The position numbers were made by a program, and so were the translations under genes. A model generated the notes under the pieces. It did no database searches. It saw only the letters and a list, made by a program, of their open reading frames with translations, and was not told the DNA's origin. This document shows, one piece after another, positions 1 through 64,000 of a DNA stretch of 64,000 nt (positions are counted from its first letter, which is position 1; each line of letters starts with the position of its first letter). Location: positions 1 to 64,000 of IMG/VR virus record IMGVR_UViG_3300031857_000082, one strand, 5' to 3'. This DNA comes from a virus.

Positions 1-214
1 ACTCTCTAGATATTTTACCTGATTCTAAATATACCCCGCCCCAAACGCCCCACTCTTGATTGCTAACAGCATATGCAAGACATTGTCTTTGTGCTGGACA
101 CTTTGAACACAATGTATCTACTCCTTCAGCAACTATTGGATCTTCCTCATATTTTTCAAAAAATAGATTGGTATCCATGTTTATACATGAGCGATCTTCA
201 CTAAACTTGTACAT
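1..214 (-). CDS. whiB: WhiB-family Fe-S transcription regulator (truncated by the left window edge)
   Basis: Not in the ORF track. Manual translation from ATG 214 gives MYKFSEDRSCINMDTNLFFEKYEEDPIVAEGVDTLCSKCPAQRQCLAYAVSNQEWGVWGGVYLESGKISRE..., with four Cys (C...CxxC-P-x4-C) and the G[VI]WGG turn diagnostic of WhiB. Confidence 0.93.
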   Translation of the reverse strand, partial: MYKFSEDRSCINMDTNLFFEKYEEDPIVAEGVDTLCSKCPAQRQCLAYAVSNQEWGVWGGVYLESGKISRE

Positions 215-422
215 GTGCTAGAAACCTATCTGGAATCTGCCACACACCATAATCCACCATGTCATACCTATATTGAGTTTTCCATTTGCCATCTTTAAAC
301 ACTCCACCTTTATTATAATATCCATCATCTTCTGTGTAAACAACCACTGTCCAGTTATCCCACTCAAAGTTAGGATTATTATTAATAATTGTATCCATTT
401 GTTCTTTGCTATTTACTATCAT
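201..422 (-). CDS. hypothetical protein (73 aa)
   Basis: Overlaps both neighbours by a few nt in a tightly packed minus-strand operon; aromatic-rich globular composition. Confidence 0.75.
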   Translation of the reverse strand: MIVNSKEQMDTIINNNPNFEWDNWTVVVYTEDDGYYNKGGVFKDGKWKTQYRYDMVDYGVWQIPDRFLAHVQV

Positions 423-675
423 TATTTATCCTTAAACTAACTGTAAACGCTATAAAAATTAAAACAAATTGTACAATAACAGAAAATATAAATCCTGGTT
501 GTCCAGTCATTATTCCGTATGCTATTGTTGTTCCTTGTAATAATATAAACGATAAAAACATTAGTGCAAGACTAAATCTGTTGTTATTGCCTAATGATAT
601 TGATGCCATAGTCATATAGAAAAATAATTGAACTCCAAACATAACGTATGACCACTGCTCTAGGTTAAGGTTCAT
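409..675 (-). CDS. small membrane protein (about 3 TM helices)
   Basis: Three hydrophobic stretches; coupled by TAATG to the upstream ORF at 675. Confidence 0.75.
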   Translation of the reverse strand: MNLNLEQWSYVMFGVQLFFYMTMASISLGNNNRFSLALMFLSFILLQGTTIAYGIMTGQPGFIFSVIVQFVLIFIAFTVSLRINNDSK

Positions 676-1022
676 TAGTATCTAAACACCCCAACTTCAC
701 ATGTATCTACTCCCTGTGCCAACATAGTCATTTTTGACAAAGACTCTTTCGGTGCACTAAAAAAGGCAAAATAGTTAACGTGTTCAATATTTTCTGATAC
801 CCACGCTGCATATACTTTGTGAAAAGATATCTTAAATCCTTTTTGTTTTAAAAAGTTTTCTGATGAATTACAGAATGCTGCTGTAAAATTATTTATAGCG
901 TGCGGCCCTAAAGACCATACTTGAATTTCGTTATCTTTGATATTAGACAATGCCACACTCATAGCCCTCATAAAGATCTCGTAATCTGAGAAAGATTTTG
1001 TTCCCTCTACAGCGATAATCAT
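675..1022 (-). CDS. SLOG/YspA-like (DUF2493-like) nucleotide-binding protein
   Basis: N-terminal MIIAVEGTKSFSDY resembles the 'vivaGSRxFxDY' start of YspA/DUF2493 SLOG proteins; Rossmann-like alternation of secondary structure. Confidence 0.55.
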   Translation of the reverse strand: MIIAVEGTKSFSDYEIFMRAMSVALSNIKDNEIQVWSLGPHAINNFTAAFCNSSENFLKQKGFKISFHKVYAAWVSENIEHVNYFAFFSAPKESLSKMTMLAQGVDTCEVGVFRY

Positions 1023-1285
1023 TGTTGTCCAATCGTATTTAGTAGATCATGGATATCGTCTTCAGACATTCCCATAGAATCTACTTTTTCTTTTTTCCTC
1101 ATACTTATTTTTCCATCAATAACTTCTGAGGTATATAGTATATTATTATAGACCCAATAGGCCTTATTGTCAACAGTTGATACCTTGATTATTTGCTCAT
1201 CATTGTTTAACTTTAAATATTTATAATTCCATAGAAAAAAAAGAACAGTACACAAAATTGTTAAAGAAAGTTGAAGGTATTCCAT
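1019..1285 (-). CDS. hypothetical protein with N-terminal membrane anchor; paralog of 1292..1663
   Basis: Hydrophobic N-terminus; shares AYWVxNNxxYxSxVxxDG and a C-terminal helix with the adjacent ORF. Confidence 0.75.
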   Translation of the reverse strand: MEYLQLSLTILCTVLFFLWNYKYLKLNNDEQIIKVSTVDNKAYWVYNNILYTSEVIDGKISMRKKEKVDSMGMSEDDIHDLLNTIGQQ

Positions 1286-1291
1286 ATTGTT

Positions 1292-1663
1292 TTATTCTGA
1301 TATGCTATCTATAATTTTTAGAAGATTCTTTGTTTCTCTCTCATTTAATGAGAAAACATCTATCTCTAATGCATTATCTACATCTATAAAGCCATCATCT
1401 GATACTCTTGATTTATAGATGCTATTGTTTTTTACCCAGTAGGCGTAATCGTTTACAATTGCTACTGATACGTTACTATTTTTAAGAGTTTTTTGCATTT
1501 GTGTCAGTCTCTTCTCTGGCATTGGTGGAGTCTTGAATAGTTCCTGAAGATTGTCCTTCTTTAAACTCTTGCTGTAGTTTATATAATACAAAATCAAACT
1601 CCAGTTGTGCACACTTGTTGCGATAATACTGAAGCATAGTTTTGAGAATTTGGTTATCTTCAT
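1292..1663 (-). CDS. hypothetical protein; paralog of 1019..1285 (start uncertain)
   Basis: C-terminal half contains AYWVKNNSIYKSRVSDDG, matching the neighbour; the 5' part overlaps ORF 1482..1667 in another frame. Confidence 0.7.
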   Translation of the reverse strand: MKITKFSKLCFSIIATSVHNWSLILYYINYSKSLKKDNLQELFKTPPMPEKRLTQMQKTLKNSNVSVAIVNDYAYWVKNNSIYKSRVSDDGFIDVDNALEIDVFSLNERETKNLLKIIDSISE

Positions 1664-1667
1664 TCAT
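1482..1667 (-). CDS. small coiled-coil protein (61 aa)
   Basis: GAGGAG RBS just upstream and a consensus promoter at 1688-1716; amphipathic helix ILKTMLQYYRNKCAQLEFDFVLYKLQ. Confidence 0.65.
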   Translation of the reverse strand: MNEDNQILKTMLQYYRNKCAQLEFDFVLYKLQQEFKEGQSSGTIQDSTNAREETDTNAKNS

Positions 1668-1687
1668 TTCAACTCCTCTTTTGTCTA

Positions 1688-1716
1688 ATTCTACACTGTT
1701 TGCTATTGTTTGTCAA
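1688..1716 (-). promoter_or_regulatory. sigma70/HrdB-type promoter
   Basis: TTGACA-N17-TAGAAT with an extended -10 TG, upstream of the RBS of ORF 1667. Confidence 0.75.
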
Positions 1717-3028
1717 TATTTTTACGAAGTGAAAAAGGAGATTCTTGCCAGACTGTATCGTTTGATTTTTGAGATCTTATATTCATAATTGCATTTCTTT
1801 TAGATTTAGCCCAGGCATATCCAGAGTCTCCACCCCAGAGAAGCCAAGCAATCTTTCCATTAGAAGGTCTTTCTGAGTTGTTCCAGTCTTTACCTTGTTT
1901 GTCTACTTCATGACGTGAAAAGAAAGAATACATTCTTAATACCGTTCCAGGACTCAATTCTTTTCTATTTGCTAAATCTCTTGCACGTGCAACCCCAACT
2001 GCGGTGCCACCTCTGCCAAATTTTCTTCTTAATTCTAATCCTCTACGAGCGTTTGATGCCATTGATTCTGTTGGTTTTAGGTCTAAATCTTCTAAAGATC
2101 TTTTTTCTAAATCTATTTCTTCCATAGATTTTTTAACATTTAATGTTTTCATTTTGTGTCCAACAACAGTATCTGTTGGTTTTCCATCACGATATAGTCT
2201 TATCGCTACTGCTGGATCTTCTGGTGTTCCATTGATTTCAAATGAACTATTTGGAACTTTAAACTTTCCATTTCTAATAACTCTAATTACTTTTCCTTCT
2301 GCTCTACCGCCGCTTGAATTCCAAGATACCATTTGTCCGACACGAACTGAGTCTGCCTTATCCATTGAGTGACCCATCATATCTTCTTCGGTTCCAATTA
2401 ACATAGCCTCTGATGATTTAAATGCTGTAAATAAATCAGTTCCTTGCCAACTACCATTTGACTCCTCATACATTCTTATTAGTATTGCTGGGTCTTCTGG
2501 TGTTGCAACAACCTCAAATTCTGATCCGCCTGCAAGGCTTCCATCTCTCATTACATGTTCAATTTTTCCATGAGCCATTCCTTTAGAATATGGTCCCATT
2601 GCAAACATTCCTTCTTGCATTTCATGTTCTGCTTTGATTAAGTCTGGGCAGCATTCAATGTCTGCTTTTTTAACTGGTACGCAATTTGGAACCATTTGAC
2701 CGTTTTGACCTGGTTTCATTCCACGTTGAACATATCCATCCCAACAAGGTGATTTTTTATTTGTTTCTTCGTGATAAGAGGCCATATGCTCTGGACAATT
2801 TTTTGGATCAACACACTCTTCCATTGAATGAGGATTTTTGTTAGGGGTGTCTTCGTTTGTAATAACCCCTTCATGCATTTTTTTACTGTTTGCTTCAGCA
2901 GCATAAATTGCTCTTTGTTGATCAACAGCCTCTCTACGAGAAGGGTGGCAACCCTTTACATCTCCATCTGGACCGACAACGGCATAGCCGCTGCAGCCAG
3001 GCTGATTTCTTCTAATATCATAAGGCAT
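1703..3028 (-). CDS. multi-domain putative head-associated protein (441 aa)
   Basis: Short Cys modules (GCSGYAVV..GCH, PCWDGY..VPNCVP), two Tudor/SH3-like repeats sharing TPEDPAxxIRxY, and a C-terminal domain with RMYSFFSRH...IAWLLWGG typical of phage head-morphogenesis fusions. Confidence 0.6.
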   Translation of the reverse strand: MPYDIRRNQPGCSGYAVVGPDGDVKGCHPSRREAVDQQRAIYAAEANSKKMHEGVITNEDTPNKNPHSMEECVDPKNCPEHMASYHEETNKKSPCWDGYVQRGMKPGQNGQMVPNCVPVKKADIECCPDLIKAEHEMQEGMFAMGPYSKGMAHGKIEHVMRDGSLAGGSEFEVVATPEDPAILIRMYEESNGSWQGTDLFTAFKSSEAMLIGTEEDMMGHSMDKADSVRVGQMVSWNSSGGRAEGKVIRVIRNGKFKVPNSSFEINGTPEDPAVAIRLYRDGKPTDTVVGHKMKTLNVKKSMEEIDLEKRSLEDLDLKPTESMASNARRGLELRRKFGRGGTAVGVARARDLANRKELSPGTVLRMYSFFSRHEVDKQGKDWNNSERPSNGKIAWLLWGGDSGYAWAKSKRNAIMNIRSQKSNDTVWQESPFSLRKNIDKQ

Positions 3029-3030
3029 AA

Positions 3031-3384
3031 TTAAATTATATCACCATTATTATGTTTTCTCAAAAGGTTTTCAATAAAGAACCTTTCTTCATCTGGAAGA
3101 CTATCCTTTATTTTTACAGTTTCTTCTTTTAACATTACCATTGCTGTGCCATCTTTGTCAAAATTCATCTCTATCAACCCTTTACTCCACATAGAAAAGG
3201 CTAGTTCGTTAACTGTTTTAAAATGTTCATCCCATAAGGCTGGAACTAGATATTCACATTCAGGAGTAAGGTTATATGTAAATTGATCAGATATAGAGTC
3301 ATACCCAACTATTTCAACAGCACCTATTTCTATTAAATGTTCTAAGAAGTCTTTTCTATTATCTTCTTCTGAACTATCTATCAT
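3031..3384 (-). CDS. hypothetical protein (acidic, possibly winged-helix-like)
   Basis: ATGA overlap with the terminase stop; conserved-looking LIEIGAVEIVGYD...WSKGLIE. Confidence 0.75.
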   Translation of the reverse strand: MIDSSEEDNRKDFLEHLIEIGAVEIVGYDSISDQFTYNLTPECEYLVPALWDEHFKTVNELAFSMWSKGLIEMNFDKDGTAMVMLKEETVKIKDSLPDEERFFIENLLRKHNNGDII

Positions 3385-5171
3385 ATTAGTCTATACCCTC
3401 CGCCCCAGTCTCCTATTCTACCTCTAATCTTTTCTTTTGGAAGACCATCTTCATCTCTAGATGAATCATTGTCTACTCCACCCCTAGACCAAGTATGAAT
3501 GTCTATTTCTTTTATCCTGTCTCTTTGAGCGTGGGCAATTGCATTATATACAGAGCCACACATAGCGTCTGCTAAGTCCTTAGATTTTTTTCTAGGATGA
3601 TCTACTTTATTACTACTCATAATTCTAAGTTCTAACATTTCTTCTAAAAGAATATCTATGTGTGGAGCGACTACTCTATCTTCATAAATTAACATAGACA
3701 AGTCTTCATAATGTTTTTTAGCAACAGATAAAGTATCTGTTTTAATTCCTACTTGTTTTAACTCTTGTTGAATATCAAAAGACTGCCATCTATCAAATGT
3801 AACAAGTCCTAAATTAAAACCATTTCTTCTTAAATCTATAATCCAATTTTTTACCTCGCTTAGATCTACAGGACCTTCACGCTTTGGCTCCCACCAAGCA
3901 ATAGCATCTACAACTACAAATGGAACTATCTGTTCATAATTATTAAATGATTGGACACTTACCCATTTATCTACGTGAGCAATTGATACAGCACACTTGT
4001 CATGCTTTTGTGCTAAGTCAGCATGAACAAAATACTCTACATCTTCCTTTGGCTTAAATGTTAAATCAAATCTTCTATTAGTATCTAATGGATTTCTTGA
4101 AGATAAAGCCCTTTCAACTTTTTCTCTTGACTTAAAAAATGCATCTGAAGATACTGTTGGCATGCAAGCAAAACGCATAAGTGCATCTGCTGCATCTGTA
4201 AAAAATGCAATTTTAAAATCTTCAATCTTTCTTGTTGGATTCATTTCCCAAGTAGGTCTACGAAGTGCAAAAACTCCAGGGAACTTATAAGATAAAATAT
4301 TATCTTCTTCCCATTCAATAGCAAACTTATTAGATGGATCATCTTCAGACAATGTTGGATTAATTATAAATTCATGACTTCTTATTGTTGTTTCTTTATC
4401 TGCAATTACATCGTCATATCTTTGTGATATAAAGTCTCCTTTATACCTTGGAAATGATAGCAATATAACCTTGCCATAGTCTGGAAAACGAGAGTCTACA
4501 GATCCTCTAAAGGCTTTATAAAGGTTGTCTGCTGTCTTTCCTTGATCATTACCTCCAGCACCCTCCATAGCAAATCCAGATATTTCATCAAGAACTGCAA
4601 GCATTAAGTTTAATCCTTCTGCAGATTCACGTTCAGAATGTCCAGAGTAAACTGTAATTGATTTATTAAATTCAATGCTATCAATCTTTGGCTCTTTATA
4701 TTTGCCAGCAAACCAAGGGGAACCTTCAATTTTAGATTTAAACCCTTTAAAAAATACGTTCTTTGCCTGTTGTGCGTTAACTGCTACGTTAATTAAATCT
4801 ATTGCATCGTTTGATGGTTTACCAAAATATCTCGATGGGTCTTTGAGACAAAGAAGTTTATAAACAATGTAAGCACAGCCAATGGTAGAAGTATGGTCTT
4901 TACCACTACCTTTTCCACACATAAGAATAACTTCAGACTTAGTGTATTTTTTATAATGTTCATTACCGTCCTCTTTTCCTAACCATCTTTCAACATCTTC
5001 TTTTTTATAAATTTGACTCATGCATTCTACTAAAGTATATTGGTACTCAGATAATTCTGGCATATTAAGATAGTCTTTACTTCTTACAAAAGTTTTTACA
5101 TCTACTGGCATTTCCTCAAAAGGACTTTCGTCCAACGCCTCTATAAACTCACTAAAATCAATCGTTGTCAA
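3381..5171 (-). CDS. terL: terminase large subunit
   Basis: Walker A GKGSGK, Walker B AVLDE, coupling motif LLSFP, and RNase H-like nuclease motifs HADLA, TFDRWQ, KDLADA. Confidence 0.92.
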   Translation of the reverse strand: MTTIDFSEFIEALDESPFEEMPVDVKTFVRSKDYLNMPELSEYQYTLVECMSQIYKKEDVERWLGKEDGNEHYKKYTKSEVILMCGKGSGKDHTSTIGCAYIVYKLLCLKDPSRYFGKPSNDAIDLINVAVNAQQAKNVFFKGFKSKIEGSPWFAGKYKEPKIDSIEFNKSITVYSGHSERESAEGLNLMLAVLDEISGFAMEGAGGNDQGKTADNLYKAFRGSVDSRFPDYGKVILLSFPRYKGDFISQRYDDVIADKETTIRSHEFIINPTLSEDDPSNKFAIEWEEDNILSYKFPGVFALRRPTWEMNPTRKIEDFKIAFFTDAADALMRFACMPTVSSDAFFKSREKVERALSSRNPLDTNRRFDLTFKPKEDVEYFVHADLAQKHDKCAVSIAHVDKWVSVQSFNNYEQIVPFVVVDAIAWWEPKREGPVDLSEVKNWIIDLRRNGFNLGLVTFDRWQSFDIQQELKQVGIKTDTLSVAKKHYEDLSMLIYEDRVVAPHIDILLEEMLELRIMSSNKVDHPRKKSKDLADAMCGSVYNAIAHAQRDRIKEIDIHTWSRGGVDNDSSRDEDGLPKEKIRGRIGDWGGGYRLI

Positions 5172-5676
5172 TTACTACCACCTCTGTTTGCACTTCAGAA
5201 AGTCTTCTCATAATTTCTTCACGAATTTCTGGATGCTTTGAGGCTACTTCTTTAAGGATTCCAATTAGAACTCCTTGCTTTCTTTCCATTTCAATTATCT
5301 GTTCTGCTATTTCTTTATTATCTAATAAGCCTGCTTTTTGTAGCATTTCAAGTCTTTTGCTTTCAATGTCTGCTATCAATTTGATAGCGGTTGTTTTTGC
5401 TGTAAGATTAGCAGTAGAATCTGCAGAGTCAATTACTTCATAAGTCTTTTTAATTAAAGATGAATAGTGTTGGTCTGCACCAGCAAGGGCTTCTTTTGCT
5501 CTCATGTGAATTGCTTGATTGTTTGAGATCATAGATCTCCAATCATTAAGAAGAGACAGTACTTTTTGACGAGGCATGTCTAGTTCTTTTGAAATTTGAG
5601 AAGCGTCATAACCCTTAAGGTATTCTGCAGCAACCTGATTTACCAGGTCTAAGTGTTTAACTAATTCATCATTCAT
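5158..5676 (-). CDS. putative terminase small subunit (HTH plus helical oligomerisation region)
   Basis: N-terminal HTH (GYDASQISKELDMPRQKV); lies directly upstream of and overlaps terL. Confidence 0.6.
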   Translation of the reverse strand: MNDELVKHLDLVNQVAAEYLKGYDASQISKELDMPRQKVLSLLNDWRSMISNNQAIHMRAKEALAGADQHYSSLIKKTYEVIDSADSTANLTAKTTAIKLIADIESKRLEMLQKAGLLDNKEIAEQIIEMERKQGVLIGILKEVASKHPEIREEIMRRLSEVQTEVVVIDND

Positions 5677-6001
5677 TGTTTAATGTCCTTAACAATACAA
5701 GGTAGCCAATAAGATCTAAGATTGTATCTTCTGATGCGTATTCTTTGCCTTTATGTATTCTATTAAGTTTATCATCAATACGAATAAATATTTGTTCTTT
5801 TGGGGTAGACTTACTAAATATATTAATAGGATGGCTATATGAACTACCATAAGATTGATTCTTACTAATAAGTAGTTTGGCTATATCCAGACATTCATCT
5901 AATATCTTTCTACCCGCTGGTGCTTGGGTAGACATGTCTTTGACAATTCTCATCTTATCTTCAAGTTCTTTTTCAAAGTTTGGAATTTTATACTCTGCCA
6001 T
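5669..6001 (-). CDS. nucleotide-modification-associated domain 1 (DUF1599/Nmad1-like) protein
   Basis: KNQSYGSS...RIDDKLNRI...EDTILDLIGY motif set. Confidence 0.75.
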   Translation of the reverse strand: MAEYKIPNFEKELEDKMRIVKDMSTQAPAGRKILDECLDIAKLLISKNQSYGSSYSHPINIFSKSTPKEQIFIRIDDKLNRIHKGKEYASEDTILDLIGYLVLLRTLNNE

Positions 6002-6003
6002 TT

Positions 6004-6153
6004 TTACCTCTTTGATTTTCTAAGACCAAACTTGGCAAGATATACATATATAGTTTCAACAGATGCTCCACACTCTTTGGCAATTTCTTGAGGGCTTTTC
6101 TTATCAATTTGATACCTTTTCTTTAACCAAGCCTCGCTTGTATATAGTTTCAT
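6004..6153 (-). CDS. small HTH DNA-binding protein
   Basis: WLKKRYQIDKKSPQEIAKECGASVETIYVYLAKFG; start placed at ATG 6153 (ORF track extends to 6198). Confidence 0.8.
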   Translation of the reverse strand: MKLYTSEAWLKKRYQIDKKSPQEIAKECGASVETIYVYLAKFGLRKSKR

Positions 6154-6180
6154 TTTATCACTACCCTCTTGTCTTGTCAA
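6152..6180 (-). promoter_or_regulatory. sigma70-type promoter overlapping the HTH start codon
   Basis: TTGACA(6180-6175)-N17-TAAAAT(6157-6152), preceded by TGA. Confidence 0.6.
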
Positions 6181-6778
6181 GATTATGAGGTTGATCAACT
6201 AACTTGCTCCAGTTTTCAGATGAATACCAGCCTATTGCAATAGAATCTGCAACATCGTCATCTTCAACATTTAAATCAAACTGCATATTAATCTTTCTAA
6301 TAGTCTTTCCTTTTCTCATTTCTCTTTCTTTTGTTTTGTAGAATGAGTAAGATTTATCATTACCATACAGATCTTTTACTGCTAACTTTTCTTCTTTGGT
6401 TAGTTTGCCATTACCAATCCAATTTTGCCAAGATACGGGAGAACAAGAAACTATTGGAGTTTTTTTATACATCTGGCTAGCACCCAATATTGCACCTTGA
6501 ACAAGTGATAAGTTTATTGCAGTCTTTTGTGAATTTGTAAATATTGCTGACTCTATAACTATGGCATCAATTTCATAATCTTTTAAGAATGATGCTATTT
6601 TTTTAGTTGCATCTCCTGTTTTTTCATAAACATGATTTCCATAAAAATTAACTTTGCCAAACTTAATAAGTTTTCTTTCTGTAAATACAGAAAAGGCCAT
6701 TGAGTTTGTTGAAGCATCTATTGCTAAGATTGTATTGGGTTGACCAATATATCTTAATTTACTTTTGCTCATAATCAA
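6161..6778 (-). CDS. RuvC-like Holliday junction resolvase
   Basis: ILAIDAS, IVIES and DDDVADSIAIG acidic catalytic motifs of the RNase H fold. Confidence 0.85.
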   Translation of the reverse strand: MIMSKSKLRYIGQPNTILAIDASTNSMAFSVFTERKLIKFGKVNFYGNHVYEKTGDATKKIASFLKDYEIDAIVIESAIFTNSQKTAINLSLVQGAILGASQMYKKTPIVSCSPVSWQNWIGNGKLTKEEKLAVKDLYGNDKSYSFYKTKEREMRKGKTIRKINMQFDLNVEDDDVADSIAIGWYSSENWSKLVDQPHNLDKTRG

Positions 6779-7052
6779 AAAAGTCCTTTATCTCTTTTAT
6801 TACCCTGTCTAATTTTTTGCTACTAACCATACAAGTATCACAGAAACCATTGTCATTATAAATGCTAAGAAGGGTACCACAATTACCAGCACAACGGCGA
6901 TCTTTCCCCATTCGCTCTTTGGCTTTTGTAATTCTGTAACGTTGTACAATTTTTTGTTTAGTTGCAAGAGACCTGCATGTACTATCGCAGTAAATTTGGT
7001 TTTTAGTCGGTGTCTCAAAAGAGTCATCGCACCATTCGCAATATTTTATCAT
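6759..7052 (-). CDS. zinc-finger protein
   Basis: Four Cys pairs: CEWC, CDSTC, CAGNC, CDTC. Confidence 0.8.
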   Translation of the reverse strand: MIKYCEWCDDSFETPTKNQIYCDSTCRSLATKQKIVQRYRITKAKERMGKDRRCAGNCGTLLSIYNDNGFCDTCMVSSKKLDRVIKEIKDFFDYEQK

Positions 7053-7822
7053 TCAAGTTCTTTCCTTCTTTCAATCTTAATTACACCTTTGTCTCTTGAA
7101 TCACATACTTTTTCTATTGGGCAAGATGCACAAACTTTAGAGTCTTTTCTATATCCTCTTTCTGGTAACTGTTTGTCATCAAATGCCTTTTTAACTTTAC
7201 GCATCCAGTCAAAGAAATAATCTATAAACTTAACATACTCTTCTGTAGCAACAACTGGTATCACACATATCTCGTGTGTATTTTTATTCTCATATACAAT
7301 GGCACCAACCTGTTGTTTTAATATCTTCATATAAATAAGTAATTGCTCTATATGATATGTACTAGCAGTTCCTTTTGCTTTATGATATTCAAAGGCTTCG
7401 TTCTTTGTTGTTTTAATTTCAAGCAATACTAACTTATCTTCAAGTCTAACCATAGCATCTGCATATCCAAATATTGGTGGATCTTCGTTAACTATTTCTT
7501 GTTCTTGCCATTCAAGTATTCCCTGTGCTTCTAGTGCACCTTGGATTCTTTCATGACTACTAGATCCAGTATTCATGTTGGCATAATTGATACCTGTATT
7601 TTTTTCTTCCCACTCATTTCCTTCAAATGCTAAGTACCAATATCTAGCACAGTGTCCGTTTCCAAAGACTAAGGTTGAAGGACTAAAACTTTTTTTCTTA
7701 ATAAAGCCAGTCTTACTTTTTTGCATCTTCATATGTCCTTCATGAATATGATCAGCAATTTTTGATAAATCTATTGTTGCCTCTTTCTTTTTAACCATCT
7801 TTTTTACTAGGCCTTTAGTCAT
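7049..7822 (-). CDS. Cas4/AddB-like PD-(D/E)XK exonuclease with Fe-S cysteines
   Basis: FSPS..C, H-E-R, GYAD, EIKT, QLLIYM and C-terminal CASCPIEKVC. Confidence 0.88.
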   Translation of the reverse strand: MTKGLVKKMVKKKEATIDLSKIADHIHEGHMKMQKSKTGFIKKKSFSPSTLVFGNGHCARYWYLAFEGNEWEEKNTGINYANMNTGSSSHERIQGALEAQGILEWQEQEIVNEDPPIFGYADAMVRLEDKLVLLEIKTTKNEAFEYHKAKGTASTYHIEQLLIYMKILKQQVGAIVYENKNTHEICVIPVVATEEYVKFIDYFFDWMRKVKKAFDDKQLPERGYRKDSKVCASCPIEKVCDSRDKGVIKIERRKELE

Positions 7823-8133
7823 TAAAAATTCCTTACATTATATTTAAGGGCATCGACCAGTTTGTCGGTTGCTTCTCTTATTGCATAGTACATATTTTTC
7901 TTTGCCCTGTCATCTTTTTTTACGTGAGAGTACCAAGCCGCTAACATTGCAAACTTTGCTGATTGAGCCTGCAATTGTGTAATTAACAATGTTGCTTTTG
8001 CTGCTGGAACATCTGGATTGGCTATTAATTTGGCAACAATAGTAAGAGTCTTTGTAAACTCTTCATCTTGCATATACTCTGACATCTCATTAAAAGATGT
8101 TAACTTATTTAATAGTTCTACTGTAGGTTCCAT
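7822..8133 (-). CDS. hypothetical helical protein in the recombination cluster
   Basis: TAATG coupling on both sides; all-alpha composition. Confidence 0.75.
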   Translation of the reverse strand: MEPTVELLNKLTSFNEMSEYMQDEEFTKTLTIVAKLIANPDVPAAKATLLITQLQAQSAKFAMLAAWYSHVKKDDRAKKNMYYAIREATDKLVDALKYNVRNF

Positions 8134-8423
8134 TATTTCTTTTCTCTTAACTGTTCAAATACTTCCCATTCAATTATAGCAAGTCTTACCTTTTTATGTC
8201 CTGATCCAAGGACTATCATTAACGCAGGATTTTTTTGTCTATCTACCTTCATTGTGTCCGAAACAATTTTTGACCAAGAGTCTTGGCTAACGGAATAGGA
8301 TTTGGAATACTCCTTGACATCTACAACGAAGTCATCCAGTGATCCGTCAGCCTTGACTGGCCCTCTACCTGAATTACGATGTGGCTTTGCACCAATACGT
8401 TTTAACTCTCCACGCTCGCTCAT
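8133..8423 (-). CDS. Hjc-like PD-(D/E)XK resolvase/endonuclease
   Basis: E..., NSGRG..KAD....VVDVK motif order typical of archaeal-type phage resolvases. Confidence 0.7.
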   Translation of the reverse strand: MSERGELKRIGAKPHRNSGRGPVKADGSLDDFVVDVKEYSKSYSVSQDSWSKIVSDTMKVDRQKNPALMIVLGSGHKKVRLAIIEWEVFEQLREKK

Positions 8424-8593
8424 CAGTATCCTTTCTTTGGAAAAGTTACTTTAGATAAATGTTTATTAGTACACATCCAAGTAAGATCTCCCTTTTCTAC
8501 ATACATTCTTGCTTTTGGAACTATTTCTTTACATGTATGGCAAATAAATTTACCAGGGTATAAAGTATAGTTAGGTGTTGATTGTTGATTCAA
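8423..8593 (-). CDS. small zinc-ribbon protein (56 aa, start uncertain)
   Basis: Not in the track. From TTG 8593: (M)NQQSTPNYTLYPGKFICHTCKEIVPKARMYVEKGDLTWMCTNKHLSKVTFPKKGY*, with CxxC...CxxxH. It fills the gap and its TGA overlaps the next ATG. Confidence 0.7.
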   Translation of the reverse strand: MNQQSTPNYTLYPGKFICHTCKEIVPKARMYVEKGDLTWMCTNKHLSKVTFPKKGY

Positions 8594-9578
8594 GTTCTTT
8601 TAGTTTCTCTGGGTTTTCTTTTAGATATTCAATTACCTTTGCTCTACCCTGCAATCTTTCACCTAGAACTGTATACCAAGCCCCACCTTTTTCTATGGTG
8701 CCTAAAAGTTCTGCAGTATCTACAAGGTCTGCTATCTTATCTACTCCAATGGTATCTCCATCAAAATAAAAATCATATTCACCAGAAAGAAATCCTGGAC
8801 CAGTCTTGTTAAAATCAATATGCCAGTTAACTTTTCTTCCTACTTTACCTTCTATAAGTTTATCTCCGACTGTTATCTTAGACTTTAAGGCATTGTTGTC
8901 TGAGTCACTAGACCATAATTTAACAACTGTGCTTGAGAAAAATTTAACTGCTAGCCCACCAGTTGGCATATGAGAAGCATACATAGCACCAATATTATTT
9001 CTTAATTGTGAAATTAAAACCAATAATGTTTGACCATCTTGATTATTTGCATAATTAAGCATTTTTACTGCATTGGTCATATCCTTGGCTTCTGCACCTA
9101 TTTGTTTAGTATTTTCTAAAGCCTTTAATTCACTGGAGTCTTTTTCAAAATATATAGCAGGCAATAATGCAGATATAGAATCAACTACTATAATATCTAT
9201 CTTTGCTTTCATTAGTTGAGTAGCAACATCAACCATATCATTAATAGTCTTAGCAGCAGAGTATACTAATTTATTTGTATCTACCCCAAGTTTTGTAGCC
9301 CACTCTGGATCAAAAGACTGCTCTGCATCAATCCAAGCACATAGTTTCCCTTCCTTTTGTGCTTCGCCAATCATTTGTAAACAAAAAGATGACTTGCCAG
9401 CAGACTTGTTGCCCCAAATCATAACCTGTCTTCCGTATGCAAACCCACCTTTTAATGCATTGTTTAAACTTATGCTTGGTGTTTTTTGTTTAATTACTTC
9501 TACGTCAGTAGCATTACTTAATCTTTTTCTTAAACTAGGATCTAGTTGTGATAAGAATTCTTCAATCTGTATAGACAT
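8571..9578 (-). CDS. recA: RecA/UvsX-like recombinase
   Basis: GNKSAGKS Walker A, WIDAE, IIVVDS Walker B, ISQLR, PTGGLAVKFFSS, GGAWY. Confidence 0.95.
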   Translation of the reverse strand: MSIQIEEFLSQLDPSLRKRLSNATDVEVIKQKTPSISLNNALKGGFAYGRQVMIWGNKSAGKSSFCLQMIGEAQKEGKLCAWIDAEQSFDPEWATKLGVDTNKLVYSAAKTINDMVDVATQLMKAKIDIIVVDSISALLPAIYFEKDSSELKALENTKQIGAEAKDMTNAVKMLNYANNQDGQTLLVLISQLRNNIGAMYASHMPTGGLAVKFFSSTVVKLWSSDSDNNALKSKITVGDKLIEGKVGRKVNWHIDFNKTGPGFLSGEYDFYFDGDTIGVDKIADLVDTAELLGTIEKGGAWYTVLGERLQGRAKVIEYLKENPEKLKELESTINT

Positions 9579-12500
9579 TATTTAATTACCTCATTCAATA
9601 CTAAAGAGCCATCTTCTGATTTTCCAAATGTCATTTTGGTTACAGTTCCTGGCTCGCATTTCATATATCCCTCAGAAAATTGTCGAGGGAAAACTATAAT
9701 AGGTTTCATTTCACGATCTGAGTTTGCAACTATCATATGTGCCATTTTCTTTCCAGCCTTAGTTACTCTAGGCTTAAATGATAGCACATAATACTCTTCT
9801 CCGCCATAGGGCAAAGACTTATAATTTAAAAACTTAACTAAACTATTTGTAGAAAAATTCTTTATTTCATCAACAATAATTGCTTCACTAATTCTATTGG
9901 CACCAACTAAAAATAGATATGTCTTGCCTTGCTCTATCTTTGTCTCTTCTTCGTCAAATACCCCAAGCATTCCAGTAGCATCCATGATTTCTACTCTAGA
10001 CCAGCCCTTGCCACGTTTAATATTTTTTACAACACCCATAATAATATGAACATCTGTCTCATCAAAATCTTCAATATCGTCTATGTAAGCATAATAGTGA
10101 GGTGGAACGCTAGTTGTAAATTCTGGAAGATTTAAATACTCATAAAGATTTTCTTTTACAACACTTTCTTGTCTTGGATTATCTGGAAATGCTAATGCAC
10201 CTACTGCATTTAATGCTTGAACGGCTCTTATATTTATTCCACTACCCTTTTTAGAGGCTAGTGTTGAAAATTCTTGATAAGATTTATAAGGTCTATAAGC
10301 CATGATCTTAGAAGAAACTCCATCAGATATCCACTTAATTGAAGATAACCCTACACGAATACCTTTGCCCTCAATAGTAAAGTCTGACTCAGACTCATTA
10401 ACATGAGGCAACCTAATTGCAATGCCCATTCTTTTTGCTTCGATCAAATACTCTGTTCTTGCATCTTTATCTTGTTCGTTTCTTAACAAACAATACATAA
10501 ACTCAATTGGGTAATAATACTTTAACCATGCAGTCCAGTAGGAAAGCATAGAGTATGCAACAGCGTGTGACTTATTGAATGAATACCCTGCGTGAGCCTC
10601 AAAATCATGCCATAACGCCTCTGCTTTGAATGGGGTGATATGTTTTGATGCACCCACTACGAATCTGTCTTTAAATTCATCAAATTCTTTTGCGTCTTTC
10701 TTTTTACCAATAATCTTTCTAACTTTATCTGCTTCTGCCATACTCATGCCACCAAGGTGAACGCAAGACTGCATTACTTGTTCTTGATACAGTACACAAC
10801 CGTAGGTATCTTTTGTAAACTCTTGCATAATAGGATGAATATATTCAGTAATAGCCTTTCCATGTTTTCTTGCAAGATATGTTTTGCCAATAGTATTCAT
10901 TGCACCTGGTCTTACTAGTGCATTAGAGGCTGCTAACTCATTTAAATTAGATACCCCCATCTTTACTAAAAGATTTGTATAGGGAGTTGCTTCACACTGA
11001 AACACCCCTTTTGTTCTTCCGTCTGAAAGCATTTCATAAACTTTTTTATCATTTAAATCAATTTCATTTAATTTTATATCTATCTTATGACGCTTCTTAA
11101 TAGACTTAATTGTTTCATCAATTACCGTCAAAGTTTTTAGTCCTAGTACGTCAAGTTTAATTAATCCAATGTCTGCAGCCTCATCCATGTCAACTGCAAC
11201 TACTGCTATACGATCTTTTGTTCCTGGTGCAAGTCTAGTTTCTAAAGGTGCATATTTAAAAATAGGTTCTTTTGCTGTAACAACTCCAGCAGCGTGGATC
11301 CCAGTTCCTCTAATTCTTCCACGAAGTTGCTCTCCATATTTAACTACTTCTGGATACTTCATTCTAAACCACTGTGCACTTTTGCTTGAAGTAAAGTCAT
11401 CCCAATCATCAACATTTTTTAATACTTTATTTACATCAGACAAAGGTATATTAAATGCTCTTGAAACATCTCTTACAATACCTTTTCCTCTAAACTCTAA
11501 AAAGGTAGCAATTGATGCAACGTTTTTATATTCTTCTTCTAAGTAACCTTTTAGTTCATCACGTCTTGAGTCTGCAATGTCAGAATCGATATCTGGAAAG
11601 TCATTACGCTCTGGGTTAACAAATCTAAAAAACAGTAATCCATGCTCTATTGGATCAACATCTGTAATTCCAAGTGCGTAGCAGACCAAAGATCCAGCAG
11701 CAGATCCACGACCTGGACCTACCAAAATTCCCTGGCTCTTTGCCCAGTTAAGCATATTGCTTACAATTAAAAAGTATGGTGCAAAATTTTTATCTTTAAT
11801 AATCTCTAACTCTTCTAATGATCTATTTACATATTCAGGTAGATGATTAAGTTTTTTATCTATTAATCCTTTAACAACTAAATCTTCTAGTGTTTTTTGT
11901 GGGTCACTAACTTTTGCAGGTAGTAAGTCTAATCCAGATTTAATATCATATTCTTCTATCTTGTTTGCTATCTCTAATGAATTAGTATAAATATCTTCTC
12001 TCTTTATACCCTGCATATTCATAGCCTGTTTCATTTCATCATATGAAAGAAGATGAATATCAAATGATCTAAAGGACATAGGTCTATCTGCACCATATAA
12101 ATAATCAAGACGCTTCATCATGTCATCTATCTTTTGAGATTTTTCAAACTTTGCCTCTTTGTCAAGTTTTGCATGTGTATTTAAAAGAAGCATAATTTCT
12201 TGAACTACTTTTTGATCTACAGTAGAATGGTGGCAATCTGGGGTAACAACAGACTTGATATCCATACTATCTGCAATTTCAAGCAATTCATTATTTAATT
12301 CTTTAGAATTATGTGGCATAACTTCAACGTAGAAATCATCTTTAAAAACATCTTTAAACCAATTTAAAAGTCTCTTTGCTTCTGCATATTCTTTATGCTC
12401 TAAGGCTTTAGCAATAAGTCCAGACATACAGGCTGATAAAACAATCAAGCCATCTTTATATTTTTCTAATACTTCAAAATCAATTCTAGGTTTTTTATAA

Positions 12501-12853
12501 AACCCTTCTGTCCAACCTATTTCATTTAATCTATTTAGATTTTCTAATCCTTGTTGGTTCTTTGCAAGAATAACAATATGGTTATATGTTAAATCTAGAG
12601 GACCAGTTCTTTCTGATTTATCTCTTCTATCAAATCTATCATGAGTAATATATCCTTCTATACCAAGGATTGGCTTTATACCCTCGGCTTTTGCTGCACG
12701 ATACATTGGACGATGTCCAGATAATGCACCGTGATCTGTAATGGCTATGGCTGTCATACCATTTTGCTTTGCACGTTTGCAATACTCCTCTGGAGTTGCA
12801 ACACCATCCATTAATGAATAGTGTGTGTGAACGTGTAATGGAACGTAATTCAA
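9578..12853 (-). CDS. dnaE: DNA polymerase III alpha subunit (family C)
   Basis: PHP motifs HVHTHYS and ITDHG; GRGSAAGSL; catalytic PDIDSD; HAAG; KLDVLGL; YSFNKSHA; OB-fold C-terminus. Confidence 0.97.
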   Translation of the reverse strand: MNYVPLHVHTHYSLMDGVATPEEYCKRAKQNGMTAIAITDHGALSGHRPMYRAAKAEGIKPILGIEGYITHDRFDRRDKSERTGPLDLTYNHIVILAKNQQGLENLNRLNEIGWTEGFYKKPRIDFEVLEKYKDGLIVLSACMSGLIAKALEHKEYAEAKRLLNWFKDVFKDDFYVEVMPHNSKELNNELLEIADSMDIKSVVTPDCHHSTVDQKVVQEIMLLLNTHAKLDKEAKFEKSQKIDDMMKRLDYLYGADRPMSFRSFDIHLLSYDEMKQAMNMQGIKREDIYTNSLEIANKIEEYDIKSGLDLLPAKVSDPQKTLEDLVVKGLIDKKLNHLPEYVNRSLEELEIIKDKNFAPYFLIVSNMLNWAKSQGILVGPGRGSAAGSLVCYALGITDVDPIEHGLLFFRFVNPERNDFPDIDSDIADSRRDELKGYLEEEYKNVASIATFLEFRGKGIVRDVSRAFNIPLSDVNKVLKNVDDWDDFTSSKSAQWFRMKYPEVVKYGEQLRGRIRGTGIHAAGVVTAKEPIFKYAPLETRLAPGTKDRIAVVAVDMDEAADIGLIKLDVLGLKTLTVIDETIKSIKKRHKIDIKLNEIDLNDKKVYEMLSDGRTKGVFQCEATPYTNLLVKMGVSNLNELAASNALVRPGAMNTIGKTYLARKHGKAITEYIHPIMQEFTKDTYGCVLYQEQVMQSCVHLGGMSMAEADKVRKIIGKKKDAKEFDEFKDRFVVGASKHITPFKAEALWHDFEAHAGYSFNKSHAVAYSMLSYWTAWLKYYYPIEFMYCLLRNEQDKDARTEYLIEAKRMGIAIRLPHVNESESDFTIEGKGIRVGLSSIKWISDGVSSKIMAYRPYKSYQEFSTLASKKGSGINIRAVQALNAVGALAFPDNPRQESVVKENLYEYLNLPEFTTSVPPHYYAYIDDIEDFDETDVHIIMGVVKNIKRGKGWSRVEIMDATGMLGVFDEEETKIEQGKTYLFLVGANRISEAIIVDEIKNFSTNSLVKFLNYKSLPYGGEEYYVLSFKPRVTKAGKKMAHMIVANSDREMKPIIVFPRQFSEGYMKCEPGTVTKMTFGKSEDGSLVLNEVIK

Positions 12854-12880
12854 GCCATAGCCTTTCAGATTAGTTACTTA

Positions 12881-13531
12881 TTACCACTCTGCTGCTGCAG
12901 ATGTGGTTGGGTTAGCAAACCCTAAATAGAATGCTTCTTGTTCAGCATATGGAAGTTCACGAATAACTTTGTCCAAGTTAAATGCTTCGTGTGATCCCCA
13001 ATTAAATGGTTCGGCATCTTGTTTTCCTGGAAGAAGGATATATGTTGTTTCAGTTCCTTTTCCATTTCTTTTTAATTTCCATACCATGTTGCTAATGCTA
13101 TTTGAGTCTGCTGCAAATTCACGGATCGTACTAAATGTAGCAGTCTTGCTAACACCCATACTCCAGACTGCAACCTTTGGTTCGTCTGTACCGTTATCTA
13201 CTAACACATTGCAATAGAAACGAAGTCGTGCTCTCCAGCCGCTCTTTGGTTCTTTACGGAACATTTCACAACCAAAACAACGTCCTTGAGTATCTGCAGT
13301 ACATGCTGCTTTTCTCTTGTAGTCTTCTGGATTTGTGTGTTCACTTTGAACAATTGCAAGACCACGCTTTTCTTCATAGTTTGGTGAGTCTGCATCTAGT
13401 TCACTTACAAAGCGAATTTGTACGCTTTCGCCATCATCTAACTTGAGCCAATTAACCTTGGCACCACTGTTTTCTACTTTTGTTTTGTCAAGAATTGCTT
13501 CTATATTCTTGAGTCCTTTTATAATTGCCAT
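12881..13531 (-). CDS. single-stranded DNA-binding protein (gp32-like, zinc-binding)
   Basis: WLKLDDGESVQIRF, H..C..CxxC, KRNGKGTETTY, short aromatic/acidic C-terminus; lies between primase and polymerase. Confidence 0.75.
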   Translation of the reverse strand: MAIIKGLKNIEAILDKTKVENSGAKVNWLKLDDGESVQIRFVSELDADSPNYEEKRGLAIVQSEHTNPEDYKRKAACTADTQGRCFGCEMFRKEPKSGWRARLRFYCNVLVDNGTDEPKVAVWSMGVSKTATFSTIREFAADSNSISNMVWKLKRNGKGTETTYILLPGKQDAEPFNWGSHEAFNLDKVIRELPYAEQEAFYLGFANPTTSAAAEW

Positions 13532-13568
13532 ATTTCTCCTTAGTATTTGTCCTGTAAATGGACTTACC

Positions 13569-14525
13569 TTATTGTAGCATTGACAAGACTATATTGTCAA
13601 ATCTTGCTACAAAATCTTTTAATTCTTTATCTGACAAATCGGACACATCTTTTACGTCATTTGGAAGTTTTGCTATTATACATTTGCCAGGTCCAAGATC
13701 TGTAATAAGTTTATTAGACATGTTGGTGCCTGCATCATCGTTATCCCCTAATGCAATTACCTGATTAAAGTATTGTTTTAATAATTTTCTTTGTTCTTTA
13801 GATATAGTTGCACCTAACGTAGCAACAGCATGAACTCCAACTTGCTCTAGTCTAATTGCATCAAATGACGACTCAACAACAAATATCTTATCTACCCTTT
13901 TATTTCTCCATAAATTAAATAAAGTTTTACTTTTAGGTAGATCTTGTGTATTCTTAAATACTTTTCCTTCTATGGATCTTCCGACAAAGCCTATACATGT
14001 GCCATCTGGGGAGTGTACAGGAATAGTAACCATATCCTGGGTTAAAGAATATCCTAGTTTATACTTTTCAACACTTTCTTTAGTAATGTGCCTATTGGAA
14101 TAATACTTGATTGCTCTCTCGTTTTCAAACACATTTTTATGCAACTGCTCTATAGATTCTAACGAATACTGCTTAAAAATTATTTTCTTTTCTAAACTAC
14201 CGCTTAATTGATCAACTAAATTTCTAGTATCTGCTTTTGAATCTATAAGTCTCATTGCTTCAAAATAAGATCTTTTACTTACATGCATAATAAGTTCTGT
14301 TAATTCTTTAGATTCTTGACAAGAAAAACACCAGAAGATTCCTGTTTCTTTTGATACCTCTCCTGCTGGTGATCTATAGTTATTATGGAATGGACAAAAG
14401 ATCATTAAGTCATTGTCTAATTCATATTGTATGTCTATGCCAGCGGCTACAAGACTTCGCTTGACTTGCTCTTCTGAGTAATAGGTAACATTATTGGGTT
14501 GTTTTTGTCTATTCCTGCTATACAC
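13569..14525 (-). CDS. dnaG: DNA primase (CHC2 zinc finger plus TOPRIM)
   Basis: CPFH...CFSC zinc finger; VVESSFDAI; DNDDAG; KDVSD. Confidence 0.93.
   Translation of the reverse strand: MYSRNRQKQPNNVTYYSEEQVKRSLVAAGIDIQYELDNDLMIFCPFHNNYRSPAGEVSKETGIFWCFSCQESKELTELIMHVSKRSYFEAMRLIDSKADTRNLVDQLSGSLEKKIIFKQYSLESIEQLHKNVFENERAIKYYSNRHITKESVEKYKLGYSLTQDMVTIPVHSPDGTCIGFVGRSIEGKVFKNTQDLPKSKTLFNLWRNKRVDKIFVVESSFDAIRLEQVGVHAVATLGATISKEQRKLLKQYFNQVIALGDNDDAGTNMSNKLITDLGPGKCIIAKLPNDVKDVSDLSDKELKDFVARFDNIVLSMLQ
13571..13600 (-). promoter_or_regulatory. promoter for the ssb-dnaE-recA operon, with an inverted repeat
   Basis: TTGACA-N18-TACAAT with TGC extension; TTGACAA-N7-TTGTCAA palindrome at 13580-13600. 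Confidence 0.65.
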
Positions 14526-14758
14526 TTTGCTTTGTCCTTACCAACATGTACCCCATAAACTGATAGTTTAAAATTAAATGCTTTACCATTATACGACAAT
14601 GTAAAGTCTGTGTCAATATCATATCTAGGAACGTAGCCACTATTTCTCATAGCGGCCTCTAACATAAATATGTATTGTTGTTTTAACCTAACGATCTGAG
14701 AGTCATCATAGATTTCTCCCTCTAGGTCAAACTTCTTTATTGACTTGTGATTGTACAT
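14447..14758 (-). CDS. hypothetical protein (probably leaderless)
   Basis: TATAAT 6 nt before the ATG; overlaps the primase 5' end. Confidence 0.75.
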   Translation of the reverse strand: MYNHKSIKKFDLEGEIYDDSQIVRLKQQYIFMLEAAMRNSGYVPRYDIDTDFTLSYNGKAFNFKLSVYGVHVGKDKAKCIAGIDKNNPIMLPITQKSKSSEVL

Positions 14759-14778
14759 ACCACAATTATATAGTTAGA

Positions 14779-16005
14779 TTATGATTTGTCCTCAAAATCC
14801 TTGTATATAAATCTTCCAGAATCAAAATCAACATCTATCATAAAATCTCCAGAGAAACCGTGCCTATTCTTTCTAAAGGCACATTCTAGAATTGTTGTGC
14901 CTTGAGCACGGCCAAGTGCTAGTACCCAATCTGCATCATATGCTAATTGCTTTGACCAGGCAACCTGACCAAGAGAAGGCACGCTGTTCATGTCTGTAGC
15001 GTCATCTGGGGTAGCAGAAGCAATTGCAACAATAGGAACTTGTGCAGATATAGCCAATACTTTTAGTTCTCTAGAAATACTTTTAATCTTTACTACTTCA
15101 TTATCTGTTGGAACATTTGATTGCATTAATTGAATATAATCTACAAATACAATGTCTGGTGAATATTGATCTATCTTTCCTCTTAATACAGAAGTAGATA
15201 ATTCTCCTACCCCGTCATTTGAGACAATATGAAACGGTGGCATTTTAGAAAGATGTTGCTGTCCCCAAATATTAAAAGACTCTTCGTCAACATCTCCAGA
15301 TGTAAGTTTTCTGTGTGAAAATAATCCTTGGCCCATAATTGTGTATACACGATTTCTAACCTCTGTCTCTGTCATTTCAAGAGATATAACTAGTGGCTTT
15401 CTTCCGTTCTTCCATGCTTGAACAGCCATAAACAATGCAAGCCAAGACTTGCCAATAGCAGGATAAGCAAGAAGAATGCCAAACTGACCAGGAGTAATAC
15501 CTGCTGGAAGATAGTTGTCAAAGCCCGCAAGACCTGTTTTAATACCGTGATGACCTTTTTCATTTAACTCCTTAATGTGTTTAAAGTGTGCAACAGCATC
15601 TTCTATATCTGTAGCATCAACATCTCTTATATCTGCTGTAATCTTTTTTAATTCAGCAGTCTTACCAATCAAAGTATTTAAAGCATCATTAGGCTTGTTA
15701 TCTTGTAATTGCTTAGCAGTAGACATTAGCACATTGCTTAAAGTATCTTGTAAGTATGAGGTTCTAAGTTCTTCAAGGTGATACTTTGTATTTCCTATTT
15801 CTCCAATTGGATCAAAGTCTCTAAATTTTTCTACTACTAATGGTATTGATGGAACTGTAGAATTTTGTTCACTATATTGTTTAATGAATTCCCAAACATC
15901 TTTATGAGTTCTAAATAGACTATCTGGATTTGCCTGTAGTAATACGTGCAGTTGTTTATCTTTAAGTACCGCTGAAAGTACCTTTGCCTCTAATTCTGCA
16001 GACAT
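14779..16005 (-). CDS. dnaB: DnaB-like replicative helicase
   Basis: AYPAIGKS Walker A variant, SLEM, VFVDYIQLM, ISRELK, YDAD, KNRHG; start placed at ATG 16005 (TAATG overlap). Confidence 0.93.
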   Translation of the reverse strand: MSAELEAKVLSAVLKDKQLHVLLQANPDSLFRTHKDVWEFIKQYSEQNSTVPSIPLVVEKFRDFDPIGEIGNTKYHLEELRTSYLQDTLSNVLMSTAKQLQDNKPNDALNTLIGKTAELKKITADIRDVDATDIEDAVAHFKHIKELNEKGHHGIKTGLAGFDNYLPAGITPGQFGILLAYPAIGKSWLALFMAVQAWKNGRKPLVISLEMTETEVRNRVYTIMGQGLFSHRKLTSGDVDEESFNIWGQQHLSKMPPFHIVSNDGVGELSTSVLRGKIDQYSPDIVFVDYIQLMQSNVPTDNEVVKIKSISRELKVLAISAQVPIVAIASATPDDATDMNSVPSLGQVAWSKQLAYDADWVLALGRAQGTTILECAFRKNRHGFSGDFMIDVDFDSGRFIYKDFEDKS

Positions 16006-16307
16006 TACTTTAACCACTCTTTCGCTTGTTCACGCATTATTGCACGAACTCTATCGTCTTCTTCTTTTAACTTCTTTGCTGAATAAACTTTGTCTGCATT
16101 ATATGTAAACCACTTCCAACTAGGGCTTGCACTTACTGCAAAGTAATATTCTACCAAATCATAGCAACCCTGTAAAGTATAAGACTGAATCAATGCATCG
16201 GCAGCCCACTGCTCTACATGCATATTCATAGTATCGTCTAAACCTTTATCTTTTAGACACTTTCTAAATCTAGTAAGAAGTGCAAATTTTTGCTGCTTAT
16301 TTGTCAC
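16005..16307 (-). CDS. hypothetical protein upstream of the helicase
   Basis: Translationally coupled on both sides; helical. Confidence 0.75.
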   Translation of the reverse strand: MTNKQQKFALLTRFRKCLKDKGLDDTMNMHVEQWAADALIQSYTLQGCYDLVEYYFAVSASPSWKWFTYNADKVYSAKKLKEEDDRVRAIMREQAKEWLK

Positions 16308-16507
16308 TACTCTAGTTCTTTCTTAGCCTCATCTACTTTTTCTACAACCTTGTCTTCTATGAATTTATAAACACGTTCCATTGCTGTATCCATTGTTTCA
16401 CCTTCACGAAGGAAGTCTGTACAACCTAGATCTACTCTAAGACTTTGAAAATTTCCAAGGTTTAAAGTATAGCCTAGCGTTACTGATACTGTTGTCTTGT
16501 CAGACAT
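16307..16507 (-). CDS. hypothetical protein
   Basis: VTLGYTLNLGNFQSLRVDLG beta-hairpin plus C-terminal helix; coupled to the next gene. Confidence 0.8.
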   Translation of the reverse strand: MSDKTTVSVTLGYTLNLGNFQSLRVDLGCTDFLREGETMDTAMERVYKFIEDKVVEKVDEAKKELE

Positions 16508-16510
16508 AAT

Positions 16511-17056
16511 TCACCACGTTTCTTCTGCCCAAACAGGGATAAATTCCCCGCTTTTATTTTGCGTATATAACATAATAGCATCTCCTATCAAAGAACGCAA
16601 CTCTTTTTCGGTAGGAATATTTTTTCTTGGAGTAATCCTACCATCCTTTCTGGGTCTACCTGAATGGATATTACTCATTGCCTCACGAATCTTAAAAAGA
16701 TCATCTTCTGAATAGTAAGACATTTTTTGCCAAACTCTTTTGCCTCCAGGAACTGCACCTGTTGGGGGTAGAATAATTTCAGCCTTTATCATTCTTTCAA
16801 ATTGAACTCTAGATCTTGCAAATATCTTAGTTGTATTTGTAAAGGTATAGGCTCTTTTTCTATGTTTTTTAAAATCAGACAATAATAGGCTTTGCTCTTT
16901 ATCGTGTATATAGTTATAGATTGTGCATACATTAGAGGCTCTATTAGAATGTATTAATCTTACTAGATCGTTATTTAAAAAGAATATAACGCTGCTAGGT
17001 TTTACAGATGATTGCCATTCTTTTTTGCCATTTGTCTTTCTTGCTGCATTATCCAT
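16511..17056 (-). CDS. MerR/excisionase-like HTH protein with AT-hook
   Basis: RAYTFTNTTKIFARS...YYSEDDLFKIR winged-HTH-like pattern followed by GRPRK. Confidence 0.6.
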   Translation of the reverse strand: MDNAARKTNGKKEWQSSVKPSSVIFFLNNDLVRLIHSNRASNVCTIYNYIHDKEQSLLLSDFKKHRKRAYTFTNTTKIFARSRVQFERMIKAEIILPPTGAVPGGKRVWQKMSYYSEDDLFKIREAMSNIHSGRPRKDGRITPRKNIPTEKELRSLIGDAIMLYTQNKSGEFIPVWAEETW

Positions 17057-17196
17057 TGTATTTTTTTACCATACTTTTGAGGGTTATGATACATTTCTCG
17101 CTTTCCACAAATTAAACAATATAATTCTAAATGATCGTGGGATGAAAATACCCTATCAACGAACATTTTTCCATTACACTTACTACACTTTATCAT
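17002..17196 (-). CDS. zinc-ribbon protein
   Basis: CSKCNGKM...CLICG. Confidence 0.8.
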   Translation of the reverse strand: MIKCSKCNGKMFVDRVFSSHDHLELYCLICGKREMYHNPQKYGKKIQWIMQQERQMAKKNGNHL

Positions 17197-17235
17197 TATT
17201 TACCATTCTATTAATTTAAGTCAGTATACCATATT

Positions 17236-17667
17236 TTATTGAGGTAGTCCGACTACTATTGCATTTACACTTAGATTAACAGTACCAGCCTCGTTATATC
17301 TAACAATGCCTTTTGCTAGGCTTGTTGTAACGTTTGTCAAAACGATTGTAACGTTATTTCCAGCATTTGATCCCGTGTTATTAAGGATTGTTACTGTCAC
17401 GACTGGTGTATATTTGTAACTAGTTGGATAACTAATTGTAAACTCTTCTGTTTGCCCACCGCTAACACTTGTTGCTACCAAAGGCTTAGTCTCTGCATAA
17501 AATTTTAAACTTGAGGTTCCAACAGATCCTGTATCTTTGTTTACTTGAGAACTGCTACTAGCCTTTACGGTTAAAGCATTTGTAAGTGTATTGACCTGTT
17601 CTGTAATGTCATAAAGAATATTAACATCCAGTGGCTGACCACGTTCTGGTAATGATAAAGCACCCAT
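17236..17667 (-). CDS. minor tail protein (H-type-lectin-like C-terminus)
   Basis: ISYPTSYKYTPVVTVT...VNAIVVG beta-sandwich end typical of fibre tips; GGAGG RBS. Confidence 0.55.
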   Translation of the reverse strand: MGALSLPERGQPLDVNILYDITEQVNTLTNALTVKASSSSQVNKDTGSVGTSSLKFYAETKPLVATSVSGGQTEEFTISYPTSYKYTPVVTVTILNNTGSNAGNNVTIVLTNVTTSLAKGIVRYNEAGTVNLSVNAIVVGLPQ

Positions 17668-17682
17668 AATACCTCCAGTATA

Positions 17683-18249
17683 TCACGATAGGGCGTAGAT
17701 AAGTCCTTCTACGTTTGCAACGTTTTGATTAATCTGAGTTACGCTAGCACTTATGTTAGTTACAGATGCTGAAATAGATGCCGTATCTCTTAAATCAATT
17801 AGGCTTACTACATCTGTATCAAATATTTTTAGTTGATCATTTTCTAAAGGCTCTCCATCTACATATTGAGAAGGAAACTGTCCTTTTATTCTTACAGTAG
17901 CACTACCGCTATTTGCAATACTTATACCGTTAGCATTCATCCTATTGTAAAAGTCATATGCTTGATTATCCCATTTAACAAAAATATCATAGTCTTTAAT
18001 AAATTCATTATAGTCGGTTCCTGAAGAAGACAGTGTCAAAGATATTGCATCGTCTCTATTGTCATATATAGCACTTGCAGAAAAAGAAGGTATTTCTGGA
18101 ACAAGTTGTTTGCCATTAATAATTTTAAATATTGGAGACCAGTATGATACTACGTTTCTATCTTCTGTAATTATTCTAAATCTAAATTTTTGAGTACCGT
18201 CCGACATTGGAGGTGGCAGTTCCTCTAGTGGAAATATAAACTTTGCCAT
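17683..18249 (-). CDS. minor tail protein
   Basis: In the tail operon; C-terminal coiled-coil with ISASVT repeats. Confidence 0.6.
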   Translation of the reverse strand: MAKFIFPLEELPPPMSDGTQKFRFRIITEDRNVVSYWSPIFKIINGKQLVPEIPSFSASAIYDNRDDAISLTLSSSGTDYNEFIKDYDIFVKWDNQAYDFYNRMNANGISIANSGSATVRIKGQFPSQYVDGEPLENDQLKIFDTDVVSLIDLRDTASISASVTNISASVTQINQNVANVEGLIYALS

Positions 18250-19355
18250 TAAGAAACACTTACTCCAAACCTATACTCTATGTAGTTATTTGTATTTTCT
18301 ACTTTGATAATAGGATACCCATTTGTTGTTCTTGCAACATTGTATCCAACTAATGAGTAAAGAGGGTTTACAGTGCTTTCATTTTCTAGCCTCATTCCAT
18401 CTAAACAAATATAATATTGATCATCTGTTCCATTGCCAGTTGTTACATACGCTGTAATCTTTACCAAGTTAACTTGTCCCCAAGAGAAATCTGTGTCTTT
18501 TGTAAAACTTCCTATAGGAATGTCTAAAATTTTATATCTGGTAGGCAATACACCACTGCTGCTTTGAACATTAAAATCATTTTGAACTAAGTTTGCTGTA
18601 TAGGTAGCCTTTGGCCTAGAGCCAACGTTATTTATAAAATCTATTTTTATAGTAGTTGTCGCTGGAATAGAGTTAGAATTTGCTGCCTTATTTATTAAAG
18701 ACATTGCAAGTCTGATCTTGTCTTGAGGAAGATTTTGACTAAAGTCAAAGTTAAAGGTAGAGTTTTCTATAGAATATGAAGAATTATCTCCTCTTACCAT
18801 AAGTGCTTTGTTTAAAAATCTAGAAGGCTCATGTTTATTCTTTCTATTTGTATCATTAAATATACGATCATTTGCATTAAAATAAAATATTCTGCTTGAA
18901 ACACTAATGTCTGTAGTGCTTGTATTTCCATTATCTAAGGCTACCGCCTCAAGTACTGTAGAGGCCGATGTAACGCTAGCAGAGGTAAAGTTATATAACC
19001 AATTTTCTGCTGTTGAAAAAGTCATCAATAACTTACTATCATATTGGTTTGCTATAGAGTTTTTAACTGCTGGGAATACCCCTATCTCTGATATCTGATA
19101 TCTTTGATCAGAAGGCATTTCTGCTTTAAAGACAATTTTGTCTACCCCGTTTTCTCTAACAAAGCCTTTAGATAGAATAGGAACTCTAAACATTTCAAAA
19201 TCTAAATTTTTTCTTGTGGCATCATAGTATGGAGATGCAGCGTTGGATTGAGAAAAAGGTACATTTCCTGAGCCTGCAGCAAGATAGGCAGCAAACTCTG
19301 GTGCTTGACCAAGTAAGTATTTTGCTATAATCTGTTTGCCATTATTAGTTATCAT
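18249..19355 (-). CDS. tail-tip/baseplate-associated protein
   Basis: MITNNGKQIIAKYL...EIGVF N-terminus typical of fibre-attachment (DUF3751-like) domains. Confidence 0.6.
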   Translation of the reverse strand: MITNNGKQIIAKYLLGQAPEFAAYLAAGSGNVPFSQSNAASPYYDATRKNLDFEMFRVPILSKGFVRENGVDKIVFKAEMPSDQRYQISEIGVFPAVKNSIANQYDSKLLMTFSTAENWLYNFTSASVTSASTVLEAVALDNGNTSTTDISVSSRIFYFNANDRIFNDTNRKNKHEPSRFLNKALMVRGDNSSYSIENSTFNFDFSQNLPQDKIRLAMSLINKAANSNSIPATTTIKIDFINNVGSRPKATYTANLVQNDFNVQSSSGVLPTRYKILDIPIGSFTKDTDFSWGQVNLVKITAYVTTGNGTDDQYYICLDGMRLENESTVNPLYSLVGYNVARTTNGYPIIKVENTNNYIEYRFGVSVS

Positions 19356-19356
19356 A

Positions 19357-19773
19357 TTAAGACCTTACCCTATAAATTGTACCACTACTGTCTACTTCAA
19401 TTTCTAACGATTCGTTAGGCCCCATGTTACTTAAATTAATAACAATATTGCCATTTTCAATATAAGCATAGTCACTTCCATCGGTAGGGAGTCTGCTTAT
19501 CAAATCAATACCATAAACATCAAATAATGAGTTGTTTGATTTTGTTGCAGATAATAAACTTGTAGGATCAAATTCTCTATTTATAGAAGATAGATTTGAT
19601 ATAACATTGTAAAATGGATTAATTCCTTCTACAGTATCATGCTTAGTAAACTTAGTTAATTCTAGTGAAGATAGGTTTTCAAATAATAGACTTTGTATTT
19701 CTGCTACGTCTACCCCTGGATCATCTAGATTGACAACAACATCCCTAGTAGGAATTTTTACTGGATCTCCCAT
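19357..19773 (-). CDS. minor tail protein
   Basis: Position in the tail operon; coupled to the upstream gene. Confidence 0.55.
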   Translation of the reverse strand: MGDPVKIPTRDVVVNLDDPGVDVAEIQSLLFENLSSLELTKFTKHDTVEGINPFYNVISNLSSINREFDPTSLLSATKSNNSLFDVYGIDLISRLPTDGSDYAYIENGNIVINLSNMGPNESLEIEVDSSGTIYRVRS

Positions 19774-22700
19774 TAAATTTCCACCATCCTTATTTTAGTT
19801 TCTGGACCACCTAGTGCTGAAGAATAGTCCATTTCGTACACAACAAATTTTTTATTGGTATCTACAAAGTCATACCCACCTGGCATTACATAGTTTATAG
19901 ATACTACATCTCCTAATTGTATCGTAGATGCACCAAATACGGAGGCAGCAATATCTTTTCTTTGTCTTAAGGTCTTTTGAATAATCCAAGACATTAATGA
20001 TTCAGCCTCATCTTTATTTTGAATATATAAAGAATCTAAAGAAAATCCTTTTTTGCCATATTTAGATCTACTTAATCGTATGTCTTGGTATAGTTGTTCT
20101 GCACTTATTGGAGAAAACAATGTTCTATCTACATATTTATCATCGTATACCGTTGAGTTTTCTTTAATAAATTCATCAACAGACAATGTATGACTTGTGC
20201 TTTGGGTAAAAGTAATACCATGAATCTTAAGATAATTAGAAGAGTTTTCTCCAAGGACGATAGTTTTATCTGTTGAATTAAATATTAAGAACTCTGCACC
20301 ATATGATCCTGCTCTAAATCCAGATGTGGTAAAGGACCTTTCACTACTAAATGTTTTTGCAATTTGTGCAATGAATGCAGGGTATGCTTGGTCATATTTA
20401 ATATTAAAATATGCACACTCCCTCATAATAGTTCCAAATTCTTCAAAGTACATATCATATTTGCTTGGACTATCTATGCCTATATTAGATAAGTATGAGC
20501 CTTTTACTAATCCAGATACTGCATATCTTCTAAGAGCATCTGAAGATGTTATTTGATTATTAGAAAAGGTTTGATCAATTTCTTTAATTACAGCAGCATT
20601 TGTTTGTTGACTTTGTAAGTTTTTTAATGCATATATATTTTCAAACATACATTTTGAAGACCCTCTAACAAATAAGGCCATATTGTTATAAACTGGTAGA
20701 GGCTCTGGGTCGTCAACAATTGCAATCAACTTATTATTTATATATAGGTAAAATCTTCTTGTAGTACCAATGTTTTCATATTCTACCGCCAAATCGTACA
20801 CTGTTGGATTTTCTATATTCATCAACCTATCTTGACCAACAAAGCCACCATCATCTACTAGTATTTGAGATAATCCACCCCATATCTTTTTAGGGATTGC
20901 TTCTTGTGTACCTGAGTTAACTGTTCCAGGTACTATCTTATAAAACATAACGTTTTCTAAAACTGAGTCTTGACCATTTGTTGATGACACATTATAGTCT
21001 TGTAAATTACTTCCCGTTAATGCACATATTTCAAAATAATATCCATAGTTGGTATTTGGATTAATCATAACTCCTAGCCCACCAGATCCACCAGAAATAA
21101 TTGCATCTTCTACAATATAATATTCTGAAGCATTTGTTGCAGTTTGAAGTTCATTAGTAGACTCTGGCTTTCCAATTATTCTCATTCTTGTTCCAAAATG
21201 TTTAAAGTCAGAAGTCATTTCTTTATATATATATGTTACAAAATTTTTAGGAGTTACTCCCGTAGTCATTGGAGTTGGTCCAGTAAATACTAATGCTGAA
21301 GATTGGATAGTTGCCGTAGAGGTAGTTTTTTGATATCTAATTGTTTCATCAGACGGAACTGTTTGTCTTAAAAAGTTTGCAATTATGCCATTTCTACTTG
21401 ACCTTGTTGCAGTTGCGTTATCAACACCTACTGCTTGTCCTAGTGCTTGAAATGTTGGAACAGTTAATACTGTTTGGGCTGATCCAGCAACGTATTGAGG
21501 ATATGCTATGTCTACAAATCCGTATCTATTGTCAACTTCAATTGGAGCAAGTGTATTAAACAAATACTCTGATTTCATATTTACACCACGAAGGTAAGTA
21601 TTATCTGACCAATAATCTGGAAGCCCAGCACTGTGATCTGTAATCTTAGTGCCAAATTGTGCTCTACCATGTTCTTTGACTGGACCATTCTTATAAACTA
21701 CTCCACCCCCACCTAATTGGTAATAAGGCTTTGTGTAAATTCTTACATTTCCAGTTCTAAACATTTTTCCATTAAATGGTAATTGTCCAAAGTATTGTTC
21801 ATATTGTTTAGGACTTGTTATCCATACTTTATTAGAGTTTACTGGAGTAGTGCTTATTTGTGGATCTAATATTATATCTACCCCGCCGTATACCATGTAT
21901 TCGATTGCATCATATCTAATAATTTCTCCATTAGCATATAGATAACCGTTAAACTTTTGAAGCCACATAACGTTTTCACCTAAATCAACTACATTGTTTT
22001 TAATTGTATTTGATTCAACATATGGTGCCACATCTGTAATATTTGAATTTAATGGTGCTGCTGAAAGTGTGTAGTCTCCAGATGAAGCAGCCTCATTTTG
22101 AGATATTTGAAATTGTTGTTGAGCAATTTCCCAAAGAAGGACTGGTTTATAAACATAGGTTATATCTTCATCTGTGTATGATGCTTGACTTAAACTAGAA
22201 GGTGATTTTTGAATATATCTATTTGTATAGTTTATTTGCCCATCATTTATAATAGGTGTTTCTCCATCTGCTAAGTCAAAGATATTAGATAGTTTATAAT
22301 TGCTACCTGGAACCTCTGCTGATGGATTGTCTAAGTAAGTTTCTGGTGTAGTTTGTCCGTATAGAACTAAATCAACAGATCTTTTATCTTGATCTGGAAG
22401 CAAGTATTCTTTTGGCATAACTACAAAATTATTATATTCATCAAAGAACATTGCTGATTGAGTAGACACGGCAAGTCTTTCAAGAACTTGAGCAACGCTT
22501 ACGTCTGGCTCAATAAAGAAATATGGAATAACTGGATCAAAGATATAATTATTTTCAAAAGTTTTAAAAACATAGTTACTAAATCCAATGTTGTCTAAAA
22601 GTATTGCCACTGCTGCAGTCAATGTTACATTCTTTAAAAATATTGTAGGGGCTACCGAGGTTTCTAATCTAAAATATGCATCTCTTAATTGTATAGTTAG

Positions 22701-24245
22701 GTCGTTAAGCCCTCCTACGGCTTTAGGAAATACTTCAGCATACAAACTTTTTAATGGTACAAACTTGTCATATTTAAGACCATCTGTATCTACTACCTTT
22801 AACACTCTTTCGTAAAAATCAAATTTAATATTGTTCTTTAATTTATTTGAAACAACGCTATTGGCATTTTGCTCACTAAATGCTGAATCAAAATTCATAA
22901 GTGTTATAGATCCATTAGAGGCAACTAGCCCACCTACTGGAATGCCAGAGTCGCTTTTGGCTATGGCCTTGTTAAAGGAAAAGCCGACAGTATATTCTGA
23001 CATGTCTGCCTTGATCCTAGGAGATAGTTCTATAAGGTCAAATGGGGTGTCTGGGGCTGTCATTGTCTTAATGGCTACCCTTAGACCCTTCAACTTAACA
23101 AACTCTCTATATATCCTTGTATTGTTTGTATTTACATATCTAGGGCTTGTTAATGATCTTGCCAACCCTGTTTGCTTAGTATCTTCAAAATTAGTATTGT
23201 TATCTTGTAATAGTGAGAATCCATAGTTAGGAGTATATTGTTCCCATATCTTTTTATTGTTATTATCATTCCAGATATAAAGAGTTCCTATGTTTGATTG
23301 GCTACCCCCAACTAAATAGGCGTCTCCATGGTTATTGTTAAAGTCTTTGCCAGGCAATTGGCTTTCTAAATCAAGATAGTCTACAAAGTTAAAGTATTGT
23401 TTATAGTCATTTGGTGCAATTAGCCCATAGTAAAGTTCTACGTATCCATCCCATGGAACTATTTCTGTTCCGTCTCTACGAGTAGAGGTTTCATCAAATG
23501 CTACAGCATCTACCCATGTATCTGTTTCATCTAAATATTGTATAGACCATACTTTAGGTATGCTAGATCTTGTTCTATCATTAAGAGGATTTTTAATAAC
23601 TTCATCTGTATATACTCTTACTGTCTCTGAAGAGTTTTCATCATCTGACAAATTTGTTTGCATCTTAACAACAATTCTGTTGGCAAACATAGATTCTTTA
23701 TACACTACAAATGGGCAAGCATCTTCAATATAATATCCTAGTGCCGTTTCTGTTTGAGAAGATATTCCTCTTTCAACATTCTCTTCTTTTCTATATGATG
23801 TCCAATATTTAAATTTATCATATTTAGAAGCAAGATAGTATCTAGGTCTTGTTCCAGATCTTATGTTATCTATATACTTTTTATTTCTAAAGACTACCTT
23901 GTTAATTCCAGACCTTGGTCTAAATGGAAGAAAGCAATCTTCTAAACTATAATATAACTTTCTAGATAATTCAGGGGTAACAAAAGGAATAGGAGTCTGT
24001 CCATCATTTTCTACTACGTATTCTGATTTAATAGAAGAGTCTAAAGCATTAATGAAGGTAGGATCTTCATTACTAAAATTGATGGGTAGAATATTAAATT
24101 CATTTCCTAATGGCCTATATCTATAATTACCAGATGCTGATATATCCTCTAGATCATTTAAATTCCATTCTGCTACTACAAATGATTTAATTTGTAAGGT
24201 AGTATTTTGCTCAATATGAGACTTTAAAACTGTATCTTGAAACAT
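19773..24245 (-). CDS. large tail-tip/hub (central-fibre-like) protein, 1490 aa
   Basis: Second gene after the tape measure; LERLAVSTQSAMFFDEYNN and IQLGDVVSI motifs typical of Tal/hub proteins. Confidence 0.7.
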   Translation of the reverse strand: MFQDTVLKSHIEQNTTLQIKSFVVAEWNLNDLEDISASGNYRYRPLGNEFNILPINFSNEDPTFINALDSSIKSEYVVENDGQTPIPFVTPELSRKLYYSLEDCFLPFRPRSGINKVVFRNKKYIDNIRSGTRPRYYLASKYDKFKYWTSYRKEENVERGISSQTETALGYYIEDACPFVVYKESMFANRIVVKMQTNLSDDENSSETVRVYTDEVIKNPLNDRTRSSIPKVWSIQYLDETDTWVDAVAFDETSTRRDGTEIVPWDGYVELYYGLIAPNDYKQYFNFVDYLDLESQLPGKDFNNNHGDAYLVGGSQSNIGTLYIWNDNNNKKIWEQYTPNYGFSLLQDNNTNFEDTKQTGLARSLTSPRYVNTNNTRIYREFVKLKGLRVAIKTMTAPDTPFDLIELSPRIKADMSEYTVGFSFNKAIAKSDSGIPVGGLVASNGSITLMNFDSAFSEQNANSVVSNKLKNNIKFDFYERVLKVVDTDGLKYDKFVPLKSLYAEVFPKAVGGLNDLTIQLRDAYFRLETSVAPTIFLKNVTLTAAVAILLDNIGFSNYVFKTFENNYIFDPVIPYFFIEPDVSVAQVLERLAVSTQSAMFFDEYNNFVVMPKEYLLPDQDKRSVDLVLYGQTTPETYLDNPSAEVPGSNYKLSNIFDLADGETPIINDGQINYTNRYIQKSPSSLSQASYTDEDITYVYKPVLLWEIAQQQFQISQNEAASSGDYTLSAAPLNSNITDVAPYVESNTIKNNVVDLGENVMWLQKFNGYLYANGEIIRYDAIEYMVYGGVDIILDPQISTTPVNSNKVWITSPKQYEQYFGQLPFNGKMFRTGNVRIYTKPYYQLGGGGVVYKNGPVKEHGRAQFGTKITDHSAGLPDYWSDNTYLRGVNMKSEYLFNTLAPIEVDNRYGFVDIAYPQYVAGSAQTVLTVPTFQALGQAVGVDNATATRSSRNGIIANFLRQTVPSDETIRYQKTTSTATIQSSALVFTGPTPMTTGVTPKNFVTYIYKEMTSDFKHFGTRMRIIGKPESTNELQTATNASEYYIVEDAIISGGSGGLGVMINPNTNYGYYFEICALTGSNLQDYNVSSTNGQDSVLENVMFYKIVPGTVNSGTQEAIPKKIWGGLSQILVDDGGFVGQDRLMNIENPTVYDLAVEYENIGTTRRFYLYINNKLIAIVDDPEPLPVYNNMALFVRGSSKCMFENIYALKNLQSQQTNAAVIKEIDQTFSNNQITSSDALRRYAVSGLVKGSYLSNIGIDSPSKYDMYFEEFGTIMRECAYFNIKYDQAYPAFIAQIAKTFSSERSFTTSGFRAGSYGAEFLIFNSTDKTIVLGENSSNYLKIHGITFTQSTSHTLSVDEFIKENSTVYDDKYVDRTLFSPISAEQLYQDIRLSRSKYGKKGFSLDSLYIQNKDEAESLMSWIIQKTLRQRKDIAASVFGASTIQLGDVVSINYVMPGGYDFVDTNKKFVVYEMDYSSALGGPETKIRMVEI

Positions 24246-24880
24246 TAGACTTCCTCTAGAGTTACAGACACATTACAAAAATCGTAAGTATTTCTACCTC
24301 TTTTAACAACTGACAAATCAAATGAGGCAAAGTATACTTCTACTAATTCGTTATACTCGCCAAGTCTATTAAATTGTGGATCGTCATTTTCATCCAGCAT
24401 ATTACTATATCTATCTGCAGCAATCATAACCCAAAATGAACCTGGATTATTGTTATACCAGTTTCTCATTTCTTCTGCTCCAGCACCACCGTCTGAGGTA
24501 TATTGAATAAGGTTTGAGGCTGTAGGTTTTCCAGTGCTAGCACTAAACTCTGGATTTTTATTAAAGGCTCTTGAGGGTAGCATTTCCCAATTTAAAGATA
24601 TTCTAAGTTTATCTGCTACATGGTATGAACGCATTTTAGCATTAATAGTTCTTTTTCTATTTTCAATTCTTTCACATGAGTATTCTATTGGTTGTCTATT
24701 ATCATCAGATAGAATTATAAAATCTTCATATTCTACCCCCGTTGGAACTAGAGTAGTTGCTCCAGCAATAGATATATGAGTATCTTTTGTCCCATAGGTT
24801 TTAGACCAAGCAATTGCTTGTGGTCTTTTTGGAAGGCTGTTTAGATTCCAACGACCATTTAGATATGAACTACTAGCCAA
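24245..24880 (-). CDS. distal-tail-like minor tail protein
   Basis: Immediately after the tape measure; RTINAKMRSYHVADK..ISLNWEMLP and terminal VSVTLEEV. Confidence 0.7.
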   Translation of the reverse strand: MASSSYLNGRWNLNSLPKRPQAIAWSKTYGTKDTHISIAGATTLVPTGVEYEDFIILSDDNRQPIEYSCERIENRKRTINAKMRSYHVADKLRISLNWEMLPSRAFNKNPEFSASTGKPTASNLIQYTSDGGAGAEEMRNWYNNNPGSFWVMIAADRYSNMLDENDDPQFNRLGEYNELVEVYFASFDLSVVKRGRNTYDFCNVSVTLEEV

Positions 24881-27800
24881 CTTTTACACCTCTTAGACTT
24901 CTTGACTCTACTTGTTTAATCTTTGACATTACGGCATTTGCTATTTCATCAGGAGATGCGTCTGTTCCTGCAACATTAACATTAATGCTATAACTATTAT
25001 TATACAGGCTAGGATTAGTTTTTGCACTACCCTTTGGCATTGCTCCGCCAGGATATATATTTCCGTTTAATTGTTCAAGCAATGGCATATAAGCACTAGC
25101 AACTGATTTTCTAATTACAAATTCTCCAGGAGTTAGTAATGCTGGAACACGATCTGTATTTCCCATTCCTGGAACCATACTTCCATATGCCATTTTTATT
25201 GCTGGAGGTGGCTCATTTGATCCCTTGTAGTTAACCCTTCCACCCATTGCATATAGCGGTGGATTTATTTTTAATTTGTATCTACTGATTAATAAATCTC
25301 TTTCTCCTTCACTTAAAACTTTATTAGCACTATTATTAATAAATCTATTAAAATCTGAAAGTGCTGCACTTTTTGCAGATCCCCTTAATTGACCATTAAT
25401 TGCTTTAGTTATTTGCTCTGCCCTCTTAACATATTTATCTTGTTGTGCCATTGGCGTTCCTGATCCTGTGTTGCTTGCTCCTCCAGAACCACCTCCGCTA
25501 AATGAGACCCCGCTTGCCTGACCTATTTTTTGTAACTCTGCAAAAATTTGTCTATAAACTTCAAGATTTGCAGTATTGTTTGCAAGACTTTTTAACTCTA
25601 ACGCATATCTTTCATCTGCTAATTTTTGTTGTAACTGTAATATAGGAATTTTTTCTTCTTCTATTTTTTTAATATCTAAACCTATTTGGTATATTCTTTC
25701 ATTTGATGCTTTAATGGCATCTTCAATTTCTTTTCTTGTCATCAATACGCCATTGACGCTTATCTTTATTGCCTTTATAGCATTTTCTCTTTGAACTTCT
25801 AGGGCTTTTCTAGCATCTTCTATTTTATATAATGCTTCTTGAGATGTTATTTCTGCAGCCGCTTGTGCTGCAGCCCCAATATCTCCGCTAGTAAGGGCTG
25901 TTGCTAAATTAATTCTTGATTTTTGTCTATTTGCATTTCTTTGATTTGCATTATCAACCTTGTCTAATGCCTCAACTCTCTTATTATATTCTTCATTAAT
26001 TTTTTCTTCTTGTTCTGATATTTTATCTAAAGCATGCTGTCTTACTTCATTTAAATCTTGTTCTTTTTCAATCTCATCTTGCTTTGCATTTATTCTTCTA
26101 TCAATCAATGTTATTTGTCTATTATAAATTTTATCTTGAATGTCAAGAACTTGCATTCTTTTATCTTCAGCACTTGTCAATCTATTTGTAATATCTACAG
26201 TATTTTTTAAATAGTCTTGATATGCTTTTTCTAAACTTATTCTTTGTTTTTGTGCCTTATTAGCAATTTCAATAGCAAGTGCTGGATCCATTTGTGCTAT
26301 CTGTGCATCTGTCAGCATTGATTGTTTCTTATCAGAATTTAATACCTTTAACGCTGCTATGTATTGTTTTGTTTGTTTAATTCTTTCTTGCATCATTTGA
26401 ATTTCAGTTTTATCTCCAGTGCCTGTTGTAGAGGCTGGGGTGGTTTGTTGATTCATTGCTAATAATGTTTTGTTCATTTCATCCATTTGTCCATAGGCAG
26501 CCACTGCACCAGATAATGATATATTTTTTCCAGCCTGTGTTATTCTACCTTGTATGTCTGCTATTTGTACTGCATATGTTATAGAAGCAAACTTGTTTTC
26601 TAATGTTAAGTTATTAAAGTCTTTTATTTTATTTAAAACATAATCAAACGATGATTCGCTACCACCAATTTTAATTGCAAAATCTATAGCGGCTTTCTTC
26701 ATTTGACCTGGTTTGCCACTACCCATATTTTTATAAATATCGCTAAATTCTTTTATTGCATCTTTATTTCCTGTTTCAATCTCTAATAATAACTTGCTTC
26801 CACCCAATGCTAGATTTCCATTTTTATCAAATCCAAATGAGTATAGTAATTCTTGTAATTGTCCTGCTTTATCTAATCCAACAATGTCTACCGCTGCTTT
26901 AAATGATGCTGCATTAGATGAAGAAAGATTATTTTGTGCCCACATTGCAAATTTTGATGCTTCAATTTCATTTCCAACAAACTTATTGGTCCACTCCACT
27001 GCTACAGAATTATCTTTGTTTTGTATAAAATCAACTAACATAACCAAATCTTCTGGCCTTATTTGACCAGATGATACCTGCAATAGTACCTGTGCTGACT
27101 TTCCTTCATCTAACTTGTTAGAAATTTCATTTATTTTCTTTACCTGTTCTTCTGTGTATCCACCAAGTATCAACTGATCCTTTAATGCTTGTGCAGTAGC
27201 ACCTTTATCAGAAGTTGCATTTAATGAAAATTGAATTTGTTTTTGTGCTTCTTGTTGTAATGAATTTGTTTTTTCAATTATTTCATTATATTTAGATTGA
27301 GTAATTGCACCCTTTTGTAATTCTATATTTGCAAGTGCTTGTGTTTCTTCAGCAGATTTAAATGTTTGTATTGCAGATGAGATATTAAAAGAAGAGTCTT
27401 TAAAGTCTTGATTTCCTATTGTGTAAGTTCCTCCCCTACCCGCTGATATAGCAGTTCTTGCTGGCCCCTCCATAGAACCTTTATATTGACCTCTTTGTTG
27501 TGTCAACCTTAATAAGGCTTCAGAACCTGATCCTTGTGAAGATATTTGTCTTATAACTTGATTTGACAAAAGAGAGTCTTTAAGTTCTACGCCCACTACT
27601 CTTGCAAACTCTCCACCAGAAGTTGCGTCCATCATTCCACTTGCTATTGCGTTTTGAATATAAGAAGACAGTTCAGAACTTCTTTCTGTTGAAGACATCC
27701 CTCTTAGACTTTGTAAAAATGCTTGACCTTGCTCTGTTTGTAATGCTGCAAAAGATTCTTCTTGTGCTTGAAGTTGTTTATCTGTAAATTTAACGCTATT

Positions 27801-30800
27801 AGATAAAGAAATTTGTAATGGAGTTTGTTTTCCTAAAATTTTTGCCATTACATCTAGTGCATTTGCTGCTCCACCTGCAGATGCACCTTGTTTAGCAGAC
27901 TCTCTTGCTGCCTTATCTATGCTTTCTCTATATTTCTTTAATCCTATGGCTGTTGCAGTAACTGCTGCAATTAAAATTCCCCATGGTCCAAAAAGTTTCG
28001 GTATTAAACTAGGAAATATAGACATTGCTAAAATAGCAGGAGTAAGTGTATTTATAAAATTTCCTACTCCATTTACGTATTTATTTGTGGCTTGTTGCAT
28101 TTGCTGACCTATCATTGGAAGAACAAATCCAGCACTCATAAGGCCCATTCCCATTGCTGGGTTTTTTGCCATATATTGAGCAACTCTTGATTGCATATTT
28201 GGTCTTAAACTAGAAGTTGGTCCTGCAACCCCTCTATTATTTGTTGCTAGATCCATAACTAATCTATTTTGTTCATCTGTTGCAAAATATTGAACGCCTG
28301 GAATTTTTCCACCCTTGTTATATCCAGCCATACTGCCGTTATTAATTGCTTTTAATAATGCCATATTGTTTCTAGTTGCTTCTTTGTTTACTACAAATTC
28401 CCCTGGAGTTAGCATTGCTGGAACGGTATCTGTGTTTCCAGATCCAGGAACTATATTTCCTCTATTAAATTTAGCAATACCACCTTTATTAAGGCCTAGT
28501 GTTCTTTTAAGATTTTCATTATAGTCATCTACTAAAGATGGTCTACCTCTAGAGATTCTTGAAAATTCATCATCAGTAACTTGTTTTCTAATTTTACTTA
28601 ATGCTCTATCTCTTACATCTTGGTACCCAGGACTATATACTGCCCATTGATTTTGGCTTTTCCATTCACTATATCTGCTTTGAACAATGTCTTCTAAGCC
28701 TTTTGCTTTTCTAAAAAATTGTCCTATATCTAATTTGATAGAACCTTTTTGTAAAATTTTTGCATAATCTACTGCAGCATCTGCACCAACAAAAGGTGCT
28801 AATTCATCAATCATATTCATAGATTTTGGATCTAATCCAGAAAGATTCATAATTGCAGGTTTGCCAACTCTTCCTCTTTCAAATATTGCTTTTCCTCTTA
28901 ATCCACCTAATGCGTATCTAGGAATCATGCCACCTTTATTTCTAAAAATTGGTTCATCTGGAGATAGTAAAATTTGTGATTCAAAATCATAAAAATCTTT
29001 TAATAACCTAGAAGTTTTTTGTTTTTTTCTTGGAGAATATGGAATACCTAATAATTCAGACACAATCATTTTTTGTTTTTCAAATTCTTTAATATTTATT
29101 GGAGCACCTATTCCTAAACTACTATATAGTTTACTTTGATTAAATTCTTTTGGTTCTACAACTGCTTGACCTAAATATCCTTTTAAACTATAGCCCCTAC
29201 CAGACTGTCTTTGTTTTTCTATTCTGGTTTGGGTATGGTGTGATCTATCTCCAAGTTTTCTTCCATCTCCTCCTATAAATGCTAACTCAGCAATATCATC
29301 TCCTACGTATCCTTTATTTTTCAAAAAACTTGTTAAGTCAAGAATCTCATTACTTTCATTTGAAATTGTATTCCATCTTAAATCTTTAGGATCTGTTTTA
29401 ATTTCTATTTGTCTTATCTTGTTTGCTTCAGAATATAATTTTTTTCTAATAGGAGCAAGATCTTCTATTCCGCTATTATTAAATCCAGATTTTTTAAATA
29501 ACATGTCTATTTCATCATTACTAAATCCACTTTGTCTTAATGCCATAGCATCATTAAGTCTTGCACCTTCTACAACATCTGTCCAACTTCTTGATCTTAA
29601 TCTTTGTAATACATTTTTATCAAATGCACCTAATTGTGGCCTTAGTTGTTTAATTTGCTTTCTCATTCTTGCACCTATAAGCATTCCTATATTTGCATAT
29701 TGAACACCTGGAATTTTTCCACCCATACCATATTTAGGTATCTTTCCACCCATACCATACATATGAGCACCTTCAAAGCCAGCAGGTCTCTTAGTACCTC
29801 TCCAACTTTGTTGCATTCTTGTATATGACTGTCTATTTAAATCTTCATAAGTAGATCTATTAGCCATTTGACCAGTGCTACTTCTCATTCTTTGTTTCAT
29901 TACATTTGCAGTATCTTCTGATAATAATCTTTGTAAATGATCTGGAGATAGTCTATTTAATAGTGCTTCATTTTGTAATTCTTTTACAGAAACAAATTTA
30001 ACATTAGCATATTCAGGTTTATCTATTACATCTTGAATTCTTTCAAGTCCTTTACTATCTAAGAATCTTACTTCTTTACCCGCATTTTTTGCTGCTATAG
30101 AATCAAAATTATTTTGTAGTGTTGTCTTATAAGCAGTCTTTGCCCATTTTTGACCAGCGTATGCATCTATCATCCACATACCAATGTCGCTTGTCATTTC
30201 TCTTCTAAGTTGATCTAGTGGTACGCCTCTCTTATCAAACCCACCCATTACTCTATTTCCAACTAATTGTTTATTTGTAGTTGGATTAACAAGATATACA
30301 AGATTATTTAGTTTACCTAATACTTCTCCAGTTGCTCTTGAAGATACTGATGCAGTTCCTAAAGGCATTCTTCTTCTATTTGGTGCAAATACTGAAAGTT
30401 CTGATGCTGCTTTTTCTGCTGCTTGCCTTGGTCCTAAGTAAGCACCAGGGTTTGCATATGTAGTGCCACCCTTATTGTATCCAGCACCTCCACCATTAAT
30501 TGCGTATAGTAATCCTAAATTCTTTTCAGTTGCCTGTTTATTAACAATAAATTCTCCAGGTGTAAGCATTGCTGGAACGGTATCAGAATTGCCAGTTCCT
30601 GGAACAGTAGATCCGTCACTCATAAATATTCTTCCACCAGAATTTCTCATTTGTGGTGGTCTGATTATTCTTCCACTTGCTGCTCTTCCTGTTTGAGCAA
30701 GTCCTGCTGCAGTTTGTCCAATACCCATTGTATAAGGTGCAAGTCTTGCTGCTTCCATCATTTTTGCTATAAGAATAGTATATGAATCGCCTAAGTATTT

Positions 30801-32702
30801 AACTGCACCTGCTGCACCCATTGCTTCTGAAACTTGTTTTCTAAGTGCACTATTGGTAAATTCTGTTGCAGTTCCTAATTGTTGTGCAGCAAGGGCTGCT
30901 TCAATTTCTGCTGTTGAAAAATACTTAGTTGACTGGGTTGCATTTTTAAATGCTCCAACAATACCACCTTGTAAAAATCCTTTACTAAAAGCACCCATGA
31001 ACTGAAATAGTTTTGCAAGAGTACCAGTTAAGTTCATCAACAAACCAAAGAACATCGTTCCAGCGGGTATAACAAGACCAGTAATAATAGTTGCAAATGC
31101 TATAAACCTCTTTGAAAAATCTGGTAGGCTATTAAATGCATCTGCGATGCTAGTAGCAAAATTAACTAATGGAATTGCTAACTTAACAAATATTTCACCT
31201 ATAGGGGCTATTGCTAATTTAAACTTTTCTACTGCCGCTTTTAATTGAACACTAAATGCTTCTTCAATAGTTTTTAATTCTCGATCAGCAGTCATGGCTA
31301 ATTCTTCAACACTGTACCCCATAGTAGCCATAACCTGTTGAGCCTGAGATCCATCTCTAATAACGTTTTCAAATAAAGCACCTAATCTTGCATATTGGTA
31401 CTTACCAAATACTTCTTCTAATGCCTGTTGTTGTTCAAATTCTCCTAGTGTTGATAAGGCCTTAGCAAATGCAGTAACTGTCTTCATTAAGTCACCTTGA
31501 TTAGTTTGAATAATTGCATCTAAATTGACGCCAAACTTACCTAGTGTTTCCGTTGCTGATTTGCTTGGATTAATTAAAGATGCAAGACCAGACTTTAAAG
31601 CGTTTGCACCCTGTTCTGCACTCACACCACCTTCTTGCATTGCTGCTAGAAATACGGTTAAATCTTTTACGTCTCCACCCAAACCTTGAATTACTGGTGC
31701 TACACGTGGTATTGCTGCTGCAATATCTTGTAGGCTTACTACAGTTTGGTTTTCTACCATATTTAGATAGTTAATAGTATCTGCTAATTCATTTCCTGAA
31801 AGTTTAAAAGCACTTTGAAGTGCAATGGTTGTTTCTAATGCTGCATTTTGATCCATCTGGCCAAGGGTTGCTAGTCTTGTAGCCTGACTTACTGCATCTG
31901 TTAAATCTGAATTTCTTCTACCTGCTGCTGCAGCCTGGGCTGCTAGACTCATTGTGTCTTTAACTGCTATACCATATTTAGTATATTCTCTACCAAGATC
32001 TTGTACTGCTTTTAAGTTATCTTGCATTTCTCTTGGAGTTGTAAATAAGTCTCCATATACTTTCTTAAATGCTACCGTTTGTTTTTCTAAATCAGCAAAT
32101 ACCTTGCCTGCTGTTGTTCCAAATATAGTTAATGGAACTGTAAAACCAACCATAAGTTGACGTCCAGCCCATTGTACGTTTTTACCAAAATTTACAAGTT
32201 GAGTTGTTCCCTGTCTAAACATTGATGAAAGAATCTGAGTTCTTTGAGAAGCAATAGTAGCCTGATCGGCAAATGCTTGTAGTGGTCTAATTGCAAGAGC
32301 GTCTTGCATTCCTTTTGATGATTTGGCTGTTGCGATAAATTGAGTTTGAAGTACGCTAGCCTTTTGTCTTGCTAAGTCTAATGTTTCTGCAAATAGTGCA
32401 CCATTTTTTACATATCTTGCACTAAAATACTGTCCAAGTGTTGCTTGTCCTTTTTTAAGAGTATCATCTAAGGCTCCAGCAGCAGTACGCATTCTTACTG
32501 ATTCAGCAGTAAATACCTTGCTGGAGTTAACCATATCTGCAAGGCTAGAGGCGTATTTTTGAGAGGCTGCTAATGAAGCAGCGTTATTTTTATTTAATGA
32601 TAGGAAAACAGAATTAATCTGTTGTTGTAAAATCTTTAGTTCTGCAGCAGATTTGCCAGTATTGATTTCAATGTCAACAATACCTTTTACTACTTCAGCC
32701 AC
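24873..32702 (-). CDS. tape measure protein (2609 aa) with internal cargo domains
   Basis: TP901-like TMP core (LAAMQEGGVSAEQGANALKS, EEVFGK), hydrophobic segments, coiled coils, three DxVPAxLTPGEFV motifs, C-terminal NYSINVNV. Confidence 0.93.
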   Translation of the reverse strand: MAEVVKGIVDIEINTGKSAAELKILQQQINSVFLSLNKNNAASLAASQKYASSLADMVNSSKVFTAESVRMRTAAGALDDTLKKGQATLGQYFSARYVKNGALFAETLDLARQKASVLQTQFIATAKSSKGMQDALAIRPLQAFADQATIASQRTQILSSMFRQGTTQLVNFGKNVQWAGRQLMVGFTVPLTIFGTTAGKVFADLEKQTVAFKKVYGDLFTTPREMQDNLKAVQDLGREYTKYGIAVKDTMSLAAQAAAAGRRNSDLTDAVSQATRLATLGQMDQNAALETTIALQSAFKLSGNELADTINYLNMVENQTVVSLQDIAAAIPRVAPVIQGLGGDVKDLTVFLAAMQEGGVSAEQGANALKSGLASLINPSKSATETLGKFGVNLDAIIQTNQGDLMKTVTAFAKALSTLGEFEQQQALEEVFGKYQYARLGALFENVIRDGSQAQQVMATMGYSVEELAMTADRELKTIEEAFSVQLKAAVEKFKLAIAPIGEIFVKLAIPLVNFATSIADAFNSLPDFSKRFIAFATIITGLVIPAGTMFFGLLMNLTGTLAKLFQFMGAFSKGFLQGGIVGAFKNATQSTKYFSTAEIEAALAAQQLGTATEFTNSALRKQVSEAMGAAGAVKYLGDSYTILIAKMMEAARLAPYTMGIGQTAAGLAQTGRAASGRIIRPPQMRNSGGRIFMSDGSTVPGTGNSDTVPAMLTPGEFIVNKQATEKNLGLLYAINGGGAGYNKGGTTYANPGAYLGPRQAAEKAASELSVFAPNRRRMPLGTASVSSRATGEVLGKLNNLVYLVNPTTNKQLVGNRVMGGFDKRGVPLDQLRREMTSDIGMWMIDAYAGQKWAKTAYKTTLQNNFDSIAAKNAGKEVRFLDSKGLERIQDVIDKPEYANVKFVSVKELQNEALLNRLSPDHLQRLLSEDTANVMKQRMRSSTGQMANRSTYEDLNRQSYTRMQQSWRGTKRPAGFEGAHMYGMGGKIPKYGMGGKIPGVQYANIGMLIGARMRKQIKQLRPQLGAFDKNVLQRLRSRSWTDVVEGARLNDAMALRQSGFSNDEIDMLFKKSGFNNSGIEDLAPIRKKLYSEANKIRQIEIKTDPKDLRWNTISNESNEILDLTSFLKNKGYVGDDIAELAFIGGDGRKLGDRSHHTQTRIEKQRQSGRGYSLKGYLGQAVVEPKEFNQSKLYSSLGIGAPINIKEFEKQKMIVSELLGIPYSPRKKQKTSRLLKDFYDFESQILLSPDEPIFRNKGGMIPRYALGGLRGKAIFERGRVGKPAIMNLSGLDPKSMNMIDELAPFVGADAAVDYAKILQKGSIKLDIGQFFRKAKGLEDIVQSRYSEWKSQNQWAVYSPGYQDVRDRALSKIRKQVTDDEFSRISRGRPSLVDDYNENLKRTLGLNKGGIAKFNRGNIVPGSGNTDTVPAMLTPGEFVVNKEATRNNMALLKAINNGSMAGYNKGGKIPGVQYFATDEQNRLVMDLATNNRGVAGPTSSLRPNMQSRVAQYMAKNPAMGMGLMSAGFVLPMIGQQMQQATNKYVNGVGNFINTLTPAILAMSIFPSLIPKLFGPWGILIAAVTATAIGLKKYRESIDKAARESAKQGASAGGAANALDVMAKILGKQTPLQISLSNSVKFTDKQLQAQEESFAALQTEQGQAFLQSLRGMSSTERSSELSSYIQNAIASGMMDATSGGEFARVVGVELKDSLLSNQVIRQISSQGSGSEALLRLTQQRGQYKGSMEGPARTAISAGRGGTYTIGNQDFKDSSFNISSAIQTFKSAEETQALANIELQKGAITQSKYNEIIEKTNSLQQEAQKQIQFSLNATSDKGATAQALKDQLILGGYTEEQVKKINEISNKLDEGKSAQVLLQVSSGQIRPEDLVMLVDFIQNKDNSVAVEWTNKFVGNEIEASKFAMWAQNNLSSSNAASFKAAVDIVGLDKAGQLQELLYSFGFDKNGNLALGGSKLLLEIETGNKDAIKEFSDIYKNMGSGKPGQMKKAAIDFAIKIGGSESSFDYVLNKIKDFNNLTLENKFASITYAVQIADIQGRITQAGKNISLSGAVAAYGQMDEMNKTLLAMNQQTTPASTTGTGDKTEIQMMQERIKQTKQYIAALKVLNSDKKQSMLTDAQIAQMDPALAIEIANKAQKQRISLEKAYQDYLKNTVDITNRLTSAEDKRMQVLDIQDKIYNRQITLIDRRINAKQDEIEKEQDLNEVRQHALDKISEQEEKINEEYNKRVEALDKVDNANQRNANRQKSRINLATALTSGDIGAAAQAAAEITSQEALYKIEDARKALEVQRENAIKAIKISVNGVLMTRKEIEDAIKASNERIYQIGLDIKKIEEEKIPILQLQQKLADERYALELKSLANNTANLEVYRQIFAELQKIGQASGVSFSGGGSGGASNTGSGTPMAQQDKYVKRAEQITKAINGQLRGSAKSAALSDFNRFINNSANKVLSEGERDLLISRYKLKINPPLYAMGGRVNYKGSNEPPPAIKMAYGSMVPGMGNTDRVPALLTPGEFVIRKSVASAYMPLLEQLNGNIYPGGAMPKGSAKTNPSLYNNSYSINVNVAGTDASPDEIANAVMSKIKQVESRSLRGVKVG

Positions 32703-33378
32703 TATTCAATCACCTCATAATCTAACCCTTCGCCAATACCGAATCCTGCTCTTTGTGCTGCAGCACCCTGTAATGAAACTATGTCATTTGGATTAGTTGT
32801 TTTACCACCACTAAATGCTTTGGCCTTAATTCTTTCCCAAGCATCTTGACCATTGGACGAATCGGAGTTCTTATCTAAATCAACGCCTTGCATTGCTGCC
32901 AGGAATTTACGATTATCGTTTTCTTCCTTTTGCTTTGCTTGTAGTATTGCTACTAACTCTGGCATCGATATACTGTCCTCCATCTCCTCGTAATTCTTCC
33001 AAAAACCTAGAAGAAATACTTTGGATTCTAGTTCGGCTAGATCTAGTTCGTTCCAACTAGAGCCGCCGCTAGTGCGTTTGGGTCGTTCAACTTAATACCT
33101 GCCGCTACTTCAATAACTTTATAAACAGTTGGAAGATCAATTAAATCTTCTAATTTTGCTTTATCAGCAATATCTGGCTTATATTGTTTCATTGCAATAA
33201 CTGCACAATCAAGTAGAAGGTCCATAGATTTAATGTTGTCTTCTGCTATTTTTTCATCTGATATTTTTTGAAATTCTTTCATAAAATCTCTTAATACAGA
33301 AATTTTTAATGGTTTCATTTCTACTTTTGTACCATCTTGTAATTCAATTTCTACAACTTCGTAAACACTTGTTGCCAC
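32702..33378 (-). CDS. tail assembly chaperone GT (programmed -1 frameshift fusion)
   Basis: The -1 frame is open from the CCCAAAC site through ...WNELDLAELESKVFLLGFWKNYEE into ORF 32702..32983. Confidence 0.8.
33043..33378 (-). CDS. tail assembly chaperone G
   Basis: Between the tail tube and tape measure; AAGGAGG RBS before GTG 33378. Confidence 0.85.
   Translation of the reverse strand: MATSVYEVVEIELQDGTKVEMKPLKISVLRDFMKEFQKISDEKIAEDNIKSMDLLLDCAVIAMKQYKPDIADKAKLEDLIDLPTVYKVIEVAAGIKLNDPNALAAALVGTN
33076..33082 (-). other. -1 ribosomal frameshift slippery heptamer C-CCA-AAC
   Basis: XXXYYYZ heptamer in the correct phase (GAC CCA AAC), followed by the stem CGGCT-CTAGTT/AACTAG-AGCCG. Confidence 0.8.
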
Positions 33379-33415
33379 GTAAAGCCTCCTTAAGACTATA
33401 TAAAAATTATAGCAC

Positions 33416-33445
33416 AAAACCCACCCCCCAAAAAGGAGAGTGGGC
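33416..33445 (-). terminator. intrinsic terminator after the major tail gene
   Basis: CCCACTCTCC / GGGGGGTGGG stem (with G-U pairs) and T-rich loop, followed by TTTTGT. Confidence 0.7.
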
Positions 33446-33466
33446 CAAGTGTTTTATTAAGTTGTA

Positions 33467-34150
33467 TTACATTTGTGCTGGGGCTTGTCCAACTGTTCTG
33501 TCGACAATTTTGCCGTATGAACCGTTAGATGCTGACAACAGACGGAATGTAACTTCGAACATAGAAGGTGTATCACGCTTTGCAGAAACTGATACATTCT
33601 CGATTGAGAGTGCACGGTTTGCTACGTAAATACGTTCTACTGCGTTGTTTCCTGTTTTTGTTGGATCTCCAGATCCTGGACCAACAGCAACAAGAGCACG
33701 CTCTACTGGAACATCGCCAATATCTCCTGAAGAGAGATTTAAGCGAGCACCGCCGAATCCTTTGTCTGCTTCTTTTGCTGCAATTGCAGTAACCAAGTTA
33801 TCAAGTGTTGCTTCTGCAAAACCTGTAACCATAGAAACTTGCATACCTTGTTTGTAAAGTTTTGCAACGTCTAGCAATTGATCAACTTGAACTTCACCAA
33901 AGTCTGGTTGGAATTGTAATTCCAAACCATTCATTGTGTAGCCAACACTTGACCAATCTGCTGAATCAGCAAGGGTGTCTTTGTAGGATGAGTTAGCCTG
34001 AAATGCTGGAAGATCAGAAGTTCCTGTTCCAGTAAATGAGTAAATTGCTGATGCACCTGTTCCTGAAACGTATTCCAGTGGGCTATCTGCAATAAACAAT
34101 GCTGCTGCACCTACGATGATTTGTTTTGAATCACCACGTGTATATGCCAT
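33467..34150 (-). CDS. major tail (tube) protein
   Basis: IIVGAAALF, GYTMNGLE, VDQLLD, FAEATLDNL, FEVTFRLL; strong RBS; terminator downstream. Confidence 0.88.
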   Translation of the reverse strand: MAYTRGDSKQIIVGAAALFIADSPLEYVSGTGASAIYSFTGTGTSDLPAFQANSSYKDTLADSADWSSVGYTMNGLELQFQPDFGEVQVDQLLDVAKLYKQGMQVSMVTGFAEATLDNLVTAIAAKEADKGFGGARLNLSSGDIGDVPVERALVAVGPGSGDPTKTGNNAVERIYVANRALSIENVSVSAKRDTPSMFEVTFRLLSASNGSYGKIVDRTVGQAPAQM

Positions 34151-34199
34151 ATTTTTTTCCTCCTCTATTTTTTAACATAGTGGGGGCGTATCCTCAATA

Positions 34200-34724
34200 T
34201 CAATTATAACTTGTATTTACATGATAGTCAAACTTGACTATTAGGTCAGTTTGATAAGGGGTTCTTGTAGTATCTAGATTAGTAGCGTCTTTCATATAAG
34301 TAACTTGGTATGCATTTACGCATTGAAATTTAACATCTGATGGCCCAACAAAGTTATTTATGTCCTCTGCAGCAGCATCTTCCCTGTCTAGAGAAGAAAG
34401 CATTATATGCCTCATTGCATATACGTCCTCAACACTTGCACCTCTAATTGAGTAAAGCATTTGTTGGGATTTAATAGGATAGAAATACTTATCTTTTCCA
34501 GTTCTAGCCTTTACAAAATTATCATATAAAATATATGGTCTTGACCCCCATGATATTGCTCCAGCATTTGGATCATTTACGGGGAATATAGGAATAAATC
34601 TTCTTCCATTTTCTACATATTCATTATAGAAGTCCTCATCATTTAATCTAAATTGTTCCCATACATATTTATTTACTAATACTTCTGGTGTTTTATCGCT
34701 TAAATTAGGTATATTAATTGTCAA
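34200..34724 (-). CDS. putative tail terminator protein
   Basis: Position directly upstream of the tail tube gene. Confidence 0.55.
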   Translation of the reverse strand: MTINIPNLSDKTPEVLVNKYVWEQFRLNDEDFYNEYVENGRRFIPIFPVNDPNAGAISWGSRPYILYDNFVKARTGKDKYFYPIKSQQMLYSIRGASVEDVYAMRHIMLSSLDREDAAAEDINNFVGPSDVKFQCVNAYQVTYMKDATNLDTTRTPYQTDLIVKFDYHVNTSYN

Positions 34725-35409
34725 TTTGATCTTCTCCTGGTAATTTTGATATCCAAGAAAGGGCAGTCATTTTTCCTATACCCGCCGCATTTGTACCTTG
34801 TAAGGCTTTTTTAAAGTTTCTTTCATATTCTTTTGGAGACTCAAAATGTTTGTAAAACTTTATTGCCTTTAAGTATACTTGGCTTAAATAGTTATTATAG
34901 AATTCTTGAAAGACACTTACAAAGCCACCCCTTGTTTCTGCTCCTCCAGGATTAAGAACTGTTATAGGTCCCATTCTAAAATACTCTAAACCGTCTATTT
35001 CGAAAAATAAGGCCTTTGCTTCCTTTTCCTTGATAACTACTGGGATGCCCTCTTCCATGACCTCTGCTTTGTCGTAAAACGGCTCAGTGGACCCATCCTT
35101 GACTGTCTGTGATTGTAAAAATTCTGCAGTGATTGTAGATCCTCTTCCAGAGGATATAATTCCTAAATCTACCAGTCTTGCTGTTGGGTTTCCTACTTGA
35201 CCCCATTCATATATATGGTGAAGCATTCCTGGATGCATTCTTGCAACCCCATCTAAGTATTGATAAAAAGCATTAACACTAGTGTTTGCTACTTTTCTAT
35301 TTATATATCCTTGTTGTGCTTTTGTTTCAGTAATAAACCCATCTGAGTATTTAACAAGGTTATTTAACATCTTATTTAATTTCTTAGTATCTATTTTTGC
35401 TGTAATCAT
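34714..35409 (-). CDS. neck/tail-completion protein
   Basis: Synteny in the head-tail block. Confidence 0.5.
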   Translation of the reverse strand: MITAKIDTKKLNKMLNNLVKYSDGFITETKAQQGYINRKVANTSVNAFYQYLDGVARMHPGMLHHIYEWGQVGNPTARLVDLGIISSGRGSTITAEFLQSQTVKDGSTEPFYDKAEVMEEGIPVVIKEKEAKALFFEIDGLEYFRMGPITVLNPGGAETRGGFVSVFQEFYNNYLSQVYLKAIKFYKHFESPKEYERNFKKALQGTNAAGIGKMTALSWISKLPGEDQIDN

Positions 35410-35861
35410 TAGTAGACTACCTCGTATTGTTTAGTTGATCTAGTTAAGTATCCACGATAGAAATCTACAGCATGAAAGGCGTTGTATGAAGGAACAAAAG
35501 ATTGAATTTCATATTGAGTTTTGGAATCTTCTCTTTCTGTCCATACTACTTTGCCTTCTGAGTCTTTTATGTTAGTAACCAAAACCTCTGTAATAGGGTA
35601 GTGTGTTCCACCTTTTTTTCTTTGAATATCATCAGATGTTCTAAAGGCAATATCAGAGTTATATTGAAAAAAAGCAGTTGTAGACTTTAGTTCACTATTT
35701 AATGTTTTATCTGCCATTGCTGATACGGCTGAGCATTTAACTGTTCTATCAAAAACCCAAGTTCTTTCCATTGTTCCAAAATCGTTCTGTCTAGTTTCTG
35801 CATAAAATATTTCAGCAGTCATAGGATAGAGTATATTATCTATTCCAGCACCTGGGAGCAT
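35409..35861 (-). CDS. head-closure/stopper protein
   Basis: QNDFGTMERTW pattern typical of head-tail joining proteins; synteny. Confidence 0.6.
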   Translation of the reverse strand: MLPGAGIDNILYPMTAEIFYAETRQNDFGTMERTWVFDRTVKCSAVSAMADKTLNSELKSTTAFFQYNSDIAFRTSDDIQRKKGGTHYPITEVLVTNIKDSEGKVVWTEREDSKTQYEIQSFVPSYNAFHAVDFYRGYLTRSTKQYEVVY

Positions 35862-36764
35862 TTACAACACCCCAACACGAATTGGTCTCTTATATCTCTC
35901 CAAGATCCTGTCAACTATAAGGTTGCCAGTTGTGGCCGTCCAATTTTTAGCAAACTTAATCTTAAAATCATCATTATCAAAGGATTCAATATATCTATTT
36001 ATATATTTGATATTATCTTTAAATATATCTTGAACCAATAGTTCACATGCTTCTTGAATATCTTGTGGTATAACCTTCCATCCATAATCAGCATCTACGA
36101 TATATTCATACCCTTCAAAAAAGTCTACATCTAAGAATCTATCTCTCCATACCTTCTTATAGTTTATTCTATTTGATTCTGGGATATCTAATACTATGGC
36201 ATTTAATTGTTTATTAATCATATAGTCTGCCTCGTTATTTTGAGAAGAGGCATCATACATCAATTCTCCATTTTCATAAATCTTGTATAGGTTATGAATT
36301 TTTTCGTCTATAAGTAATTCATCTGTTCCTGTGCCAATAAATTCTTTTTCTTTTCTGATATATCCAAAGCCGTCTGTGTGTGAGTCAATTATGTATCTTG
36401 CTAGTCTTTCGTATTCAACTATGCTATTTCTTTCTACAGTTGTAAGAGTTGTTGTCTTTCCGTATAACTTTAGGCCTGTAGCATCTATATTGCAGTATGG
36501 CCTTACTATTTCAATATTTGTAATATTTACAATGTCATTTTGAGGATCTTTTACTGTTGCTACCAGGGAGCCTGTATAAGTTAAATAATGCTCTGGTATT
36601 GAGAATACCACTACACCAGATCCATTTGAATTTGCACTTGCTGAATATGACTGTGAGGTTATTAAGTCATCTAATTCTATTTTATAATTTACGCTTGAAC
36701 TTAATCCAGAAAATGATGCAGACAAACTTGTTGTGTTATTCAATCTTAAAAGTTCCATGTGCAC
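35862..36764 (-). CDS. head-tail adaptor with N-terminal Ig-like extension
   Basis: ARYIIDSHT, YGWKVIPQDIQEACELL, TGNLIVDRILERY (gp6/gp15-like); ATG at 36758 is an alternative start. Confidence 0.75.
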   Translation of the reverse strand: MHMELLRLNNTTSLSASFSGLSSSVNYKIELDDLITSQSYSASANSNGSGVVVFSIPEHYLTYTGSLVATVKDPQNDIVNITNIEIVRPYCNIDATGLKLYGKTTTLTTVERNSIVEYERLARYIIDSHTDGFGYIRKEKEFIGTGTDELLIDEKIHNLYKIYENGELMYDASSQNNEADYMINKQLNAIVLDIPESNRINYKKVWRDRFLDVDFFEGYEYIVDADYGWKVIPQDIQEACELLVQDIFKDNIKYINRYIESFDNDDFKIKFAKNWTATTGNLIVDRILERYKRPIRVGVL

Positions 36765-36786
36765 CTCTAAATTATTATATCATTTA

Positions 36787-36822
36787 TAAAAAATAAGAGG
36801 GGAGTATCTCTACCCCCCTCTC
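36787..36822 (-). terminator. intrinsic terminator after the capsid gene
   Basis: GAGGGG...CCCCTC stem followed by TTATTTTTT. Confidence 0.7.
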
Positions 36823-36839
36823 TGATTTCGTAAAGCAAA

Positions 36840-37820
36840 TTATGCTGTACGTGCGATTGCATCAGTTTCTTCGATTTGAACACCGAAACGTAAGAATACA
36901 GTATATTCTACTGTGTCTTTCTTAGGTTGGAATTCACGATGAACTGTGATATCTCTTTGGAAACCCCAAATTCTATTTTCAGGGAATGTCAAAGTGATAC
37001 GGTTTGCAGGCATCAAAGGAACTTCCAATAAAGGAAGACCTAATACACGGTACTGGATTGGAGCACCTAGTATTTGTGGTTCTTGGCCAGCAACAACTCT
37101 TTCAACGATTCTTTCGCTGTTCAAGTTGCCTGAAGATCCAAGGCCATTGATGATGTTTGATACTGTTTCTGTATCTGCATAGAACTTCATTGCTGCACGT
37201 GAGGCACGGTATTTACGAGGCATTGCAAGCACAAGTGCTTGTAAGTCTTCGATATTTGTACCAAATGTTGCAGTGTTTGTTGAAGTATTTTCTTTTGTGA
37301 CAAATCCTTCAAGGATGTTTAGGAACGCATTTGATCCTGTTCCAGTTCCGTTGATTGCAAGATCTTCAAGATCGTTTGCAAACGCACGGGTCATGGTACG
37401 GACTAAGTGGTCTTCTAAACCTGCTCCTTCTAGGTTGTCTTCTAGTGCTTCTGTTGATACTTCCCAATCAAGACGAATCTTCTTTGTTGAAAGTTCAACC
37501 TTTGTGAAAGTTACGCCAGCGTTTGTGTAAGTTGCATCTGCTTGTGCAGCGGCACGGATTACACGTTCGCCTACGTTTAACTTTTCAAGTTCTGAAGCGT
37601 TTGTACGCATTGTTACTCTGCGTCCATCTCTTGCAAGAACTTGTTGTTCGAAAATGTATTCGATAAATTGGCGTGATTGCTCAGGAGCAAGAATACCGCC
37701 GTCATTAGCGGCACTTCCTGCGACACCAAGGTCTCCTGCGGCTGGGGTTGTTACACCACCAATACCACCAGAAACGATAGATCCTGTAGCAGCAGCCTTT
37801 TCTAAAATTTCATCTGCCAT
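36840..37820 (-). CDS. major capsid protein (HK97 fold)
   Basis: GGILAPEQSRQF, LSTKKIRLDWEVSTEALEDN, FANDLEDLAINGT, LGLPLLEVP; follows the protease-scaffold gene. Confidence 0.92.
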   Translation of the reverse strand: MADEILEKAAATGSIVSGGIGGVTTPAAGDLGVAGSAANDGGILAPEQSRQFIEYIFEQQVLARDGRRVTMRTNASELEKLNVGERVIRAAAQADATYTNAGVTFTKVELSTKKIRLDWEVSTEALEDNLEGAGLEDHLVRTMTRAFANDLEDLAINGTGTGSNAFLNILEGFVTKENTSTNTATFGTNIEDLQALVLAMPRKYRASRAAMKFYADTETVSNIINGLGSSGNLNSERIVERVVAGQEPQILGAPIQYRVLGLPLLEVPLMPANRITLTFPENRIWGFQRDITVHREFQPKKDTVEYTVFLRFGVQIEETDAIARTA

Positions 37821-37842
37821 AATATTTTCACCTCCCAGTGAA

Positions 37843-39237
37843 TTAACGATATAGGTCAGCGGAATTGAGGAAACGCCCGCCCCACATCGATCCTTTTCTT
37901 ATTTGTGTTTCCTGAACGACCCCGCCGAGGTCGCCAGACTTACGGACAGCGGTATCGTCTTCTAGTGAGTCGACACGCTTTCCAAACTCATCAACATTGT
38001 TTTTTACTCCTGCAATTTCCTCTTTTGCGGAAACAATGCTTTTTTGTAGTTCTGTCATTTTTTCGTTAAGTGACTTAACTGTTGCCACCAAATCTCCAAG
38101 TGCTGAAGCAACTGTATTTTGAACCTCGTCAATAGATTCTTGTACTGTATCTACAGCCTTTGCCAATTCTGCGTCTTCGCTATCTTCGGCGGGAGTGGCG
38201 GCATCTTCTGCTGGTGCATCTGTTGCTGCTTCTGCTGGTGCATCTGCTGCTTCTGCTGGTGCATCTGCGGCTGGTGCTACTGCTTCTGCTGGTGCTTCTT
38301 CTGCACTATCAGATTTTTCAATGTTTTCTTCGGTAGCAACTTCTTCAGCGGCTGGTGCTTCTGCTGCAACTTCTGCTGCGGCTGGTGCATCTGCGGCTGG
38401 TGTTTCAACAACTTCTTCAGTTGCTGGTGCTACTTCTACATTTTCTTCTGCCATATTATTCCCCTCCTTATCAGGATTTTCAGCCTTGGTTATTTTTTCA
38501 CCAAGTCCAATTTTCTGCGATTTCAATAAATCTTTGATCACAGAATTCTTTTCAGTATCGTTTGATTCTACAAAGCCTATATTTATCATATGTTTTTCAC
38601 ATGATGGACATGAAGAATCTTCTTCTTGAGAAAGTCTTACTAGGGAATCTGATTCGCACCAGTAAACATTTTCAAGATCTACTTTACTAATAATACCATC
38701 TATTTTGTTTGTACCGTCTGCTACTTTTTCAATTGACACAATATTGGCAAATTGATTAGCAGGATTGTCTACTAATGAAAGTTCGTGTAGGTCATATTCT
38801 TTAATAACCCTAATTGCTTTATCCATCTTGGAGTCATACATTTCTTCAGAATCTTTAATGCTACCACCAATAGAAAAGCCAGAAAGAGTACCATCAAGAA
38901 CTTTTTCCCAAGTGTCTTGAGCACCTTTTGATATATATGCATTTACGAATACTCCATTGTAAAATTTGTCTTCTTCTTTATTATAAAATTTATCTGATTT
39001 AAATGACACTACCCTGCCGACTGCGATAGGCATGTGCATTTCACGTAGGTTGCCACGGAATCTTTCAAACGCTTTAATACTGACATCGGTTGGAACGATG
39101 TCTGCTTGCTTGTCAATGTTGTCAAGGGTTGCAAAACCAGAAACTGTTCGTTTCTCTTTATCGACTTTAGCGATTGGCATGGACAACTTGATGCTGTTGT
39201 CTTCTGAGTGCCAAAATGCTTTATGCAAATTAGTCAT
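37843..39237 (-). CDS. prohead maturation protease fused to scaffold
   Basis: VSGFATLDNID, LREMH, GFSIGG, ELSLVDNPAN (HK97/XkdF-type protease), then an acidic Ala/Glu/Pro linker and coiled coil. Confidence 0.88.
   Translation of the reverse strand: MTNLHKAFWHSEDNSIKLSMPIAKVDKEKRTVSGFATLDNIDKQADIVPTDVSIKAFERFRGNLREMHMPIAVGRVVSFKSDKFYNKEEDKFYNGVFVNAYISKGAQDTWEKVLDGTLSGFSIGGSIKDSEEMYDSKMDKAIRVIKEYDLHELSLVDNPANQFANIVSIEKVADGTNKIDGIISKVDLENVYWCESDSLVRLSQEEDSSCPSCEKHMINIGFVESNDTEKNSVIKDLLKSQKIGLGEKITKAENPDKEGNNMAEENVEVAPATEEVVETPAADAPAAAEVAAEAPAAEEVATEENIEKSDSAEEAPAEAVAPAADAPAEAADAPAEAATDAPAEDAATPAEDSEDAELAKAVDTVQESIDEVQNTVASALGDLVATVKSLNEKMTELQKSIVSAKEEIAGVKNNVDEFGKRVDSLEDDTAVRKSGDLGGVVQETQIRKGSMWGGRFLNSADLYR
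38190..38430 (-). repeat. imperfect tandem repeats encoding (D/E)APA(E/A) low-complexity linker
   Basis: Repeated gctggtgc(a/t)tct units; protein reads DAPAEAADAPAEAATDAPAEDAA. Confidence 0.85.
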
Positions 39238-39288
39238 ACTACCTCTATTATAATTAGTCTTTATAGGGCTTTACAATATTATAACAAA

Positions 39289-40845
39289 TTATTCTTGAGA
39301 TCTACCTTCACCCTGGGCATTTCGTCCAGTAGTGGTGGATGCAGAATCGGAAGCATTATCTGTTCTCTGTTGGTCTCTACTTCTATTTCCAGTTGATTGA
39401 GCGACTTGTTCTGCTCTGGCTTGTGCACCTAGAACAATGGGGTCTGAGCCGCCAGGTCTAACTGGATACCCTAATCTTTCACGAACTTCATTTGGAACAA
39501 CTACCTGCATACGTAGGTATCTCTCGTCAATTTGACTTTGAGTTTGTTCGTCTGTCAATGTTAGTTCATTGAATTTAAGGGCAAGCATATCTGTTTTTTC
39601 CTTAACAATCTTGTTAATGGTTTTTTCTAGATTTCTTTGTGCTGGTCTTGCTACTTGTTCCTTAAATGTTCTATCTGCCACCAATGCTGATGCGATAGAA
39701 ACTCCCGCTCCACCACCAACTTTTGAATAAGGCACTTGGTGTGCCATTAAGATATCGTCACGATTTGACTTACGGTATTTTTCAAACGATCCGTCTTGAA
39801 TACCATTCTCAATTGGTTTTAGATCAAAATCTACTTTATTATCTGGTCCATCTCCAGGAAGAGGGATGTAGAGTGTTCTGTGGTTTTGTCCACGAAGTCC
39901 AGCCTGCATGAATCTAAAGAACTTATCTTCTGCTTCTGGGCTAAGTTTTGCACCCTTTACCAAGGCAATGTATCTAGGAACTGCTTTGTTTTCAAAGTAA
40001 TCAACATTGTATTTTGCTGCTAGTTCATTACCAACCATAGAAGTTGCTGCTGACACTGTATCTGGAACTCCATAGTATGAGTTCTTTGGAGAATACTTTT
40101 TAATATGAATTAGTTCATTTGGCCTATTGTCGCTTGTTACAGGGTTGATATTTCTTTGTTCTTGGAAGTTTCTAAAGTATACTACCTTTTGATTTACTAT
40201 TTGAATATACCCGTCACGCATACGGCGTACACGAATTGTGGTTGCTGGGATATGACCAATGTAACCAATATCTCCATTTACTTTTCTACCAATTTCAATG
40301 TATCCATTACCTACTGTTTCAACATCTGTATATACTTTTTCTAAAACATGTGTAAATGTATCTTCATCATTTAGGCTTTCTAGCCATTCGGTCATTTGAG
40401 CCTTAGTTCTTTGAATCTTTCTTTGTGCCCTCATTAATTGATCTTCTGATTCTGACTCTTCTAATTTTGCAACTGTTGAATCAGTCATTTCAAAACTATA
40501 TCCTAGCCCAACTGTATTGGCAACCTTTGCATTAATAGCGGCATGATTAGCATATGAATTTTCATAAAAGTATGCCAACTCATCTAGGTTATATGGTGGA
40601 AGGACTACGTCAAAAAGACCATAGGCTGTAACCATATCCATTTCTGGAAATAGTTGTTTTGATTTAGTATCGTCTATTCCTTGAAATGCTTTATTAACTG
40701 TTCTTGAAATTTTGCGTTTAAAATTTTGATGTAGCCCATCATAGGACTTTACAAGTTCTCCATCTGTTGTAAATGGATCGACCTTAGTTTTCTTTTCAAC
40801 CTTGTCTAAATTATCTATCCTTGCTATTGCTTCGTTATCTTCCAT
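39289..40845 (-). CDS. portal protein
   Basis: GNGYIEI, HIPATTIR, ELIHIK, YYGVP, YFENKAVP, NEVRERLGYP; start placed at ATG 40845. Confidence 0.92.
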   Translation of the reverse strand: MEDNEAIARIDNLDKVEKKTKVDPFTTDGELVKSYDGLHQNFKRKISRTVNKAFQGIDDTKSKQLFPEMDMVTAYGLFDVVLPPYNLDELAYFYENSYANHAAINAKVANTVGLGYSFEMTDSTVAKLEESESEDQLMRAQRKIQRTKAQMTEWLESLNDEDTFTHVLEKVYTDVETVGNGYIEIGRKVNGDIGYIGHIPATTIRVRRMRDGYIQIVNQKVVYFRNFQEQRNINPVTSDNRPNELIHIKKYSPKNSYYGVPDTVSAATSMVGNELAAKYNVDYFENKAVPRYIALVKGAKLSPEAEDKFFRFMQAGLRGQNHRTLYIPLPGDGPDNKVDFDLKPIENGIQDGSFEKYRKSNRDDILMAHQVPYSKVGGGAGVSIASALVADRTFKEQVARPAQRNLEKTINKIVKEKTDMLALKFNELTLTDEQTQSQIDERYLRMQVVVPNEVRERLGYPVRPGGSDPIVLGAQARAEQVAQSTGNRSRDQQRTDNASDSASTTTGRNAQGEGRSQE

Positions 40846-41200
40846 GTTTTCTAAAACCTTCTTCTGCTGCCATCCAGGCACCGATATCTGTTTGACTTGG
40901 GATTAAGCCATCTTTCATTCTTTGTGTTTGTTCTGCATATTCTTCATCTGTAACTCTAGTCACACCAGCCATGAATTCTACTTTGCCTTCTGGAGCACCA
41001 TAGTACTCTGCTGCTTTTCTTATCTTTGACATTTTTTCAATATCATAAGGTCTTCCAGGGATATTCATTATATTTCCCTTGCCATCTCCAAAGGGCTTGC
41101 CATCAAAGTCACATTTCCAGACATATATGCCCCAGTCAGACTTTTTTTCTACTACACTTACTCTAGGCTTACCATTATTTTTTAATTTCTTTGGATTCAT
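40835..41200 (-). CDS. hypothetical protein upstream of the portal (probably leaderless)
   Basis: TGGTATACT 7 nt before the ATG; overlaps the portal start. Confidence 0.8.
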   Translation of the reverse strand: MNPKKLKNNGKPRVSVVEKKSDWGIYVWKCDFDGKPFGDGKGNIMNIPGRPYDIEKMSKIRKAAEYYGAPEGKVEFMAGVTRVTDEEYAEQTQRMKDGLIPSQTDIGAWMAAEEGFRKHGR

Positions 41201-41218
41201 GTACTCAAGTATACCATA

Positions 41219-44200
41219 TTAAACTGCAGTGACATCTTTTTTGACCCAGGTTACGTTAGTTAATGCATCAAAACCATCTGAATTTGTTACAGCAGTTGCA
41301 GAATCATCAAATACTTGTTCAGAAAGACCTAGATAAGTCTTAAAAGTACTGTCTCCTGTTTGAGAAACGATATCTGTAATAGCAATTTCTCCCCATTGTT
41401 GCCAAGTTAGTGGTGTTGCTAACTGTGTTGGATAGTCCCAGTTTTGATCATCTATGTTTGTCCACTGCAAGCCAGTAGTTAACTTTGAGAAGAAGTTAAC
41501 AAATTCTTGTTGGAAGAATGCTATATTGTTGGCCAAGAATCCTTCATATATTTCAAACTTGCCCTTTTTACTATTAAGAGTTATGTCTGTACTATCTGTA
41601 AATGATATTAATATAGATGTCCATTCTAATGGGACGACTTTCATTTCATCTATAATTCTTCCATTAACAAAGAACTTGGCTCCTGTGTATAAAACATTAT
41701 TCTTATAGACTTTTAGGCTACCCCTTTTTCCATTTAATTCTGGAACTAGGTATATATCGTAATAATCATTGATTCCAGCATTTGCCTCTGTTGCTATAAT
41801 CGTTCCCATTTTTTGGGTAGAAGATATAGTTTTATCTTTGTTATAAAACATCCAGAACTGTAGACCAGTTAATTTGTAAGAGGAGGCCTCGTGGTCGTTT
41901 ATTGGAAATGAAAGACCTCTTAGTTTTGTAGATTGATATGGCAAAACTGCTATTCCAGAGTCACCAGTTAAATATAGATAAGGGGTTGAATCTCTATATA
42001 TTGTAAATGGGTTCTTTTCTTTATAGTCATAATTTAATCCAGATCTAGTAAATGGAATTATGGAGTGTCCACTCCTAGTGCCTATCTTATATTCAGAAGT
42101 TTCATCAAATGCTAATGAGGTTAGAGACATTCTTTTAATATTGACTGGCTTACTTTTTATACCTCTTACTCTCATTTCTAAATGAATGGTTATATAGTAG
42201 TTTTCAAAATCTATAAGTTCTTTAGGTGGATAGATGATTGTTCCATCTACTACCTCAAATTTTTTAGTAAGAGTTGAAAATTCTGGGACTAAGTCAAGGA
42301 CTCTTGATGCACCTATATTTTGAGTATTGGTATAACTTGAATATGTTTTCTTACCTACCAGTTTAAAATCTTGTAGTGTTATATATGACTTCATACTAAA
42401 TGCGTCTGCAACAGATGCTGAGTTTGTCATTGTTATTGGTCCTGGAACATCTATATTAAATTGAATTAAATCTAAATCATAATATGGAGAGGAGTTTGTA
42501 TCCTGAACATATGTTCCAAAGTATGAAAGGGGTAATGAATCTTCCCAATATCCAGCAGACCCTATATCAAAAAATATTTCCCCATAAGAACTTATTGGAA
42601 GAAATGTATAACTACCAACGTAAGTAAATGGGTATAGACCTTCATTGTTAGCCTCTGCCTCAGTAAAGAACATAGTTCCATTGGTATTTATTAGTTCTGA
42701 AGTGTCCTTTATGGTAAACATCTTATTATTAAATGTTAATGATCTTATCTTTCCTGTAAAGACTTTATCTTCATACCCGCCTAGGTTTAATGATACATTT
42801 TGAGGATTATTAAAAAAGTTTCCTATAATAGCAAAATTGCTTTTAATTAACTCTTCTAACTCAATACCAACAAATAGGTCCTGAGATGCTGATGCTGAAT
42901 AGTTTGCTATTTGATATGTAGATGCTGATGTTTGAAATTCATAACTAAGTCCACTTTGACTCAAGCATATTTTAAACTTGTCAGAAGTAAATGAGTTGGT
43001 AAATGTCATTATAGGCTCTCTGTTTGAATAAGTAGGCAAAGACTGTGGTGCTTCAAATACTCCAAAGATAGACGCTACTGGACTATTTATTGTATTTATA
43101 GAATTAAAATATATTGATCCGAGAACATTATCGTAAGAAGCATTTGGCCTCATTTTGATAAAGGTAGGTTCTCCATTTTGAATATTGTAATTGTCTATTA
43201 AAAAGTTATTAGATATATCATCATCTATTGTTACAGATGCTGAGGTATAAGAAAACTTAATTTCTGGAAGTTCATAATCAACAAAAGAAAGAGATCTTGA
43301 GTTACCGTTTAGATTTGAAAAAAATCCAGAAGACCATCTGTTCATATCTGGATAGGTCATTGAGGATGTATATTTTGCAAATGGAAAGTCAACAAAGAAA
43401 GATTCTCCTTTAAAGTCGCTTACTATTTCTTCTGGGTTATCCACAGCCTGTGCATAAACAAACCTTCTTCTTGCTATTTGTTCTGGAACAATATATGGAT
43501 AGATTGCAACAGCATCTAATTCAAATGGATAAACCGTATTGTGGGAATAAAATCCTAACCAATCATGACTTGAACTAGCAAAATTTACATTATTTACATC
43601 TATGTCCATGTCTATAACTAAGTCTCCATTTAACAAAACACTAACATTAGAACTGGTATATCTAATATCTAATAACATTGGCCTATACCATTTGCCAACA
43701 AAATATGATTTTGTATAAGATCCTACCTTTAATGTTAAAAATTCTTGTTCTACATAAAGTCCATCTGAATTACTTACTGGGCCAAATACTCTTATTGGCT
43801 CTTGAGAATCTGTGTAAACTCTTATCCAAAATTCTGCAGTTAGGTTTTTATACTTGCCGTTATCATTTAAAAATGTTTTTCCAGGTATTGCTATTGACGG
43901 AACTCCTGAATCAATTGGACTATTAACCCTGGTTATATTTCCAGATCCAAATACCATAGGAAGGCTTGTATTGTTAGCAAGCATTTTATTTCTATTTATA
44001 AAATAGTACCCTGTGTCTTCATCGTTAAATCCGTATGGTTGTATTTGAGATACTTTATAGGCACTAGCATTTACCGATATAGCACTAGATAAAGAATTGT
44101 CTGATAGTACTATTGGCTTAGTTCCAGAGGTGTCTCTGTTGTAAACTTCAGACCATTGAGCAAACGATACTCCATTAAAATAAACGTTAAAGTTAGATCC

Positions 44201-44704
44201 AGTAGATTCAAAATTTAAATAACCAACTCTTACTATTGGTTTGAATGTTGATGATGTTGGAATATCTACTGAGTAAGAAGCGTGTGTCCATGTTGAGGGA
44301 CTTTCGTTTTCAAATCTTTTATAAGTAACGCTTCCAGATACATCTATCCCTAAATCTATATAGTCTACTGTTGTTCCAGAAAAAAACCAGGTACTTAAAG
44401 ATATTGATCTTTTATCTGTATCTATATTTGATTCAGTAAAATAGGTTGGAAAAGTTGAGGTTGTAACTGATACGCTTGCAGACTTTGTAATATAAGATAA
44501 GCCGTCTTCTAATATTGGTCTATTTGGGTATGTAGAAGATGCTACCGAAGCAGATGTCCCACCCGAAGTATTCCAGGTAGATAGGCTCTGAGTGGAGGCA
44601 CTAAGTAGATTTGTAAAAGCAAAATCTTCATCTAGTGTCCATAAGGCTATTGGATGTTCTGCAAATATTTTTGAAGCATATAGATTAGAAACGGTATATG
44701 ACAT
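41219..44704 (-). CDS. large virion protein with LamG/concanavalin-like beta domains (1161 aa)
   Basis: EHPIALWTLDE N-terminus, LTAEFWIR and ELDAVAIY LamG-like motifs; Ser/Thr-rich. Confidence 0.6.
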   Translation of the reverse strand: MSYTVSNLYASKIFAEHPIALWTLDEDFAFTNLLSASTQSLSTWNTSGGTSASVASSTYPNRPILEDGLSYITKSASVSVTTSTFPTYFTESNIDTDKRSISLSTWFFSGTTVDYIDLGIDVSGSVTYKRFENESPSTWTHASYSVDIPTSSTFKPIVRVGYLNFESTGSNFNVYFNGVSFAQWSEVYNRDTSGTKPIVLSDNSLSSAISVNASAYKVSQIQPYGFNDEDTGYYFINRNKMLANNTSLPMVFGSGNITRVNSPIDSGVPSIAIPGKTFLNDNGKYKNLTAEFWIRVYTDSQEPIRVFGPVSNSDGLYVEQEFLTLKVGSYTKSYFVGKWYRPMLLDIRYTSSNVSVLLNGDLVIDMDIDVNNVNFASSSHDWLGFYSHNTVYPFELDAVAIYPYIVPEQIARRRFVYAQAVDNPEEIVSDFKGESFFVDFPFAKYTSSMTYPDMNRWSSGFFSNLNGNSRSLSFVDYELPEIKFSYTSASVTIDDDISNNFLIDNYNIQNGEPTFIKMRPNASYDNVLGSIYFNSINTINSPVASIFGVFEAPQSLPTYSNREPIMTFTNSFTSDKFKICLSQSGLSYEFQTSASTYQIANYSASASQDLFVGIELEELIKSNFAIIGNFFNNPQNVSLNLGGYEDKVFTGKIRSLTFNNKMFTIKDTSELINTNGTMFFTEAEANNEGLYPFTYVGSYTFLPISSYGEIFFDIGSAGYWEDSLPLSYFGTYVQDTNSSPYYDLDLIQFNIDVPGPITMTNSASVADAFSMKSYITLQDFKLVGKKTYSSYTNTQNIGASRVLDLVPEFSTLTKKFEVVDGTIIYPPKELIDFENYYITIHLEMRVRGIKSKPVNIKRMSLTSLAFDETSEYKIGTRSGHSIIPFTRSGLNYDYKEKNPFTIYRDSTPYLYLTGDSGIAVLPYQSTKLRGLSFPINDHEASSYKLTGLQFWMFYNKDKTISSTQKMGTIIATEANAGINDYYDIYLVPELNGKRGSLKVYKNNVLYTGAKFFVNGRIIDEMKVVPLEWTSILISFTDSTDITLNSKKGKFEIYEGFLANNIAFFQQEFVNFFSKLTTGLQWTNIDDQNWDYPTQLATPLTWQQWGEIAITDIVSQTGDSTFKTYLGLSEQVFDDSATAVTNSDGFDALTNVTWVKKDVTAV

Positions 44705-44733
44705 TTTTACCTCTAATCTATTTTAGCATGCGG

Positions 44734-46674
44734 CTACTTGCTAATATCTACTATTTCGCATACCCCTGCTACACAAGACAATTCTTGGCTTCCAGTTGTG
44801 CCATCTTCTTTTTCGTACATAGAAAGCATTTCCCATTGAATATTTGAAGGAGATTTTTTTACCCATTCTTCATACTCATCTTTATAAATTTCTTGATATG
44901 GGGCTTGCTTATAAGTATGTTCACTCGCTGGTAAGAAAGATACACCACCAATTGAATCAAAGTTATCAAAAACCCATGCACCTACTCTTAGCCATTCATC
45001 TTCATGAACGTTGATCGTAACACTAGGGTTATGTTCTGTCCAATAAGTTCTATAAATCTTCCACATCTCTAGATGATCTATGGCTGTTAAATCTTTTGTT
45101 ATTGTTGCATTTTTTGGAGCCTTTTGAGGAAAATAAAATACTGTTGTTTCATCAGGCTTCATTACATCTGGTTCGTTTGGAACTCCTGAATCTTTTAAAA
45201 ATTGTGTTAATGGATCATTGTTTGAACCACGAACACTTCTAATATAATATTCTGAATACCACGGATGAATTCCGCTAGACACCCCGACCAGTTGACTTAC
45301 AGTGCCAGAAGGCTTAACACAAGTAATTGATACAGAAGGATTGATGTTTAATTTCTTTGCTTCGTGATCATTAACCCTAACTGACTCTAATCTCATATCA
45401 GTCAACAACTGCTCTAATGCTTTTCCTGCTGTTGAAGTAATCTTATTGCCATAGATTCCCGTTAAAGAAACTCCTAGCAATCTTTCTTCTTCACAATTAT
45501 CTTTCCATGTTTTGCGAAGATATTTAAAATTGGTCAAGGTTGACTGCCATGTTCCTAGGATAGTGGCTAGTTTAACTTTTTCCATTAAATCTTCTCTAGT
45601 GTCTTCTGCAGAAATAACTACTTCTGTTAAATTGCAAAATTCATTTGGGCGAAGAATAATTTCTCCACATGGATTTGTTCCTGCAATTAACGAGGCATCT
45701 CTTCTTCCAAAAGACTCTACGTGTTTACGTACTGAGTCAATATTGTAAATTCCTCTTTCTCCAGATTTTGATTCGTAAAGATTTCTCCATTCACGTAGGA
45801 ACTGTGCTGTGTTTGGCTTAGTGTTATAAACTGCTGAATTGTTTGCCAAAGATCTTTGTGCTTGAGTTTCCCACCAAGATCCACTTTTTGCTTTTGCCAT
45901 TTCAAAATCATCAAGATTAGAAAGGCTGATTAAAGCACTACGGCGAACTCCTCCAACTACAACCACTTCTCCAACCTTACACATTAGATCATGTGCTTCA
46001 ATTGGTTTTAATCTACGACCTGCAGCATTTTTAAAAGTATCTGTTGTAAATGTAAATAATGCACTTAGTGGCCCTGGTCCAGAAGCACGACCACCAAAAG
46101 TTTTTAGTCTTGCTCCTGCAGGACGAACTTTTGACATATCCCATTGTGGTATTTGACCTTGTGATAATAATGCAATTAATTCTTTAAATGCTTTTGCCCA
46201 TCCAAGTTTAGAATCTTCTACAACAATGGTAGTTGCTGTTTGATTAAATGATTCTGCAATTATAGGAAGTTCATCTACATATTTTGCTTCTACTGAAAAC
46301 CCTACCCCAGTTCCGTTCATCAATACATACATTGCTTCATCAAATGCACGTAGACTGTCTACTGCAATAAAAGAACAGTTGTATGCTGCAATATGATCAC
46401 GTTCTAATGCTGGACCTGCAGTCATCAATGCTCTCATTGAAGGCATAATTCTATGACTTAAAATTGCTTCTTTAACTTCGTCAAAAATTTTAGCATTTGG
46501 GCTATAGCCATAATTTAATACTAGATGATCTTTCATAAAGTTAATATAACGATCGACTGTTTCTACCCAAGTTTCTCTTCTATTTTTTTCTTCTATCCAC
46601 CTTGCATATCTTGAGATATGTATAAAGTTTTTGTATGGGTCTGTTATAGATCCGTTTTCATTAATAAATGACAT
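44734..46674 (-). CDS. nrdJ: class II adenosylcobalamin-dependent ribonucleotide reductase (monomeric RTPR type)
   Basis: PSMRAL, YNCSF, GTGVGF, GGVRRSA, catalytic TNPCGE, TCVKPSGT and a C-terminal CxxxxC pair; no nrdB in the window. Confidence 0.92.
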   Translation of the reverse strand: MSFINENGSITDPYKNFIHISRYARWIEEKNRRETWVETVDRYINFMKDHLVLNYGYSPNAKIFDEVKEAILSHRIMPSMRALMTAGPALERDHIAAYNCSFIAVDSLRAFDEAMYVLMNGTGVGFSVEAKYVDELPIIAESFNQTATTIVVEDSKLGWAKAFKELIALLSQGQIPQWDMSKVRPAGARLKTFGGRASGPGPLSALFTFTTDTFKNAAGRRLKPIEAHDLMCKVGEVVVVGGVRRSALISLSNLDDFEMAKAKSGSWWETQAQRSLANNSAVYNTKPNTAQFLREWRNLYESKSGERGIYNIDSVRKHVESFGRRDASLIAGTNPCGEIILRPNEFCNLTEVVISAEDTREDLMEKVKLATILGTWQSTLTNFKYLRKTWKDNCEEERLLGVSLTGIYGNKITSTAGKALEQLLTDMRLESVRVNDHEAKKLNINPSVSITCVKPSGTVSQLVGVSSGIHPWYSEYYIRSVRGSNNDPLTQFLKDSGVPNEPDVMKPDETTVFYFPQKAPKNATITKDLTAIDHLEMWKIYRTYWTEHNPSVTINVHEDEWLRVGAWVFDNFDSIGGVSFLPASEHTYKQAPYQEIYKDEYEEWVKKSPSNIQWEMLSMYEKEDGTTGSQELSCVAGVCEIVDISK

Positions 46675-46716
46675 AATTCTTCCAACTCCTGATTTTTTGA
46701 TTTATGAGATAATAGT

Positions 46717-46745
46717 ATTCTACACTAGTTTATGAGAGAGGTCAA
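46717..46745 (-). promoter_or_regulatory. nrdJ promoter
   Basis: TTGACC-N17-TAGAAT with TG extension. Confidence 0.65.
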
Positions 46746-46748
46746 TAT

Positions 46749-46976
46749 ATGTTATCAGTCCAGGAAGTAACCTTTTATAACAATTTAGTTGAAAAGGGTA
46801 ATGCAGGAAAAATAAACTGTCCTTTTGATACTAATGATGTTGTTGTTACTAAAGTTAATGATAAAGATGAAGTATATTTTAAATGCCTTGGCTGCGATAC
46901 AATATTTTATCCAGGTTTAAAAATAGAGCAAATAATTAAAAATACAATAAATACTTTTGCTGCTAATAAAAAATAA
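46749..46976 (+). CDS. small zinc-finger-like protein
   Basis: GAGG RBS; CPFD...CLGC..YPG; one of only two plus-strand genes. Confidence 0.75.
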   Translation: MLSVQEVTFYNNLVEKGNAGKINCPFDTNDVVVTKVNDKDEVYFKCLGCDTIFYPGLKIEQIIKNTINTFAANKK

Positions 46977-46977
46977 A

Positions 46978-47057
46978 ATAGTATCACAAATGCACAAATT
47001 TGTCAATTATAACAATTTTTATAAATAGTTGATTTTCTGGAATAAAAGGGTTATACT
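46978..47057. promoter_or_regulatory. back-to-back divergent promoters
   Basis: Minus strand: TTGACA(47006-47001)-N17-TACTAT(46983-46978). Plus strand: TTGATT(47029-34)-N17-TATACT(47052-57). Confidence 0.6.
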
Positions 47058-47097
47058 AGTAGGGTATCTAAAAATGGCTTCTTCAAGGAGGTAACTT

Positions 47098-47607
47098 ATG
47101 AAGAAAGTATTATTAGCATTATTGGCATTTATTATTGTAGGAACGTATATTAATCGACTGGATAGATCGTATATTCAATACCCCGCAGAACCGTTAGTGG
47201 TCGTCCCAGAGGGACAGACCACTTCAAGTGTTTTAGGGGCTGTAAAGGCCGCTAGAGAGGCTTCTAGCACCATTGCAGCACGCTCTAGGGCTAGGTTTGA
47301 AGATCCTAAATCAGACAAGGCTATTTCTGCCTATCAAGAGTATTTAAAAGACATAGTTCCAGATCAAGAAGAATCTTGTTATTTTAAAATTGTTGATAGA
47401 GAAAGTGATTGGAATCCTCTTGCTCAAAATCCAAAATCTACAGCATTTGGAATAGGTCAATTCTTAAATAGCACTTGGGGATTAGTAGACTATAAAAAGA
47501 CTAAAAACCCATATGATCAAATTGATGCAATGGTTCTATATGTTAAATTAATTTACGGTGATGGATGTAATGCTTGGCATTTTAAAAGCCAGCACGGTTG
47601 GTATTAA
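47098..47607 (+). CDS. membrane-anchored/secreted SLT-like lytic transglycosylase
   Basis: Signal/TM N-terminus; RESDWNPLAQNPKSTAFGIGQFL, NPYDQI..YG..CNAW....GWY, as in actinobacterial SLT proteins; AAGGAGG RBS. Confidence 0.88.
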   Translation: MKKVLLALLAFIIVGTYINRLDRSYIQYPAEPLVVVPEGQTTSSVLGAVKAAREASSTIAARSRARFEDPKSDKAISAYQEYLKDIVPDQEESCYFKIVDRESDWNPLAQNPKSTAFGIGQFLNSTWGLVDYKKTKNPYDQIDAMVLYVKLIYGDGCNAWHFKSQHGWY

Positions 47608-48695
47608 AGTTCTCTAATTTCTTTATAAACCTTATCCCATTCAGGACCACGTTTTTCCATGGTATGGAACTCTCTAACTATTTCCATATTACGTTGTCTT
47701 TCTTTATTCCTTACCTTTTGATTTGATAGTTCTTCTAAATGAGATATCCATTCATCTTCAGTATGGGCTATTCTTCCTACCCCAAATTCTTCATTAAGAT
47801 ATGTATATTCTTCAAAGTCTGTAGAGATCCATGGAACTCCTGCTGCTGTGTACTCAAGACCTTTAATAAATGATTTTGCTCTATTAAATTCAACATGGTT
47901 TAGTGGAACAATTCCTATGTCTATTTTATTAAACATCTTTGTATAACTTAATATTGGCTGCATACCTTCTGATGAATATAGTTTATGTGGTATTCCTAAT
48001 TGCTCTTCTACTGTAGGAGCATTTATAATATGTCCTGAATGATGAAATCTCCAACTTTTCTTTTCTAAGAATTGTCCTAAGAATGGATTTAATGTTTGAA
48101 GATCATTAGAACGCCAAGGTGTTGCTCCAACCCAGCCAACGGTAGGGTATAAGCCAGATAGATCTTTTCTAAAATTAAAGTATTGATTGTCTATTCCATT
48201 ACGAACCATAAATATTGGTTTGTTAGGATATTCTTTTTTGTAGTAATTATATAAAAATGGGGTAGAGGTAACTAAAGCATCTGCTAAATCCATACCTTTG
48301 AAATAGTGATCTCTATTGTTTTTAGGATTAGTCTTAGGATCTGTTGCTACATAAGCCATATTAGATGGCTCTAGTCCAGCGTGATGATCGTCTATATCTA
48401 TAACTATTTTTTGACCTATAGATTGTGCTTGAGGTATTTGTTCAACTATACTTTCAAGCATCATTAATTTTAATACAACAATGTCCCAGCCGTGTATTGC
48501 TTTTTTGTCTGGTATTAATAAACCATATCCATGCTTTGGGTCAAACCCAGGAAATCCCATTCCTGTTTCCCAACCAAGTTTTTTTAATTCTGTCATTGGC
48601 AAGTAGCAACGATACCAAGCACATCCATTTGGTTGTAGAGGATTGGTTCCAAAAGCCCAGTCATAAGTTAAAAATGCTATTGTTGGCTTTGCCAT
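47604..48695 (-). CDS. GT-B glycosyltransferase (family 4-like)
   Basis: CAWYRC, IDIDD, VTST, RNGID, VGWVG, DIGIVPL, FNRAKSFIKGLEYTAAGVP; start placed at ATG 48695. Confidence 0.88.
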   Translation of the reverse strand: MAKPTIAFLTYDWAFGTNPLQPNGCAWYRCYLPMTELKKLGWETGMGFPGFDPKHGYGLLIPDKKAIHGWDIVVLKLMMLESIVEQIPQAQSIGQKIVIDIDDHHAGLEPSNMAYVATDPKTNPKNNRDHYFKGMDLADALVTSTPFLYNYYKKEYPNKPIFMVRNGIDNQYFNFRKDLSGLYPTVGWVGATPWRSNDLQTLNPFLGQFLEKKSWRFHHSGHIINAPTVEEQLGIPHKLYSSEGMQPILSYTKMFNKIDIGIVPLNHVEFNRAKSFIKGLEYTAAGVPWISTDFEEYTYLNEEFGVGRIAHTEDEWISHLEELSNQKVRNKERQRNMEIVREFHTMEKRGPEWDKVYKEIREL

Positions 48696-48713
48696 TATAT
48701 TCTTTCTCTGAGA

Positions 48714-48743
48714 AGAAGGGGTAGGATTTTGTCCCACCCCTTC
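48714..48743 (-). terminator. stem-loop between the holin-like gene and the glycosyltransferase (terminator or attenuator)
   Basis: GAAGGGGTGGGA-CAAAA-TCCTACCCCTTC stem with a weak U tract. Confidence 0.55.
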
Positions 48744-48760
48744 GTATATCTAATTTATAA

Positions 48761-49003
48761 CTATTTCTTTTTAGAAGCAGTTTTTGCTGCTACTGCGTTA
48801 ATTCCAAACTTTGTATCTTTTGGATTAACAGCACGAATGACTACCCATGCTGCTGCTGATAATGCTGAGTTTAGGATTGTACCTAAAGCATCTCCACTTA
48901 AAGCAGAAAAATCTGCTCCAGAAGCAGTGAATTGTGTAATTAATGCAATTACAAAAGCATTTACTGCTGACTCTAGCACTTTCTTGTTTAGTAATGATTC
49001 CAT
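48761..49003 (-). CDS. holin-like small membrane protein
   Basis: Two hydrophobic helices, IRAVNPKD..FG motif, basic C-terminus, AGGAGG RBS. Confidence 0.6.
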   Translation of the reverse strand: MESLLNKKVLESAVNAFVIALITQFTASGADFSALSGDALGTILNSALSAAAWVVIRAVNPKDTKFGINAVAAKTASKKK

Positions 49004-49032
49004 TATTTGTCCTCCTTTAAGAACATTAGATA

Positions 49033-49062
49033 ATTGTACCTTACATAGTTAACCATTGTCAA
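49033..49062 (-). promoter_or_regulatory. promoter of the holin-like gene
   Basis: TTGACA-N18-TACAAT. Confidence 0.55.
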
Positions 49063-49218
49063 CTACCACTTGCCTATAGGGCAAGAAGCCTCTGGTATGC
49101 CAACCTTTAAAGGCATAATACATGCACATAAATCACATTGTTTTGTTGTTTTAAAAAGATGTTCGCATGACTTACAAATGTCATATCTTTCTTTTGGATC
49201 AACAATCTTATTGTCCAT
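49063..49218 (-). CDS. small Cys-rich protein (DUF6171-like)
   Basis: RYDICKSCE...CDLCAC...K...SCPIGKW; start placed at ATG 49218. Confidence 0.75.
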   Translation of the reverse strand: MDNKIVDPKERYDICKSCEHLFKTTKQCDLCACIMPLKVGIPEASCPIGKW

Positions 49219-49516
49219 TGTTATCTGCTTCTTTAAATCTTGGCAAAGCATTAAATTCAAACTCTTTAATAGTGTTTATTGAATTAATGTATATTTGAAG
49301 TAGCCCTTGACCAGGGGTAGCGGGATCAAATAAAGCCTTAGATTCTAATTCTGCATATTCTTTAATTTTTTCTGATATGAATGTCTTTATCTTACTAACA
49401 ATATCTTGATCTTCATAATATAACTCCATTAGATGACCATATTGAAACAAGAATATAACTTCATCTTCATCTGTTAATATAACAGGTCCTTGTTGAGATG
49501 GTAGTATTTTATACAT
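49208..49516 (-). CDS. hypothetical protein
   Basis: AAAGG RBS, preceded by a TATAAT box. Confidence 0.7.
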   Translation of the reverse strand: MYKILPSQQGPVILTDEDEVIFLFQYGHLMELYYEDQDIVSKIKTFISEKIKEYAELESKALFDPATPGQGLLQIYINSINTIKEFEFNALPRFKEADNNGQ

Positions 49517-49537
49517 TAGTGCCTTTCTTTTGTATTA

Positions 49538-50731
49538 TTATACCGCTGATAGGGTAAAGTTGTCAAGAGAGGTGGCCTGGCTTACATTTGAGTCGCCTCT
49601 AGGTCCAAGCATAAGTCCGTGCCTAGTTCCTCTATTTGGATTAGTTGCTACATAATTTTGTACCCATGAACTTCCAGTATTATCATCATTGGCATACGCT
49701 CGTAGTGTAACGGTGTTTCCAGATGTGCTTACTGAAATATTTGCGGGTATCCAGGTATTATCATTTACAGTATATGTATTAATTGTAGCAACACTATTAT
49801 TAACTGAATTTATTAATTTTATTTTTTGTGAATATGAATATGATGTTCCAGTAGTAGCGGAGTTGCTTAATAAACAAGTTGTTCCACTTAGTGTTCCACC
49901 ATTAGGACATGAATATGATGTTGTTGGCGGACTTGTAACAGCAGGTATATAAGAAGTACTTGAATAACAATTTCCATATCCATCATAAGCCACTGTTCCA
50001 ACATTACATGCACCAGTTCCTCCCAATTTACCTTGACTTCCGCATGGTCCAAAACTTTGATTATATGAGCCGCTTCCTCCAGCCGTTATACATACCCCAG
50101 AAGCAATATATGATGAGGATGTACAACTGTTTAATCTAATAAAATCTCTTGGGCCTGTTCCACCATTTGAACAAGAAGTTGATCCTGGTATTGATGTAGC
50201 AGTAGCAGCGTAATCATAAACACAAGTTGGTGTTCCTTGACCACTTTGTAAAGCCTGTCCATTAAATGTTGAGGCACATGTATAAGTTGTTGTTCCAGTT
50301 AAAATAACGTCATTGTAAGCAGCCCACCAGTTTGTTGCATCAACAATCCAAAACGCAATTCCAGCACCATATTTGCCAGATGCTTGAGAAGTTCCAGTTG
50401 GATTTATTGTTGTTCCTATTTGTACATTTTGTGTACTAAAGTCAACGTCTATCATTGGATAAGATGCAGCAGATGTGGCACTTTCAACCCTGTTAGTATT
50501 AATTGACCAAGACCCATCAGTTTGTGTCCAAGTATAATCTGTATCTGGAACATTTCCTAGGCTTGCACTATTTGCTCTATCAAAATTATCAGATATTGAA
50601 GAAGTATAAACTGTTTGCCATGTTCCATTAACTTTTGCAAATACTTGTTTTGCTGTAGTCCATGAATTAGAAGTTTTTATAAAAGGTGTTCCATTAGACC
50701 AGGAGCCATTATTTTTTGCATTTATTGGCAT
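49538..50731 (-). CDS. fibre/receptor-binding protein: lectin-like beta-sandwich with Cys-rich insertion
   Basis: KVNGTWQ fibre N-terminal motif; DNFDRAN...LDNFT sandwich ends; 10 Cys in the central insert. Confidence 0.65.
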   Translation of the reverse strand: MPINAKNNGSWSNGTPFIKTSNSWTTAKQVFAKVNGTWQTVYTSSISDNFDRANSASLGNVPDTDYTWTQTDGSWSINTNRVESATSAASYPMIDVDFSTQNVQIGTTINPTGTSQASGKYGAGIAFWIVDATNWWAAYNDVILTGTTTYTCASTFNGQALQSGQGTPTCVYDYAATATSIPGSTSCSNGGTGPRDFIRLNSCTSSSYIASGVCITAGGSGSYNQSFGPCGSQGKLGGTGACNVGTVAYDGYGNCYSSTSYIPAVTSPPTTSYSCPNGGTLSGTTCLLSNSATTGTSYSYSQKIKLINSVNNSVATINTYTVNDNTWIPANISVSTSGNTVTLRAYANDDNTGSSWVQNYVATNPNRGTRHGLMLGPRGDSNVSQATSLDNFTLSAV

Positions 50732-50739
50732 ATTATCTC

Positions 50740-51273
50740 CTAGTATTTAACCCAGATATCACCATTATTACCATCACCAGATGTTGGTGTAGATGTTGAT
50801 ACTGTTATATTTCTTACCCTCGATGTTAATGCTTGTTCTCCTTGCATTATTATACTTGTTGCTTGACCAGAAAATCTTCCAGCAAAGTCTATTAATGATA
50901 TTGTTGTGGCACTTGAATTTTTAAATTCTATTAAGTTTGCACTTTGACTTGCTGCTGCTGTAATGCTAATAGGCACAACAGATGCAGAAGATGGAAGCAT
51001 TACGTTGGCACCAGTTTTAGTTAAAAGATTAGCAGTGTTTGGCAAAGTTGTTAATGTTGATTCTATTGAGTCAAGTCTAGACTCATGACCTTCAAAAGCA
51101 CCTACTACTCCAAGAGGTGATCCAGAAGAAGGAGTCCAATTAGATACACCAAAATGGTAGGCACGAAATGCTTCAGTAATATCAGCAGTATCGCTTAAAT
51201 CTGGAACTAAGGAATCAAACTTAGATTCAACACTTCCAGTTGAACCAGTAAGTTCTCTTAAACTCCTAGCCAT
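50740..51273 (-). CDS. tail fibre segment/adaptor
   Basis: AAASQSANLIEFKNS fibre repeat; C-terminal PTSGDGNNGDIWVKY. Confidence 0.65.
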   Translation of the reverse strand: MARSLRELTGSTGSVESKFDSLVPDLSDTADITEAFRAYHFGVSNWTPSSGSPLGVVGAFEGHESRLDSIESTLTTLPNTANLLTKTGANVMLPSSASVVPISITAAASQSANLIEFKNSSATTISLIDFAGRFSGQATSIIMQGEQALTSRVRNITVSTSTPTSGDGNNGDIWVKY

Positions 51274-51283
51274 CTCTTACCTC

Positions 51284-53788
51284 CTATCCATTTGTAGTAG
51301 TTGTAGAAGCACCTGAATTATCTTGATATGCTGTTGTCGCAGCAGTACCAACAAAATTTCCGAATGCTCTCATTCCACTACATGTATTTGTTATTTGAAT
51401 TCCGTATAAAGCCACATTTGCATTTTCTTTAAATCCTCTATTTGCAATAATTGATGTATTTGTTGTTGAGTCACTTATGTATATAAATCTATGGGTATTG
51501 TTTGTAGCCTGAGAAACATCTTTTATAACATTGTTAGATAACATCAAAGCAGAACTATTTGTTCTTACATCAATACCGTCATTTCCTATATTTTCTAATC
51601 TATTTGCATTTATTGTTCCATCTACTACTGTTGTAAATGCAATTCCATCTACCCCAAAATTTTTAACATGGTTGTCATTAACTGTTACCCCATCATAATT
51701 TACAACATATATTCCCATATGTCCAGATGTAGAATTTACACCTTCAACTTGATTTCCAGTTATAATAAGGTTTTTACATTGTTGAGCACTGCTAACTCTA
51801 TCAGTAGTATCAAATCCAGCACCAATACCTGCATAACAATTTTTAATTATATTGTTTGAAATTATTGTGTCATCATGTGTAACATCAAGTCTTATTGCGT
51901 ATTCTGTCATAGAGTCAAATGTATTGCCAATCATTTTTATATTTGTATGTTTTACTCCAGAGGTATAAGAATGTGATCCTATCCCTGTTGGCCATGATGT
52001 TGTGCCAGCAGTTCCTGAAGGCCCAAAATAGCAATTTTCTATTACAACATCTGTGCAAGGAGTATTGTCATAAGATCCAAACGCACCAAATACTGATGAA
52101 CTTTTTGCAAGATCAATTTGAACAGCCTCTGAAAATCCTCTACTTCCAGTATCTTTAAAACCAACAAATCTACAATTTGATATTCTTACATTTTTACTAG
52201 AGTTAATTTCAATAGCATGATATCCACCAACATTTGATACTGTTAAATCTTGAATAATAATATTTGATCCATGGCCTATACTTATACCCATTGCTGGTGT
52301 TGAAGGAAATGCTGTTCCTCTACATTCCCAAATTCCACCAATTATTTTTATATCTGTTTGTCCAGCATATCCTGAATAAGATGCTCCAGCCAATCCATTT
52401 ATAATCATGTTTGAATTATGATTTCTAAACATAACTGCTTTTTGAGATAGTAATAATGTTGTTCCTGTATAAATTTCTAATCTACTTCCTAGGTTATAAG
52501 TACCAGTAGGAATATATACAGTTCCACCTCCAGCATCTCTTGCAGCATTTAGTGCATTTTGAATTTTTGTTGCAGAGTCGCCTTCTCCAGCAGCAACGCC
52601 ATAATCTCTTACTACATCGTAAAAATTACTTGCTTTTTGATTTACTGATGCTGATGAGGCACCAAGATCTTCATAGGTAACGCCGTCATTTGTAAATTGC
52701 CACTTGTCAGATCCTTCGTTCCATAAAATAGAAACGTTATTTGAAGATCCTCTTTCAACCTCTATGCCAGCATTTTCTGTGGGTGTAGCACTAGCAGAAT
52801 AATTCAAAGTAATAAAATTATCTTCTACCATTAACTCTGTAGTATTTATTTGTAAAGTATTACCTGATACATATAGTGATCCATCTATATTTAAATTTCC
52901 TATAACACTTGCTGATCCCAATACAGAAATATTTCCTGGGGTAATAATATTATTTGGTAATCCAACTGAGGCTGTATTATTAAAAACACCTACTTCTATT
53001 TCATTATCAGTTCCTATAATTGTTAAAAGTCCATTATTTGTTAATGTTATTAATCCATTGCTGTCATTATAAGAAGCACTTATTCCATTATGAGATCCAG
53101 AAAAAGAATTTGCTATTTCATCTTGAACTTGTTCTTGTGTATAGTTTATAATTTTTATCCATGCATTATTATGAGAATAATACATTGATCCTGTACCGCT
53201 CACATATGCCCACTTACCAGTATTAGATGAGGCTGATGGTAGTGCACCTTCGTTAGCATATGTTGTTATGCTGACGTTACTATAATCAATTCCAGTTACA
53301 GCAATGCTTAGAGCATTTCCAGCATCGTTATAAACCACTGATGCACCTGTGTGAGTTCCTGCAGCAAATAATGCTGCAACTGTATCTTGAACTTCTTCTG
53401 TAGTTAAAACATTGTCTGATGAAAATAAAAGTCTGTTATTAGCGTCATCATAAGTTACTGTAAAGCCTGTATGATATGCATGGTTAAATAATGGCACTGC
53501 TGCGTCTTGTACTTGCTCTGTAGATATTGGAACAGTATCTCCAGCAGGACCTTGTGGCCCAGTAGAACCAGTTTGTCCTTGAGGTATTACAAAATTTAAT
53601 ATTGCATTTGTTAATGATCCAGCATTATAAACAGATGCTGATGTTCCAAAAGGAACAGTTGCAACAGTTCCAACTTGAACTGTTCCTGCATTTCCTTGTG
53701 CACCAATATCAACAGATAAATCTATTACATCTGGTGGACCAAATATTGTTAAGTTATCATCATCGTAGATTACGTCTACTACAGCCAT
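51284..53788 (-). CDS. tailspike/depolymerase with right-handed beta-helix (pectate-lyase-like)
   Basis: Short collagen GXY run, three EQVQD..F..H.G....Y.D repeats, NAGIEVERG, then DVVRDYGVAAG..IQNAL..GGGTVYIPTGTY and beta-helix rungs. Confidence 0.85.
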   Translation of the reverse strand: MAVVDVIYDDDNLTIFGPPDVIDLSVDIGAQGNAGTVQVGTVATVPFGTSASVYNAGSLTNAILNFVIPQGQTGSTGPQGPAGDTVPISTEQVQDAAVPLFNHAYHTGFTVTYDDANNRLLFSSDNVLTTEEVQDTVAALFAAGTHTGASVVYNDAGNALSIAVTGIDYSNVSITTYANEGALPSASSNTGKWAYVSGTGSMYYSHNNAWIKIINYTQEQVQDEIANSFSGSHNGISASYNDSNGLITLTNNGLLTIIGTDNEIEVGVFNNTASVGLPNNIITPGNISVLGSASVIGNLNIDGSLYVSGNTLQINTTELMVEDNFITLNYSASATPTENAGIEVERGSSNNVSILWNEGSDKWQFTNDGVTYEDLGASSASVNQKASNFYDVVRDYGVAAGEGDSATKIQNALNAARDAGGGTVYIPTGTYNLGSRLEIYTGTTLLLSQKAVMFRNHNSNMIINGLAGASYSGYAGQTDIKIIGGIWECRGTAFPSTPAMGISIGHGSNIIIQDLTVSNVGGYHAIEINSSKNVRISNCRFVGFKDTGSRGFSEAVQIDLAKSSSVFGAFGSYDNTPCTDVVIENCYFGPSGTAGTTSWPTGIGSHSYTSGVKHTNIKMIGNTFDSMTEYAIRLDVTHDDTIISNNIIKNCYAGIGAGFDTTDRVSSAQQCKNLIITGNQVEGVNSTSGHMGIYVVNYDGVTVNDNHVKNFGVDGIAFTTVVDGTINANRLENIGNDGIDVRTNSSALMLSNNVIKDVSQATNNTHRFIYISDSTTNTSIIANRGFKENANVALYGIQITNTCSGMRAFGNFVGTAATTAYQDNSGASTTTTNG

Positions 53789-54150
53789 TAGACCCTACCA
53801 GTGATGTCATCTGTTACTGATAGATTTCCAGTTAGCAGAGTATAAATAGATGAGGCACCGCCACCTAGATTCTTTCTAATTTCTACGTCATAAACATATG
53901 TTCCTGATGCTGCTAGTGCACCACCAGTTGTAGGATCAATTGCTACAGCAATAGTTCCAGCGTTTGAATCAACAGTAACTGCTTTTTCTGCAATTTTTGT
54001 TCCTGTTATTCCACGTGCTGTTGATACTGTAAATAGTCCTGAAAAGTTTGTTAAATCAAAGGCTACGCCATTTGCATTTTTTGGGCTAATTAAAAATTCG
54101 TATGAATCCCCACGGTAGTAGGTTATATTATATGTTGATGGAAATGCCAT
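53788..54150 (-). CDS. BppU-N-like baseplate/fibre attachment protein
   Basis: YRGDSY..FDLT...YVYDVEI...LLTG. Confidence 0.7.
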   Translation of the reverse strand: MAFPSTYNITYYRGDSYEFLISPKNANGVAFDLTNFSGLFTVSTARGITGTKIAEKAVTVDSNAGTIAVAIDPTTGGALAASGTYVYDVEIRKNLGGGASSIYTLLTGNLSVTDDITGRV

Positions 54151-54176
54151 TATTGATCACCCTTTTTATTATATCA

Positions 54177-54455
54177 CTAAGGAGTTATTTCTACCCCTGA
54201 AAAATGGAAAGCACAAGATGTTCCAGTAAAACTTACTTGTTGATTTGCTGGGACTACTTGTTTTAAATCTAGAATTACTGTATCATTTGCTGGAATAACA
54301 GTTGAGGTAGTTACAGAAACTCCATTTATTGATATTGAATAAGTTTGTTGAGAAGCACTAGTATTTGATATTACAATGCTATTAATAAGAATTTTGTTAG
54401 TAGGAGTAAAGTTTCCTGCAGTACTTCTATAAAATACTTGTAAATCAGTTGCCAT
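54177..54455 (-). CDS. small beta protein, divergent member of the 110-aa 'B' family
   Basis: INSIVISNT, IPANDT, FHFSGVEIT align with the B-family pattern. Confidence 0.7.
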   Translation of the reverse strand: MATDLQVFYRSTAGNFTPTNKILINSIVISNTSASQQTYSISINGVSVTTSTVIPANDTVILDLKQVVPANQQVSFTGTSCAFHFSGVEITP

Positions 54456-54481
54456 TGTTCACCTCTATTGATTATAGCATT

Positions 54482-55351
54482 TTAGATATAATAACGAATT
54501 ACACATAATCCACTACCGCCCGATCCGCCACTGCCTGTAGGAACTCCTCCACCGCCACCACCACCAGTGTTTGCAGTTCCATTACTTCCAGATCCTCCAG
54601 CACCAGAGCCACCACTTGTTCCACCACCACCTGCTCCACCGCCACCAATTGCTCTTCCTAATAATGTAACTCCTGCTGCACCAGTTCCTTGTGTTCCTGC
54701 TGCAATAATACTTCCTCCACCACCTGCTGTAGCATTAACATCTCCAGGTGATCCACCACCATTAAAACCTATTCCTAATTCCATTGTTCCTTGATTATTT
54801 CCTTGATAGTTTTGTGTTGGATTTGCGTCACTTCTAGAAGATCCAGACCCTCCACCACTTGCAACCTTATGTCCATATCCACCACATGGATGTCCACCTC
54901 CACCTCCACCTACTACTACATATCCATGATTTGAAAAGTTAGCACTTCCTGTTGCTTTAAAAGATGAAGTATTTCCAGATCTACCCCAAAGTTCAGGATT
55001 GCAATCTCCACCATATCCATTACCACTACCACCACTTCCTATTGCTATTGTCCAACTAGAACTATATCCAACATAAACCCAACCATAAAAAATTTGTGCA
55101 CCACCACCTCCACCACCCTTTCTATTACCACTACCAGATGAACTACCACCTCCACCGCCTCCGCCAGCAACTAATAATAACTCTACAAAGTCAACACCGT
55201 TAGGTCTTGTCCATGAATTAGATCCAGTGAATGCTTGTTCAACAAATTGTTTTCCAGCATTAGCATTACGATAGGCTACGGCATCAAAACCAGGGGTAGT
55301 AGAATAATCTTTACCATAAATATTACTTGTAGTTGCTCTATATACAGCCAT
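54482..55351 (-). CDS. glycine-rich (polyglycine-II) adhesin-like protein C0
   Basis: LLVAGGGGGG...ANTGGGGGG...GGSGLCVIRY. Confidence 0.8.
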   Translation of the reverse strand: MAVYRATTSNIYGKDYSTTPGFDAVAYRNANAGKQFVEQAFTGSNSWTRPNGVDFVELLLVAGGGGGGGSSSGSGNRKGGGGGGAQIFYGWVYVGYSSSWTIAIGSGGSGNGYGGDCNPELWGRSGNTSSFKATGSANFSNHGYVVVGGGGGGHPCGGYGHKVASGGGSGSSRSDANPTQNYQGNNQGTMELGIGFNGGGSPGDVNATAGGGGSIIAAGTQGTGAAGVTLLGRAIGGGGAGGGGTSGGSGAGGSGSNGTANTGGGGGGGVPTGSGGSGGSGLCVIRYYI

Positions 55352-55370
55352 AGTTTAATTATACTTCATT

Positions 55371-55406
55371 AAGAAATGGGGGATATTAATTTTTATACCC
55401 CCCAAT
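55371..55406 (-). terminator. intrinsic terminator
   Basis: TGGGGG...CCCCCA stem followed by TTTCTT. Confidence 0.6.
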
Positions 55407-55412
55407 TTTGAA

Positions 55413-55778
55413 TTATTCGGAAACTACTAGTTCCCATTCACCTTTGTTGTCATTCCAAATGTAGCGATCTTCGCCCTCTGGATATGCAACTGGTGCTTCC
55501 CATTGACAGGTATCTTCATTTAATACCCATTTACTATAAGGTTTTGGTGGAATAAAAGCATCTCTGCCTTCATCATATGTGTAACCAATTCCTGCATAGT
55601 TTTTACGAATATTTCCGTTATAAGATGTTTGTTTCCAAGTACCGCCTAGAAGAGTGTTGCAGAATGCAGCACCAACTGCTTCTGATTCATTACCTTCGGC
55701 ATCTTTGCAATCGTTGTTGTCAACAACAATTACTCTTTGAACAATTCCATCTGCATTTATCTCTGCAAAATGTGCCAT
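55413..55778 (-). CDS. fibre-associated protein (possible assembly chaperone), MAHFAE-type
   Basis: MAHFAEI..WKQTSYN..RKNYAGIGYTYD...DAFIPPKPY..W; strong AGGAGG RBS. Confidence 0.7.
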   Translation of the reverse strand: MAHFAEINADGIVQRVIVVDNNDCKDAEGNESEAVGAAFCNTLLGGTWKQTSYNGNIRKNYAGIGYTYDEGRDAFIPPKPYSKWVLNEDTCQWEAPVAYPEGEDRYIWNDNKGEWELVVSE

Positions 55779-55805
55779 ATTTATTACCTCCTTTTATATT
55801 ATATC

Positions 55806-56651
55806 CTATGCAATTCTATATCTTAAAATTACTATTCCACTACCGCCATTGCCTCCAGGAGCACCACCGTTTTGTCCAGATCCTCCACCGCCACCACCAG
55901 TATTTGTTTGACCAGCACCTCCAGCAGTTGTTGTAGCACCAGTTGCACCATTTCCTCCACCACCAGTTCCTCCAGCAGCACCAGTTGGACCGCCACCTCC
56001 ACCTCCACCTGCATATCTTGTAGATGTTCCAGATATTGATGATAAAAATCCAATTCCACCAGTTCCACCAACACTTCCTGTAGAAGCAGTTCCTACTGCA
56101 CCTCCACCACCACCTCCAGCACCAGAAATTATACTTGTAGTATTGTTAGAGCCTCCAGCAAAACCTTGTCCTGATATTCCAGCACCTCCAGTTTGAACTG
56201 CTCCACTATTTGGTCCACCAGCACCTCCACCAGATCCACCAAGTCTTCCAGATTTAGTTAATCCACCTCCACCTCCACCACCAGTTGTACTAATTCCAAA
56301 AGCAGATGAAGAAACACCGTCTGCACCAGTAACACCACCAGATAAACCTACAGCACCTCCACCAATTACAACTGAGTTAGATGATGATCCAGAAAGTGAT
56401 GTATTTCCAGAGATAACTCCACCACCTCCACCGCCACCACCTTGATCTGATCCTCCAGCACCCCCACCTGCAACAATTAAATATTCAACAGTTCCAGTTC
56501 CAGAGGTAGTAGAAAAAGTTCCAGATGATGTAAATGTATGGCATCTATATGTAATTCCACTTTCAACATAATCATTAACTGAGTTTCCTCCAACTCCAAC
56601 TAAAAATTGACTTGGATTTTTATTAATACTATTTAATGAACTAATTGGCAT
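55806..56651 (-). CDS. glycine-rich adhesin-like protein C1
   Basis: HTFTSSGTF, YLIVAGGGAGG, YAGGGGG, NTGGGGGG, GGSGIVILRY. Confidence 0.85.
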   Translation of the reverse strand: MPISSLNSINKNPSQFLVGVGGNSVNDYVESGITYRCHTFTSSGTFSTTSGTGTVEYLIVAGGGAGGSDQGGGGGGGGVISGNTSLSGSSSNSVVIGGGAVGLSGGVTGADGVSSSAFGISTTGGGGGGGLTKSGRLGGSGGGAGGPNSGAVQTGGAGISGQGFAGGSNNTTSIISGAGGGGGGAVGTASTGSVGGTGGIGFLSSISGTSTRYAGGGGGGGPTGAAGGTGGGGNGATGATTTAGGAGQTNTGGGGGGSGQNGGAPGGNGGSGIVILRYRIA

Positions 56652-56983
56652 TATGCTGTTACCTCCGCATATGATAAATTAAAACTTACACTACCGCTTG
56701 AAGACCATACCGACAAAACATCGGAGGCATCCATGGTTATTCCATGTCCAAATTCTACTGTGTCATTTGCAGTAATCATTAAACCAAAGAATAAGTAATG
56801 TTGGTCAGCAATTGATGCACCATCTGGCCTTACTGCTACACGAATTGATGCAGATGTTGCACCTAAATTACATGCATGAATATTTGAAATTACAGCCTGA
56901 GTATCAGCAGGAACTGTATATAAAGTTGAAAGTGTTTGTGCAGCAGGTTCTAACTGTGCAGGTGACTTATAAGTTGTTGCCAT
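56651..56983 (-). CDS. 110-aa module protein B1
   Basis: PAA.T..TLYTVP..TQAV.S.I..CN family. Confidence 0.85.
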   Translation of the reverse strand: MATTYKSPAQLEPAAQTLSTLYTVPADTQAVISNIHACNLGATSASIRVAVRPDGASIADQHYLFFGLMITANDTVEFGHGITMDASDVLSVWSSSGSVSFNLSYAEVTA

Positions 56984-57204
56984 TATTTAAACGCTCCAAA
57001 GAAAGAATTAAATCCACCTTCTGCAGTAGATCCTACGTCTATCCATTCATTACCATTATAAGCCTTTAATAAATGTGTATTTGCATTTGTTGTATCTACC
57101 CAAAGTTGTCCAGTAGTTGGACTTGAGGGTGCAGAAGTACCATAATGAATATCTTTTTCAAAATTAGTTAATGCTTTATCTGCTAGATCTCTGGCTTTAC
57201 TCAT
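56983..57204 (-). CDS. short adaptor protein A1
   Basis: MSKARDLA N-terminus; APSSPTTGQLWVDT..LKAYNG.EW. Confidence 0.8.
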   Translation of the reverse strand: MSKARDLADKALTNFEKDIHYGTSAPSSPTTGQLWVDTTNANTHLLKAYNGNEWIDVGSTAEGGFNSFFGAFK

Positions 57205-58166
57205 ATTAGATACCTAATTATTACTATTCCACTACCGCCATTTCCTCCACCACCTGTTGAAATTGCCATTCCACCGCCACCGCCACCAGTATTTTCTGTT
57301 CCATTTATTGCTGTAACATAATTTCCACTAACATAACCACCAGCACCTCCACCACCTAATCCACCAGAACTTCTTGTTGCACCACCATTTTGTTGTCCAC
57401 CTCCTCCACCTCCTGCATAAAATACTGATGTTCCACTTATTGATGATTGAAGTCCAACCCCTCCATTTCCAGGATTTCCACTAGTTGCAGTAACTCCAAT
57501 AGCACCAGCACCTCCACCACCTCCTGCAACATATGCATACGTATTATATGGAAAACCATTACCACCAATATTTCCTTGACCAGCAGTTGCTGATCCTCCT
57601 TGTCCAGCGGTTGTGGAAGATGTACCTCCTCCACCACCAGATCCTCCAGAAGTTCCATTTAAATATGTGTTTCCAGTACCAGTATATGCACCACCTGTGC
57701 CTCCGCCAATTGCAGTTAATGAATTAAATGAAGAATTTGTGCCGTTAGTTCCAATTGTAGATGTTCCTCCTGGTGCTGTATTTCCTCCAGCACCGACAAC
57801 AATTGAATATGTTCCAGGATTAATAATAGTACTTCCTTGAATTAAACCTCCTGCTCCACCGCCTCCAGCACCTCCACCTCCACCGCCACCTGCAACAATT
57901 AAATAATCAATACTGGTTTGTCTATTTACAATAAAAGTTCCACCACTTAAAAAAGTATGAATTTTATATCCACCAACCGTAGTTATGTTTCCACCAGTTG
58001 CTTTATTAATTAAAGAAGTTTGAAACAATTCAGAATATGATTTTCCTTGTGATAATTGTGTGGAAAAATCTGATGTTGTTAGTCCACTATTTATTAAAGA
58101 TTGAATCTGTCCATATGTTAATCTATTTGTATTATTATTTGAAGCATTACTACTATTAATTGCCAT
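57201..58166 (-). CDS. glycine-rich adhesin-like protein C2
   Basis: ATGGNITT..YKIHTF, YLIVAGGGGGG, GGSGIVIIRY. Confidence 0.85.
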   Translation of the reverse strand: MAINSSNASNNNTNRLTYGQIQSLINSGLTTSDFSTQLSQGKSYSELFQTSLINKATGGNITTVGGYKIHTFLSGGTFIVNRQTSIDYLIVAGGGGGGGAGGGGAGGLIQGSTIINPGTYSIVVGAGGNTAPGGTSTIGTNGTNSSFNSLTAIGGGTGGAYTGTGNTYLNGTSGGSGGGGGTSSTTAGQGGSATAGQGNIGGNGFPYNTYAYVAGGGGGAGAIGVTATSGNPGNGGVGLQSSISGTSVFYAGGGGGGQQNGGATRSSGGLGGGGAGGYVSGNYVTAINGTENTGGGGGGMAISTGGGGNGGSGIVIIRYLI

Positions 58167-58498
58167 TATGCAATCTCCATTTTAAAAGCATTAAATGCTA
58201 CCGAAGCAGTACTTGCAAATACGGACAATACGTCCTGTGCTCCCATCGTTATACCTTGGGTAAATGCTACAGTTTCATTACCTGCAATAGTTGCATTAAA
58301 AACAATATAATTAGCATTTGTAATTGAGACACCATTTGGCACTACCGCAATTCTGTAGGTTGCATCTGTAGATGCTGTATTGCAAACATTAATTGTTGAA
58401 ACAACAGCCTGTGTAGAAACAGGAACTGTATAAAGCGTTGTAAGGGTGTTTGCCGCTGGCAAAACATAAGAAGGTGATTTAATTGTTTCTGTAGCCAT
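58166..58498 (-). CDS. 110-aa module protein B2
   Basis: Paralog of B1, B3 and B4. Confidence 0.85.
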   Translation of the reverse strand: MATETIKSPSYVLPAANTLTTLYTVPVSTQAVVSTINVCNTASTDATYRIAVVPNGVSITNANYIVFNATIAGNETVAFTQGITMGAQDVLSVFASTASVAFNAFKMEIA

Positions 58499-59074
58499 TT
58501 AAGCCCCCATAAGCAAGAAGTGAGTCTTTAATCCCCCACCACCGCCTGCACCTGACATTATAATCCACTCATTACCATTATACACTTTTAATATTGGAGT
58601 GGCTGGTTCTGTAGTATCAACCCATAACTGTCCTAGTAAAGGAGAAGTCGGGGTAGTTGAAGAATATACAATATCTCTTTCAAAATTTGCACTAGCACTA
58701 GTAGATAAATATTTTGCATCACTTTGTTCTTGAGTATATACATTTGCAATAGAAAGAGATTTTAAAGAAATAATTTCAATTACACTACCCGCCCCAATTG
58801 AGGCAAGTCCTGTAATGCTTGTGCCATTTGAGGCGGTATAGTCAGAATTTCTAACCAATAAAATTCCATTTAAAAATACTTGTTCATATCCTGGAGAATA
58901 AGAAAGATTAAGACCATTATCATCATATCCAAATAATGTTGTTTCTCCACCTGTGGCAATTTTTTGCCATCTTGTGGAATTAATAAGATTATTTTGTGCG
59001 TTTAAAGGAAGCCAATTTGTACCATTCCATGCATACATTGCTTTTCCTGTATTTAGTATTGATGCTGATGCCAT
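58499..59074 (-). CDS. long adaptor protein A2
   Basis: EQVFLNGILL..DYTASNGTS domain plus C-terminal GQLWVDT..LKVYNG module. Confidence 0.8.
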   Translation of the reverse strand: MASASILNTGKAMYAWNGTNWLPLNAQNNLINSTRWQKIATGGETTLFGYDDNGLNLSYSPGYEQVFLNGILLVRNSDYTASNGTSITGLASIGAGSVIEIISLKSLSIANVYTQEQSDAKYLSTSASANFERDIVYSSTTPTSPLLGQLWVDTTEPATPILKVYNGNEWIIMSGAGGGGGLKTHFLLMGA

Positions 59075-59077
59075 TTA

Positions 59078-64000: not shown

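Follow-up and report, generated by a model that had tools for sequence, protein, structure and literature searches.

The window analysed here is a 64,000-nucleotide stretch of DNA from an uncultured siphovirus (IMG/VR record IMGVR_UViG_3300031857_000082, positions 1 to 64,000), whose G+C content is about 34%. At 24873..32702 on the minus strand, we found a single open reading frame encoding a protein of 2,609 amino acids with no cysteine. Profile matches identify the product as a TP901-type tape measure protein (TMP). It scores 92.3 bits against Pfam PF10145 (curated cut-off 33.2) and 93.6 against NCBIfam TIGR01760 (curated cut-off 28.8), and PHROG TMP families match it with E-values as low as 5.8e-92. 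The genes of the locus are arranged in the order portal, protease, capsid, adaptor-like, Ig-domain protein, two small ORFs, TMP, a 211-aa ORF and a 1,490-aa minor tail protein. The two small ORFs before the TMP were called putative chaperones by position alone, and no match to a sheath family was found among the 26 ORFs scanned. The placement of the TMP, after the tube/chaperone genes and before the distal/minor tail genes with no sheath, fits a siphovirus tail module. No tRNA genes, which might have served as a host clue, were found in the phage, and megablast of the TMP region against 50,697 phage records returned no match. The actinophage setting given in the initial annotation is unsupported, as nothing ties the phage to Actinobacteria and the G+C content ranges from 0.32 to 0.41 across the window.

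All features of the TMP described below lie on the minus strand. The conserved N-terminal frame (aa 1-680) contains the TP901-type core (PF10145; 31404..32009, aa 232-433), which shares 82-100% identity with the 11 closest TMPs. We confirmed two hydrophobic segments, which had previously been placed at about 30960-31200 and 27940-28160. The first (31029..31223, aa 494-558; Kyte-Doolittle windows above 1.5) has the same location in most same-frame relatives, and the second (27939..28058, aa 1549-1588; by hydropathy) lies after the last internal element, a placement seen again in relatives. The stretch between them (aa 559-1548), noted earlier as charged and unlike a TMP, has a net charge of +49 and a pI of 9.9, compared with net charges of 0 for the N-terminal frame and -3 for the rod. 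This Ala/Gln-rich rod (25506..27938, aa 1589-2399), presumed to be helical from its composition, is itself mosaic among relatives, with block-wise identity shifts. A Gly-rich stretch sits between the rod and the last of three sequence elements, M3, which is followed by the C-terminal 52 aa (24876..25031; 88-94% identity across 11 close relatives). By analogy with the resolved C-termini of T5, JBD30 and Douge (PMC10038345, PMC11445458, PMC13033339), these 52 residues are likely a hub-docking tail.

The three elements were delimited by motif and profile. Element M1 (30423..30662, aa 681-760) reads RNSGG - VPGTGNSDTVPAMLTPGEFIVNK - helix - YNKGG, M2 (28269..28496, aa 1403-1478) is 52% identical to M1, and M3 (25032..25265, aa 2480-2557) is C-proximal as in ordinary TMPs. 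Each holds the core VPGxGNxDxVPAxLTPGEF (aa 700-718, 1418-1436 and 2510-2528; nucleotides 30549-30605, 28395-28451 and 25119-25175), so that all three copies of the VPG...GEF motif reported before were located, and the DNA of the copies forms a 120-nt repeat family with 68-76% identity. Every GG motif of the initial annotation was also present, at aa 686 (RNSGG), 742 (YNKGG), 982 and 991 (YGMGG), 1254 (RNKGG), 1263 (YALGG), 1404 (LNKGG) and 1461 (YNKGG). Within aa 681-1480, [YFR]xxGG was seen 8 times compared with a shuffle mean of 1.2, and GG[KM]IP 4 times compared with a mean of 0.0; in both cases, 0/2,000 shuffles reached the observed count.

These GG motifs had been read as linkers between domains. 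They are indeed present at the joints, but two of them flank each GEFV core (aa 686 and 742 in M1; aa 1404 and 1461 in M2; YAMGG at aa 2484 and a degenerate YPGG at aa 2549 on the C side in M3), and thus they belong to one element of about 75 aa and are not free linkers. The element follows the pattern hydrophobic-x-x-GG, PGxGxxDxVPAxLTPGEFV plus a helix, and again hydrophobic-x-x-GG. A logo built from 563 instances of the N flank and 659 of the C flank gives the GG consensus of the family as [FYLR]-[AN]-x-G-G-x-[VI]-[YPF]. The joints correspond to these GG flanks with the core of the element left out. Relatives have a single YGMGG at joint 1, whereas here it is in tandem (direct repeat D5, 29710-29759). 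No description of this joint grammar was found within a limited body of papers. BLAST HSP ends fell within 15 aa of a GG motif in 38% of cases, compared with 19% for a uniform distribution, but element-only matches dominate this figure, which has little weight.

Sequence matches indicate that the element is general to TMPs (lambda gpH, JBD30 gp46, mycobacteriophage), usually occurring once near the C-terminus. Among PDB sequences, the element profile found two copies in gp16 of mycobacteriophage Douge (E 7.7e-15; aa 964-1027 and 1413-1462 of 1,699) and one in JBD30 gp46 (E 3.2e-4; aa 1016-1074 of 1,158), and T5 pb2 was absent from the matches at E <=10. A single-sequence search matched lambda gpH at aa 754-798 (E 2.8e-6), where the order FATGG ... 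GEFVFTKEAT ... YATGG is seen at aa about 735-785. The element was also found in the TMP of SamScheppers, in a Ralstonia phage and in a protein of Synechococcus myophage S-SM2 that adjoins the baseplate hub gene. It matched 16 PHROG families at E <=1, 10 of them annotated as TMP, and the match started beyond 80% of the profile in 10/16 families. One family, phrog_971 ("endolysin"), was touched by a piece of the element and not by the inserts. M3 has the placement 50-150 aa from the C-terminus of a gpH-type element, as the last element lies 52 aa from the C-terminus here and 51-52 aa in the closest TMPs; M1 and M2 are extra internal copies. The authors of the JBD30 study predicted a helix-hairpin "hook" at the element and speculated that it anchors the TMP to the baseplate (PMC11445458). 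A complex of M1 (aa 681-765) and M2 (aa 1395-1475), predicted to see whether the two pair and thereby loop out the cassette, scored 0.26 against a mark of 0.32 and gave no answer.

Between M1 and M2 lie three segments, A, B and C, which are mutually unrelated, as had been proposed (hhalign probability <=1.0% for A-B, A-C and B-C). Segment A (29760..30329, aa 792-981) is, in the AlphaFold2 model, a real and confidently folded alpha/beta domain, with mixed strand and helix and 10-residue block means of pLDDT from 67 to 98 over aa 791-980. The model found no fold match with Foldseek in PDB (best E 0.87) or BFVD (best E 0.073), and VIA-align over 48,161 chains gave a best Z of 3.5, with none >=5. 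Domain A is present in 39/119 relatives. Its identity is about 80-91% where the frame is at least 90% identical, 51-60% at about 71% and 42% at about 59%; since it tracks the frame in this way, A is a fixed part inherited with it. No stand-alone homologue of A (110-350 aa) was found.

Joint 1 (YGMGGKIP-K-YGMGGKIPGVQYANIG, in the tandem form described above; 29694..29759, aa 982-1003) was recognized by its motif, its repeat and a drop in DNA identity, and leads into slot B (28953..29693, aa 1004-1250), which is variable, basic (+10) and helical at low confidence. Joint 2 (RNKGGMIPRYALGGLRGKAIFERGRVGKPAIMNLSGL; 28827..28952, aa 1251-1292) is an island of identity between slot B and slot C (28497..28826, aa 1293-1402), which is variable and basic as well and whose last ~70 aa are predicted as three helices. 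Among 11 TMPs whose frame shares 82-100% identity with that of the present protein, identity drops to 0-34% in segment B (aa 1001-1250) and to 0-26% in segment C (aa 1301-1400), and the slots of TMPs at least 90% identical elsewhere contain divergent alleles or unrelated sequences. We distinguished at least three types of B (B1, B2, B3) and four of C (C1-C4), which reassort independently: the relatives P0012, P0011 and P0014 carry B2+C3, B3+C2 and B3+C4, respectively. B1 and B2 are remote homologues (hhalign 97.8%, E 1.2e-12), whereas B3 is unrelated (1.3%), and C1 and C2 share a detectable profile (hhalign 93.4%). C2 alleles are 79-100% identical to each other, and the slot C allele found here (C1) is 82% identical to that of P0028, though the frame of P0028 is only 71% identical. 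For frames that are 94-98% identical, B alleles of one class share 69-76% identity. Joint 2 shows 62-68% identity in 9/11 close relatives and 26-32% in P0012 and P0014.

Related loci comprised 2 viral and 14 metagenome sequences, and the DNA comparison represents one close contig (L004 and L010 are the same contig). DNA identity to L010 fell from 83% to 43% across joint 1. It was 83-92% in the frame, 59-68% in the post-M1 linker, 34-57% in the slots, 68-72% in joint 2 and 88% from aa 1412 onwards. The breakpoints fall at the GG joints at both the protein and the DNA level. B and C are true exchange slots, replaced separately by recombination with breakpoints in the conserved joints. The initial annotation had expected aligned relatives to share flanks and motifs but to differ in what lies between, and this was borne out for B and C; of its three proposed cargos, these two exchange, whereas A follows the identity of the frame. 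The TMP very probably has a modular, recombining architecture made of a fixed frame and two exchange slots. Tile clustering of the inter-element intervals fused everything into one chained component and carries no weight.

The contents of the slots could also be weakly constrained, length-setting chain that drifts and recombines freely, with only length and charge being of importance. The lengths are narrowly bounded (B 217-280 aa, C 140-158 aa, whole proteins 2,545-2,648 aa), other rod blocks are mosaic as well, and the available text of PMC1796659 reports that TM4 tails became shorter, as predicted, after deletion of the embedded mt3 motif. The model of B+C+M2 has a mean pLDDT of 47, with block means of 28-64 in slot B and 76-89 at aa ~1335-1394 of slot C. 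B and C are thus predicted as helical at low confidence, and because only such helices are predicted for B, it may be ruler-like helix and no separate domain. However, the identity cliffs at the conserved joints are sharp, which argues for replacement and not drift. A common profile is retained by B1 and B2 and by C1 and C2, C2 alleles are closely similar, and the composition of the inserts is sharply unlike that of the rod, with more aromatic, Pro and basic residues. We consider this explanation of B and C quite improbable.

The basic charge is common to all types of insert. The charge lies between +10 and +25 in all B variants, including the unrelated B3, and between +7 and +11 in all C variants. 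In 66/67 same-frame proteins, the interval is net positive; its median is +4.8 per 100 aa, compared with 0.0 for the N frame and -1.7 for the rod in the same proteins. A charge kept across unrelated inserts would be compatible with internal packing, in which this interval would bind, inside the virion, either the acidic lumen of the tube or the leading end of the DNA, and would vary together with tube or DNA-end features of the phage itself and not with the host. The interval also lies in the N-proximal half, which would be nearer the DNA end, judging from the known C-terminus-at-tip orientation. A need for charge alone nevertheless leaves the distinct conserved allele families and the folded domain A unexplained, and internal packing is highly doubtful.

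To characterize the inserts, A, B and C were searched against several databases. Nothing above noise was found in Pfam and NCBIfam, nothing below E 0.01 in PHROGs and, for A and B, no usable match in the ESM Atlas; the whole-TMP profile gave only coiled-coil noise in PDB sequences. A search with B+C against 1.84 billion representatives found 9 matches, all of them giant TMP-like proteins or fragments thereof, and no homologues of A-C were found beyond such proteins. When 13/119 relatives were scanned, 12 had PF10145 only and one had an EF-hand too. A peptidoglycan hydrolase was not indicated in A, B or C by any Pfam, NCBIfam or PHROG lysis match. The fold search with the B+C model gave a best E of 1.7, and this model is too poor to carry meaning. 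We also considered a NucA/EndoG His-Me nuclease (DRGH motif) for slot B and found no support for it by family. PF01223 had no match at E <=10 anywhere in the phage record, while a control search detected the family in 4/14 named genomes. The slot B allele here reads DRSHH. As to the beta-beta-alpha-metal fold, the model of B is all-helical at low confidence, and the fold search with it, described above, yielded nothing.

The initial annotation had regarded the inserts as effector cargo, for which we found no support, since A, B and C match no enzyme or toxin family in Pfam, NCBIfam, PHROG, PDB or the Atlas. According to such a reading, the TMP is an injected polyprotein whose GG joints or elements are putative cleavage sites, and A, B and C are freed on expulsion as effectors with take-over, anti-defence or toxic functions. 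It is unlikely, although it retains an appreciable chance. Modular polymorphism at conserved joints favours it, as do known cuts in other TMPs: in the available text of PMC10038345, T5 pb2 is cut after R1127 and a muralytic domain is freed, and in that of PMC12617516, the cut in lambda gpH lies in a Gly-rich region, a short way upstream of its copy of the element. The JBD30 authors speculate on a cut next to the element (PMC11445458), TMP-related effectors of contractile injection systems (CIS) carry functional domains of various kinds at the C-terminus, including a toxic one (PMC13277306, in part), and basic charge would suit nucleic-acid-directed effectors. However, the TMP cuts in print, as covered in the accessible part of PMC12617516, are those of T5 and lambda only, each of them single, and the site and catalyst in lambda are not known. 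The GG consensus resembles a strand-turn staple as much as a cleavage site. Domain A is frame-linked and has no known fold, the inserts match no effector family, and they have no homologue found outside giant TMP-like proteins, whereas polymorphic toxin domains move between delivery systems. Compared with polymorphic toxins, we found a conserved carrier whose modules are exchanged at conserved junctions, but neither a toxin or enzyme family nor recurrence in other delivery contexts. Of effector delivery as first proposed, the modular polymorphism therefore stands, whereas the release of effectors and A as a cargo are unsupported. The wider proposal is that giant TMPs are injected polyproteins with elements and GG joints as processing or docking points, and that B and C, perhaps with A, are freed ahead of the DNA as changeable take-over or counter-defence proteins of undescribed families. 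We consider it unlikely.

Known systems share parts of this architecture. In lambda gpH (gpH* + gpHC), a hydrophobic/Gly-rich stretch precedes the element and a hub-docking C-terminus follows it, but the 853-aa protein has one element, one cut and no inserts in the available text of PMC12617516, whereas the TMP described here combines three elements with a folded domain and two slots. T5 pb2 (pb2* + pb2C) has a hydrophobic stretch, a short anchor, a delivered domain and a C-terminal hub helix, and it is expelled and inserts in the envelope; in contrast to the inserts here, which have no family match, its cargo is a metallopeptidase, released by a single cut (PMC10038345, in part). The JBD30 and Douge structures build only the last 33 and 42 residues, with the element outside, and neither paper reports exchange slots. 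Motif 3 of TM4 gp17 (Rpf-type motif 1 in Barnyard) is likewise a non-ruler domain inside a TMP that aids infection. The TM4 and Barnyard motifs are akin to host cell-wall hydrolases, unlike A, B and C, for which no such relatives were found, and no repeated joint grammar is described in the available text of that paper (PMC1796659). Sle1-type effectors of actinobacterial CIS combine a TMP-like helical platform with diverse exchangeable domains, one of which is toxic; there a CIS and not a phage is the carrier, and the variable domain sits at the C-terminus, the likeness being one of description (PMC13277306, in part).

We favour a role of the A/B/C interval in contact with the host during DNA entry, an inferred mechanism that we rate at a little less than an even chance. 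The entire TMP chain would be stored in the tail tube and expelled before the DNA, C-terminus first. Both hydrophobic segments would enter the host envelope, so that the 990-aa basic stretch between them, with A, B and C, would land in one host compartment, either periplasm or cytoplasm. There it would contact anionic or variable host components and aid DNA entry. B and C would vary because their partners are host-specific or defence-related, and the joints would be flexible seams tolerant of recombination. The host-contact role is proposed without presuming any release of the inserts by cleavage. It is supported by TMP parts that act on the envelope after ejection, namely T5 pb2 (PMC10038345) and TM4 mt3 (PMC1796659), both as described in the available parts of these papers. 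The basic charge common to unrelated inserts supports it as well. It is weakened by the fact that fast divergence with conserved charge also fits weakly constrained filler.

TMPs are usually regarded as proteins that measure the tail and form a channel. In this ruler, the contents of two slots are swapped between near-identical phages at fixed seams while unrelated inserts all remain basic, which suggests a component of DNA entry that is adjusted from one phage to the next. Should the inserts interact with host factors or defences, host specificity would be set a second time once the receptor has been bound, and the inserts would also supply new protein families. Natural sites where a TMP might tolerate foreign domains are suggested by the seams. 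Across the family, we found a recurring order of hydrophobic segment, element, variable interval, element, hydrophobic segment, rod, element and end. The multiplication of the element offers a handle on the gpH-type element, which is also present in lambda and has had no assigned function so far. Among 121 proteins, the element occurs in 2 copies in 4 proteins, 3 in 56, 4 in 19, 5 in 26, 6 in 15 and 7 in 1.

The entire feature described in the initial annotation lies within one ORF of 2,609 aa (24873-32702, minus strand). Its profile matches identify this ORF as a TP901-type tape measure protein (TMP): PF10145 scored 92.3 bits (cut-off 33.2), TIGR01760 scored 93.6 against a cut-off of 28.8, and TMP families of PHROG matched aa 53-658 with E values down to 5.8e-92. 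The window is part of an IMG/VR virus record of 87,214 bp with an estimated completeness of 76%; its G+C content is 0.32-0.41, and most ORFs of at least 100 aa are on the minus strand. By PHROG matches, the portal (39289-40881) is followed by the prohead protease, the major capsid protein (36840-37820), an adaptor-like gene and an Ig-domain protein (33467-34150). Next are two small ORFs at the site expected for chaperones, and then the TMP, a 211-aa ORF (24245-24880, minus strand) and a 1,490-aa minor tail protein (19773-24245, minus strand), the last two in the likely hub or distal tail position. Neither of these two had a Pfam match at E <=0.01, and no sheath family was matched in the 26 ORFs scanned. 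Judged from these annotations, the gene order is siphovirus-type. A 1,161-aa ORF (41219-44704, minus strand), flanked by the portal and ribonucleotide reductase genes, had no PHROG match at E <=1e-5.

All items listed in the initial annotation were found in the TMP. The 990 aa between its two hydrophobic segments (aa 494-558 and 1549-1588) are charged as described, with a net charge of +49, against 0 for the conserved N-terminal frame (aa 1-680) and -3 for the Ala/Gln-rich, presumably helical rod (aa 1589-2399). The core VPGxGNxDxVPAxLTPGEF occurs three times (aa 700-718, 1418-1436 and 2510-2528), and the recurring GG motifs are located at aa 686, 742, 982, 991, 1254, 1263, 1404 and 1461. Within aa 681-1480, [YFR]xxGG was seen 8 times compared with 1.2 in shuffles and GG[KM]IP 4 times compared with 0.0, counts that 0 of 2,000 shuffles reached in either case. 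The TMP contains no cysteine in 2,609 aa, a trait found in 118 of the best 120 of 2,269 family members (2 Cys in 377,048 residues).

We found that the three core copies align as one element of about 75 aa (M1, aa 681-760; M2, aa 1403-1478; M3, aa 2480-2557), in which hydrophobic-x-x-GG motifs flank, on both sides, the core and the short helix that follows it (ATxxNxxLLxAIN). In the best 120 of 2,269 relatives the flanks conform to the logo [FYLR]-[AN]-x-G-G-x-[VI]-[YPF]. Two stand-alone joints (joint 1, aa 982-1003; joint 2, aa 1251-1292) contain two GG motifs apiece, spaced 9 aa, and in sequence look like element flanks minus the core. The YGMGGKIP joint is tandemly duplicated at 29710-29759 (27-nt repeat, copies 91% identical in DNA), and a single YGMGG is present at the joint 1 site in the 11 closest relatives among the matches listed. 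The segments between these motifs, A (aa 792-981), B (aa 1004-1250) and C (aa 1293-1402), are mutually unrelated, as had been proposed (hhalign probability <=1.0%).

A search of PDB sequences with a 12-sequence element profile identified two copies in mycobacteriophage Douge gp16 (1,699 aa; 964-1027 and 1413-1462, E 7.7e-15) and one in Pseudomonas phage JBD30 gp46 (1,158 aa; 1016-1074, E 3.2e-4). In a one-sequence search, a 459-instance profile aligned to aa 754-798 of lambda gpH (E 2.8e-6), where the element reads FATGG ... GEFVFTKEATSRIGVGNLYRLMRGYATGG. The element is also present in the TMP of mycobacteriophage SamScheppers, twice in a Ralstonia phage, and in a Synechococcus myophage protein adjoining the baseplate hub gene. 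It matched 16 PHROG families at E <=1; 10 of the 16 are annotated as TMP, and 10 of the 16 matches start past 80% of the profile length. These late matches across TMPs suggest that ordinary TMPs usually carry one copy near the C-terminus. On this comparison, the element is widespread in TMPs, M3 is the ordinary C-proximal copy, and M1 and M2 are additional internal copies. Lambda gpH has one C-proximal element, whereas the window TMP has three, of which M3 is C-proximal.

In T5, pb2 is cleaved on the C-terminal side of R1127; the final 43 residues of pb2*, directly past the hydrophobic stretch, are anchored between hub subunits, and pb2C, once freed, bears a muralytic peptidase (PMC10038345). 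Lambda gpH is cut in a Gly-rich region into gpH* (about residues 1-710) and gpHC by a catalyst and at a site unknown to its authors, according to whom TMP cutting is demonstrated for T5 and lambda only (PMC12617516). Given this extent of gpH*, the lambda element (about 735-785) belongs to gpHC and lies a short way C-terminal to the region that is cut. For residues 1022-1066 the JBD30 authors predicted a hook made up of a hairpin and two helices; drawing on the T5 case, they speculate that, once the chain is cut at 1066, this hook serves as the TMP's anchor in the baseplate (PMC11445458). In the JBD30 and Douge structures, only the last 33-42 residues are built and the element lies outside the resolved part (PMC11445458, PMC13033339); the text of the Douge paper mentions neither cleavage nor mass spectrometry (PMC13033339). 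The initial annotation read the TMP as an effector-delivery system whose GG motifs act as cleavage or linker sites that release cargo. This polyprotein or effector reading has precedents in T5 pb2C (PMC10038345), lambda gpHC (PMC12617516) and Sle1-type CIS effectors (PMC13277306), but we found zero positive evidence for it in the window phage TMP and consider it unlikely.

Using aa 680-1480 as the query, we identified 2,269 related proteins at E <=0.001 among 8,000 scored candidates, the best 120 of which are 1,453-4,498 aa long. In these 120 plus the query, 56 proteins have 3 element copies, 19 have 4, 26 have 5, 15 have 6, 1 has 7 and 4 have 2. One order recurs among the same 121: a hydrophobic segment, then an element, a variable interval and another element, followed by a second hydrophobic segment, ~1,000 aa, a further element and 50-70 aa. 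The interval from first to last internal element spans 296-1,854 aa (median 654) in the 67 proteins, among the matches listed, with a first element at aa 640-720. The frame was detected in 75 of the 119 other listed proteins, A in 39, the window phage B type in 5 and its C type in 3.

We aligned the TMP with its 11 closest relatives among the matches listed, and found identities to it of 82-100% over aa 1-750, 76-94% over aa 801-950 (A) and 76-88% over aa 1401-1450 (M2). Identity was 0-34% over aa 1001-1250 (B) and 0-26% over aa 1301-1400 (C), and at aa 1251-1300 (joint 2) it was 62-68% in 9 relatives and 26-32% in P0012 and P0014. P0004 showed the same B/C collapse despite 94-100% identity over aa 1-750. 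Type B1 comprises the window phage, P0003 (39%) and P0005 (35%); B2 comprises P0004, P0006, P0007, P0008 and P0012 (69-97% mutual) with P0009 and P0010 (about 40-48%); B3 comprises P0011 and P0014 (94% mutual), with no above-chance match to other B sequences. Within the close set, C1 is confined to the window phage, and C2 is found in nine proteins (79-100%), C3 in P0012 and C4 in P0014. Profile comparison identified B1/B2 (97.8%, E 1.2e-12) and C1/C2 (93.4%, E 2.5e-7) as remote homologues, and B3 as unrelated (1.3%). The slots are combined as B2+C3 in P0012, B3+C2 in P0011 and B3+C4 in P0014; B and C reassort independently. The C alleles of the window phage and P0028 share 82% identity, with frames only 71% identical and A missing from P0028. 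Members of the B2 class whose frames are 94-98% identical share 69-76% identity in B.

At the DNA level, one close relative (L010) was compared. Identity was 83-92% in the frame, except for the post-M1 linker (aa 751-810, 59-68%), went down to 43% within aa 991-1020, was 34-57% across B and C and 68-72% at aa 1237-1296, and reached 88% again from aa 1412. These drops and recoveries place the breakpoints within both joints and at the M2 N-flank. Conserved flanks and motifs with differing contents, as anticipated for related TMPs, were thus confirmed for B and C by the alignment and the L010 DNA. Of the three proposed cargo domains, A has to be set apart: since its identity follows that of the frame, A is a fixed frame part, and only B and C are exchangeable cassettes. 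We consider it very probable that this is a modular TMP with two slots replaced through recombination at conserved GG seams.

We found no identity for A, B or C in family, structure or language-model searches (Pfam, NCBIfam, PHROG, PDB, ESM Atlas), and the effector role assigned to them earlier gained no family or fold match in the searches run. A phmmer search of B+C against 1.84 billion representatives returned 9 proteins, all giant TMP-like proteins or fragments thereof, and no A homologue of 110-350 aa was found. A Pfam scan of 13 of the 119 relatives gave PF10145 alone in 12 and with an EF-hand in 1. The AlphaFold2 model of A (26-row alignment, 320-aa construct) had 10-residue block mean pLDDT values of 67-98 over aa 791-980 and a pTM of 0.57, confidently predicting an alpha/beta domain; M1 was weakly predicted in it (block means 34-56, model residues 1-80). 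Fold searches with this model (Foldseek against PDB, VIA-align over 48,161 chains, and BFVD) found no fold relative, which is weak evidence for novelty of A. The B+C+M2 model was poor (mean pLDDT 47, pTM 0.24) and all-helical, with block means of 76-89 only at aa about 1335-1394. Slot B carries a DRSHH motif at about 29270-29290 (aa about 1145-1150; DRGHH in B2 alleles) and a conserved Asn-Gln ~27-30 aa after it, recalling the DRGH nuclease motif. A search for this nuclease family (PF01223, NucA/EndoG) gave zero matches at E <=10 anywhere in the record; in the control, the family was detected in 4 of 14 named genomes.

All B variants, including the unrelated B3, have a net charge of +10 to +25, and all C variants +7 to +11. 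The interval is net positive in 66 of the 67 same-frame proteins among the matches listed; its median charge per 100 aa is +4.8, where the N frame has 0.0 and the rod -1.7. The basic A-B-C interval, lying between two segments that would enter the membrane, may be expelled ahead of the DNA and would probably contact components of the host's envelope or cytoplasm; variation in those partners or in defences may be why B and C vary. We propose this host-contact role tentatively, as a nearly even chance. That the inserts are filler appears quite improbable, and that the interval serves internal packing very improbable.

Embedded-domain TMPs and mosaic TMP genes are already known; in the literature searched, we found no description of a gpH-type element present in several copies whose GG seams bound exchange slots. 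What the window TMP adds is a fixed domain told apart from two slots that reassort independently, together with the charge rule and a folded domain for which no fold relative was detected.

The post-M1 linker (30303-30452, aa 751-800) is a third fast-changing stretch, where P0004 is 74% identical and the other 10 close relatives 32-42%. The rod (25200-27750, aa about 1651-2500) is mosaic too, and its blocks (aa 1651-2100, 2101-2200 and 2351-2500) alternate between about 100%, 50-60% and <30% identity depending on the relative.
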